Below, piece after piece: positions 1 through 64,000 of a DNA stretch of 64,000 nt (position 1 is its first letter; each line of letters begins with the position of its first letter). The notes below the pieces were generated by a model that saw only the letters and a program-made list of their open reading frames with translations, was not told where the DNA came from and did not search any database. Source of the DNA: Psilocybe cubensis (lineage: Eukaryota); contig CM039002.1 of assembly GCA_017499595.2 (NCBI GenBank), forward strand, positions 434,001-498,000. Direction: 5' to 3'. A program made the position numbers and the translations under genes.

Positions 1-2011
1 GGGTAATGGGGCCGAACTTACCAGTCAGCCGTCATGAAATCTTCTGACTGTACAGCTCTGAGAGCGATAACCTAATCCATTAGGTGTGAAGAGGGACAAA
101 ATATCAGTAAGCATCATAATTTTGAATAGGATACGGGCCGCAGTTTTGGGCCGTGGAAAGATATCTCAAAGAGGGGCAAACACACCTGCTCGTATGTCCG
201 TAGGTCACCCATGACTCCGACGGCTTTAACTGGCAAAAGAACGGCGAAGGCTTGCGCAATTTGATCGTACAATCCTGCTTTGCGAATCTCTTCGATGTAA
301 ATAGTATCGGCTAACTGAAGAATTCTGACTTGTTCTCTGTTAACCGGACCCAGGATACGAATGGCAAGGCCGGGTCCTGGGAAAGGGTGTCGGCCGACGA
401 GTTGCGCGGGGATTGACAATAGGCGCCCTAGAGCTCGAACCTCGTCTGATGTATGTCAGGATTCTGAATTGCAGGAGACAAAATACAAAAATGAGGCAGA
501 CCTTTGAAGAGCTCTCGCAGAGGCTCGATCAATTTTAGTTTCATATCCTTAAGAAGACCACCGACATTGTGATGAGTCTTAATGGTGGCACTGGGGCCTT
601 TGAAGCTGATACTTTCGATGACGTCGGGGTACAATGTTCCCTGTAGAAGCCATTCGACGCGACCCTTGGCTTCAGCGCCGTTCTTTTCGTCTTCCTCAGC
701 AGCAGCTTCTATTTTCGCAGCCTCTGCCTCAAAAACATTAATGAACGTGTTGCCGATGATTTTGCGCTTCTTTTCAGGGTCTTCAACTCCCTCGAGACGA
801 GATAGGAAGAGGTCAGAAGCGTCAACGACAGTCAGATTGACGCCCAAATCCTTGTTGAGCATCTCATGGACCTGTTTGGCTTCATTCAGCCGCAGGACAC
901 CGTTGTCTACCATAATGGCGTGGAATCTAAGCAATACAGATGTAAAAAAATCCTAGACAAGTTTACAAGAGCACTCACCGATCACCGATGGCTTCGTGCA
1001 TTAATTTCGCAGCGACTGTACTATCAACACCCCCACTAACAGCTCCAATAACTCTTCCCTTAGGTCCACAAATTTCTCTGATACGCGCAATCTCCTTTCC
1101 GATGAATTCTTCCTATAATTTTACGCAGATTCATTTTTGGATCATAAAGAGGAAAGGGGAAACTCGCACCATTGTCCAATGCTTCCGACATCCGCAGATG
1201 TCAAGGATGAACTTCCCAATAACAGCCTTTCCGGTAGGAGAGTGCGTTACTTCAGGATGGAATTGGATACCATATATCGGTTTAGAATTATGCGCAAGGG
1301 CAGCATATGGGGCAGTGGACGTGTGTCCGATGACATGAAAATCAGGAGGTGGCTTCGATAGTTGATCCCCGTGTGACATCCAAACCTGATAACAACTCAA
1401 TCAGCCATAACTTTTAGCGCGATAGGCTAGGCTCACACCTTCATCTCATTTCCTAGACCCTGGAACAACGCGTCTACTGAACCATTTCCGAACGTCGAGA
1501 CGGTGATATCTGCAGAGCCATATTCCCTATGGTCACATTTGGTCACTTCTCCACCAAGGTTCCAAGCAATCTCCTGTAGGGATTCTCGGTCAACAACCTT
1601 TATAACTAATGGATTTGGTTGAAAACCGACCTGAAGCCCATAGCATATTCCCAAAATAGGCACTCCGGCATCGAAAACTGCTGGATCAACATGAGGAGAT
1701 CCCTTGTCGTAAACAGAATACGGTGACCCAGATAGAATGATTCCTTCAAAGACCCAATGAATCGGGTGAAACGACCTTGATCCAGATTGGACGGACCTTT
1801 AGGTTTGAAGTTTACATCTTTTAACAAGGTTGTGCATGGAAGAAGTTCTGCATAAACATTGTGTTCTCTACATCTCCTTGTAATAAGGTGACTGTACTGT
1901 TCGGCATATTATTCAGTGCTCATAGATAAGAAGATCTGAGAGGAAGTAGCGCACCTGAGAGCCAAAATCAAGAATAAGTATCGTATCAAATTGGTCGTGA
2001 ATTTCAGCCAT
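1..2011 (-). CDS. GUA1: GMP synthase (glutamine-hydrolysing), multi-exon, 3' end beyond window
   Basis: Spliced translation [24 protein letters not shown]..., [10 protein letters not shown] (GATase Cys), [74 protein letters not shown] introns between the ORF-track pieces. Confidence 0.97.
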
Positions 2012-5000
2012 TGGTATAGATCCTTCAAATTAACAAAAGAACCTTTTAGTTAGTAGATCTTTTATGTGTATATCAAACACATACTAATAGAAAGATGAAA
2101 AATGAGGTGAAGGATACAGAATGTGATCTTTACGATCGACAAAATGAAAATTGTGATCACATGATTAACCAAACGCGAACAGTCACAGATGTCACATCAC
2201 CGTGTTCCCTTCGGGCCGTCAACTTGAAGTTCCAACTGACTTTCTTTCCTCCCATCACTTGGAAAATATTGTTCTTCAGCGCTCGGATTCAACACCATCA
2301 ATTATTTGCCATCATGGCAAACTTCATCTCTTCCAGGGCGTTATCTACATTCGATGCTTATCACGCACCATCATCTATCTCTGGCGGGACCAATTGACTG
2401 TTGATCGTTGACTCGCTCAGACATTCACCTACTTTTTGTGGCTCCAAATTATCCGTTTCTCAGTGGACTAAATCCTTGGAATAAGGTAGGATCTATGGTG
2501 TTTCATCTCTTAAATCATCGATTTGGACTCTTCCTACTGTTACACTCTCAATCTGCCGAGAATGCTTTTTCTCATTTCGTCGACTCACAGAAGATCTCCT
2601 TAGGACCCCATTAGCTTATGAATGCTAAACATAATAGGACTCCACGCCATTGCTTGACTTTCCATTACCTCCTGTATGTATGACGCTGACACTGGTGTCA
2701 TATCACATCGAATTTTTGCATCGTATGAATTATCCTTGTGTTTAAATTTTCCACTCCAGCAACCATTCGCTCGTTTCCAACTCCCCTTAGCGCCCGACAT
2801 GGACTTCTCGGAAGAAAAAAGTTTCGTTCACCAACTCAGATGGGTTCTACGACGCAAATCCAGCTATACAATCACTCAGGAATTTTCCTCACCTCATATA
2901 GGTATCTACTTGGATACATGGGTATAACAGGTACCTTTGTTGCCTTACGTTACGATGGCGTACTTTGGGCGCAGATGACATAAATTGGCGCACAGTACAG
3001 GTGAATCTGTAGCTGATTTGGGGCCAATCGTACAAATCATCCTACATGTATCTGGTTCAAATGAACCAGTGATACTAATTTCTGTCCTTAAATTATACAC
3101 GCGCGCCTACGAACTGCCGACTCTGTGTGACATTTGCATCGTCGGTCACTTGTATGCCGCGCCGACTCCTTAACGATCTAGGCAAAGCAAAGATGTGGTC
3201 TTCTGTGAGTTATATTTATGAGCTTTGGGTTTGCACATTGTCAGCCTTCATTAATAGCCTAGGAATCTGCACACGAGTTGATTAATATACGGAGGTAAGA
3301 TATGCTAAACATTATTCAATACTCGTACCCATTCCAATGCCCCTTAAGTGAAAGCTGTTGTGAGATAGAGTCGCCTGCGGTTATATATTTGGGCAAAAGT
3401 TGGGCAAAAAATTGTTATCTTTTCATATTCGGCTTCTGCACGCTGCCCGAATCGAAAGCTTTGACCGAAGACATGCCTTCGGCCGGCAGAACATGTTCAT
3501 TGCAGCTTAAAGGGCACGGCGACGCTTACAGTACTTCAAGTTTTGTACGGAAAATGTCTAAAATAAGAAATCATCCGGTATTCTTTATCGTCTCCAATGG
3601 GCTAAAAGTCGGGGAGCACTGGTAACTCTGGACAGGACTCGGCCGGATATATCAAAATAGAAGCCCGAAAATTGCACAAAACTTATAGGCGCTCTCTGTC
3701 CAAATTTTTTAAATTACAAGGCTTGTATAAGCAGCCTACAAGCTATATTTATTTGCATCACACATTTGCAGGCCAAAGGGGATGGTCGTTGACAAAAAAC
3801 ATCATTACAGCATCGAATACGCAATATTTCCATTGTGTGCTATCCTCAGTTCCGTTGAGCCAATCGATGGAGATCGACACTCTAAGTCCATTCCACGAAA
3901 AGATATTGGACCCTGCAAAATCCTTGACTTCCATGTTTTACGGATTCAAAGTGTCCAATGGTATCATAACGGCCCGTCCATAGACTCCACAAATGTTTTA
4001 CATATGTATTTAGGAGGAGAAACGTTAAAAATGCTGAGTACGTACACATCTCTGTTAAGTACAAACTGGAGATCGCCCTTTATATCGTCTCTGATCATTC
4101 GGAAGATGCTGTCCGTTCGATATCATACGGTACCATGGCATTTCAAATATCAAAGGCATATACCGTAGTACACATTGTACAAATATGGTGTTGAACATTC
4201 CAATCTTACTGGCACTCCATAGTCAACTGTGCAAAACTTCACCTTGGCTAGCCGATAAAACGTCCTAGAGGACCGCAGATCAAAATAAAGTTCTTAACAA
4301 AGCGCCGTAGCAGTGTACAGCTAACATACCTTCAACTGCACGACAATTTTCCGTTCTGTGATTCCACTTACAACATGGCCTATTGTGCTGCGATGGGCCA
4401 TCATACTTCTTTTCAATTAAAATTAGAAGACGATCATTGAGATCACGACTTATTTCCAGCAGATAATGGCCACGGGAGACGGCAGCATTGTTTGGAAATA
4501 AAAGGCATACCACAAACAGAGCTTGCAGACCAGAGTCATCTAATTTACTATCGAGTTCCACACTATCGATTGAAGTCTCCATAAAAGGTATTTGTAATTG
4601 CAGATAAGAATTACGAAGAAAGGATGTAACTCAGGTCTAATGTATAGTTCTGTCAGTGTTGTTTGATTTACGCAGCCACTCGATTTACGCAAACTCATAG
4701 TTGTCAGAGTCTGCAGTATCTTCTACCGATGGGACTAAATTGAAAGGTACGAACACGTACACTCAGGGTCTCCACGTGGATTTCGATGCCATCATTTGCA
4801 GAGACTAACACGCGTTGGGCAAAATAGCCTTAAAAGGAGAGTCTACAATGCCAAGAGTTCTATTTTGCGGAGTTCTAAATCGGAGATGGAAAGACAATAA
4901 TACTCGCGGGATGATCGCGGGGTTTTCCCCAGAAACCTTCCCTGAGACGGCATGAGCGGAAGGTTCTGAATCTCCTTGAATCCCACTACTTGCAATAGCA

Positions 5001-7729
5001 GTGACAATATCCGGATGTCAGAAGGAATGCAATGTGGGTTGTGGTCACCTGAAGATGTAAGTTTATGTTAAGGGAGGTCTCTGGAAGTCCAGATACGAGG
5101 AGCGAGGAGCTGTGACTCGCCTGACACTACGAGCTGACGTCGCTATTCTTCTGTTTTCCGATAATTCTATAGCGAAGTCGGAATAGTGTGGGTGACTTTG
5201 AAAGCTTTATCTCTTCGCTCTATCATTCTCTCCATCCAAAAGGTTTTGTGGCCGCTCTTACCATGGACTTAGAGGAGGCGCGTCGGCTGCGAGAGGGGAA
5301 TAGGCGGGCGGTACCGCTAGGGGGAAGCGCGCCGTGTTCGATTAGATTGTTCCTTTATAATCGAAGCCTTTTAATTTGCTATTGATAACGGGAGAATTGC
5401 TCTAAGCCATGGACATCAGGGCATACGGACTTGACGAGTGATGTAAGTGGGTGGGGAGCGCTGTCCAAACTGCCTTGTAATATATATTCCCCACATCCAT
5501 CACCTTCGCGAACAATGGCTTTTGTGAAGCCCACGGACTTCAGGGCTGTACTTTTGTCTAATGTGGGTGCCAGTCGCGTACTTGTAGATAAGCCGAGGAA
5601 CCCAACACGAAACATCATCCCTGATTCCAAGCGTCGATCGCGACTGTACATTGCGCAGAGGTTACATCGCCGCAGCTTCCTGTATTTCTGTGCGTAGGTA
5701 CTACGTTGAACAAAATACTACACAACTGAAAACAGCTTTCGTTGACAAAGTGATATCATCGATGACATCCGCTGCGAATCTGTTAATTGGTGTTGTATTT
5801 TTACGTGCGTAGTGATGCTCGAATTACAAGCTGTGTTTGGCACAACACATATACCTATGCCGACAAAGTATCCTACAATCGTAAAGTCACAACATCAAGA
5901 GCGCGATAACAATGCATGACACTTTGATCAAGCGGGTCGACTGGTTAGCCAGCCGCGTAGCCACGCGCTCACCCCCACGGTCGCCAAACAGTCATTGTCC
6001 TCCCGCCTTTTCCCATAACGCGAAACTGCTCTAGATCACTGCCAATTTCGACAGATGCAGAGCGCTTTTCAAACAGATATGTATCGCACCAAATATACGC
6101 AGACGCGGAGCGATTGGTTAAACATCTTGACTAACCAATGGTTATGCTCAATGTCTTGAGCAGTCACCAGAATTATGTATTTCACTAGTATAAACATCGT
6201 AATGGAATTTATTGTGCTCCTCCACATAATGATATAATAATCTAATGCCTCTGTTCCAACTCAGTATTTGGACAGTTTCATTTGGGAGTCCGGTAAAATC
6301 CTAATTTGGGGTAAGGCATTATTCATGAGTGGAAACAATTCAGTATACTACGAATAATGCGTTGCAGTAAAGGTAGCTGATTAGGTAGCGTTTTGCATTA
6401 TTGAGAAGAGGGCGGCTGGCTTTCGAGCCGTTAGGGCCTTTGCGTGCGAAGCGGGTGCATGCCACTTTGCAGCATTGACAACCATCCGCCCTCGTCGACG
6501 GACACAAATAGGCAGCGGATTGAATATAGATCGCATCATCACAGCGACCTGATCGCCTGCAGTACCCTTCCCCATTTAGTTCGGCGCATTCCTAGGATTC
6601 AAAGCTATTGTAGGGTGCCTCATTTCTAACCTCACTTTAAGGTCACACTCATTAACGGCATCAAGCCCAGCCGGATACATGCTCTGAGGAAAGGACGCAG
6701 CAGTTGTATTTCCATGATTTGGTTCTGGCGGCGCGGGAGGCAAGCGGAGCGTTCTGTGCTCGAGGCGGCGTTTGAGGCCTGCCATATTTCAATTTGGTCG
6801 AACGCCCATAAACCTTTGGAGCAGTAAGCGCTCCGTTGTTGGTGGTTAAGCCAAGATTGGTAGAAGTTGGAGGTCCTCTTGATTACGAGATTGCACAGAA
6901 CAGGAAGAGGAACCACAATGCAGCTGCTCCCTTTGTTCAGTGCTAATACAATATCACTCTTCTGCTTTGCCAATTGCCACTCATGTGCTAGGATTTCCAT
7001 TGTTATGCAGAAATCTTGGGTCAGTCAGTTGCTATAGAAAGGACAACATGGACTATAAATAGAACCGAGGTGCAAAGGTGCCAAAGAGGGAAGGAGTATT
7101 ACGTAATTTGGGAGAATCCGACTGGTGGCGGCACTGCACTGGACTCATTCCCGCCATCATCGTCGCCAGGACATGTAACCGATGTGGCCCAACCAATAGC
7201 TACTAGGTGAGGGTGCATTGGTTGAGGATCAAATAGAGGCAGTAACATGGCGCTGCCTGCGCTTGCATGGGGGACTCGCATATTTTCCCCTTTTTTTGTC
7301 CTATTTCCCTTCGAATCGGAAGAGTCTGGCCAGGTGCTCACATACGAGGGAGCAGTTGGATGCTCGATATCTTATCCCATCACCTCCCTAAATGTGCAAA
7401 TCCCACATGTAGGCGACAACCCTGTGTAATCTGGGTTTACAACTCCATAGGGCACAGTGGTAATGTCTCCTTGCTCACTCTCTAGTCGACGGCCGTCATC
7501 GGACTTCCTCGTAAGCATGCACCAAAACTGATCTGAATCTGGTATCTCTGCAAGATCAAACTTGGACATGATCCCGATTTGCTGTGGGAGTGTCAAAGTG
7601 ATTTAGCTTACCCCATTTTGGATACTGATTGGGAGGTCTCCTTCAAGAAACGATATTAAGCAGCGTATCTGGGCCACTTACATTTCTGTATCCCATCCAC
7701 TTCCACCTTCACCTTATCCATTATTACTC

Positions 7730-9209
7730 ATGTCGACGCAAATGTTTTGCAGAGAACGTAGATCGTGGACTGCAAAGGAAGACCAGCTCCTCCGTGAAGC
7801 CGTACAGAAGGGTGCGTACAGTGGTCCCCAGTCCTTTGTCTGTATCGCTCATGTGATATTATAGAGGATCCAGATAACTCCAACCCATCCAAGTGGCATG
7901 CAATTGCCAAACATGTTCCTAACAGAACCAACAAGGACTGCCGCAAGAGATGGTTTGCTAAGATGGCCTCAGACGTTGTGAAAGGAGGCTGGGCACCAGA
8001 TGAGGATGAGAAACTTGTGAAGGGCATCGAGAGATATGGCACTAGGTGAGCTTCAAAACTTTGGGTTTCTATTGTTATAAAATTCTCATCGTGCTTCTTT
8101 AGATGGTCTCTTGTCGCTTCAGTCGTGCAGACACGGAATAGCGACCGTATGTCATCATTTCTTTCCGACTGCGGTTCGGTCGTACTGAGCTCAAGTTTCA
8201 GAATGCGCAAAGCGTTGGACTGATACGCTTAACCCTGCCATTGATCGCACAACATGGTCATCTGAAGCTGTATGTTTTGTCAAGTAACATGTGTTCTTGT
8301 ACATAAACTAAATCTCACGCAGGACGAGCTTCTGCTCCGAGCAGTCAACGAGCATGGAAAAGTTTGGACGAAGATTGTGAAGACTTACTTCCCTGGCAGA
8401 ACTGGTCTTTCTGCCAAGAACAGGTAAGCAGTCTCCTGAACTGTCGCAATCGCTTCCAATTCTCACATGTCCCGGTTCTAGATACAATAGTATCACCAGG
8501 TTCAATTCCGACATAAACCGCTCCAGCAGACCACGACGCAAGTCGTCAATTGACGTGACGCATTACGGTCTCAGCCGAAATAAGTCTGAGAGTAATTCAT
8601 CTTCATCGAGCCCTTCTCCTGAAACACCCTCAATGTCCCTTCCCTTCACCTCAACGTCGTTCTCGTCTATGGACTCAAAGCCCTATCGCTTTGACTCATT
8701 TTCCAACTGGTCGTCATCTTCTTCGGCTACGTCTGATGATGTACCATCTTTCCGGACCTCGCCCATGACATTCGACTACCTGCCGGAGAATGCTACATCA
8801 CCGTCAACACCGTCGACGGACGGTTCGTATCAATCTTACGACATGTCCATGAATCATCAGCTGTCGGCTTTCAGCGATCCTTCTCAGCTCGTCTTCACCG
8901 GCAATGCGTCGCCGATACCTCCCGCCAGCGTTTACAAGAACTTCCACAGTCAACCTCACATTGCCGAGGCACCCAACTACACACCCTATTCTCAATACTC
9001 TCTAAGTCATGGATCAGCACATAGCGAGTTTGGGTTTGATAGCCTTCCCATAGACGCTGGTTCGTCTCTGAGTGGCAACTGGGAGACCAAGACCGCATCC
9101 TCCGCCTATAAATTACCAATAACAACTAACGAATTTTCGGTGAGCACGAGTTCTGCGCGTTCCCTCACGTTAGCAATATACTGATCGTATCTTCTAGTAT
9201 GTATTCTAG
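7730..9209 (+). CDS. Three-repeat Myb/SANT DNA-binding transcription factor with Ser-rich C-terminus
   Basis: Spliced: RSWTAKEDQLLREAV...SKWHAIAKHVPNRTNKDCRKRW; GGWAPDEDEKL...RWSLVASVVQTRNSDQCAKRW; TTWSSEADELLLRAV...WTKIVKTYFPGRTGLSAKNRY; last intron 9140-9197, stop TAG 9207-9209. Confidence 0.9.
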
Positions 9210-12200
9210 ATTCCCCTTTGTTTTGTTCTCATACTGCCTCGCTTGGGCAGTTGTAAAGTAGCCGAATGACAATTCAATCCGTAGAGTATTTGGATGAATT
9301 ACCCTGCCGGTCATGGATTTCTTGGAACATGATCACCCTCATTAATTCCAGTATCTGTAGAACTACCTTGTATAAAAGCAAAATGCGCACCCCATTGCAC
9401 AGCGCACTGTAATAGACATTTTTCACAACACTTTACGGCGGCGAGACTTTGTAGACTGTGTGATGCGGGACTCAACAGGTACCGATACGTAACAGGCTTC
9501 TGATTCTTTTTTTGCTCATCCAATGAGTGTGTTTTCGGTACTAAAAGAACGAATTCATGGAAAGGGGCCACATTGTGACCACCCTGGGAACGCGAGAACA
9601 ATGACGTGGGTCGTTTTTGGCCTCCTCGCATGTCGTGTTTGTTTCATGCTTGTTGTGCGCGTCCATGATTCTCCAAAAGTCAAGACAGAAAGATAAAACC
9701 ATCTGCCTTGATGCCGGCGCGGCGCGCGCTGGTGAACGTCCTGTCACTTATGGCTACCAAGGCGAACATAGATTCCAGATGCCCTGTACCGCCCTCAGTG
9801 ATAGAAATGGGGGCGCCAATCATCTCAATCACACGTGAGTCTGCAGCTCTCATTACTGAGCCTATCTTACAAAACATTCGTGACCTCTTCAAGCATTCTC
9901 GTGATTGTAGCATCAGTCTTCAGAAAAGCCATGTCTGCTGTGAGCCCGCTGTGCCCAAGTTGCCAACACGGAACACATTCCTATCTCGCCACCGTTTGCA
10001 ACCGGAATTACGGCTGATACTATCCGTATGTTGTCGTGCGGGATGCCTTCGGTCTGTACTAGTATCGGCTTCCATCCTGGGACTACGGACATACAATCGG
10101 CCTTCATAGTTCAAAACATTCAAAAGCACTGCGTCCACAACCAAATCAGGGATCTATAAATAGCGCCTTCACCGGAGGTTTACATACTTGACTTTCTTGA
10201 CCAAGAAATCGTGAATGACTACTCCAACTTCCATGGCTGGTACCAAATAAGCCTCTCAGGCCGACTCCGGCGAGTCTTAATATTTCGCCGTGGGCTGCGT
10301 CCCGTAGGTATCGGCTTCGGATGTGAAGGATCGTCCCTCCCTTATTGCGTTTCTTGTTCATTTGGGCCCGCACGCACAAGGCACCGACAACACGGGATAT
10401 GACGGTCTCGTACCTTCCATTACCCCAGAACCTAATTGCAAATCCCTTAATTGGCCGTAAGGGTGAAATAATATCTTATTATAGTAAGTGGTGCGCTGAT
10501 GTTCGCGACATAGACACGCCAAGATGGTCAACAGCAAGAACTGAATCATCCGGAATGTGGCTTTGGCCGTACAGAAGTAATATATCCGTAAAATACTAGG
10601 TGTTCATGTTAGTATTGAAAATGACAATACCCTGTGGCAAGGGATGTTTGATACCTTCTCTGGGCCCTTACGATTTTTCGCCCGTACTGCTCGCTTTGAT
10701 TCAAGAAGGTCAACAGAACAGTGCCGTCAAAATTGTTCCGCTAGCCTTCACATGAAAAGAAGGCTTGAAGATCTCTTGATCAAAAGTTGAGTGATTAAGT
10801 TGTATGTCTTTTCCGTCAACTGGATCCACTGCCTTCAATAAGATTTGCGGAAGTCGGAAAGGACTCAGTTAAGTTCGGGATGGTATTAATTCGTTATCCA
10901 CCATGAGCGGGAATACGATGGTATCATAATAGAACGGATTTCATACAGATTTCCACAAAAGCACACTGATTCCACGACCATCTATAGCGTCCGTGGGGGT
11001 GAAAAGAGCAAAGAGCATTAACATCCGAGAGAATCGCGCTATATCCCTCGGGAGAATCCACCACAACCACACATTCTTAGGGCGATAGTGCTTCAGTTAC
11101 TTAAAAATTCTATTTAGGTAGAGGCACGGGAACAGATATGATACTGTCTGAGAATCCAGTACTCTTCACTGCCATGATGTCAATAAGAGCAGAAAATAGC
11201 AATTTTCATAGACGGGCGAAGTGATACTCCGCTTGTTTTTGAAAGAATGTTGCAAGCTTCCTGTCTAAAAGGCTTCTGGAGTAGGTGCGATGGGGTGAGG
11301 CGCACAACAGCATGATCAAAAAAGTGTTCAAGTCGTCTTTCTAAAATCTCAAGAAGATGGTTAGATTTAGAATCCAGATTGAAAGGACGATTTTAATATG
11401 TCTGCAGATAATATTGTTAAACCTTTGCACACAAAAATCGGGTGGAGTGCTCATCAGTGAGACTGTGGTATAGAACTGCCATGTTACACACATAGAGGTT
11501 GGAAGTGAAGTGTGTTACAGATGTAAGGGGAAACAATACACTTCAAGCTTTTGCATCATTCAGATCGTGAAAGTTTGACGTGGTGGGGGTGATCTGAAAA
11601 CCGACCTGTAACAGCTGTTAGTCGGGAACTGTAATTATCTACCGTAGAGCGCGAATACGTGGAAGGTTTCAGCGATCCCGATGTCAAGTTCAATCGCCGA
11701 GAATTGCAGGGATCCGACCCTGCCAGTGTTATTGGCATCCATTGAGTCTCCAGCAGTTGCATCCGTTCGATCAAGTATTGGGAAATCGTCAATACTTGCT
11801 TGCCATCTGCTACTGGATTCCCAAGAGGCCTGCCACCGGCCAGAAATATGTCCCAAAATACATTCGTCCGCCGATCCTCCGAAGCGAGAAGACGGAAAAT
11901 AGGTCATGGGGTTACATGGATGGGCTTTGGAAGGCCTCATGAAATCCGATTCTTTAGGGAGCAGCAGTTAGGATTGGGAGCGGCATTCGTTGCTGATAAG
12001 AGGAGCATAATTAGTACATAATAGAGATGGTTATAGCTGGGATCTGAAGGCGGGATACTTATCATCTCTTTTCAAGCCCAGCGCAGGAGGATTGAGCTCA
12101 GAAATACTTTACCGGATTACGTACTTGCCTAATGCGGTAAACATCCCATGCGCTCGACGACGTCAGAGTCTAATCAACGTTGACTGGTGACCAATTGCCA

Positions 12201-12764
12201 TTACTATGTCCCGTCCGCGGGCGACTGGTGCTGTCCATTGACAAGTTGTACCAAACTATTAACCTGTCTTTGAAGGTATGTCTATCCATTGTACGACATA
12301 GATTGATGTTGGACTTACACATCACACTGGTGCCACGCTGGAGCTACAGAAATTTTTATTCCCTGGATGTTGACATCGTGGTTTGTGCGCAGTCTGCCAT
12401 GTCTATCTATCGTCGTCCATTAATGAGCTAGATATACACACATAACGACACTCGAGAATTACCGGGGAGCACAGAGAGGCGGGATGCCAAGCTTGGGGAA
12501 TTTGCGGAGCTCCAGTGAAGCTCTTAGGTTCTACGCCTTTGATTAAAATCAAATCATCCGACCCCTAATGCTGGCCTCCTATATTTTCTGGCGCTTTCGC
12601 GGTTGGTCACGACCGTAATCCTGAAAAACCGACGGTCCTTCTTCGGTGAAAGTGCCGGTCCGCTAAAGGGCGGGAGAAGAGATTTAAAAGATATTATGCG
12701 TTGTCGCCATCGATCTCTCTATCTTTCTCCTTTTTACATCCAAACGGACGCATCGTAGTCCACA

Positions 12765-14587
12765 ATGTCTGAATTTGAACCAGTTTCTTTGACTCTCAAA
12801 CCCTCTCCCACACAGTCAGTGGCAATCGAGGTACGAGACCTTCTAAAGCCTGTGGCAGCCGCTAACTTTTGATTGTGATACGCAAAGATCCTTCCTCATG
12901 GTCTCACTATTCACAGAGTTTTAGTGGAGACTGACGGCCGTGTGAGTTCCAACCTTTGACCGTGTGGGACTATGGAGAACTTTTGTTGAACATGCTTCAG
13001 ACACATGACATTGTTATTGGCCCAGAAGAGCCACAAGGACATCTTTCCCAAAAGTACACAAACACGGTGGTTGGGAGATACGCGAATAGGGTCCCTGTCG
13101 GTACTCATACGTTGGAGCGAAACGGGGTCAAAAGCGAATTTTCTGCACAATCCAATGGTATGGGTGCTCCAATTTCCAATCCAACTTACACTCAAGTGTT
13201 CTTTTTCCCACCAGAATCTCCACAAGTTTCTCTGCATGGCGGACCGGTTGGGTTTGACGCTGTGCCTTGGACTTTACTGTCATCGGAGAATCCTCCTCAA
13301 CTATTCTCCAAGGCGGAGTTGAGCCGCTTGAATAAATTATCAGAAACTTCCTCTTCATTCGCCGTTTTTCAACTACAATCTCCTGACGGTGATCAAGGCT
13401 GTCCGGGTTCATTGACAGCCGAGGTCTGTATCGCTCTCATAGGGCCCGACAACGCTCTAAAGCAGGAAAATGTAACGACTACTGAGAATGCCTTGGGCAG
13501 TATCGTCATTATTTACCGTGCAAAATTGAATGGCGAAACAAAAACTGTTACTCCAGTTAATCTTACACAAGTATGTTTTCCATCTGCCAAGAATCATCTG
13601 AAGAGGAATCTCATTGCAGTAAATCGATTTGTGTAGCACTGGGGCTTCAATTTGGAGGCCAGTCTGCAGGATGGCCCTGAATCGCTTCTGGTGAAAAACC
13701 ACGCGCTCACTATCAAGGTCGGTTCTTTTATACATTTATCGACTACAAGTTGGATAAAAAAAATTGTTGAACTATCATCTGCAGGCCGATCATGTTGCTG
13801 AACTTGGTTCGAATGCTCTTGCCACTGGTAACTTCATCCCTGTTTCGACTGTTCCCGCCCACGACCACAGTGGCAAACTCATTGGAAGCGAGATGCCTAA
13901 TTCCGGCTATGGTACATTCCTCTCGTCCGCATGTAACGCCGCCTTATCTTACCAGCGATGCCTAGATGATTACTATCTATTCGAAGATAAAGCCAAATCC
14001 TCGATACCAACTCGGATACCTTCGGTTTCATTCAATGAACAGTCCGACTTTCTGGAAGATCTGCTTCGGCCCGCAAACGACGAGAATCGAGGAAGTCGTC
14101 CGGAGCCTTTGGCAACGTTATCATCTGCAAAGTCTGGTCTCAAGCTTGAGTTTGATAGCAATCGTCAGTCCACCTTTGCATCATCAACCTTTTCTATGAC
14201 GCTCAAAATATTCATAAGAGCACGGCGTGATGTTCTATTCTAACGCAATGGCTAGCGTAACCAAAGGAGCGCGAAAGAAGATTCACGGCGGCTCCGGAAT
14301 CACTGGTCACGGCGATGCTTATGGTCCAGGAAGTATGTATTGTAGATTTAGTCTTTCCGCCATGCTGTGCTCATCTAATTCTCTTTAGCCGCGGTGTTTC
14401 TAGAGTTCCACAATGTGAGTTTTATGAATTCTTACTGAACGCCCACTTGGTAACTTAACACATGATTTAGCCTATCGCGGCGTTCTTGCATCCAGCGAAT
14501 AAGGACGGCGAAGACACACTTCTCACATCTGACGAGGTGTATCATAACTACGTCCGTGCTGACATCAAGGCTCATGCCAAGGCATAG
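12765..14587 (+). CDS. Aldose 1-epimerase / galactose mutarotase-like protein, multi-exon
   Basis: Motifs VVGRYANR, SLHGGPVGFD, SPDGDQGCPGSL, TPVNLTQ|HWGFNL, GY|DDYYLF, AVFLEFH; ATG 12765, stop TAG 14585-14587. Confidence 0.9.
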
Positions 14588-16078
14588 ACCATTAAACGCA
14601 ATTCGCATCGATTTTGGGTGATATCTGATTCTTTATCCTGTAGAAATTGTAACGACGGCTGTGGTACGTCACTTCAAGTGTACGATCAAACGTGTTTTTT
14701 TAGTGAAACGTTATGTATTATGATATCTAAAGCACCCACTATTATCTGTCAAACTATGATACTGCGTCCTTGTCATTTTCCATGCATTAATGAATCAATG
14801 GCACAGTGCCTACAAATAAATCACCATAGCAGTCATTTATTCTGAGAGTTGTGCCCAACAATGATTACAATAGATTGCCTTGTATTTTGAATGAGATTTG
14901 CTATTTGCTCAACCTTTATTTGAGTACAGCATTATTGCTCAGCTCATGGTGATATGCATAGTAATTAGTATGTATGAATCCCTTGATCCTAATCAATGCA
15001 ACCCTGTCTTCGGGGCAATCTTGGGATTGCCGTTATTACTACTTCTGGTATGTCAAGACGTGAGGCACGTCAGGATCGGCATCGACCCTCTGTGGCGCAC
15101 ACACGAAAAACACTTCATACAGTGAAAGCCAGCGACGTCAGTCCATCAATTACTTGTCTGTATCCAAGATTATCATCATGACCACCAGACATTAATTTTA
15201 GATATAGTGTAGTAGCTTCTGACTTCTTCTGAGTGATAGCGACCGATCTTTCAAGCTGAACTTGCGGAATATCCGTCTTGTATCCGTGTCTATTTTTAAT
15301 ATTGACAAGCATGCATGCTTCTTGCACAGGTATGCGGAGCATTGTTTGTGAAGTAAGTAAATGCTATTCTAAGACTTGTAAGAAGGATGATACCAATCAT
15401 GAAGTCGTGATGTTAGGGAGTTCGAGGATCCGTTGCCTACCTATCAAATGATGAAACAGCGCAACGCAAGACGGTAGAGCGTCTGAAGGAATGAAAGCTG
15501 TCTGTAATAAAGCGTTCAGTGGGCACGTTAAGTCCAGACTCTGATGTAACACCAGTTCAGATGATCCATAATGTAAGTTGGCAGTTACCTGTAGGCCAGG
15601 CATGATTACTACCGGTTTATCATTATTAGTCCCATCATCAGCGGGAAGCGCTCTGACGACACCTGTCATACTGGTATATAGTTGACCACACCGTATGGAC
15701 ACTGAACCAAAACATTGGGGCTAGACTATAATGGACTTGAGATTTCGTATACGCATGAATTGTAAAGCGATCATAATTCAATTGATTTACTCTTTGAAGC
15801 CAAAATACGTTTAAATAGCATTCAATTGGTACAAGAAACAATTCGCTCGGGATACGTAGAACTTAGCGTACACCGTTTGACCATCATAAGCATCACAATG
15901 GTTCCCCGAGCAATATGTAAAGGAAATTATATATGGTATTAATCTAATGTTATTTTTTACACGGGTTGTACCGGCAATAACAATTAGGATTGTAATGAAG
16001 GCATTCGGTTGCTGAGTTTCCAACTAAAGCGCCCGCCAGCTTGGGCGTCTCTTTCAAAGTCAGGAATCAATAGAGGTG

Positions 16079-17456
16079 CTACCTCCATGTCAGCGAAAAT
16101 GGTGCAAGCATCACTGCCAACCTTCCCCAAAATCCGACAATAGGAATGGCAGCAGCGAGTTTTCCTTCCAAGACAGCGTTACTGTTCTCCGTCGCCGCAA
16201 CAGCTTGCACTATTGGTGAATGGGTCTGGCCAGCATGATCATTTCGATGACCAAAATTTTTCTCCTCGCCGCTGCCTGGGGCCATAAAATTTCTCGAGCA
16301 GTGTGCCGCGGCCGAGGCCTCTGCCACTTTTAGACGCTCTTCCAGTTTTGATAAGGCGTCGTGGTATCCCCGAGTCACATTTGCTGAATCTTCCTGGAGA
16401 CGCGCTATCACTGCCTCCGTCCTTGCCCGCTCCAGCGTAAGCTCTTTGCGACTTTCTTCATCTCTTGCCCGAGCAGCTTCTTGGATCTCTACGACTATGC
16501 CCCGGATTTCTTCTCGGTGCCTCTCCATTTGTTCAAAGACCTCTCGGCATAGCTCCTTTCCCGCCCGAGTTTCGGTAATATCGAGACCGCGACCGAGCTC
16601 CTCTTGAATTTGGAGCGTAACGGATCGATTACTTTTGGCAATAGACCGTACGATGGCCTGGGCGGATTCCAATGTATTGTTGTGTCGCAACATTCGGCAT
16701 CCTTTCTCTATGGCGGGTTTGAAAAATGACTCTTTGGTCATAAGCTCGCGTTCTCGTTCTTCCCCGATGGAGATATCGATGTTGTCCCACATAGTAGTCA
16801 CAATTACTACGTTGCACAACGAGGTCTCCCCACAGAGACTACGGAAAAGGCGAAAATTGCGAGCCGATATGCCACCTATGCGATTATCAGTTATTCGGTG
16901 CATATAGATGACACCGGCCAGGCGCTTCCCCCTGGAGTATCTAAAGTATTAAGGTTCAGCTGCGAGATATGACTCAAAAACTGATTCGGATTTACGTGAG
17001 CGCTAGATAAGATGCTATCATATTCAAGATTCTTGTGTCGGTCAATTTTGTGTCGTCAAATCCTGGAGTATCGATCAAGTTTATCGTGTGTCCGTCGAGC
17101 GAGAATGATTCTGAGATTTGAACCTCATCAGTGCATGATTCCAACTCTCTTCCGACTCCAAGATTTGATCCACTAAGAAGATTGATGAACTAGTCAAAAA
17201 AATACATGAATAAACGGGTCGGCACAACATCAAAATCTGTCCCAAGACGTACTGATGATTTTCCGGTCCCCGTCGGTCCCATGACACTGTGCAAAATATT
17301 TGTTCAAGTTTCCTACTAGACAATGTCATACTAACCGCTAACTTACGCGATTGACAGAACATCAGCTTCATCCTGAATAGTCTGCTAAGGCTAAGAACTC
17401 GACGGCTGGTGGGAAGACAAAAAGCGCACTGTTGAAAAGTCCGAGGTGATACTCAT
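16079..17456 (-). CDS. Fungal P-loop GTPase-like (G-domain/AIG1-like) protein with C-terminal coiled coil and hydrophobic tail
   Basis: Spliced: VMGPTGTGKSS (G1), LESCT (G2), LIDTPGFDDT (G3), AGVIYMHRITDNR, VVIVTTMWD (G4-like), E/R-rich helical region; start codon inferred. Confidence 0.85.
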
Positions 17457-20027
17457 CCTATTACCTAGAGCTTGAGGGAATCTGAAGAGAGAGAGAGCGA
17501 AGCACACTTTACTTCAATGCCAATAAAACTGTTCCTGGAAGGTCCGCAAGGCTGCTGCGTTTCACCCTCGTTTTTTTAGAGGATCTCCGCTTCTTAGAAG
17601 CCATCTATAATACTCAGAGGCAGTACGTTTAACACGAGGGTCAATTATGCACGCGGTAGCAGACAAGAATAGCGCCCCGTCGATGTAGCAGACAGTGATC
17701 GCAAACAACTCGCTCAAAGTTACGCCGGCGCTAGTTAATAGCATGCCGATTTGCCGAAGTGACCTACCCGAGGGGTGTTTGTCGGGAGCAAATGTGGTGA
17801 GAAAAAGTACAGAAACCATGAAAACAAGCAGATCACGAAGCGCATCCATGAGTCTCGAAGACATGAGTAGGTTATTAAGACTGTCGCCAATGTCCCGACT
17901 AGCAACATGATTATATGCCGTCGGACCATGAAAACCATTATGCCGGAATCGGCAACTTTTTGAGTGTTCAAATGAGTCAACTTGGTTGGACCTTTTGATC
18001 ATCATCTTGAATGACGATAATATGTAAAATATTTTTACAGGATACCATCTCCTATCGTCACAAGCTCAGAGTATACTTATGCCTGTGCCCTGACTCATGC
18101 CCGGAAAAAGATGGGCAAAAAGCATTCGGAGACTGAAATGCCGTGCGGCTGCGTTTGAAACGTTTTTTACAGGCTTTCCCTAGTCTGCGCGATGATCTAA
18201 TCGTAACGTTCTCCATTACTCGCTATTCTGTTTTTAATTATTCAAAGGATATGCTCCGAAATACCTTAGCGATACGATCAATGAGGTGTGCATTTGTATC
18301 GAAAGGACCGGATAGGACCCTCCAGGGACAACGCTAGAAGGTGCGTTCCTCTATCAGCAGCCACACTATGAGGCAGGCATGAAGTTGTTTCCCTTAATAA
18401 TGGCAGCGCCAGAGCACACCAAGCCTGTCCCATGACATCAGTTTTGCTCTGATGTAAAGATGGTGATTGTTGTTTTGGCTGACTATTGCGAAACGGGAAA
18501 GGTGTGGGGCTTTCTATGGACATAATGTCAGAATCAGTCTACGGTTTGCAGATGCAGCGGTATCCAGACACCCGCGGGCGTACCATCTATTTTAAAACAT
18601 TTATTCCGACTGTAGCAGGCTCGTAATACTACGCTAAATGACTACATCCTCCTCCAATATTCGGCATCTCCTTCCAGATGAAAACGCCATTACATCCTGC
18701 CAAGGTGCCCCACAGCAGCACCCGCAATATCGTATACGCTCCGAGGGTTTTTGCTTCCCATTATCCTGTCTCGCCTATCGATTTTCCACAGTTATCTGTA
18801 GACCCGCGGGTACCACATCCCATGAGAGACTCGGCGATAATATACGGGATGAAGGAACGTTTGTGACCCGCCTCACCCGCCATCTGTCACTTATCTATGC
18901 ATGTCGCGCTGAGATTTCGAATGTTATTATTATCGCTTCAGTCACCATCCAGCTGCGACTAGAAGTGATTGATCCTTTTGGCGACATAATAGTCAGTGTC
19001 AGTAGCACAAGCTTGTCTAACCGACTCACTGTGTGACTTGGCTTCATCTGTCATTTATTGTGTTTCTCATGCGGAACTCTTCAGTAATAAAAGAAGACAG
19101 GAAATACAATCTCGGGCGGTGGCCAACTGTTTCATAGTGGATTCTATTCTATAGAACTAGAAGATCAGCGCGCGAGGGGCACACACCAGAAATAGCATCG
19201 AAGTAGCTTTTGATTTCTTCTCTGAATAAAATATCTGACTTCCATCCTTGAAAGTCACACAGTCAAATGTGCAGCGGCGCTGTTATCAATCTAAATGGTA
19301 TTCAAAAAGGTGTTCGAGCATTGACAGACGACAAGCGTACATGAACATGCCTACAAACTCGACAACGTTCTCGGCCGCCAAAAGGAGACATGGCCCTGAA
19401 GGACTTGTTGTGGGATGATGTGGGGAAAAGGCACTAATACCCAAAGCCTAATCATAGGGGTACAAACGGGATAAAATTGTCACTCACACTGACAGTACTT
19501 TACGAAACGAATTACATAGGTATCTCTTTCCTTCGGAAAATGCGATTTCAAAGGTGACGTTGATATTCCGGCAGAAAAGATGATAGTCGTGATATCAATG
19601 AATCTAGTAACTGGAAGTGGTGTCAGTCAGTGACTTGATCGAGACACATGCCTCGAGAGGAAGCACAGGTTGGTTCACATGTATACGCCGACTTGTAGAC
19701 TTCCGTAGTGCCGGGCGCGCTTGTGTGAAAATCCCGCCGTGCCTCTAAGGATTGTGCTGTAATCGTGGCGGTGAAAGCAAAGTGCCCCACATCTCGTGGG
19801 ACTCCTGTCCGACTTGTCGTGGGCGCATTTGGTAACGGTATCCGGACATCACCGCAAATACAACTTCCGATAATCTCCTCTTCAATTGTGTAAACCTTAC
19901 ATGAAACCTAAAGAGAAAGCACATGTCTCCGCTTTCGCCACTGACTTGGCATTCAATCCTTTTCTCCCAGGAACGCATCGCACTTTGGTTCTTCTTCCAC
20001 AAATACCTGGAATTTATGAATTAGCCA

Positions 20028-20090
20028 ACGCGTGAATGACTATGGTGCTCTACTGACGCGTCTGACGCGTCCAGCGCGTCGAGTACGCGT
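20028..20090. promoter_or_regulatory. Cluster of ACGCGT (MCB/APSES-type) motifs upstream of the chitin deacetylase gene
   Basis: ACGCGT at 20028, 20056, 20065, 20085 and GCGCGT at 20074, about 210-270 bp upstream of the ATG. Confidence 0.5.
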
Positions 20091-20296
20091 TGTCTGAAGA
20101 GTTTTGCTGAAGCTCTAGACTTTGGTGCCTGTTAATTACCCATCAGCTGATCAAACGAGGCCAAGGACTCCCTGGATCGTTTAAAAGCAAAAAACAAATT
20201 ACAGGCCAAACTTTACCGTACCCCCTCCTTCTTCTCCTTCCCCTAATCCTTCCGAATTCCTATTTTACGGTCGTCTCGCGTCTGAGAGTTCTGACA

Positions 20297-21701
20297 ATGC
20301 TTTCGTCTTTGCTTGTGACCCTTTCTTTGGCTGTTTCTTTCGTGGTGGCTGCACCTGCAGTTGGAAATTCGACTTTGGTAGAGAGACAAGGTTTTGCCCA
20401 AGTCGTCACGAAATGCACCGTGCCAAAAACCGTCGCGTTGACTTTTGTACGTCTCCCAGTACCGTCAATGAGTCGTCACAGAATTAATTTTCCACATTTT
20501 CAATCAGGATGATGGGCCATATGTCTACTTGTATGTCAAACAGAAAGGAGAGTAGGGATACTAGTAGGTACTGATTGACTCACGCCACAGGTACGATATC
20601 AGCAAAGCTCTTGTTGCTGCTGGTGCCAAGGGCACTTTCTTCTTTAGTAAGCGGTATTCAAAGCTCTTCTTCCAGTATACGATATCTAACCCCTAGCCCA
20701 CAGACGGACAAAATTGTCAGTGACGCTGGCGTCCTCATATCCTCTTAATCAGTTCTGATTAGATCTTTAGGGGGGCCCTGCATCTATGATCCCGACCAGG
20801 CGAAGCGTGTCTTGTACGCTTACCAGAAAGGCCATCAAGTCGCATCGCACACATGGAGCCACGCCCATCTCAACACTCTCACATTTGACCAGCGTGCGTC
20901 CCAGCGTTATTTTAGCTAGATGAACATATTAATCTGACCTTTTCGGTAGTTCACCACCAGTTCTGGCTCGTTGAGGGTACGTCGGATAACTTGAGTAGCT
21001 TGCCCACAAGGCGCATGAAGCACTGACAATCGGTTACAGAGGCTTTGATGAAGATCACCGGAGCGTATCCAGCATGGGCCCGTCCTCGTGCGTGTTTTCC
21101 ATCATCCATTCCATCTTCAACGTATCCTAACGAGATCTAAAGCATACGGGGAGTACAACGACCTCGTACGCCAGGTCGCCGGATCGCGGGGTCAGAACCT
21201 TGCACTTTGGGACTTCGAGTAAGCAAGCTTCCTGCCACATACCGTTAAATGAACACCGCCTCTTACCTACTACACAACCCCTCCCACCAGCTCCGGTGAC
21301 ACCTGGGGCATTTCCACTGCCGAGGTTCTCAGACGCTACGACAACCTCATCAGCTCGCGCCCCAACACCGTTCTCACTCTCAATCACGAGGTCCATCAAC
21401 AGGCTGCGTACGTTATCACTGCCACTCTTCATTTAACATTGAAAGAAATCCTGAACGGAATCCGTTCTTCACAGCCAAGTCGTCCTGCCGTACGCTATCA
21501 AAGCTCTCCAAGCTGCTGGATATCGTCTGGTCACACTAGCTGAGTGCCTCGGAATGCCCGCTTACCAGTGGGTTGGAGAGCCCCATGCTCGAGATGTACG
21601 TGTTTGAACCTAATTTGCACCGTAAATTTCCATGTTGATGAACGAACGACTTTCTTTCTTTTCATCGCGAACAGGCTACTTGGACTTGTGCCGGCAAGTA
21701 A
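20297..21701 (+). CDS. Secreted carbohydrate esterase family 4 (chitin/polysaccharide deacetylase, NodB domain), about 11 introns
   Basis: Signal peptide MLSSLLVTLSLAVSFVVAAP; VALTF|DDGP, GHQVASHTWSH, WARP|PYG, LWDF|DSGD, LTLNHE, GYRLVTLAECL; stop TAA 21699-21701. Confidence 0.93.
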
Positions 21702-21879
21702 TCTCAAGCACCTTTCCAGACCCAGGATTTCTTGAAAACGGACCCCTCGACTCGGAAGTTCGATTTTGACGACCCCTTTTACGACCCTCTCTCCTTTTGT
21801 GCCTTCACTACTATTACTTCACAGATAATCAACCACACTTATATCAAGCTATTCAATTCACTACTCCTTTCAAACGGAC

Positions 21880-22185
21880 TTTGTTATAGACATTTCGTAT
21901 ATCATTTTACGGATAGTCTATTATGGACATTATAATTTCTTACCTACACCACCGCCTACACACCTCCCTAACCTCCTCCTCCTACCCACGGACACTTTCT
22001 AGTATACTTCATCCAGAGCCGTAATGCAATGACTTTGCACTCGATTCATTAAATCATTACAAGACTGGAAAAAAAAGAAGAAAGGGAAGAAAAGAGTACA
22101 ATGCTAAAAGGTGGGTGGAAGAATTGAAGACAATTGTGATGACAACAAAAAAGAGCAGCGGGGAGAGGGAGAGAAATTAAAGAAC
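21880..22185 (+). repeat. Inverted duplication arm A (partner at 35515-35935)
   Basis: tacctacaccaccgcctacaca...cctacccacggacactttc and tacaatgctaaaaggtgggtggaaga match the reverse complement of 35515-35935. Confidence 0.9.
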
Positions 22186-22639
22186 CGAGAAACTGTCAAA
22201 CCGAATAAACTTCAATCCAAAGGGCTCCATACCCGTAGGCCGTAAGGAAACATTATGGGAGATTGAAATTTCAAGCTTCAAGCTTCAAAGTTTTCAAACT
22301 CAGAACCTTCAAGTTGGACTCAGCAAACATACTATTAATCCTTTTTTCTGTTCTTCACTATGGCACTCACTGGTCTCAAACTCAACTGCTTAGTTTAAAC
22401 TTTAAATTCACGGCGACGATCGCAGGGGATATTCACTGCGGGCGCTCATGGAAGCTGGGCTGAGCTGGGAGCTGGGACGCCCTGAGCTCCCTCAAATGGA
22501 ACTTTAAATCACTGCCTGCCAACTAGGTTCTCTCACATCGCGTGGTCCCGAATAAACATTTTTCACCCTACATTCAGTCGACTTTTGGTATGCAAAGTCA
22601 ACGATTCTGATTATGATACCCTGAATCAGCCGAGCATCG

Positions 22640-22792
22640 AGTCTCTCGTCTCTCGTATCTCAGCCTGGCAGCCTGACAGCAAAATGATACGGTATATGTA
22701 CCGATACGTAGCCCAACTCGACTAGACGCGACGCGACGGACGCGAGGTGCATACTATAAATCCGAAACCAAATCCAAATCCGGATGCATATC
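22640..22792 (+). repeat. Inverted repeat arm B (partner at 24085-24240)
   Basis: gacgcgacgcgacggacgcgaggt...tactataaatccgaaaccaaatccaaatccggatgcatatc is the reverse complement of 24085-24151. Confidence 0.9.
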
Positions 22793-24084
22793 CCTACGCT
22801 TGTGCGGGGGGTGTACCTAGCACCTACTTGCTTGCTTTGAATTTTGAAACTTACATGTTCACAAGTGACCAGCGCCAGCGGCTAATATAATAGCCCACCC
22901 TCCAACTCTGCGCACCAGACCATGGGCCATGGCCATCAATACTATTCAACTTGAAGTCCGAGTCGATCCATATCATATCTCAGCTTAAACTCAAGTCCGA
23001 ACGCGTCGAATTATAATACTAATACTAACAAATATGAGCATCGCATCCTGCGGTTCGCCAGTGGGAGGAACTTGGAAGGCACGATCTCGACGTATTCCAT
23101 CTCAACCATGTATGCACAAGATACCTGGTCATAACCAAATTCAAAGTGCAGGCGCCCTTTACACTATTTCGCCGTTTCGCTCGAATGTATACCAGAGGTC
23201 CAGAGGCGATTTCCAGGGATTGGACCACAACACAGCAGCTCGGCACAAGCAACTTGAATCCACGTACACGACTCCAGTCCGCTCAATATCTCCGATCTCG
23301 CGACAAACTAACTTGACGAACACCTTTTAAGGGTAAGGGTCCTCAACGCGCTTCGCGAGTCGCGAGATACACAACGCGTCTGTTGATTGTCCTTAGCTAA
23401 AGCGGAAAGGTATTTGAATTTTGAAACGAGTGTCGTTACTGGGAGGTGGACGATGTGGGGGAGGGTATGGAAAGTGACGCGGATGCGATCTGTTTGTCGG
23501 CGAGCTGCAGCAAACGAGGAACGTTCGAGCGGTCACGATAATAGCTATTAGCGCTCGAGCTCAGCATTCCCAAAGAGCAAATAATCACTCTCAGGCTTGC
23601 ATTGTAGTACACTCTACACTCTGCGCTCGGGAAGGCATCTTCTTCCATCGACGAGAGTAATACCACGCACCTCATCAGTCACTGGCAAGCGTTGCACCGT
23701 TGCACAAAGCGCCTGTCCGTAAATATTGAATGCTTGGTCCAGAACAGTTACTATCCAGCGCCAAGCACCTACCAGATTAAATCTCGGGCAGCAGCAGCGT
23801 TTCTCGCACGACGCGGATGGGTCCGAGTCGACTCTATCCTACTCCATCCTGATTCCTATCGCGCAGTCAGCTTAGCTCAGGTATGGCATAAATCCAATTG
23901 AAAATCGAGACACACCGACTCGTCAATCCAAGAATGTCACGGTATCGAGCTAAAACCCGCTCGTCTCGTTGCGCAGGATCAAAGCCGTCATCTTGATGCA
24001 GCTCAACAACCAAGGATGTAATATGTAATCCATGCGTGTGCGTTGCCTATGCTCAATGTCATATTTCTCGTGCGCCAAAAATCG

Positions 24085-24240
24085 ATATGCATCCGGATTT
24101 GGATTTGGTTTCGGATTTATAGTACATACCTCGCGTCCGTCGCGTCGCGTCGAGTTGAGTTGAGTAGAGTTGGACTACGTATCGTATACCGTATCATTAT
24201 GCTGTCAAGCTAAGAACGAGAGACGAGATACTGAGACTCG
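24085..24240 (-). repeat. Inverted repeat arm B'
   Basis: gatatgcatccggatttggatttggtttcggatttatagta...acctcgcgtccgtcgcgtcgcgtc...ataccgtatcattatgctgtca. Confidence 0.9.
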
Positions 24241-25730
24241 AGAGAGCGTCATAATTCATTTACATGTATGGTTAGTTGATCGAGGGTAACGGTGAGGGTG
24301 AGGGTGTGGTAATGCCATAATCGCTGTCCGAGGGTGGACCTGGCTTTCCTGGGCACCCTGGCTTCTAGTTTCTTGCGTGGTGTGGTGCGGTGTGGTGACA
24401 GTGGTGTGGTGGGCGCCTGTGTAATTGGTAATATTAATATTAATTGTATGTATAGGGGCTCCAGTTCCAGCTCCAGCTCTAAGCGCTAGCGCTAGCACTA
24501 GAGCTAGGATTCGCAATGATTTGGGACTCGGACAAGAGCATCATAAGAACATAAACGACGAGTGACGTGGACCACACTTCCGTTGAGTCGAGTCGAGTTG
24601 GACTTTGTTCGATGGGTAGAGTCATCTCGCTTCTGGCGATGCCTTTGTAAGTAATACAACAGTTCAAGCTCGACTCCTCGAGCTCTATGTATACGTATAA
24701 GCGCAATGGACAACAACGCAAACGACACGACGATACCGGATACACTCCGACGGATCTAAATGAATTAAAAAGTGAATGCTATTAGTACAAGTAATTAGCG
24801 GGTGTACTTGACACCGCCGTCACCCGTGTGCGGGGTCATAAGACCCTATAAAGACCGCGCAGAGTGCAACGTGTCCCGGGGAGACCTGAGCGCCGAAGGT
24901 GATGATGATTGATAGGTCATGATTGCACGATCACTCGAGCTTTTACTCGAGAGTCCTCTGCCCCGTGGGGGCTCAGCTGACCCCAACGCCAACGCGTGCA
25001 TGAGCCGTCGATCAGATCGGTTCGGTTGGATAGAGGTGGTTCGGCGGCTCGTGACTCGGAGTGGTGGGATTACGCCGGGTGGGTCGGTGGAGGGTGGGTC
25101 AGAGGTGAACTGGTTTGAATTGGAGTGTTCCTGCCCCTTGGGTTGTTGCAGGTTCGCGCGGTTGGCCGGCACGGGCACGGGGGTGGGTTGACTTGACTGG
25201 CCTTTGCTTGCTCGTTTCCCTTTCCCTTTGCCTTTTTCCGTTTCCTGTTCCTTTTCCTTTTCCTTGCCGTCGTTGAACAGAACTCACCTGTTCAGCGCCT
25301 GCTTTCGCCGTGCTCTATCCCCTACCCTACGCTTTTCTTTTCTTTTCCTGTTCTCTTTTTTTGCCTTTGGCGACGCTGAACGCCTGTACGAATACGACGC
25401 TAGGACTGGGGCTAGGACTGGGACTGGGGCTGCGACTGGAACTGTTGCTACTACCGCTAACACTACGCCACCTCTACCACTACCGCTACCGGAACTGTTT
25501 CTGCTTCTGTGTTCACTGCGGGGTTGATACCGATACCGATACCGATACGAATTGATACCAGTTCATACCTACGCCAGCACCTGTATCTACACTAACACCT
25601 CCGCCTACGCATACGCCTACGTCTCACTGACGCCACTTGTATACTTTACACCTTTTACCCCGACAAATCCCGAACAAACCCCGACACCAACACAGACAAC
25701 GACAATTACAACGGGCCCATACACCCGCAG

Positions 25731-28700
25731 ATGGGCGCACAGTTCCCCGTACCTGTTCTTGCTGTCGCGGCGGATGCGGTGCGCGACCTTGAAGGGCGCG
25801 ATGCGCTCTCGGGGCTTTGGACGCGTGAGTTTTGAGTTTATTCTCTTTTTTTTTTTCTTTGTGTTTTTGTGGTTGTGGTTTGTGTTTTGCGGTTTTAAAG
25901 TTTATGGCTTGCGTTTTGCGGTCCGAGTTTCGCGGTTTTGTTCTGTATTTTGTGTTTTGCGCTTCAAGTTTTTCGTTTTGTTTTGTTCGTTATATATCTA
26001 CGTTTACTTTATATGTTTAATGTTGGATGCTGAATGTTGAATGTTGAATGTGCGCTGACGTCTCTCTCTCTCTCTCTCTCTTTTTTTTTTTTTTTCTTTC
26101 TTTCTTTCACCTCCCGAAAACATCAATCACCAAAATCACCGAATCACCGAATCATCACCAAAAACACCAAAACGCCAAAACCATCAAAAACACAAACACC
26201 AAACACCAAAACACCAAAAACACCAAAAACGCCCACCCACAAAAAACGAAAACACAAAACACCCACCCACAAAACGCAAAAACACAAAACACAAAAAACA
26301 CCAAATCACAACAACACCAAAAACTCAAAACCCAAAACCCCAAACCCCAAACCCCAAACCCAAAACCCACAAAAACCCAAAAAACCATAAACCATATACC
26401 AGTATTCACAAAATGCAAAGAATCCCTTCAAGAAGGACGAAGGCTTGAGAATATATCGTGGAGGCTTTGGTATCGCGAGATGATGATTGATGGTGCGAGT
26501 CGGGTTGGGAGGGAGGGTCTTGTGGAGGAGAAGGAGAAGGAGGTGGAGGTGGAGGGGTACGATGAGAATGAGAAGAAGGAGGAGGGGGATGAGAAGAAGG
26601 AGAAGACGGAGGAGGAAGAAAGAACGTTACCCCCGCCTCCGCATGTGGATATGCAGATACCACCACCGCCGCCGCCGCCGTATTCATCCTCGTCCTCGTC
26701 CTCGTCCTCGTCGCTGAGTGAAGGTGTGTGATGTTTCTGTTTTGTTTTTATGCGTTTGTTTTTTTCTTTACCTTCGTTTATTTATTTTTCTGCTTCGTTT
26801 ATTTTTATTTTTTTCTCTCTCTCTACTTCGTTTTATTTCTTTGCGCTACTTCGTTTAATTCTTTCTTCTCCCTCCTCCTCCGCCTCTTACTCTTATTTAT
26901 TTATTTCTCTCCCTCCTCCTCTTCTTGTTTATTTTTCTCTTTCTCTCCTCTGCTTCTTGCTCTTGTTTATTTTTTTTTCTTTACTTCGTTTTATCTTTTT
27001 CTTTTTCCATGTCTTCTTTTTTCCGTGTCTTCTTTTTCCATGTCTTCTTCAAGTTTTTTTTGGGGAGGCTGTTTTGGGTGTTTTGGGTATGTGATAGGTA
27101 TCAGCATAAGTATCGGTATCTGTTTTACGTGTTGGCGGGTGATATCATCACACCACATCACATCGCAGCGCAGCGCAGCACATCGTGGTCGTGCTGATGC
27201 TTTCGCCTTGGCCTGCGTGGTTGTGGTCGTGGTCGTGGTTGTGGGCTTATTCGCCTCCGCCTCCGCTGCCACCTCTTCTACCGCCTTTACCTCCGCGCCT
27301 TGTTCATTATGTATCGGGGTTCCGGTTCTATGGTGTTGGCGATGAAAGTTTCTTTTTCTTTTGTTTTCGTGTTTTGTTGTTTTTTCTTTTTTCGTGTTTT
27401 CTTATTTTCTTTTCTCATCTTCTCATCTTCTTATTTTCGTGTTTTCGTGATTTTTACAAAAATAAATTTTGAATGCCTTTGCTGACCGTGTCTGTCTTTT
27501 TATTGTTTTATCGTAGATTCTACGCAGATTCAGACGCTGCCGCCGCCGCCCTCCTCCTCCTCGTCTTCACAAGCTCAAGCGCAAGCACCAGCACCAGCAC
27601 AAACGCTGACGCTGACGCCAATGCAGTTACCATCTCCGTCGCTTTCGGCGACGTCGGATTCAAATTCGAATTCTAATTCTAATTCACCTTTACCACTTTC
27701 ACGTTCGGATTCACATACATATACACGTTCGCAGTCGAGTTCGAATTCACATACACATACACGTTCGCAGTCGAATTCGAATTCATCACGTTCAGAATCG
27801 CCTTTATCGCAGTCACATTCGAACTCGCCACATTCGAATTCATCACAATCGAATTTATCACATACACAATCGCATTCATCACATACACCACATTCTCCGC
27901 ATACCCACGCCCACGCCCACGCCCACGCCCACGCCCATACCAGTACACATTCGCATCCACATTCCGATTCGCATTCGCATTCGCATTCGCATTCGAATCA
28001 GCTGATATCGCCACTAACGCCTTCAATGGCGATGGCGATGACGTCCTCGTCTTCGCGTCCTTCTTCGCGTTTGCCTTTATCTTCATCGTCGTCTTCGTCG
28101 TCGTCTTCGTCTTCACATTTACCTGCATCTTCACATTTGCCTTCACATTCGCATTCGCATTCGCATTCGCATTCGCGTTCGTCTTCCTCGCCTTTATCGA
28201 CGTCTTCTAGGCAACGACAGAGTAGTAGTAGTAGCGGGTTCTCTGTGCAGGCGATGCCGATGGGGACGCCAAAGTCGTTGAGTGTAGGAAGGGTTATTTG
28301 GGATGTTGTTATGTTGCCTTCTGCTGGTGCTGGTGCTTCTGGTGCTTCTGCAGGTACTGGTGCTAGTGGATCGGGCACTTTGAGTGCGGTGGATAGTGGG
28401 TCTGGTGATGTGAGTGCTGATGCGCGGGATTTGGGTTCGAGGTTGGGGTCGAGGTTGGGGTTGGGGCTGAGGAGGGATCAGATGGTTATGACTGTTCCTG
28501 TTGTTGAACTTCGCGAGGAGGGGATCAATAAGCAGAAGGAGGTGGATAAGGAGAAGGATACGGAGAGGGAGGCAAGGATTGTCAAGTCGAGTTTGCCAAC
28601 GCCGGATGTGGAGGTTGATGTTGATGAGCTTGTTGGTTCTCAGCACCAGCACCATCTCCTCCAGCAACAACAACAACAGCTGCTGCAGCAAACGCAGGAG

Positions 28701-29060
28701 TATCAGCAGCAACAGCAGCAGCCGCAAACGCCCCCGCGCACGTCGCATATTTCGATGACGCAGCCTGTTACACCTCCATCGCAATCGTCGCAGACACCAC
28801 ATTCACATACACATTCACAAATACCGCAATCACAATCACAACTACCACCGCCGCCGACGCTGATAGTCGTGAACCCAACCCCGAATCCTACTCCTCATCC
28901 TACACCACCCGCTACACCGCTCATACACGGTATAGGGCCGTTCCCTGGGTTTGCATCCGGTGCGGGGACTGGGGCGGGGGTGGGGTATACGCTGGGCCCT
29001 GGGGGTATAGTGAGAGCGCAGTCGCAGTGGTTGGCGTTGCCTGAGAGTGGGCGCGGTGGT

Positions 29061-29091
<31 letters not shown>

Positions 29092-32010
29092 GAGGCGGTG
29101 GGGGAGGGGGAAGGAGACAGGCGCAGCTTTTGGCGCAGATGGAGGCGATGCGCGCTGCGCAGGTGCAAGTGCAGAGTGCGATGTTGGGCGTGGACGCGTC
29201 GGTGTCGGCGCGCGCGTCTGGGAACGTGACCGGTGATAATGTTAATACTGGTGCCGGTGCCGGAGCTAGCCGCAACGCGGGTGTCGATCGATCATCGCCA
29301 TCGCGGTTGGCTTCTTCATCGTCATTGTTGTCGGCATCGTCGTCGATACCGGGCGCCACTGCCGCTGCCGTTGTCACTGCCGCTACTGGTGCTGCTGTTG
29401 CCGGTGCGGAAGCAAATATGAATGTGCGCGGGTATACGCTTTCTCTTTCTGCAGGTGTGGAGTTGGATGATGGTGATCGTGCGGATGCGGAGTCTGATTT
29501 GGATTTGGATTCTGATTTGGATTCAGATGCGGATGATGCTGAGGCTCTGGACGGAGCTGAAGGTGAAGGAAAGAGAGGCGGAGAGGGAGGAGTAGGTGGT
29601 ACTGCGATTCATGTGCGTGTTTTTCTTTTTTTTTGCCTCGTTGTCTTTTTTGTCTTTTTTTTATATTTTCTTTCTTTGCTTTTTTGTGTTTGTGTTTGTG
29701 TTTACGGTTGGGGTTGAGTCTTTGACTTTGAGTCTTGAATCTTGAATCTTGGAACTTGGAACTTGGAACTTGGAACTTTAACTTTTTGGAGTGTAATTTT
29801 TGTTTTTGAACGGATGTGGTTCTGATTTATGATTCTGATTCTGATGTTACTCTTTCATCTCATTCAGCCTTCTCATACGCACACACATCCACATCCACAT
29901 CCACATCCACAATCGCATTCACATCCAAACTTGAATTCAAACTCCAACTCCAACTCGCGTGCACCGACGTCGTCTTCTTCCTCCTCGGCAGCGGAGAGAA
30001 AGCGCGCTGGCATTTCCACCTCGCCCTCGCCTAGTAGTCCGAGACAGCACGGCAAACCTAAGCCGAAGCAGCGCCAGACGCACGTGGTTGGGAGTGGGAG
30101 TGCGGGTGCGAGTCCGAGCAGGGTTCGCGCGGGGTTGATGGCGCGCTCGCGGTCGCGGTCGCGCGACCAAAGTGCTGTGTCGGCCAGTGTCGATGTGAAT
30201 CCTCCTCCTGCTATGGCGGCGGCGGCTTCTTCGTCTAGTGCACAGAGTCAGAGCGAGAGTGAGGGTCAGAACCGGGACCAGGCGCAGAAGGACGCACCGC
30301 AAACGCAATCGCACGCGCACGCGCAGAACCCGAATAGACTGTCGATCTCGTCGATGACAAGTGTCGTCTCGGATCGCTCGGGGCGGTCAAATGTATCATC
30401 CACCTCCAACGTCTCCAACACATCGAATGTAACCAACACGTCGAATTCGAGTGCGGGCGGAAGCCGCGCGGAGAGCACGACGACGGCGACGACGACGGAC
30501 TCGGCGTTCGAGCTTGTGTTTGTCGAGGGCGATGCGCGGCGTGTGAGTGCGGGCGGTAGAGATAAAGGGGAGGACGCGGCGGCGTTTGAGGATGGGCCGA
30601 TGGGCTTTGGCGGTGGTGGCTTTGGATCGGGTGTCGGTGGCGGTGCGGGTGTGGGTACGGGTTTGGGTGCGGGTGGACATGGACATGCGAGCGCGGATAC
30701 TGTGCGTCGTCTTGGATCGTTGTCGACTATTCAGAGTATGGCGACGTTGAATGGGGATCGGGAGAGGAGGAGGTATGAGTATGAGTATGAGTTTAGGGAT
30801 GAGCTTGTGGATCCGCTGGATACGAGCGCCATGGCCCAGGTTGAAAAGCAAGTACAGCAGGAAGAGAAGGGTAAGGATGAGAAGGAGGAAGAGAAGGAAG
30901 ATGTGTCGCAGGAGGTTGTTGTGCAGAGTTCACAAGGAGGAGGAGGAAATCGGGATGACATCGCGGTGGAAGACGAGGAGGATGAAGAGGAGAACACCCC
31001 GCTCTCGCCGCTGCCGCCGTCGCCCATGGCGCTGACCGCGTCGCCGCGCACTGCCGCTGGCGCCGCTGCGCGCGAGGAGAGGCGGAAGAAGCGGAATAGC
31101 GCGCCGGTGCCGGCTACGTCGTCCGCGGCTTTGCTCCTCGCCCTTTCGCCGCCATCCAACAACAACAACAACAACAACAATACGAATAATGCCCCGGTTC
31201 TTGTGCCGATGCAAGCGCAGTTCGCAGCGTCGCCGCGCTCTGTCACGTCCGCTGCGTCCGCTATATCAATTGCGCGCTCGACGTCGGGCGGCACGGGTAC
31301 AGCTGCAGGGAAGCGCAGGCAGATCACAGTTGGCGGCGGCAGCGGTGGCTCGGCGTTGATCAGGCGACAGAGCACGGGCACGAGCGCAGCGGCGGCGGGT
31401 ATTAGGCGTAGTGTCAGCGCAAGTCGTAGTCGGAGCCGCGAGCCTGGTGCGGGTGCTGCGGTGGGGTTGGCGGGTGCGGGGCTTGGATTGGGTATGACGA
31501 GTGCTGTGGCGCAGGTGCCGCCTGCTGCTGCTAATGCGAAGAAGGCGCCGTCGGTGGTGGCTGCTGGTAAGGGAAGAGCCAAGGTGGTTCTTGCGCGGAC
31601 GGGGAGCAAGGCGAGGAATTTGGGTGTGGTTAGGAGGAATAGCTCGGGACATGGTGGTGGTGGTGGTAATGCCGCTGCTGCTGCTGAGCAAGCGATGGAG
31701 CGGGAAAGGAAGAGGTTGGAAGAGGAGGAAGCGGCGCGTGCACGCGAGGCTGAGCTTGAAGCTGAGCGCGAGAAGGAGCGGGAGAGAGAACGTGAGCGTG
31801 AACGCGAGGCGGCGAGAGAGCGCGAACGGGAGCGCGAGCAGCGCGAGGGGCTGACGGTGGGTCTGTTCGACGGGGACGATCTCGCTGCGTCTGTGTCTGG
31901 CTCTGGTGCGAACGCGGGTGGGAGGAGGCCTGTGCGGTTTAATATTGGGTCCAACTCGGATGGCGGGCGGAGTGCGGGGAGTGGCGGGTCGGATGTGGGC
32001 GCGGCGGGCA

Positions 32011-32043
<33 letters not shown>

Positions 32044-34794
32044 GGGTGGTGTCGAAGAAGGATGTGGTGGCGCAGCAGTTGCAACAGTTGCAGATCCAGC
32101 ACCAACTCCAGCAACAACAACAGCAGCAACTTCAGCAGCAACAACAACAAATTCAGCAGCAGCAGCAGCAACAACAGCAGGTTGAGCAGGGCCCTAGTCA
32201 TGGACACGGACACAGACACAACCATGGACCCACTGCGGCCGAGCTTGAGCTGCAGAACCAGCAGCTTCAACACCAGCTCGAATTGATTGTCCAGCAGAAG
32301 CAGGCGTTGATGTTGCAGCAGCAGCATGTCCAGCAACAGGCGGCGCAACAGCATCAGCTGCAGTTGCAGCAGCAACAGGAGGCTCAGCAGCAGCAGCAAA
32401 TGTTATTACAGCAACAATGGCAGCAGCAGCAGCAGATGCCTGTCCAGCGAACGCTGTCCAAGTCGCAGGTGCGCCAGCTGCAGATGATGGAGCAGATGCA
32501 TATGCAGCATCTGAACCAGATGAACCAGAGCAAGGCGCATTTGGCTCAGCAACAGCAGCAACAGGAGGAGAGGAGAGGGAACGAGAGGCGGATGTCTGGA
32601 AACGGCAAGGGTAAAGAACGCGAGGTCCAACCCCCCGTTTCACCGCGCACAAAAGCTGGTTCCTCTACCGGAGGAGCGAAGGGTGGTAGAAACAACGCTA
32701 ATACCAGCAACAACAATAATAATAATAATAGCCAGAGCGGGAGCGGGAGCAGCAAGGCGGTGATGGATGATATCGCGGCTAGGGTGCAGCAGTCGATCGC
32801 GGCGCCACTGTTGCCACAGCGCAATCGGCGCAAAATCGAGTTGGTGACGGAGAGTGAGAGCGAGAGTGAGTTTGAGACGGACTCGGATGACGATGGGTCG
32901 TGGTCGAGCGAGGATATGACGGGGGATGATGAGGTGCGCTTTTTTTTTCTCTTCTCTTTTATATGTATCTAGATGTTCATGAATTGACTTTTTTGTTTGT
33001 TTGCGTGTTTAGGAGCAGCGTGCGTTGGAGGAACAGCGCCAGTTGCAGTTGCAACAGCAGCAGATACAGATGCAGCAACAGCAACAGCTTATTCAGATTC
33101 AGCAGGCCCAGCGTCAGCGTTTGCAGCAGGCCCACCACCATCAGCAGCAACAGCAGCAGTATAACCAGCAAACCCGCGCAGGCGGCGTCCAGCGCGCCTA
33201 CTCTGAACATTATCTCGCCAACCACCACCAGCAGCGCAACAACAACCACGTGGGCAATCCCGGCCGGCAACACCAAGTGCACAACTTCAGCGCGGCGATG
33301 CGCGCACAGCAGCAGCAGCGGGAGATGCAGGCCATGGTGGAGGCAGCGGCGTTCGAGGCGCACCGGCAGCTCAACATGTTTGCGAAGCTGCCGAAATCGT
33401 CGTTCCAGGACCTGGCGACCGCGCGGACGCGCAGTGTGGGCTTGCTCTCGCAGTTGTTGAATCCGGACCCGGAGATCTTCCCGGTGAATCATCCGTATAG
33501 GCGCGGGTTTAGTTATGGGGAGATTAAGCCTGGGGCGTCGAGGGGGGGAGCGGGGGGGAGTTCGGGTGTGGCTGCGATGCGCCCGTTGACGCCGGCTGCG
33601 CCTGTTGCTGATGAAAAGCCAAAAGCCCCTGTGGTTCCGGAGCAGCGCACGGATGGGTCTGCGCAACAGCAGCAGCAACAGCAGCAACAGCAGCAACAGC
33701 AACAGCAGCAACAACAGCAACAGCAGCAACAACAGCAACAACAACAGCAGCAACAACAACATCGTCGCAGCGAAAGTGGGACCGCGGGCGACAGAAAGTC
33801 GTCGGGGTCTAATGTGCCCTCGCGCATGAACTTCTCGCCGCCGCGCCGGCCAGGTGGAATGAACCGCACCAAGAGCGCCGCCGCGCTGCCTGTGTCATCC
33901 CATATAGCTGTTGGCAGTATGGGAAGCGCCGCCGCGCCAGTTATTGATCATACGTCCGCGTTGCCCAATATCACAACAGCAAACACCACTTCAAACAACT
34001 CAATCCCACACTCTAACTCTAACCCTGGCTCGTCGGGCAAGTTCCGGCCAAGGGCGCCCCCGCCGAATACGGTTATGGAAGACGAAAGCGCGAGCGAGGC
34101 GGAGGGAAGTAAAATTCAGCTGTCGGAGAGTGTCGCGCATGAGAAGCTCAGGGCGCTCTTGCAGCGCGGGGGTATTGCTTCTCAGCAGCGCAAGGCTCCG
34201 CCTCCAGCACAACCACTACGGCCCGCGGCAGCGGATGAGGCTGAGAATGAGAATGATGTTCCTCAGTGGCTTAGGGCGTCGCGGCCGGAAGATGGCACTG
34301 CTGCTGCTCGCCAGCAACAGCAGCAGCAGCAGCGCCAGCGTACGCGGTCTACTCCACATACAGTTCAGTTCGCGGAACCTCAGCCGCAGCCAATCCCACC
34401 TGCTGTGCCAATACAATATGGGTATCCCTACAATCTCCCCTTGGTAGCGGCGCCCTCGACACCACGTACCATACGTCGGCAAATGCTGTCCAACGAGCTG
34501 CCGGAAGAGTTGCGCCGGAACTTGTTGTGGGAAAGGCAGACGAGCAATGGGAATCTGGCCGCGATGAAGAGGAGTGCGAGTGGTGGTGGCAGTCGGCACA
34601 GTGTGTTGGGTGGATTGCAGCCGTTGACAGCGGCACCTAGTATGGTGCAGCTGCGTGCCAAAGGGACAGCACCGCCTGAAGGGACTATTGAAGACCTTCG
34701 GAACGCGCCTCCTGTTGACCAGCAGGAGAGAAAACGCCAGGCCATGGCACGAAATAAAAGCTGGGCCAATGATTTCCATACTTCGGGATGGTGA
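25731..34794 (+). CDS. DUF1752 (AreA N-terminal-like) + DUF3295 protein, Mks1-like, greatly expanded by low-complexity tracts (~2452 aa)
   Basis: Exons 25731-25824, 26403-26723, 27517-29612, 29868-32933, 33013-34794 join in frame (7359 nt). N-term MGAQFPVPVLAV...LWT|LFTKCKESLQEGRRLENISWRLWYREM; C-term PRTIRRQMLSNELPEELRRNLLWERQ...SWANDFHTSGW. Confidence 0.8.
33664..33759 (+). repeat. CAG/CAA polyglutamine tract (~32 Q)
   Basis: Uninterrupted CAA/CAG run in the last exon; several other poly-Q, poly-G, poly-S, (HS)n and (RE)n tracts in the same gene. Confidence 0.95.
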
Positions 34795-35514
34795 TCCCCT
34801 CTTTCTCGGTTCTCTGATCTACTTTACGACCAGAAAAAAAGCAGTCATCTTTGTTGTTTTTTTTTTCTTGTTTGATTTTTTTCTTTTCTGGGATTTGGGT
34901 TTTTTGTTTCTACTTTACAGTGTTCTTTTTTCAATTTTTTTTTTCTCTCGGTTCGACACTTTTGCATCCACACATGCTTCGATCAACAATAACAAGCCTA
35001 CGATACACCAACTGCATCATTTTTTAATCCTCGGTCTACGTCGAGAATTCATCACCCTCCCACCACCCATCCTTTCGTCCTTTCTTGGTTTCCCCTTCTC
35101 TTTACCTGTGGATGATCGACTTTTTTGCTTAATGTCGTTCGGATCTTTGCTTACCTTTCCATTTATCCTCACTCTCTTCTAATCGTTTGGGTTTTCATTA
35201 TCGTCTTGGTTGGGATTGTCCGCCACACACCACAAAAAACAACTATCATAGCATCGTTGGTCTCTCTCTCTTCTCTCGTTATCGGCGTTCCTTGTCTGTT
35301 ATAAGGCATTCATTGTCACCGTTTTTGTGATATTTGTTTTGTTTCTTGGTACCATATCATATCATCGTCATCCCTTTTATCCACATCATCTCCCTCCCTT
35401 CCTCGCTATCCTCGCTATCGATACTCCATAACTTTTCTTTCTCTCTCTCTCTCTCTCGAATGTACCATAGTCATTCCATCGACCGAATGTTTACGACCAT
35501 TGTTACGACTGTGT

Positions 35515-35935
35515 TCCTTAATGGTTTTTTCTCTCTCTCTCTCTCTTTTTCCCCGCTGCTTTGTTTTTTTTTTTCTTCGTCACAATTGACTTCAAATCTT
35601 CCATCCACCTTTTAGCATTGTATGTACTTATTGACTCCTTCTCTGCTTCACTTTGTTTGAACTATCATAGTTGTTGTTTTAATGCACATTTGGCTCTTTT
35701 CTTGGTTGTCTTTTTTCTTTTATGATGTGATGTGATGTGATGTGATGCCATGTTTCGATGAACCGAGTGCAACGTTTTTGCATTACGATTCAGGATGAAG
35801 TATACTATGAAAGTGTCCGTGGGTAGGTAGAAGGAGGTTAGGGAGGTCGGTGTGTAGGCGGTGGTGTAGGTACGGAACAATTATAACGTCCGTAAACGAC
35901 TCCGTAAAACGATATACGAAATTTCCATAATCAAA
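35515..35935 (-). repeat. Inverted duplication arm A'
   Basis: Reverse complement matches 21880-22185, with extra microsatellite insertions ((TC)n, (ATGTG)n, poly-T). Confidence 0.9.
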
Positions 35936-36641
35936 TTGCTATTTCCCTCTGATTTCTGCCAGAACATTGATGCTATCGATATATGAACTCGAAGGCGTCG
36001 TCGCGTCGAATTATAATACCGATACTAGTAACTTAGAGCATCAAGTAACACCGCACCTGAACCACGTACTGTACCAAGCGCTCGCTTGGTGTCGGTTCGC
36101 TTTTGTTCACGTTTCACGCTCTCATACTTTCATGTTTCCATGGCTTCAAGTCCATGCCGTCCATAAGTAGTACGCGTCACTCTAGTCTAGACTCTGCAGT
36201 TGTCGTATGGACTACATAATCAGGTACTTTATTATATTAGGTATGTTTGGAAGGTAAATTCGAGGGAAACTTCTCAACACAGGGGATACTTACTGAAGAA
36301 CACGGCGGGGGGTTATACTGTACCTGTACACATCGGAAATAACTGTAAATGACACATCCGCGAGCGTATGCGTATGCGTATGCGTGTCTTGTTGCTGTTG
36401 CCATCGATAGAGGCCATAGCCTCGCTTTCTGCCTGGCGCTGACTCTGTATACTTACCTGTACTTCCTATCCCGAGCACAACACCGACACCGTGACTTTTG
36501 CCATCGCCCCCCTTAAAGATGGCCAGGCGCTACAAACTAAACAGAAAAGTAAGTGCGCCTCCGACATCCATCCAATAACGGCAAGAAAGCACCGAGTCCC
36601 GAGTCCCGAGTCTACATTACTTTGACCCAGGAAAAAGTACA

Positions 36642-39600
36642 CTAGTCGTTACTGACATGCATCGCGTCAGAATCGAGGGTGTCTTCAGATGTGTCAACAA
36701 CACCCATCGAAGTATAGTCTCCAACCAAAACCTTTTCGCTCTTCTCCTCTGCTTTGGTTAACGCTGAATAATTCAAGAACTCATCTTCCACCCAATGCAA
36801 GCAGTCCTTTCCAATAGTCCAAAATGGTTTCATCTGATAGACATATTTTTGATCCCGGCCTTTAGGATGGGCATCGAACATCGAGCTAGGTGAGGCACCA
36901 ATGTTGAGAAGCGCATCGTATGCGTCTTGGGTGGATTGGTCTTCTGGGATGCAGCCATATACCCTGTGTGATCGCCCATAGAAGAATAGACTGTACCGTG
37001 GATGTCGCTCTGACGCATATTTCTTCCTGGTCGGTGGAGCAGCAGATTCTACATGAGACAGATTAGGTCTATGTGACCTCGGCCCCGTCGTTGGTTTTGA
37101 CTCTGGCTTTGGCAGTGGCTTTCCCTTTTGGATCCAATGATCAGTAGCCTCAACCACTAAAGATGGGGTTTTTTTTTTGTTGACAGGCTTGCCGAGCTCC
37201 ATGACAAGGGAAATATAAGGCCGACTCTTGTTCGCCTCATCAAGTGGTTCCACTGATCCACGAGGGTTTTTAGGACCGGGAAAGTAGAGAAGTTTGTCTG
37301 CATCGATGGCCACGGTTGACTGTGGAGACCATGCTCTGGGCAACTTGACTTGCACGAGAATACCGGACATGTTGCTCTCCATAATGGGTTTATCCTTGTG
37401 CAAGAGCACCGGGATGTGCAAGTCGACTGAGCCCTGCGCAGGCCCGCCAATCACTGCCATGCCTCTGACGAACGCAACCCAAGCCATCGAAGTTGTCACC
37501 GCCGCATCATCTGTGCCCCTTGCAAAATGCGTGAATCGCACCCATGCGTTCTTGAACGCTTCGCCTAAGCATTGTCTGTCAACCTTGGTGTCCGGCCTTG
37601 ATTCCAGCACTGTGGAGTGATATACCGTGGCGGTCAACTGCTTCAGGAAGGTGATAAGACTGCACCCATTTCTCCATGGATAGCTTTCGTGTTGTTCGTT
37701 GGCGGATTCCGCCTGGACTGCGGCCATGTACGCACGCAGAAGAATGATTTTGGCCACATTCTCCCCTTGCTGTCTCACGTCGAGCGCCTCTTTGGCATCG
37801 TCCGAAAGTTCGTTATACAATCTCGCCATAGGCTCCGGACAGGAAGCACTCGTAGTCATCTGAATGGTGTCCAATGCCGCTTCCGCAAGTACGGGTTCTG
37901 ATGGATACCCGCTGAACATGGGCATACCGTTCGTAGGCACAGAGAACGCCGTTCGCATATGATGCGCAACCATGCTATCGACGAGCTTGCGCGTCTGAAT
38001 TTTCGCTGGAGAATACTCGAGATTGAGAAGGGTGTCGAGGACGGCAAGCCTTGGCATGAGATTCGTACTGCGGAAAATATCTGATACCTGCGACAGGCCC
38101 GTAAGCTTCGTGATAGCAAACTTCCTGATTTCAGTTTCCCTGTCTCCATTATGCCCAAGAAACGCCGATGCCCATCTACGCACTCAAAGGAGTCAGTGCC
38201 TCATTGCTATGTATATAGTCAATTAAAACACATACAATGGACGGCCAAAATAGGTTATGAAATCGTGCTTCTGAATATCTTTGAGTGGCAGGTTTGGTCT
38301 GATTTTGTGATTTTGTAGCTCAGGGTGACAATCGAAAGGCATTTCTGTAAACGGGGCTATGACTGTGGATAAAGCTCGTCGCCTGGAGCTGTAGGACTTT
38401 TGAGGACCGGAAAAGCGACGGAGCCGAGAGGATATTGACAAGAAGAGAATGAAAAATGCGTAATCGCAATATGTAGCAGCTGCTTTAACCATGGCTTCAT
38501 AAAGCGTTGGCTGTGGCTTTGTATTCGTATGGGTAGGTCCGATCCGGAGCTCGGTTAGCGTATGGGCTTCGTCGACATAAAGGATCAAGCAAACAGTGTC
38601 TTCCTTGTTATCCATCGTTGGTTGCAATTTCTCCATCAGATTGCCAAGTTCCGTGAGCGAATTGTCTGATTGTGGGGCAGGAAAGGCTCCTGAACTGTAC
38701 TGCTCACACACAGTCTTGTAGAGGAGTGACCTGGAATTGGCTTTCGCCAAGTCATCCCTCAACAGGACAGGCAAAGACAGATTGCTGCCGCTTCGAAGCA
38801 ACACATCGACCTTGTTGGAAAACTCGCGGAATAGAATTGCAAAGAACTTATGGAAGGCCCCTACGGCGCTATCCAGATTTCTAGCCTTTGAAGCGATCAA
38901 CTTGAAAAGTTTTGTAAGGTCTTCATCGGGATGCGGATACGCACCTGAATACAATCGATTAAGGATATGGTGCACAGAGAGATGCCGTATAGACAGACCT
39001 TGCTCGTTGTCTCTGGTATCTCGTATATTCATGGGGATGGTCGCCACGAGTTTTGCCATTTCATCCACAGTGCGCGATTTGCCAAAGCCGGAAGATTGGA
39101 TAATCGCTGACGTATTTTCATATGGATTGTAGCCAATGGATTTACGTATGTTTGTGAGGAGATTTATGTGATGTTCCCCGTAGTATCTGGTTTCCCAAGC
39201 CACTGACATCCAATTGGCTATGTACAATATCATGAACCGTGGACAGCAAGCGTTTGGTATTACTCACTGTTAGGCACGCCTGCGTCCTCGGATTCATTGG
39301 GATCTTTGATCGAGCTTTCGTTCACTACAGTGAAGGCACCAGATGTCAGAATGAAGGCCAGTTTTAAGAGAGTAAAGAGTGCGCAGTGATGCCAACGAGC
39401 TCACCTCCCGTTGATACTCTTCCAATGCCAATGAGAATGTGCAGACAATCGCTGGAAATATCTTCAAAGATTGATGAAATCTTCTCCGAGTCGTTTGACA
39501 GTTTCACATAGTCGTCGATGTAAAGATCTTTTCGTCCAACATCATTGATCAGAAATGGGCCTGAGACAAGCCGAAGTTCGAGATCATGCGGGGTGGCATC

Positions 39601-39741
39601 GTCGATGTAAGGAAACCTAGGCTGCGACAGAAAAAAAATTGCACCCTTGAGGTCGCTGACGTTGTAGCGTGGGTGAGCAGAGACACTGAACACCTTGCTG
39701 CGATCGTCGCCATGAACTAAGCAGTTGAGTCTGAGTGCCAT
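36642..39741 (-). CDS. Crinkler (CRN/CR-effector)-like protein: ubiquitin-like header + P-loop NTPase + PD-(D/E)xK nuclease-like region
   Basis: Header MALRLNCLVHGDD...VFSV...VSDLKGAI...DLELRLV...CLHILI; Walker A IIQSSGFGKSR, Walker B LILYVDEAH; GYPSEPVLAEAA; GENVAKIILL...FTHF...VDLHIPV...ILVQVK; about 5 exons, no internal stops seen. Confidence 0.75.
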
Positions 39742-40019
39742 AGCGAAGGACGGTGGACCGAACAGAGGATTAACACAAAAGCTCTTTGTTGAATCCAAAG
39801 TTCTGAGTTTGAACGAGAAATTCACACGAGGCCTATCGACTGGGTAGTAAAGCAAGTATAATGTACCTTACATCCCAATGAAACTTATACCCTGCATTCC
39901 CGCAAATAAAGTACCCTACATTCCGATGTCTATAATGGGTTATTGGAAGGAAAAATTGTTCTCGGAAGCGCCATTATCTGGGTTAACGGAAATTTTTTCC
40001 ACTGGCATCATATCAATTG

Positions 40020-40500
40020 AGGCATGAGCATCATTCTCACTCATGTGTTGGAGAGCTTTCTGTTAATGTGCTGATAGAAATTGTGGTGTACGCCTCGATT
40101 TTTAGTAGAGTGTAAAGGTTTGCGGTTGGATTCACTTTAGGATGCTGAACGAAACTTTGGCCCAAGCATCATTTTCATGAACGCGTCAAAGTCTGCGCTA
40201 ACGATCACTTTGCACGGGTGACACAAATTGTGGCCTGGAGCTTCATTTTGTCCTAACATGTCAATCTCTTGGTCAAATTTGATTTATTATGCAGATAGAA
40301 ACTTTGGTGTGAGCATATCAAAATTTGGCCAGAGCATTATTTTCATTCATATGTCAAAGTCTGCAATAACACCCATTTTGCAACAAGCCTCACAGAGATT
40401 GCAGCTGGAGCATCATTTTTTCTAGTAACACCTCAAATCTTTCGGTGCAACCCCTTTACTATCCACCCTAAATATTGGTCTGAGCACCATTCATCCTTCA
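40020..40500. repeat. Degenerate dispersed repeat array (core GAGCATCATTTT)
   Basis: Core variants near 40026, 40165, 40238, 40332, 40408, 40482; longer ~170-bp-period similarity between 40151-40215 and 40321-40384. Confidence 0.6.
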
Positions 40501-41405
40501 AATACTCAATTTCGCTCTCAGAATCACTTTCAAACATCTTGGTCTAAGCGTTTGTCATACAGCGGAGGTGGTATCCACATTCAACTTTAGGGTTACGCAC
40601 AGACCTCAAATTGTTGAGGATGTCTTTCACGCATTCGGAATCACACATGGTATTATCCATGTCGGAAAATCCCGGAATGCCTTGCAATGTCTACAAGGCA
40701 GAAAAGGCAGTAGCGGAATTGTAATGCCTTGCAATTTGAGTAGTTAAATCATAAGAACGGTTTGAATTGCAATTCTAAGACAGACTACAATGGATATATG
40801 AAATCATGATGTAACATAGACATTGCAAGGGTTAGAAGCGTTTACAAGGCATTGCAACCCCATCCATATCGGACTACCATTACAACCGTATCTACTAATC
40901 ACCTGCGACGACTATTAGGATCACTGGTAATGAGTAACTTACTGTGGGCTTACATTGTGAACTAGATATTCCTTACCGTTGCTGTGTAGCATTACTTACT
41001 TACTTACTCAATGTTACTGTAGAGGTTACTTACTTACCTGAATTAATTTAATTGACTTACCTGGTTCGATCGCGCGACTTCATGCCTACACTAAGAGAGG
41101 GAGACTTACCACTAGTCCAAACTGCCGTTAAATAAGTAGAAGTTTAGGTTAATATATTAGGTAGCAACTATTCGGTTGCAGACCTGCCCACCGGTGTAAC
41201 ACATGTCACATGCATGTAACACCGTGGTAAATATTGAGCGCCTATCGTGATAATTGCTTTCCAGAGGACAAAACATACCGTTTTGCGCTACAAACCTCGT
41301 AATACAAACAGATATTGGATTGTAGAGTCACGTAAATCGAATTTAGCCATTATGAAACAAGTTTACATCTCAAAATTCATGTAATTAATGCTGAAAAGAT
41401 ATGCC

Positions 41406-43498
41406 TTAGACAGCCCCTTTGCCTGAGCGGCCAGAACGTCGTAGAGGCTCTTGTTGAGAGCTATTAGAGAATGATCGAGCACCAGAACCACGACCTCTTC
41501 CCCTCCTGCGACTCGCTCCTATGGGAAGTTGAGGTTGTATTGGTAAATCTTACATGTTTATGAACAAATGATTAGTTAAAGCTTTGAATACAATGGACAA
41601 AGACCACTCACTTGCATTACTTGCAGCAGGCTCTTCCCTCTGAGGTATGCCCGAATCGATTGCAAGCTCTTCTACACCAGTGTGTGGTGTGCTTGTTGAT
41701 GAATCTGGTCTCGAAGGGATGCGATGATTTTGGCTTGGATTAGGACTACTATTACCTATATTGACATATCAGTATCATATCCTAGTTTGAGCTCCAAGAC
41801 ACGAGTTCAAATCAGAAAATACAATACTCACTTGGTGTAGAATAGGGTATGTCAACGTATTCTATCCCTCCTTCACTGTCATCATCACTGATATTCAGAT
41901 TTTCTAATGCTCCTGAGCGCTGTAACCTTCTGGTCAGGCCTTTGTTGTGAGATTGTTCTTCTAAATCAGTGTCTGTGTCGGATGGTGGACGCGCCAAATT
42001 TGATGAGCGCATAGCAGCAAAAATGTCGTCTACCTGATCGTCTTGTTGGCTGTTGGGGTTCTGAGAATTGGTATTTTGCTGATTACCACTGGTATCCTTG
42101 TCTTTTCTTTGCTTTGTAGCACTGAACAACTGGGTGTCCCATTTTCCAATAAGTCTATCGTACCATTTGCTGTTTACCTTCTTGCTTCGAATTATAATCT
42201 TCTTGTATGTGTCGAAGTCGCCAAAGTAAGTGTTTGAAGATTTTTCACCAACCCCTGTAGACGTAAATTCAACATCGTCCGAAAGCAAGAACCTTGCCTA
42301 AATAAAAATCTAATGTAAGTCTAGTAATAAGTGTAGCGAGCAAATTAAAACAAACCATGATTGCACACCAGGCAATCATTCCTTCTGTTACCTCAATAGG
42401 GCGATCATCTCGATAGTACGTATTGTTGATTCGGATTTTAGTACCACCAATCATATCAACTGCATTGGGGCCATACAGAACAATTCGTGCGATCTATGAC
42501 AGAAAATTAGCAATACAATCTAAACAAATCCGAGTCCATCAATAGCAGCAATAGATCATGCTTACTTTGAAAAGAATTGGATTTAGAAAGAGATCGTCAA
42601 CCTGGCTGGGGTCGGAATCCTTATATAAAACCGCCGGAAAACGAGATGTAAAGTCACAGGCACCATTTTTGTCCTTTAAAAGATTTTGAACGTCAGGCAT
42701 GGTGCTTCGGGATGCAGTGCCACGTTGGAAGTAAGACGCTGGCATGCCAAATATTTTAGGGCAAGATTTACGTAGCCTATCTAGACACTGGGACCGGACA
42801 TCTTGTAGAGCAGTAATAAACTGTTAATTAACATTGTATAAGCGAAATAGGCAGCCAGTAAAAAGGACAATAGTACCGTCTTTCGAAAGCTTGTTCCAGA
42901 CTTCATGTAGGAATGGAAATCAGGAGCAATGCAGTCAAACAGCTCCGCATATATCCCACGTAAGGCTAGCGCTTGTAACTCGTGCTCCGATACCTCAACA
43001 CCTTGTGGTGTTTCATAGCGAGCAGGGTCATTACAAGCAAATGCTGGCTTTTCCATCATATTATTAAACCAATTTAGTTGTGCATAGGGTGAGTAAAAAA
43101 ACTGAAAACACCGGCCAAATTTCTTAATTTGCTCCTCTATAATAACAGCTAGGTCTTGTTTTGTCTCTGCTTTCTGTCTGAGCTGAAGATCGGCAACGAT
43201 GGTTTTCAGTTTTAATAGCTCTTTGCGCTGTTCTAGAATTGTAACATGGGCGCTTTTAAGGGCCTAGAATAGCATTGACAAATATCAGTCATATTTTAAT
43301 CTTATAGAAAGAATAAGTTACCTCTTGCATATCTTTGAAGCTGACACTATCATCAAGTGCCCGCTCGATAATTTTCTCCAATTCTGACTGAGAAATTGCA
43401 TCTTCATTTGTTGGCATAGTAAACGGTGTCGTAGATTTGTCAGACTCGGAAGATGAGTCATCGAGAGCTGTTATGTTTCGTTGAGTATTGGATGGCAT
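41406..43498 (-). CDS. Transposon accessory protein of unknown function, multi-exon
   Basis: Spliced: MPSNTQRN...coiled coil...FPAVLY...LFLNPILFK|IARIVLYGP...VTEGMIAWCAIM|ARFLLSDD...YFGDFDTYKKII, basic tail RGRGRGSG; lies inside the TIRs. Confidence 0.7.
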
Positions 43499-43663
43499 GG
43501 TCTAAGTGAATGAGAAGAGTAGTAGCTTGGACTGAATAGCAAAGACTTACTTGAGTAGCTTATATAGCCTTGTAAACAATGCAATCTCGAAGTTAAAGTC
43601 ATATTTATGGATACAAGTTCCATTATGCCGATAATGAGCCATTCAATTGGTAAGAGTTTCTAC

Positions 43664-46600
43664 TTATAGAACTACATGCTTGACTAGTTTTACCGACTTT
43701 AGCCGCCACCACATGTCTTCATCAATTACATCAATAATTATATACTCATCTACTTGGTGTGGTGGTCGGAATGCTTGCGCTAATAAGCCTCCTCGCACAA
43801 TGGATTCCACATTAATGAATGCCGCTTTGGAGCGATGTCGAGAGCGGACCCGAATAAATCTAAGTTTCTTGTCTGATATGCGATGATTTTCCAATGCAGG
43901 TATTGCTTCGTCCAATGGTAACACAAGGGCCATGTGATAAAGAGTCTCTTCAACCTTGATTCCGATGACATAGAGGAGCTGGACAAATATGTAAGTGTTC
44001 TTCTCTGAATCCACTTGAATAAGGGCATGATCATATCGTTTTCTTCCGTGGAATGAAGGGTTTATCCGTAGAATATTTCTCTCTGTTTTCCAGGTAATTT
44101 TGGACTCGTAGTTTACCTCCATGTATTGGTATGGAGTAATCTATAATTGCTGTGTTATCTCTGTGGATTATAAATGCATAGATACACGACGTACCACATC
44201 ATGCTTGTCAAACCGAACTGGTTTTCCGAGATGCCTTGATAAAGTTTGTCCAAGCTTTTTGCGAAAGCCATGGAATGCTATGTCGGATGAATGCTGTCTC
44301 TCATGTTCGGAAAAACTAATTGCTGGCAAATATGACCCAAGCGACACATGATGAGTCCCAATTATAGTAGATTCCTGTTCGTCTTCAACTTCAGTGGTAT
44401 TAAATTCGTCCAGATGATCCAGTGCCCCTCGTATCATATGACACGCAAGATCCTTCTCATTCAGCTTTGATATCTAAGGTTTGAAACAAAGTAAATATTA
44501 GTAAGAGGCTATAGCAGCAACTCAATGATTATTTACCTGAGGAATTACATTTTTGAAATTAGTATGAAGCTGATAAAATGACTTTAAAATAGAATGTGCC
44601 TTTTCATTTGGCTTTGTATTATAGTTCCGTGTGACTCCCTTATCTCGAATATCATCAAAAAGATGTCGAAATGCGTGGGCTTTAGGAAAATTCCATGATT
44701 TGTCTGGAAAGTCGGCTGAATATGCCTTAATTTAATGTCAGTAATTGTTTGTGGTGCTAATCATAGGCTGACAGGTCATTGACATACACATAGAAGCTCA
44801 CAAAATGTTTTGAGCTCAGCTTCTCCACTTTGTAATGTGTCCTCTGTATGAACTGTAAGGCCAGAATACATGTCAAGCTCTAGATAGCTCCGTATAACTT
44901 CTAATAGCCGGAAGCCTTGCTCAGATACATCTTGTGTCAAGATATCTTCGGATGCAAAAACAATAATCTTGGAAAACATGTGTTAGTTACAAATATTAGT
45001 ACCAATATACAAATACCTTTGATATATCTTCGTACTTTGTTCCATCTGTGAACTCTCCTGCTGATTTCATCAGTGTTCTGAAGTGATTAAGCCCACTCCA
45101 ACGCGGAATTTCGTCGACTCTAAAATTATCAAAATAAGCGCCCAAGTGTACCAGTGATAATTATAGAGTACAGTTATACCTTTCGTCAATGAGTGCTGCA
45201 GTTTTTTTACCTAGATTGTTTACAATCTTCTGGTACTCCTCCCATAAGTGATCAGAGAATACGCCTCCATGGTTGTTGTGTAAGCGGTCAAATGATAGAG
45301 CTTCATAAATGTCAGTATTCTGGATTTGTTGGAAGACATTCTGTGACAAATTTTGGCATTGATCAACGAGTTTATTGTCCAGTATAATGTCAATACACAC
45401 CTCTACGTTGCGCAAACCGTACATTTGCAGAAGCTTATCCGCATCTGTCTTGTTTAATTCCTGAGCTTCGTCAAATATGTCTCCCATTTCTTTAGCTGAT
45501 CGTAAAGGATATATTGTTGTAAAATCAGTGAGATTTTCGTGTGGCACAAGGCATCTAGGGCAAGGAAAATTGCTGTTTGTACCACGAATTAACGCCATAA
45601 CACATCTAAAAGCTTATAGTTAATAGATTTATAGTTTAGCTATCAAATAAATGACGTACTGCTCCTCATAATCAGCCGATAAAATTAGTATAACAGGGTA
45701 TATCCATCGTTGAAAGTCCTTTTGAGAAAAATAGAACCCAGTTTTTGCATGATCTACTAGACTTTGGATGATTTCATAGAAGGACTTGTGCCAAACAACC
45801 CGTTTAAAGTTGATAAATCCTTTTTTACCTGTTTCCCCTGCATCTTCCTCAACCTGTATACGATATAGTTTGCTTTAGATTTGTAAAGGCTTAAAAAAAG
45901 AAATATATTAATCACTCACAATCGGCAGAAAGCCTACAACTCTACCACCACCTACACCTTCACCATTTCGCAGATTTATAGGGAGATTTCCACATCGAGC
46001 CATGACTGGATATCCCTTTTGTGTTCCAAATGAAGATAACCGTGTTTTATCAGCATACAAAATTATGCACAGTAGTCCTGCACCATTGGGTAGCTTTGAC
46101 TATTATCAAAGGTAATAGAAGTTATAGTATTTTTCTTTTTAAAGCATGTATACTACATACCTGTGCTTTCCACCATGCATTTCCAGTCCACGGCTCATCA
46201 ATAAATCGCTTCCATTTTTGGGCGCTAGCATCAAACTTATAATGCCGCTCCGCATCCCATTTGAATTTTGGTGCAAGAGTTGGATTTTCCAATAAGCTTA
46301 AGCACCAGTCCCAAATTGGACGAAAGGCGAGATCAAAGCTGTTCTCTTCGCCTTTGTATGGAACTGTGATAGTCTGAGTGGAAAACTAGATGATATTGTC
46401 TGATTAATATAATAATCTCACAAGTAAAAAATAACTTAAACATACTCCTTGAGCCTTAAGCGCTCGTGCATGTTCCCAACAGGCTTCAAGATCCTTTCAA
46501 TCCTTGATTGTAAAAGTGTCCGGGTTTTTTATACATTGGTGAATAATTGATAAGAGCGTGGAAGTTTGGGATGAATTCAAATGCGAATCATGCATGAACT

Positions 46601-47344
46601 CTGCAAGCTCGAAGTCAAGGCGAGTACGGAATGGAAGCCATGGTTTCCTATCCACATTCTTGGGCTTAGTCTCCGGGAGTGTTGATTTGTAGTCCTCAAA
46701 ACGGAAGATCTCGTCAACTTGTTTAGAACTCGGATGGTATTCAATCTTTATGTCGTCAGCAATGGCTTGTATTGGTATGTTTTCATCCCCACCCCCACCG
46801 TCATGATGATCTGAGCTTGTATCCTCTGTATCATGTACTAATTTTTTGAGAGGAAATTGACCTCTGATCAGAATGCCCAGTGTGTATTATTTATGACAAT
46901 GAATATATCTACCAGAAGCTAGTCCATCGGGCTCTAACTCTTCACTATGGCTGCTATTTTGGTCGGGTCCACCTCCCTCTTTACTGTCTAAATCCCACTC
47001 TACAGAATGTTTCGAAGGCCTAGTACCGCCCAGTGTAGCTTCTAACTGACTGGTCGAAGAAAATGTGTCTATCAATTATTATTGTATATATGAGGTATGT
47101 ATCAATAAAAACATAGGTTTTGAAACTTACTAGAGTGTGCATATCGTTTCAAAAGATCATCATACGCTTGACGTTCGCTCTCATTGTCCAATGCCAAATT
47201 TCTGGGTCCTTGTGTTGCTCTGCAACTCGCAGAGCGTTGATGTCCAGCTAATCCTCGTTTATTGACCTCTTTGTTGCAATAAGGGCATACCACAGTTCCT
47301 GCTGTCTTGCGGGTACTGCTCTTGGTGATTCTGGATGGTGCCAT
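43664..47344 (-). pseudogene. Plavaka transposase with a premature stop
   Basis: N-terminal CPYC...H...C zinc finger, PWLPFRTRLDFELAEF, ILYADKTRLSSFGTQKGYPV, LSADYEEQ, FPCPRCLVP, FDRLH, WNFPKAH, YNTKPNEKAH, NPSFHGRKRYD; in-frame TGA at 46497-46499 (TIKD*KDLE). Confidence 0.82.
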
Positions 47345-47742
47345 ATAGATCAGGAGAAGGTTGTGGGAAGGAACAAGCGATGATTCACCTTCCTTACGAC
47401 TGCCTTACGATGCCTTGTGATCGGTGAGAGCCTTGTGAGATAATTATAGCCTTGCCAATTTACCCGGCCTATTATAATCTTACAGAGAAAAATGCAATGC
47501 CGATGAGGCACATCGCAAGGCACCTCACAACGGCAGGAACCGGCATTGCGATCTATTTTGATTGCAAGGTAGTCTCACGTTTTCCGACACATTAACCACA
47601 GAACCAGCGAGCAGTTAGAATCCTGCAGAATGTACAAATGCATATTTAATACACAGTGATTCAAAATGATTCTTTTGGCACCAATTCTTGAGTTGCCATG
47701 ATTTGATGCACGGGGTGACGGGCCACATACGGGCCACATATG

Positions 47743-47812
47743 GATTGCCCTGCGAGAAATGGTGCACAGGCCACCTTTTGATTGCCCCGCGAGAAATGGT
47801 GCACAGGCCACC
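47743..47812 (+). repeat. 33-bp direct repeat, two copies
   Basis: gattgccc(t/c)gcgagaaatggtgcacaggccacc at 47743 and 47780. Confidence 0.9.
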
Positions 47813-48042
47813 CTAATTGCAATGCACCCGAAGACATGTTGCATTCCTGCGGGCATATGGGCCAAACACCTGAATTTATAAGCGAGAAAAAGCCAGTTAA
47901 TCAGCCTTAATAAGCAGCTTGGCAAGCTGAAACTCAGCTCCAAGGTAGCCTGGTATTCCCTCTACTCTGACTGAAAGGCTATCTCAAGCTAGTAGATGTT
48001 TGTACGGTACAATCTTAGTGGTATGCATTGATACACCTGAGT

Positions 48043-48306
48043 TGGAAGGCTGTCGGTTCAGGCAGCCTCACTACAACACGGAAAGGACAATGTTCTCCTT
48101 CGTTGCGTAACGTCTAGTTAATACAGTGTAACTACTATATAATATACTACTCACCTTCGTTGCGTAACGTCTAGTTAAAGCAACGAAGGTGAGTTTGTTG
48201 CTCTTTTGTTCTTCGGCCTTATTACTTGGCTGATTTGATTAGCGAGGTCCCAATCCGGCTTCCTCTGTGTGTGCCCGCAAATGTGTGGTATGCCTCCAGG
48301 CTTACA
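48043..48306 (-). repeat. 3' LTR
   Basis: Identical to 53338-53601 except one G/A difference (48102 vs 53397) on visual comparison. Confidence 0.97.
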
Positions 48307-48357
48307 CCCCTCCCCCCTCTGAAAAATTACCGGGGTGAAAAACTGTTCTCCCATTCC

Positions 48358-51300
48358 CTAGGTCTGTTTGTTGTTTGCTTCTTCTTCTTCCCATCTGTCG
48401 AGTGCTTCGTTATCTTCCAGCATTCGTCCTGGAAGCCATTCATCGTGTTCCTTTCCAAAACCCGCCCAACGTACTAAATATTGCATCCCTCGACCTCGCT
48501 TCCTTGCGTCAACTATCTTCTCCACTACTGTCTCTTCTATTCCTTCCTCTGTAATGACTGTTGGTGGTCTCACGAGCTCTCTGTCTGGGAACATTTCCGG
48601 GTCGTTTGGCACGAAGGGTTTCAACAGGCTGGCATGAAATCCTGGGAAGGTCTTTGGGTTATTTGGGAGTCGCAGTGTGTATTCAGATCGCTCGGGAAAC
48701 GCTGATTCTACCAGATATGGTCCATCGAACCGTGGCATGAATTTGGCAACTCTCTTCTTTCCTTTGCGCTTGTAATTCCGTCGACGGTTCTTTGTAGAAA
48801 GCATTACCATATCGCCCGGCTTATACTCAATTTCGTCCCCCCGTTGTTCATTTGCTTGAGCTGCTTGTCTAATTTTTGCGGCTTGTAGTGCGTCTTTTGC
48901 CTCTCTGACGTCAATCTCCACCTTTTCAATGATCTCTCTAGCTGTGATCTCTGCCAACGGAGTGTCGTCAGTTGCTTGTGTGAGCGGTGGGATTATTCGT
49001 GGTGATCGGCCTGTTTTGAGCTGAAAACCCAAGTACCCTGTTGACGCATTTACTGTATTCATCATTGCAAATCGGATTCGCGGCAGTTTGTCTAACCATC
49101 CCTTTTGGTTCATATCAACGTAATAGCATATCGCTTGATTGATTGTCTTGTTGGTGCGTTCACTTGCGCCATCTGTCTCTGGGTGATATGCTGTAGACAT
49201 CTTGATTTTAACATTCAGTATCTTGCAGATGGCTGTCCATAGTTCCGACGTGAAGATTGCATCGCGATCACAAATCAGCTCTTCCATTAATCCATTCTCA
49301 AAAATCCAGTGGTCCACCATTACGGATGCAATCTGTTCTGCTGTCCAGGATGAATGAGTTGGAATAATTTGGATGTCCGTACCCAAACGACACGTCATTG
49401 TGAGTATAGTGTCTTGTTCCTTTTCCTCGGGTAAAGGGCCAATGAAATCCAATGCTACAGATGTGAGACGTTTGTCGGGGACTGGGAGTGGATGGAGAGG
49501 GCCTGCAGGCTTCGTCGTTCGATCTTTGTTTCTCTGACATTCAGTGCATGATGGTATGTATGCCTTCTCAAGGTCTTTCCTCATGTTGGGCCAGTAGTAC
49601 GACCCATGTAGTGCCTCATATGATTTATCAAATCCAAAATGTCCCAACGAGTCATGAGCCAGATAATATATGCGTTCACGAAGTTTCTTGTTGTTGGGAA
49701 TTACCAGTCTCTGCCCTATGTAGATCAGCCCGTCCTTTTCTTGTGCATTGGGTAAGCTCTTCTTCTGAATCGCTTCACGGATTTGTCTTGCAAATGGGTC
49801 ACTCAAATATCCATCTTTGATTGCCTGGACAAACTCCTTGTCGATGGAAATTTCCAGCACTGCTCCAACGGTGGCTCTGGTTTTACGACTTGGGTTCCGA
49901 GTATACGCTAACGCGCAAGCTGCAAATCTTGGGTTTGGTTCTTCATCTGGCATTCGTGATAAGGCATCTGCCGCTGCATTTTCTTCTCCTCGGATGTAGT
50001 GTATTTCGAAATCAAAATCGGCCATGTACATTGACCACCTCATCTGGCGACGTGACATGTCTTTCTGGGCCTGGAAATATTCCAACGTTCGGTGATCCGT
50101 ATAGACCTCAAATTTCACTCCTAACAGGCTGCTGCGCCACTTCTTTAACGCTTTCACTATAGCCAAAAGTTCCTTCTCGTGTGTGGGATAGTTTTTCTCA
50201 GCATCCTTTAGCTGATATGAATCATAAGCCACGGGCCGTGCAGTTTCCCAGCTTTTTCCAAAGCTCAGTACTGCCCCTGTTTGACGATCGCTTGCATCCG
50301 TAGTGACGTAAATCTTTCCTTCAGGGTCATCGTAGTTGATAACAGTTAAGCATTCCGCACTAGTGACCAGTTCCTTGATGGCGTTGAAGGCTCGATCATG
50401 ATCGGGTGTCCAGGCGGGGAACTCTCGATCATAATCCTTACTCGTTAAGGGTGTTAAGATGCTCGTGTATTCTGCAAGCGCTGGAAGGAAAGCTGCGAGA
50501 TATCTTGTGAGCCCTAGAAATCCCCGCACACTTGTAGCATTTCTCGGTCGTGGCCAATTTTTTACTCGATCAGTCTTTGCAGGATCTGCGTGAATTCCTT
50601 TTGCTGAAATGACATGGCCCAGAAAGGTGACTTCCGTTGCAAAAAGTATTGATTTCTTGGCATTGCAGTAAAGGCCCGCCTTTCGAAGTGATATTAAGAC
50701 TTTTTCTACCCGTTCTGACAGTTCCTCGAGACTGTTTGCCCAGATTATGATGTCGTCTAGATAGACGTGACAGATAGAGGCAATGAGCTCTCGTAGTGCA
50801 TCAGTCATTCGGCGTTGATGAGTTGCTGGTGCATTCTTTCCCCCCATGGGCATTACTACCCATTCGTATAATCCCCACGGTGTGCGTACTGCTGTAAGAT
50901 GTATGTCGTCGGGATGTACTCGTGTTTGGAAAAAACTGTTTGTCATATCAAGTTTTGCAAAGAACTTTCCTCTTCCGCAATCTGCAAGAATGTCATCCAC
51001 TCGAGGAAGAGGAAATTTGTCGGCAACCGTGTTCTTATTGATCTCGCGATAATCGTTTACCCATCGTGGGGGCACTGACAGATCTGGTACTCCATTCCTG
51101 TATTTAGGGATACAGAATGCCGGTGATGCATATTCCGATGATGATGGTCGAATCCGTCCTGCTGCCAGGTGTTCCTCCAAAAGCTTTTTCCAGGAATCAT
51201 GATACTTTTTTGGAGCTGCATAACCCTGACCTGCGTGTACCTTATTCTTGTTGACTAGTCGTATTTGATGATAAATATGGTCTGGGATGTCTACGTTGTC

Positions 51301-52986
51301 TGGGAGACGGTCAGGAAATCGATCTTTGTATTTTTCCTTCATTTCTTTATCCATCCGCTGCAATTTCTCCTGGAACAGGACATGGTCAATCTGCTCATTA
51401 ATTGTTGCAACCAAAAGCTTTGCTTGCTTGGGCCCAACCTGCGATCGTAGTTTCTGCTCTTTCTCCATAGCTGCTCGTCGCTTTGCTGCTTGATCTATTC
51501 TTGGACCCACTTGAGATCTTTTTTCAAATCCGGTATCCTTTGTAGATGCAGGCTTTTGTTTTGGAGGGTTCATTAAATCGTAACCCGAGCGCTTATCAAT
51601 TGCAGTCCGCCCCATGGTGTCAATGACTATATTTTCAGATGAAAGAAATGACAATCCAAGAAGAAGAGGTACAGATAAATTGCGATGTATTTTTGCTTTG
51701 TGTGTCCGTGCTTTCCAACTCCCGTTTCCTGACGATATCTTTATCTTCACAAATTCCCTGCATTCCAATGGTGTGTTGTCAATAGATGATAGATTATCTT
51801 CTTCAGAAGGCAAAGGATATTGATGGAGGCCGAGTTGGGTGACAAGTGCGTCATCAATCACTGTGGAGGGGGAGCCAGTGTCAAGCATGGGTCTGATGCG
51901 GAATGGAAAATCCACGACTGCCGGCCCCTCAATTTCCATCACAGGAAAGAGGTGGGGAACTGTCATAGATGTAGAAGGGACGTACGAGTCAGAATCAGTC
52001 TCTTCGTCATGTATAACAAATGATGAGGACGATGTGTTAATTTGTCCTACAGGCAACGCTTTCTTTGCGCCTTGAGTTTTGGCGTCGTGATCACGCTTTG
52101 CTCTTTGCGCCATTTCTTCCGTGAGGGGCTTGTACCCAACTGCTGACGGCCATCCGTTTGGACATTCCTTTGCACGGTGGCTGACATAAAACTGTCGGCA
52201 CTTGGTGCACCCGTCATGATTGTTGAGAAGCTGGCGCTCTTCGGGTGTGATCTTTGGCAATACCGCCCTTCTGTTTCCAAGTAGAGTGTTGGATTGTGGG
52301 CCCGTGTTTGTGTAGTTTGGACCATCATGAAGGCGTTCCAGTAAGGATTTCTTCTCCTGTTGGCGTGCGGCAACTCTACTTGCATAGCTGGCATCGATTT
52401 GACGTTGCGTGCGCGCCCGTTCTTCGCCTAGTCTGTCGTCGCGATCTTTCACCTCTAGGGACCACGCGGCTAGTTCAGTAGCTGTGACTGGCTCAAATCC
52501 TAACGATTCACGCAGTTCCTGATTGAGGTGCGATTCGAGTTGCACCTTCAATGCATCGCTTGTAAAGGCGTATCCAGCGGGGGCCATGGTCTTTAGAATC
52601 GCATTCAAGTTCTCCATCTCGATCTTCTAGTCAATAAAGACCCGATCTCCTTGATACGACGTCAAAATCTGTTCGCGTACTTTATGCGCCCATTTCTTCT
52701 CCAATACAAGGGTTTGCAGCTCCTCCAAGTATTTCTCTAATGTCAACTCATTGATCCGTGTCGAATCGGCTTGGTACCAGGCTACCAGCCTTGGTTCTTG
52801 CATTCCATCGGCCACAAATTTCACGACCTCCTTTGGCGACTTGTCTGCGTGCTTCATATATTTGCGGCAAGCCACTCCCCACAACTGCATTACCAACGGG
52901 TTTATCTTCCCCGCAGTGAGGATTGGAACATCCTTCATCTTGTTCTGGATGACCGTGGCAAGGGGTTTGTCGTCATCGCTTGGCAT
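48358..52986 (-). CDS. Gag-Pol polyprotein in one frame, interrupted by one TAG in gag
   Basis: Zn knuckle CTKCRQFYVSHRAKEC, protease MLDTGS, RT YLDDIII, RNase H TTDASD, integrase HHCC and DFIG/DRD/E, chromodomain YLVRWAGFGKEHDEW; in-frame TAG at 52627-52629; start codon inferred. Confidence 0.92.
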
Positions 52987-53337
52987 TTTGACAACGGTGG
53001 GCAATTTGGTGCGATTGTGATGATCAGTGGTCCGATTGACGATCGGCGTGAATAGGGGCGTGTGTATGTGTTGGTCTTCTCCTTCAGTGTCTGATTTCAA
53101 GGAATCTGAGAAGCTGGAGTTGGTTGAGACTGACGGTGACGGTGGTGGTCCTTGTGGCTCGGTACGCGGTTTGCGGAAAACGGAGAGGCCTGGAACTAGG
53201 TCAGATGGCAGACCTAATGCTTCTCGCCTCCTTGTAGACTCTCGAGTGGTTCGAGGCGGTTCGGTCGACAGTTTGAACAGTGAGCGGTGACGGTGACGGT
53301 GGGCGACAGCGGGACGTTGTCGCTTTCAAAAAAAAAG

Positions 53338-53601
53338 TGGAAGGCTGTCGGTTCAGGCAGCCTCACTACAACACGGAAAGGACAATGTTCTCCTTCATTG
53401 CGTAACGTCTAGTTAATACAGTGTAACTACTATATAATATACTACTCACCTTCGTTGCGTAACGTCTAGTTAAAGCAACGAAGGTGAGTTTGTTGCTCTT
53501 TTGTTCTTCGGCCTTATTACTTGGCTGATTTGATTAGCGAGGTCCCAATCCGGCTTCCTCTGTGTGTGCCCGCAAATGTGTGGTATGCCTCCAGGCTTAC
53601 A
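53338..53601 (-). repeat. 5' LTR
   Basis: Direct repeat of 48043-48306. Confidence 0.97.
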
Positions 53602-53855
53602 TGAGTGCTATTTTTTGACAAAGTTAACCAATTGTGCCGCAATCCCGGGAACAATCACCGGCATTGTTGGAAATAGCCTGGCCTTGGTACGGGTCTAGAA
53701 GGGTCCAGCCCATCACACGGTATTCAAGCCGTCAGGTTATGTCAGACATGGTCTGTGCGTCACGTTCCAATATAGGCGGCAAATACGTGTCCACCAGGGC
53801 CGGTCGCATACATGATGAATGTGACCACCGACTTGTGCTTCAGGTAAGTACATCA

Positions 53856-53941
53856 TTTGATAGTCACAAACCGGGTTGCATACTAAGAATTTGTCCTGTT
53901 TGATAGTCACAAACCAGGTTGTATACTAAGAACTTGTTCTG
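53856..53941 (+). repeat. 43-bp tandem duplication
   Basis: tttgatagtcacaaacc(g/a)ggttg(c/t)atactaagaa(t/c)ttgt(c/t)ctg twice; differences are all transitions. Confidence 0.9.
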
Positions 53942-54245
53942 TGAGGTTGCATACACGCTGTAAGGTCGCATACCTGCTACCAGTTTGTACAGTATTTTTG
54001 TTTTCTGTGCCAATGTAATACATATGAAATGTACCAATTCCTTTTTATGTTTACCTATATCATAAAATGAGAATTATCCAGGGATATAGCCCGTGCAAAG
54101 CGACAAGGCCACGGCTTGAAATCAAACTGGTGTCAATTTGCTGTATTGCAAGCGAGCACCTAATTAGAATATTTTGCAACCTGGCCATAAATCACACCCT
54201 GCCACTTGACCTCACCCTTACTTACATAATCTTCCTGCTTCTCTC

Positions 54246-55760
54246 ATGGAAGGATCAGCCAGCTCCTGCTGAGTTGGTCCGGATGGGTTGACCAAACAGC
54301 AGAGATATTTGCAGAAGTAGGTCTCTCAATTGCTTTGGTTCTCTGACCTTTATTGATTGCTTTACCCTTAGAAATTGGCAGAAAATCAATGCAAAGAATG
54401 CGGTCCAAAATTGTTTTTACAGGCAGCAAGAGTCAGAGCTTCTAATCAGCCGTATAGAACATAAAATCTAACTAAGTAAGCACAGGAAATTACTGAGGCA
54501 AGAAGAGGCCAAAATAGCAAACACCCTGGAGGTTGATAGCGAGGACGTTATTATTTCAGAGTCTAGGGTAGAACAACCTCAATGGGACAGTACCAGTAAG
54601 TCTCAACTATCAAGTTTGGGGCAGCAAATATATATATATATATTGAATAGCTATGTATACTGCTACGGCAGTATCTGTGGATCAATCCACACAAACTGAA
54701 CTTGGTGAGCCATACTTTATATTCAATCGTGATTTACATCTGGTCCTAACCACTGTGAAGAAAACCCCGACCAGCCAAGGCCTGAGGGGTATTATACATC
54801 CCAGGAATATTATGCATCACAAGAGTTCGACAACTTGATGCATGAAAAGCTGATGAAATTGGAGCATCTGGATTGAGCAAAGAAGGCCGAGGAGGCTTTT
54901 AAGAAAGGTATTCAAGAATACAAAGATTTCTCCAAGGCCCTGAAACAATGATGGACCATTCACTCAGGGTGGAAATACCCTTGACAATTTAAAGGCAGTA
55001 GATTGGAAGAGCGATGCCGACAGCTTCAAGGTTTCCTGCAAGAGGCAGATGAGCTGAATTGCAATCTTCTGCAAGAGACACCTCCCAGTGAGCCCGAATG
55101 GTTTGAAATATTTCTTTAGGTTTGCAAGATTGTAGCAAAACAAGGTCATCTACAAGTAGTATATCACACACTTATGGATACAGTGTAGACACCAATGTGA
55201 TTGACTTGATTCAGTATGAAGTAGCAACCAATTTACATGTTCTGGCAGTATCTACAAAGCTCAAGATACATCTCAGGTGTATGCGCAATGCGCAAATTGC
55301 TGTCACTGGAGACCCTAACCACCTCACCAGCATCCACAAGCTGTAGAAACTTGTTAACAGCATCAGTCCTAGTTGGGAGGGCTTTGGTTTGGGAACCACA
55401 AATTCCTTGGATGTTGAGATGCACAATGCTGCCTTGGGGGCGACTAAACAATAGGTAAGGTTCTGTTTGAGATAAAGATTTGATTTCAACTTACTACACC
55501 AAAGAAAAGATGCCTGGATCCCAACCAACAATGACTAGGGTCCATGTTCCAATCTCAGGAGTTGCTATGCCACAAAATCAGTCTTTGAAGCGGTAGAAAG
55601 CAGCAGATTGCACGTACACGGATCTTCAGGACGAAATCCAGTACAGATGGATACATCTTCATGATTTAGCACAGTACAAACCAGGGGAACAACCTCTACC
55701 ACCTCCCCACGCTCCAACACCGAATAGAAATGGGCTTTAGCAATCAATTCCAACGGGCAA
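54246..55760 (+). pseudogene. Decayed spliced gene of unknown function (probable transposon accessory gene)
   Basis: Long frame such as EFDNLMHEKLMKLEHLD*AKKAEEAFKKGIQEYKDFSKALKQ*WTIHSGWKYP*QFKG with repeated TGA/TAG stops and intact-looking GT-AG introns; ends approximate. Confidence 0.6.
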
Positions 55761-56738
55761 AATAGTGCATGACTACCAGAGATTCCGGTGTAATTATCAA
55801 GTGCGGCAGCCCTAAGAACAATGTTTTATAAGCATAACTGGATAGACACAATGAGTATGTACATAGTGAGCTTACCTCACATAGTACTGTTACATTGTAC
55901 TGTACTATACAATACAATGAACACAAATATGTGACCATATGATACGAGTCCAAAGAATTCACTAAACCAGTGAATATACTGTATATATAACAGGTAATTA
56001 CACTGTATCCCATCATACACATTCAGTGAATAATGGACTATTTGAAACTCCTTGTTAAAGAAGACCTACGTGATACATGTGCCACATGACTTCCATAAAA
56101 AAGTTTCAAACCGCATTCCGGGCCCGCAACATTTGCTCGGTCAATCCCGCACACACACTTAAAATCCCCAGTTTGCAATGCCCACATGTGCATTTTGAAT
56201 CCTGAGTTTACAATGTATCTTGAACGCGCATTCTGGATTCAGAACACAGTAATCCGGATATTCAGATTTTTCTACAAGTCTCCGCAGTACAAGTCTCCGC
56301 AGCACATACAATACCACAGACAATCACACGGCGGGAAATGTAAAAAATTCTGGTTAGGTGTTTTACAGGATAAGATAGACAATTGACTTCTTACATGGCG
56401 GTCCCGCCGTGCAAATATTCTGGTATGTTTACAGAATAAAATAGACCACTCTGGCAAGTTGTAGTCTTAGTAAATTATGTATGTAAGATCATTGTGGGCG
56501 GTTGGTGGCTCTGATTGGATCTGAACACATTCTCATTTTGTATTTCAGTGTCATATGCATATGTTAAATATTTCATTATGTCTTGACTTTATTGATAGAC
56601 TTGGGTGTCAGAGTGGAATTTTTATCATACCCGCGGTTCAGATTTTCTATGTCCTTGCTCCTCACATAAGCACACAGTAATACAGAAATGATAAGAATAT
56701 TCCATTTTGAAAACTAAAGCTGGTTGGCCGGCGAGATA

Positions 56739-57322
56739 TCAGAGGGGAGTATACTTGCTATCTACATTGTGCCTGTCTGCAAGCCCCTTTAGAGATTTTG
56801 AAATCTTCCTGTCAAGACGTTCCATTGCCTTTTGCATCGCATCCGCCGCAATTAATTTTTCCATTTCTGCCATGTAGAGCCTGTGACTGGCGTTTCGGTA
56901 ACAGATACCAAGCTGTTGTTGTAAACCTTGAACTTTGCCATGAAGAATCAACAGCTCCTGAGAGCTAAGAGGCTAGTATAGTTTTGTTAATATTGCTGCG
57001 GCGTATACATAGAATCAAGCTTACAGGGTCAGAGGGGGTATGCAGCATTCCGCCGAAAGTGACATATGTTGGCAAAGCTTTAGCTTGAGGGTACTTATGC
57101 GGGCTATTAGAAATGCTTAGCAATAAAAATGTATCCACACACCAGCCACAACCCGCTGGGCACCTTGATTGACGACTTTGCGCGATCTCCAGCAAGCTTT
57201 TGCTCCAAGGAAAGAAGTACGAAGTCGGGCACAATATATTGGGTTTTCTTGTCGGGTCCATTCACCACTGTGTAGCCTTTTGGTATTGCCATTGGGTCTG
57301 CCTTCATTTTTTTGGCTCCCAT
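56739..57322 (-). CDS. Small three-exon hypothetical protein (probable transposon accessory gene)
   Basis: MGAKKMKADP...QYIVPDFVL...|AKALPTYVTFGGMLHTPSDP|PLSSQELLILHGKVQGLQQQLGICYRNASHRLYMAEMEKL...; canonical splice sites. Confidence 0.6.
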
Positions 57323-57625
57323 GATAGAAAATCAGAGAGCGTCGGAAATAAAAATGGAGAAAAAGGATGGTACCTGTTCCCCTAAGCTGAAGCTCTATAT
57401 ATGTATGGAGGCCTCAAGAAGGCCAAGGATATATTTTTGATGGCTACCCCTGTATCAAACGCGTTGCCCACACGCGACTGATGATATCAAATTACACACG
57501 TGATTGTTTTGGGACTTGCGGGGGCAAATATGATAACAGACAGAGGTATTACATTGCTCGTTCTTTCCTCCCCCTCACCTTCCCAACCCTGTCAATTAAT
57601 TTTCCACAAAGGCGACACCTATTCA

Positions 57626-60600
57626 ATGGCTTCAGCATTCAAGAACGCGCAGTCTCTGCAAGAAACTATACAAGACTTGGACGTACGAGCAAGGTCGGCT
57701 GCTAGTACTGTGGGAATGAAGGAATTTGTTGCTTCGGTAGATGGGATATTGGTGCGTGTATTAGTTTTTTTGACCTCGTACCTTGCTGATTCTGTGCTTA
57801 TAAAAGCAGATCTCTGTCCTTCAGAAGGCCCGCGCTTTCCAGGATGTGTTCATCGAGTTCCATGGCATTTTCGCCTGGAAAGCTCTTGTAGCATTCAAGG
57901 CCGCTGCAAAAAATGGCACTCTAGGGCACCCAGAGTTTGAAAAGAAGATCCAGAAGCTGCTCCAAAAGTATGACGAGGATTACTCTACCTCCAAGGCCTC
58001 TACCCAGAATGGGCGCCAAATGTCTGCCCAGTCTGATCATGAAGAAGTTCAGCCTCCATTCCTCTCTACTGCTTCAGAATTACGTGCACCGTTCACCTCT
58101 CCCACCAGTACTCCTGCTTGTTCTCCTGCTGAACGTAGAACAGGTGCGCATAAATTGCCCTCTCCTCTCCCTGCTTCTGTTGGGAAACCAGAAACCACAG
58201 ATCCCGCCTCCCAGTCCGCTGAACCTGCACCTGAAGGACCCACACCCATACCTGGATCCGCACCCGCAGGACCCGCACCCGCAGGGCCCGTACCTGCTGC
58301 ACCCGCAGGGCCCGTACCTGCTGCACCCGCAGGGCCCGTACCTGCTGCACCCGCAGCTGCAGTTTCTGTACCCGCAGCTGCAGTTTCTGCACCCGCAGGA
58401 CCCACACCCGCAGGGCCCGTACCTGCTCCACCCGCAGGGCCTGCACCCACAGGACCCGCACCTGCAGGGCCCGTACCTGCTCCACCCGCAGGACCCGCAC
58501 CTGCAGGGCCCGTACCTGCTTCACCCGCAGGGCCCGCACCCACAGCTGCTATTGCTGCATCCGCAGGACCCGCACCTGCAGCTGCAGCTGCTGTACCCGT
58601 ACCCGTACCCACCCCACCCAGTGCACCCACTGCAGGTGCTGCACCTGCACCCGGTGCACCCACTGCAGGTGCTGCACCTGCACCCGGTGCACCCACTGCA
58701 GGTGCAGCACCTGCACCCGGTGCATGCAGTGCAGGTGCAACGGGTGCGCCCAGAGGTGCAACGGGTGCACTGAGTGCAGGTTCCACCGGTGCACCCACTG
58801 CATCTGCTGAACCTGCACCCACCGCACCCGCTCCACCTGTTGCATCTGCACTGCGTGCACCAGTTGGAGGTGCACCAAATGCAGTGGCACCTACTCCCCG
58901 CTCGTCCACTGCCTCCACCGCTCACTCGTCGACTGCACCCACCGCCCGCTCGTCTGCCAAACCCGCCTCCCGCTCGTCTACTGCACCCACCGCCCGCTCG
59001 TCTGCCAAATCCACCACCCGCTCATCTGCCAAACCAGCCGCCCGCTCATCTACTGTATCCGCCGCCCGCTTGTCTGCAAAACCCGCCGCTGCACCTGCAT
59101 CCCGCTCGTCCACTGACTCCGCCGCCCGCTCATCCACTGCATCCGCCGCCCGCTTGTCTGCTATTGCTCCCTCATTGACTGTCAAGGAGCTTCAGGCAGA
59201 ACTGAACCAAAGGATTAGGGGGCTTCCCCCCTCCCAGGAAACTCTTCGTTTTACTGTTGGGGACATTGCTCACGAAATTTCCCAAAGGTTGTCTAATGAG
59301 CCTCCCTCTCCACACCACCGCAACATTAGACGGGCTCGACGACATAACCACCCGCCATACAGAACCTACTGCATTTGATGGTGATGATGCAGCGGACAAT
59401 AACAAGGAGCAGCACGGTAATGATAATGAGGAGCAGCACGGGGTAACGACAATGAAGAGCAGCAAGGTAACGATAATGAGGAGCAGGAGCAGCAGGGTAA
59501 CAAGCGGAAGCGGGAAATTGTTCCCATAGTAAAGGGAGAATAATACAACAAGCCCTGCAACCGGTGCAAAGGACTCAATCAGGTTTGCCATCAGAAGGCT
59601 TCAGGTTGTGGTACGTGCTTTGAGTGTACAATTAGAAAGAGGTGCTGCATGCGAAATGGTGTCAAAGTTGTCACCCCAAAGGCAGAAAAGGGGACCAAGG
59701 AGGCAGGCAAAAGTAATGCAAAGGTGAGCATTGATTTCATGTAATATCACTGTATATACACTCATTGTCTACAAGCCCGGTCAATCGTCCAAACTTCACA
59801 AATCTCCCCTGGAGGTGGAGATGGTTTTGGATTCTGAGGATGAGAAACCAACGAAGAAGGCCAAACTATCCACCAAAGCCGCTCAGTTGCCTGCCCCGGT
59901 CACACCCGCCTCTCCCCCAAGTACCCAACCTCCCCAACCCCCTGCTTCCTTGTCCCATCCGGAATCCGCTACAAACACAGAGGGTGAGTGATGTCTTTTG
60001 CTTATTTTTTAATATTAACACTTCCATATAGTTATTGAGCTGTCCTCCAACGGCGAGGTAAATTCCAAAGCAAGGTTGACAAAGCCGCCTCCTGTCAAGG
60101 CGGATATTCAAAGTTTCCCAGCTAACCTCGCTGCACACCCGCTCATCGTGGACTTTGCCCGGCACCTTGCTGACATGGAGGATGCACATCAAGCAACTCA
60201 AGATGTTCTCGACACCATTCAAGAAAACCATCGCAAACTTGAACGTCGGCAACTTGATTTGATGCAAAAGGTCAATTCTCACAATCTCATTGGTAATGCA
60301 TACTACAACCGGGTCTCTGACATTGAGAGGAAGCAAGCGGATCTTGTTCAAGAGATGCAGACAATTGGGTGGGATTTGGATATTATTCAAGGGAGGATAA
60401 ATAAGCTTGTGGGCAAAGGGGAAGCGGTCAGTGAAGGGGATACCAACAGCGATGGGATGGTCGAGGATGTTGACAAAGACCAAGACGCCAATGGTGACAA
60501 TGATGAACATAGCGACCGTCAAAACGGTCATAGTAGAACTGCGCCACCCAATTCTTTGGAGAGGACCCATCGCTCAGATGACGAGGAGGATATGGAAATT

Positions 60601-60639
60601 GATTCCGATTCTGATTCCGATGCCCCCACTTCAAAGTAA
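57626..60639 (+). pseudogene. Pro/Ala-rich repeat protein with Cys6 zinc-cluster-like motif and coiled coil, disrupted
   Basis: Exons MASAFKNA...|ISVLQKAR..., AGPVPAAP/APTAGAAPAPG/ARSSTAPT repeats, PCNRCKGLNQVCHQKASGCGTCFECTIRKRCC at ~59553-59650 preceded by frameshifts and TAA at 59541. Confidence 0.6.
58250..59160 (+). repeat. Coding minisatellites (21-, 33- and 24-bp units)
   Basis: gcagggcccgtacctgctgcaccc-type, gtgcacccactgcaggtgctgcacctgcacccg x3, and cgctcgtctactgcacccaccgcc-type units. Confidence 0.85.
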
Positions 60640-60873
60640 CCGTCCGCCTCCTGCACTGTGGTCTTTGCCCATGTAAGATACTTTGGTTTGGGCTGCTTTG
60701 TTTAAATATTTCCTCAATTTCATTGTGTTTTGTGCATTTCCCTGAGGTTTTAATATTAAAAGTGGAAATTGAAAAGTAGGTCTAAACTACTGCTAAATTA
60801 TTTAGCTAGTTCTTTCCCTAACCCGGCGGTTCCTTTTTCCACTGACAATCAACTCCTCTTGAACCTCCGGCCT

Positions 60874-63309
<2,436 letters not shown>

Positions 63310-63536
63310 TCAGTAATGATATACACCAAAAAAACAAGCCAGTCATTACAAACACATACAAATAATGTTGCTGAAACAGAAATGGGTGGACGGGTTGAAC
63401 CAAACTAGAATATAGGTTTGTATTTATATTCCTGTGCATGCATCTCATGTGAAATTTCTCAGCTTATCGTACGATAATTGATCTCCAGATTTTTGGATAG
63501 CTCAGAGAAAGCACCCTCCCTTAACCAGCAACCACC

Positions 63537-64000
63537 ATGCCGTCTCAACGGACAAAAAGTACACGCAGATCTAAGAAGAATACCCTATACAAAGGTGATG
63601 CTGATGCTGCAGAGGCTATAACGTACCAGTCTCACACAAGAAAGACGCGTACTGGTCGGGAGGTAACTGAACTGGTAAAGGTACCTCTTACAGGTCCACA
63701 GATTTATCGAAGAAAAGACACAGCTCACCTGCAAGGTGGACAATTATTTGAGGGCTACCAACCAGAACCAGAGTCACTGGGATTTGACTCTAATTCTGAC
63801 GAAGAAAATGTGGACCCTACGGCAGCGAAAAAGGTACCAGGTCTTTTCCTTTGCTACAAGTCTTTTTCTCCAGCGTTAAATTTTCAAAATAGACACAGCG
63901 ACACTATATAAACCAGTTTGTTGAAAGAGTCGACAGCCTACTCGAGGCTTTTATGAGCAGGGAAGCACCTACCCAGTCTGCCACTCCCCTCTGCACACAC
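63537..64000 (+). CDS. 5' part of a probable KDZ (CxC2-type) transposase gene, truncated by the window edge
   Basis: MPSQRTK...acidic linker, intron, TQRHYINQFVERVDSLLEAFMSREAP...LCTH, resembling the helix preceding the Cys cluster of KDZ transposases; catalytic region not in window. Confidence 0.45.

Follow-up and report, generated by a model that had tools for sequence, protein, structure and literature searches.

We found that JR316_0005630, on the minus strand of a 64,000-nucleotide window of the Psilocybe cubensis genome, is a real, intact mushroom gene with the known CR (Crinkler-RHS-type) architecture. Sequence comparison and a predicted structure suggest the order swappable header, NTPase, and probable nuclease. 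The best explanation, to which we assign a probability of about 0.45, is that this CR protein acts within the cells of the fungus and is a DNA nuclease gated by NTP, serving defence or the killing of non-self.

Gene structure and transcripts

The coding sequence (2,856 nt; 951 aa, no internal stops) is interrupted by four GT-AG introns of 80, 50, 54, and 60 nt. Mapping the public 951-aa protein (P0001) onto the DNA recovered the identical four introns, confirming the open, spliced gene described in the first-pass annotation (Table 1). Intron 3 is in frame and has no stop, but it is spliced.

Table 1. Coordinates of the gene, its parts, and neighbouring elements, in window positions
Feature	Position	Strand	Remarks
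Convergent neighbour gene, DUF3295	29826..34794	+	context
3′ flank, probable 3′ UTR	36172..36552	-	RNA contigs, 0 differences; contigs without strand information
JR316_0005630	ATG 39741 to stop 36642	-	five exons
Exon 5 (whole)	36642..38175	-	three segments: aa 441-555, aa 556-915, tail
Exon 5 end	36642..36752	-	disordered acidic tail and stop codon
Exon 5, aa 556-915	36753..37832	-	probable PD-(D/E)xK (Mrr-like) nuclease with insertions
E579; D692; Q716-V-K718	37763-37761; 37424-37422; 37352-37344	-	exon 5
Exon 5, aa 441-555	37833..38175	-	helical lid and probable winged helix (GYPSEP motif); model secondary structure
Intron 4	38176..38235	-	60 nt; 60-nt skip in RNA X11
Exon 4	38236..38944	-	NTPase core; Walker B ILYVDEAH 38585-38562 (aa 325)
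Intron 3	38945..38998	-	54 nt; 54-nt skip in RNA X10 and X11
Exon 3	38999..39217	-	NTPase start; Walker A QSSGFGKSR 39098-39072 (aa 172-180)
Intron 2	39218..39267	-	50 nt; RNA joint 39217-39268, X10 and X11
Exon 2	39268..39324	-	57 nt, acidic linker; pLDDT < 50
Intron 1	39325..39404	-	80 nt, GT-AG; RNA near-joint 39324-39406 in X10
Exon 1	39405..39741	-	aa 1-112; whole Crinkler ubiquitin-like header, then phase-1 intron
KDZ target-site duplication, left 8-bp copy	39822..39829	.	right copy at G000:C5:521732
KDZ (Zisupton-like) left end	39830..40659	.	context, outside gene; 15-kb element
PlavakaA, nested in KDZ	40660..47589	-	TGT..ACA ends, both terminal repeats, 2-bp duplication
Chromodomain Gypsy LTR retrotransposon, nested in KDZ	48043..53601	-	5-bp duplication

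Two runs, X10 and X11, which we class as RNA by their splicing and not by the run record, contain spliced transcripts of the gene family, including loose ends at 39326 (intron 1) that read exon 1 in both. The 3′ flank is covered at a depth of 22.9 in X10 and 14.2 in X11; the other three loci give no match below 36523, so it is copy-specific. Most of the RNA alleles visible belong to the paralogue on C11, so the expression asked for in the earlier annotation was found for the family and mostly for a copy other than JR316_0005630. A block private to this gene (38366-38402) occurs in no RNA contig of X10 or X11 and stands at single-copy depth in the DNA of another strain.

The Crinkler header

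The Pfam Crinkler domain (PF20147) matches aa 3-104 with 46.2 bits (cut-off 24.6) and exceeds the cut-off in all four P. cubensis copies, which bears out the CRN-like header previously recognised by LELRLV and CLHILI (ELRLV at aa 55, CLHIL at aa 99). These motifs occupy the places of the oomycete LxLFLAK and HVLVxxP, whose literal forms are absent. The header is poorly modelled (pLDDT < 65 in the predicted structure) and is among the fastest-changing parts of the gene, with 75-86% nucleotide identity over codons 1-40 between paralogues. Few family members have it: of 141 headers, 8 fall into its cluster, and Pfam detects it in one of 51 further members. Most members carry a helical header and lack any Pfam domain; the common form of the helical header (P0016) found no named fold above the bar in the ESM Atlas. 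The close relatives in P. cyanescens join an unrelated helical header to a core that is 56-67% identical, and the family tree shows header exchange, the Crinkler header having been repeatedly gained or lost by swap.

No hydrophobic N-terminal stretch was found in the protein (the highest 9-aa hydropathy within residues 1-30 is 1.53); 6 of 136 family headers have one. The missing signal peptide had been read as an argument against secretion, and here the observation stands but the argument does not: according to section 11 of a review (PMC5289972), Zhang et al. 2016 excluded signal peptides for CRN headers generally, so the absence does not set this gene apart from secreted CRNs. According to this review, CRN N-termini bring about both secretion and translocation while having no true signal peptide. 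This, together with a bona fide and fast-changing Crinkler header, would suit a toxin acting between organisms, whose ubiquitin-like header carries the nuclease into competing fungi, bacteria, or grazers by an unconventional route, by cell contact, or by ingestion, as oomycete CRNs enter plants. We consider this improbable, given the rarity of the Crinkler header, the helical header of the P. cyanescens relatives, and the enrichment of basic, NLS-like starts in the family: Such a cluster lies within the first 40 aa of 22 of 136 headers (relatedness uncorrected) against 4.5 ± 2.1 in shuffles (maximum 11 among 200). All four P. cubensis proteins lack the NLS-like match. P. cubensis is a saprotroph, which we counted in favour of an intracellular role. 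We regard such a role, in defence or genetic conflict, as more likely than that of a secreted weapon.

NTPase and probable winged helix

In the predicted structure, aa ~135-550 form a STAND/AAA+ NTPase with a probable winged helix, and a structure search with this model recovered STAND/AAA+ folds at Z 8-10.9. The best neighbour is Avs3 (Z 10.9, rmsd 5.3, 283 aligned); for PAB2304 (2qen; Z 9.4, rmsd 5.2, 292 aligned), aa 133-543 align with the entire structure. Avs3/Avs4 and PAB2304/SSO1545 (8dgc, 8dgf, 2qen, 2fna) are the closest folds for this region, at identities of 8-14%, and ORC/Cdc6 and NLRs are further neighbours. The motifs first noted as QSSGxGKSR and hhhhDEAH are in place and conserved in the family alignment A2. 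The winged helix probably lies within aa 441-555, as suggested by a helix-helix-hairpin pattern at aa 481-548 in the model and by an alignment that, within the whole-model searches, reaches the end of 2qen (HTH region). A dimer prediction for aa 133-555 with ATP, made without an alignment, scored 0.00 and was weighed neither way.

Pfam AAA_22 was matched in 4 of 33 family members, and scans of 33 + 51 members gave no NACHT or NB-ARC match and no repeat family that would form a C-terminal sensor. In Avs proteins the nuclease comes first and a repeat sensor forms the C terminus, whereas in JR316_0005630 the probable nuclease is last and a repeat sensor is lacking. With fungal NLRs, JR316_0005630 has in common a STAND-type P-loop NTPase in a basidiomycete host, and Crinkler is among the N-terminal domains reported for fungal NLRs (PMC9815663 and 10.64898/2026.06.24.733965). 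Unlike NLRs, JR316_0005630 has neither a NACHT/NB-ARC match nor a repeat domain, and the model of its C-terminal part has an alpha/beta nuclease fold; it also differs from Coprinopsis somA, given in the text of 10.64898/2026.06.24.733965 as kinase + NACHT + LRR. The words "nuclease" and "Crinkler" are absent from the wording of that preprint.

Exon 4 carries a copy-private divergent block (~38300-38599; aa ~340-400). Residue 375, next to the sensor-1 position, is Ile in JR316_0005630 and in no other of 94 alignment rows (Thr in 88). A compensated frameshift was rejected as the origin of the block, because no gap interrupts the codon alignment from aa 368 to 404. Copy-private sites number 114 positions in all.

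The C-terminal domain

The residues of the C-terminal E...D...QVK pattern seen in the first-pass annotation are conserved in A2: E579 in 98/105 rows, D692 in 95/101, Q716 in 88/102, and K718 in 93/100 (VQVK at aa 715). In the structure search, the top 13 rows and 44 of 50 in total are proteins which, judged by their titles, we take to have the restriction-endonuclease (REase) fold. MspJI (4f0p) is the best match (rmsd 4.3, 130 aligned), although its Z of 5.3 lies below 7-8, the tool's typical value for models without a clear match; AspBHI (4oc8) is sixth (Z 4.3), and the N-terminal nuclease of Avs4 is also among the matches (Z 3.3). Both MspJI and AspBHI, which are Mrr-like modification-dependent endonucleases, have the site motif D..QxK, as does JR316_0005630; unlike them, it has no visible SRA methyl-reader domain.

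Foldseek gave no match at E ≤ 0.001 against the PDB, with either the full or the C-terminal model, or against viral models, where two Mrr-like entries appear at E 0.59 and 1.5. Pfam has no match to the nuclease part, a PDB sequence search with profile A2 gave four matches, all at E > 1, and the ESM Atlas returned only unnamed basidiomycete clusters for the C-terminal part. The nuclease fold proposed earlier was thus recovered by structural comparison but not by Foldseek or Pfam. We consider the C-terminal domain a probable REase fold on the consistency of matches that score weakly one by one, and we count the low Z and the Foldseek result against the nuclease reading. Among 79 full-coverage homologues, 26 deviate in at least one of eight key residues, JR316_0005630 included, and in the C11 paralogue of the reference genome Glu replaces the QxK lysine.

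A widespread family

A profile search matched 8,013 sequence clusters when the limit was E ≤ 0.001; at 1e-30, 1,943 remained. The NTPase-nuclease core is widespread, with named members from many orders of mushroom-forming fungi. A search for named distant relatives recovered 23 members of the family from fungi plus one short match judged spurious, with no link to oomycete or chytrid CRNs; PADLOC, run on 33 members, gave two single weak matches and none for JR316_0005630.

With its HTH and REase parts put down as probable, the gene follows the domain order of the CR effectors, Ubl header + NTPase + HTH + REase (Zhang et al. 2016, as related in parts of PMC5289972), with which it also shares the lack of a true signal peptide, head-to-tail tandem copies near transposons, and exchange at the header border. 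It differs from them in its host, a saprotrophic mushroom, and in that most of its relatives carry a helical header and lack any Pfam domain; we place it in the known class by architecture.

Paralogues and transposons

The P. cubensis reference has four loci only, also with a distant query, and another strain has about three to four copies of the gene. Three of the four copies formed a head-to-tail array until a KDZ element inserted; a 67-85% copy of the 3′ part of the DUF3295 gene lies at the array's far end (G000:C5:529053-530318). The KDZ element starts 88 bp upstream of the JR316_0005630 ATG and has 99% copies on C6, C8, and C13. All three copies examined at both ends (C5, C6, and C13) have perfect 8-bp duplications, the rule given for KDZ elements in a part of PMC12730594, and the C6 copy encodes the KDZ-associated cysteine cluster CxC4 (PF18717, 151 bits). 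The LTRs of the nested Gypsy differ at 1 of 264 nt, and its 1,422-aa pol frame is open. These neighbours are young and structurally crisp, and the cluster, one young nested insertion that split the tandem array, is younger than JR316_0005630. Of the decay formerly ascribed to them, we saw an in-frame stop in the Gypsy (52627-52629) and the missing transposase region of the neighbouring KDZ copy. Since the gene predates the cluster, its being intact there carries no weight as evidence. The gene lies outside the 8-bp duplication, and we therefore rejected the idea that it is KDZ cargo.

The C11 copy was relocated in a 5.2-kb insert within a GMC oxidoreductase duplicate. This insert is pieced together from unrelated fragments; it has a 2-bp duplication and lacks a terminal inverted repeat. 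Its ends rule out a TIR transposon and, by the general rule for Helitron ends, a canonical Helitron. This relocation, the structural similarity of the NTPase to TnsC and MuB (Z 7.2-8.8), and the link of NTPase + REase pairs to prokaryotic transposons (sections of PMC5289972) might suggest that the gene is itself an autonomous transposon with NTPase and REase as its transposition machinery. However, there are just the four loci, they have no common termini, terminal repeats, or target duplication, and the C11 insert is built as described. This reading, already disfavoured, is highly implausible.

The copies are mosaics: in blocks of 40 codons, their identity varies between 54% and 100%. Tandem duplication, gene conversion in patches, relocation, and exchange of headers drive the turnover of the family, in the manner of conflict genes. 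Tandem mosaics, a relocated copy, and a copy, QxE in the reference genome, to which most of the RNA alleles seen belong are also compatible with a selfish toxin-antidote system, in which the nuclease kills nuclei or spores lacking the gene and the NTPase part or an altered paralogue protects. Tribolium Medea1 (CR-NTPase8 + CR-REase7), a CR protein composed of NTPase and REase, causes the death of embryos (PMC11342252, section 19); Podospora Spok killing requires a restriction-endonuclease-like domain and targets DNA (text of PMC9972908); and a Crinkler-like protein is described as a genomic parasite in free-living hosts in part of PMC12957317. As in JR316_0005630, Medea1 and the Wolbachia CifB REases (PMC11342252, in part) have NTPase then REase in a eukaryotic genome near mobile DNA, but the site of JR316_0005630 is D..QxK (Q716-V-K718-L-P) without the REase7 His three residues after the active-site Glu, and the protein has a Ubl header and no known killing phenotype. 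Spok, compared by its description in PMC9972908, is likewise a multi-copy fungal gene, but its nuclease is partnered by a kinase-like resistance domain instead of an NTPase. Furthermore, we saw no presence/absence polymorphism in these strain and run data, given the three to four copies in the other strain and the nine of 14 listed runs (three studies) that contain more than half of the gene's words. We judge the selfish reading unlikely.

Selection and the state of this copy

Whole-gene dN/dS between paralogues is 0.72-0.86, or 0.84-1.08 after transition correction, and none of the values differs from 1. Amino-acid variation among the four copies is found at nine of 128 family-conserved codons, compared with 115 of 386 unconserved ones (P = 2e-8), pN/pS at conserved sites is 0.11-0.29, and, of 18 coding indels, 16 have lengths divisible by three and so keep the frame. 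Selection therefore acts on conserved sites and on the reading frame despite a whole-gene dN/dS near 1. Neutral dN/dS, which the first-pass annotation had set, together with absent expression, against its own proposal, thus holds for the gene as a whole but not for these sites or the frame. We find no support for positive selection at unconserved sites once synonymous change is compared: where amino-acid change is in excess, local synonymous change is as high. For this reason, and because codons with multiple hits introduce bias, we set aside a binomial test in which amino-acid-variable codons were over-represented at these sites (P = 0.006).

JR316_0005630 could still be a recent, dispensable duplicate drifting to loss, with only some other copy of importance. 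The near-neutral whole-gene dN/dS, the unique Ile375, and the lack of the private block from the RNA contigs are consistent with this, as is the KDZ element so close upstream, whereas paralogue RNA runs beyond the point equivalent to the insertion site; conversion from functional copies could keep the gene looking intact. We think it doubtful, however, because frame, splice sites, and all putative catalytic residues are intact, the gene deviates from consensus at nine of 128 conserved columns, in line with the family median (8%), RNA contains its own 3′ flank, and its private block is seen at single-copy depth in the DNA of another strain. JR316_0005630 may now be a weakened member, with a transposon 88 bp upstream and a private change next to the sensor-1 position.

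Discussion

The interpretation from which we started is partly supported: Header, NTPase, probable REase fold, spliced RNA, and constraint uphold it, whereas the signal-peptide and transposon arguments, the whole-gene dN/dS, and the identity of the expressed copy do not. An intracellular NTP-gated nuclease would work as follows. The STAND-like NTPase and winged helix would keep the C-terminal nuclease inactive. A trigger, either a foreign or non-self protein or an invading nucleic acid, would be sensed by the exchangeable header or the hypervariable patches, as the protein lacks a repeat sensor domain; nucleotide exchange would then release the D692/Q716/K718 site, and DNA cleavage would destroy the invader or kill the hyphal compartment. 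Section 11 of PMC5289972 relates the proposal that the REase is under NTPase control and that invasive DNA within the cell is the target of some CR proteins. Counted against a nuclease effector are the origin of most visible transcripts from the C11 copy, with Glu at QxK in the reference genome, and the lack of an NLR-like repeat sensor.

Since the architecture has been known since 2016, the gene alone is unsurprising; the value lies in the widespread family. We found no study of this QSSGxGKS NTPase-nuclease family in mushroom-forming fungi in the literature, although Zhang et al. 2016 may list it, and little is known of the effectors behind cell death and non-self rejection in basidiomycetes (10.64898/2026.06.24.733965, in part). 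With four natural variants in a cultivable mushroom, one altered at QxK and one next to sensor-1, function is directly testable. More speculatively, and with little confidence, the family would constitute a large class of killer genes, so far unstudied, in mushroom-forming fungi, either non-self executioners or Medea/Spok-like drivers, whose specificity is rewritten by one-exon header swaps and patchwise conversion between tandem copies, and in which altered, highly expressed paralogues such as the QxE copy on C11 would provide the antidote to active copies such as JR316_0005630, or would sense them.

Gene structure and domains

The spliced frame of CR1 (JR316_0005630) is 2,856 nt long and encodes 951 aa with no internal stop. 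The public 951-aa protein of P. cubensis (P0001) is 100% identical to CR1 in the last exon and, mapped back onto the window, gives the same four introns, confirming the intact spliced gene claimed by the first-pass annotation; the motifs it listed are also all in place. The Crinkler-like header proposed there is recognized by Pfam (Crinkler, aa 3-104, 46.2 bits; cut-off 24.6), and exon 1 codes for precisely this part.

In a structural search with the full-length model (pLDDT 78, pTM 0.79; header part poorly modeled), aa ~135-550 resemble STAND and AAA+ folds: The best match is Avs3 (Z 10.9, rmsd 5.3, 283 aligned), and archaeal PAB2304 (Z 9.4, rmsd 5.2, 292 aligned), ORC/Cdc6, and plant NLRs also match. 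The proposed nuclease fold of the C-terminal part is probable. With aa 552-915 modeled separately (pLDDT 82), proteins of the restriction-endonuclease fold, as classed here by their entry titles, fill the first 13 rows of the search and 44 of its 50 in all, and the expected catalytic pattern is kept across the family alignment (E579 in 98/105 rows, D692 in 95/101, Q716 in 88/102, K718 in 93/100). However, the top match, MspJI (Z 5.3, rmsd 4.3, 130 aligned), falls below the Z of 7-8 that the tool gives as typical for models without a clear match, and Foldseek returned no match to the CR1 models at E ≤ 0.001. CR1 retains Walker A K178, Walker B D329/E330, and the nuclease residue set; at position 375 it has Ile, a site occupied by Thr in 88 of 94 rows.

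Coordinates of features discussed (bare numbers, window positions; G000:C5 to C13, P. cubensis contigs, the window belonging to C5)
Feature	Position	Strand	Remarks
CR1 gene	39741 -> 36642	minus	5 exons; 4 GT-AG introns of 80, 50, 54, 60 nt
CR2 + CR3, tandem	C5:521732-528786		
CR4 insert	G000:C11:664532-669736 (L009:1033-6237)		5,205-bp patchwork; empty site C11:612865
CR4 header-like stretch	22407-22454		resembles 49 nt of CR4 header (86%)
C7 tandem arrays	G000:C7:2760202-2790891; C7:191721-235649		share sequence with CR4 insert; periods ~9.9 kb (4 copies) and ~7.8 kb (5-6 copies)
KDZ element, C5 copy	39830-55865 and G000:C5:505362-521731		enlarged to 48 kb by nested elements; without transposase region
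KDZ element, other copies	C6:472061-487190; C13:100059-115725; C8:704313 onward		99% identical
Intron in KDZ left end	40308-40360	plus	51 nt, GT-AG; skipped by X10 RNA contig
PlavakaA element	40660-47589		nested in KDZ element; both ends intact
Chromodomain Gypsy element	48043-53601		nested in KDZ element; intact ends
Stretch inside KDZ span	54001-64000		CpG-depleted (observed/expected 0.35-0.69); further transposon-like frames
Pro/Ala repeat frame	57804-59378		within KDZ span
DUF3295 neighbor	25528-34794		very rich in low-complexity Gln, Ser, Ala tracts; unusually long repeat-rich introns
Copy of DUF3295 gene 3' part	G000:C5:529053-530318		67-85% identical to 32789-35742
Inverted repeats	21880-22174 vs 35540-35935; 22637-22792 vs 24084-24241		80-190 nt, 80-83% identity

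Paralogs and constraint

The genome copy-number check that had been suggested, run with three different queries whose counts are lower bounds, located at least four loci: CR1, the tandem CR2 and CR3, and CR4 on C11. All four are open and share the same four introns. Identity between copies ranges from 54% to 100% per 40-codon block and the nearest pair shifts along the gene, which points to patchwise conversion. In the reference genome, CR4 has the QxK lysine replaced by Glu; its insert interrupts one copy of a duplicated GMC oxidoreductase region and is absent from the other, 98-100% identical copy. The insert shows a 2-bp duplication, lacks terminal repeats, and also holds fragments resembling a C1 repeat, tandem arrays on C7, and a dispersed 132-bp repeat. 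That the CR gene is an autonomous transposon we consider highly improbable, since the four copies share no termini.

The suggested check of expression and dN/dS gave a divided answer, with spliced RNA of the family (see below) and constraint at conserved sites but whole-gene ratios not different from 1. Between copies, dN/dS is 0.72-0.86, or 0.84-1.08 when transition-corrected, with no pair different from 1. The copies have no stops, against 3.0-6.2 expected per pair under neutral decay (pairs not independent), and of 18 coding indels, 16 have lengths divisible by three and the other two fall within the last 80 nt. Amino-acid-variable codons make up 9 of 128 family-conserved vs 115 of 386 unconserved positions (P = 2e-8), and pN/pS at family-conserved sites is 0.11-0.29. 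These observations speak against neutral decay, although a dispensable copy could also be preserved by conversion from a functional one; we regard it as unlikely that CR1 is such a duplicate. Positive selection is not demonstrated, since the variable patches show just as much synonymous change.

Transposon context

The "transposon cluster" beside CR1 is one nested insertion. The 15-kb KDZ element has 99% copies on C6, C8, and C13; its C5 copy abuts the CR2 3' flank, with an 8-bp duplication that is perfect. The copies on C6 and C13 each come with an 8-bp duplication of their own, and a KDZ-type CxC4 domain is encoded in the one on C6; duplications of this length are produced by Zisupton and Dileera elements (PMC12730594). 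Since the insertion spans from upstream of CR1 to the CR2 flank, CR3, CR2, and CR1 once stood head to tail in one array, which was broken 88 bp upstream of the CR1 ATG. The copy of the DUF3295 gene 3' part lies at the far end of this three-gene array, which thus sits between the two arms of an old direct repeat.

The KDZ element (young, KDZ/Zisupton-like) has asymmetric ends, a subterminal inverted repeat, several cargo frames that match no Pfam family, and, towards its right end, long tandem repeats. The intron skipped in its left end indicates that some copy of that end is transcribed and spliced. The Gypsy LTRs differ at one of 264 nt, and the open pol frame spans 1,422 aa; an in-frame stop (52627-52629) lies shortly before it. 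Given nested elements with intact ends and near-identical LTRs, the neighbors are young and CR1 is older than them: The earlier picture of an intact gene beside decayed elements holds for the gene but only partly for the elements.

Expression and strains

Four of 14 listed sequencing runs were examined. X10 and X11, from one study, both skip introns 2 and 3 (X11 also intron 4), with intron 1 appearing as a near-joint or loose end; because introns are skipped and depth is zero over 40841-44500, both are RNA. Of 36 listed variants that fall within the gene or shortly past it (241 further exist), 30 were compared: 26 are the CR4 allele, 12 of these matching CR4 alone among the variants listed. 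The CR1-specific flank 36172-36552 is present with no differences at depths of 22.9 and 14.2 (CR4-type 3' end, 88.1 and 134.4; neighbor gene, 94.6 and 192.4), contig depth being a poor expression measure and the contigs carrying no strand information. The CR1 private block 38366-38402 is carried by no RNA contig of X10 or X11; it is present, at single-copy depth, in the raw DNA reads of run X13. The depth of that run over the gene (115-146 vs 25-38 over the Plavaka stretch) corresponds to ~3-4 copies.

Family and header exchange

With CR1 aa 130-900 as query, a search gave 98 proteins; every named one comes from a mushroom-forming fungus, as does each of nine additional representatives checked. 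The family profile matched 8,013 clusters at E ≤ 0.001. The 141 headers form 40 clusters, the largest (80) helical-looking, and eight group with the Crinkler header; Pfam Crinkler occurs in one of 51 further members. Of 46 cores selected for a FastTree tree, 44 entered it, the two without a Walker A match being left out. All four P. cubensis proteins fall within a group of P. cyanescens proteins whose header is unrelated to theirs (support 1.0 and 0.999), and the Crinkler header turns up again in Ephemerocybe, Cyclocybe, and Dendrothele. Within the family, headers have thus changed hands more than once. The header seen most often, represented by P0016 aa 15-115 and 79 relatives, is a helical domain that matches neither a Pfam family nor a named fold in the Atlas.

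Among 136 headers, 22 carry an NLS-like basic cluster within their first 40 aa (shuffles, 4.5 ± 2.1; sequences counted regardless of relatedness) and six have a hydrophobic start; the four P. cubensis proteins show neither. CR proteins are found in free-living eukaryotes too, and their headers are not signal peptides (PMC5289972). That CR1 is a toxin delivered into other organisms seems to us quite doubtful.

Discussion

The observation of the first-pass annotation is confirmed and its interpretation partly supported. CR proteins combine a header with toxin domains, NTPase plus REase accounting for over a quarter of them (Zhang et al. 2016, as reviewed in PMC5289972), and the CR1 architecture belongs to this known kind. 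An intracellular role was proposed earlier for some CR proteins (PMC5289972). A Crinkler-like genomic parasite has been reported (PMC12957317). Crinkler domains occur on fungal NLRs (PMC9815663), and Coprinopsis incompatibility is tied to kinase, NACHT, and LRR genes (preprint 10.64898/2026.06.24.733965).

We tentatively favor, at a probability of roughly 0.45, an intracellular nuclease gated by a STAND-like NTPase, for invader destruction or compartment killing. Beyond the domain parts and their constraint, which are observed, we infer trigger, regulation, substrate, and phenotype: The NTPase would keep the nuclease inactive, a non-self or invader cue, sensed via the header or variable patches, would turn it on, and DNA cutting would then destroy the invader or the compartment. 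A selfish killer is a rather unlikely alternative: Medea1 is a CR NTPase plus REase killer with an REase7 signature (PMC11342252), and Spok kills through DNA (PMC9972908), but CR1 lacks the REase7 signature.

We found no study of the CR1 family in mushrooms, although Zhang et al. (2016) or its supplements may list it; PMC11064341 and PMC8647823 contribute nothing specific. The commonest, helical header merits its own study. The value of the finding lies not in the intactness of CR1 beside transposons but in a large family awaiting functional study and a natural four-variant test set.
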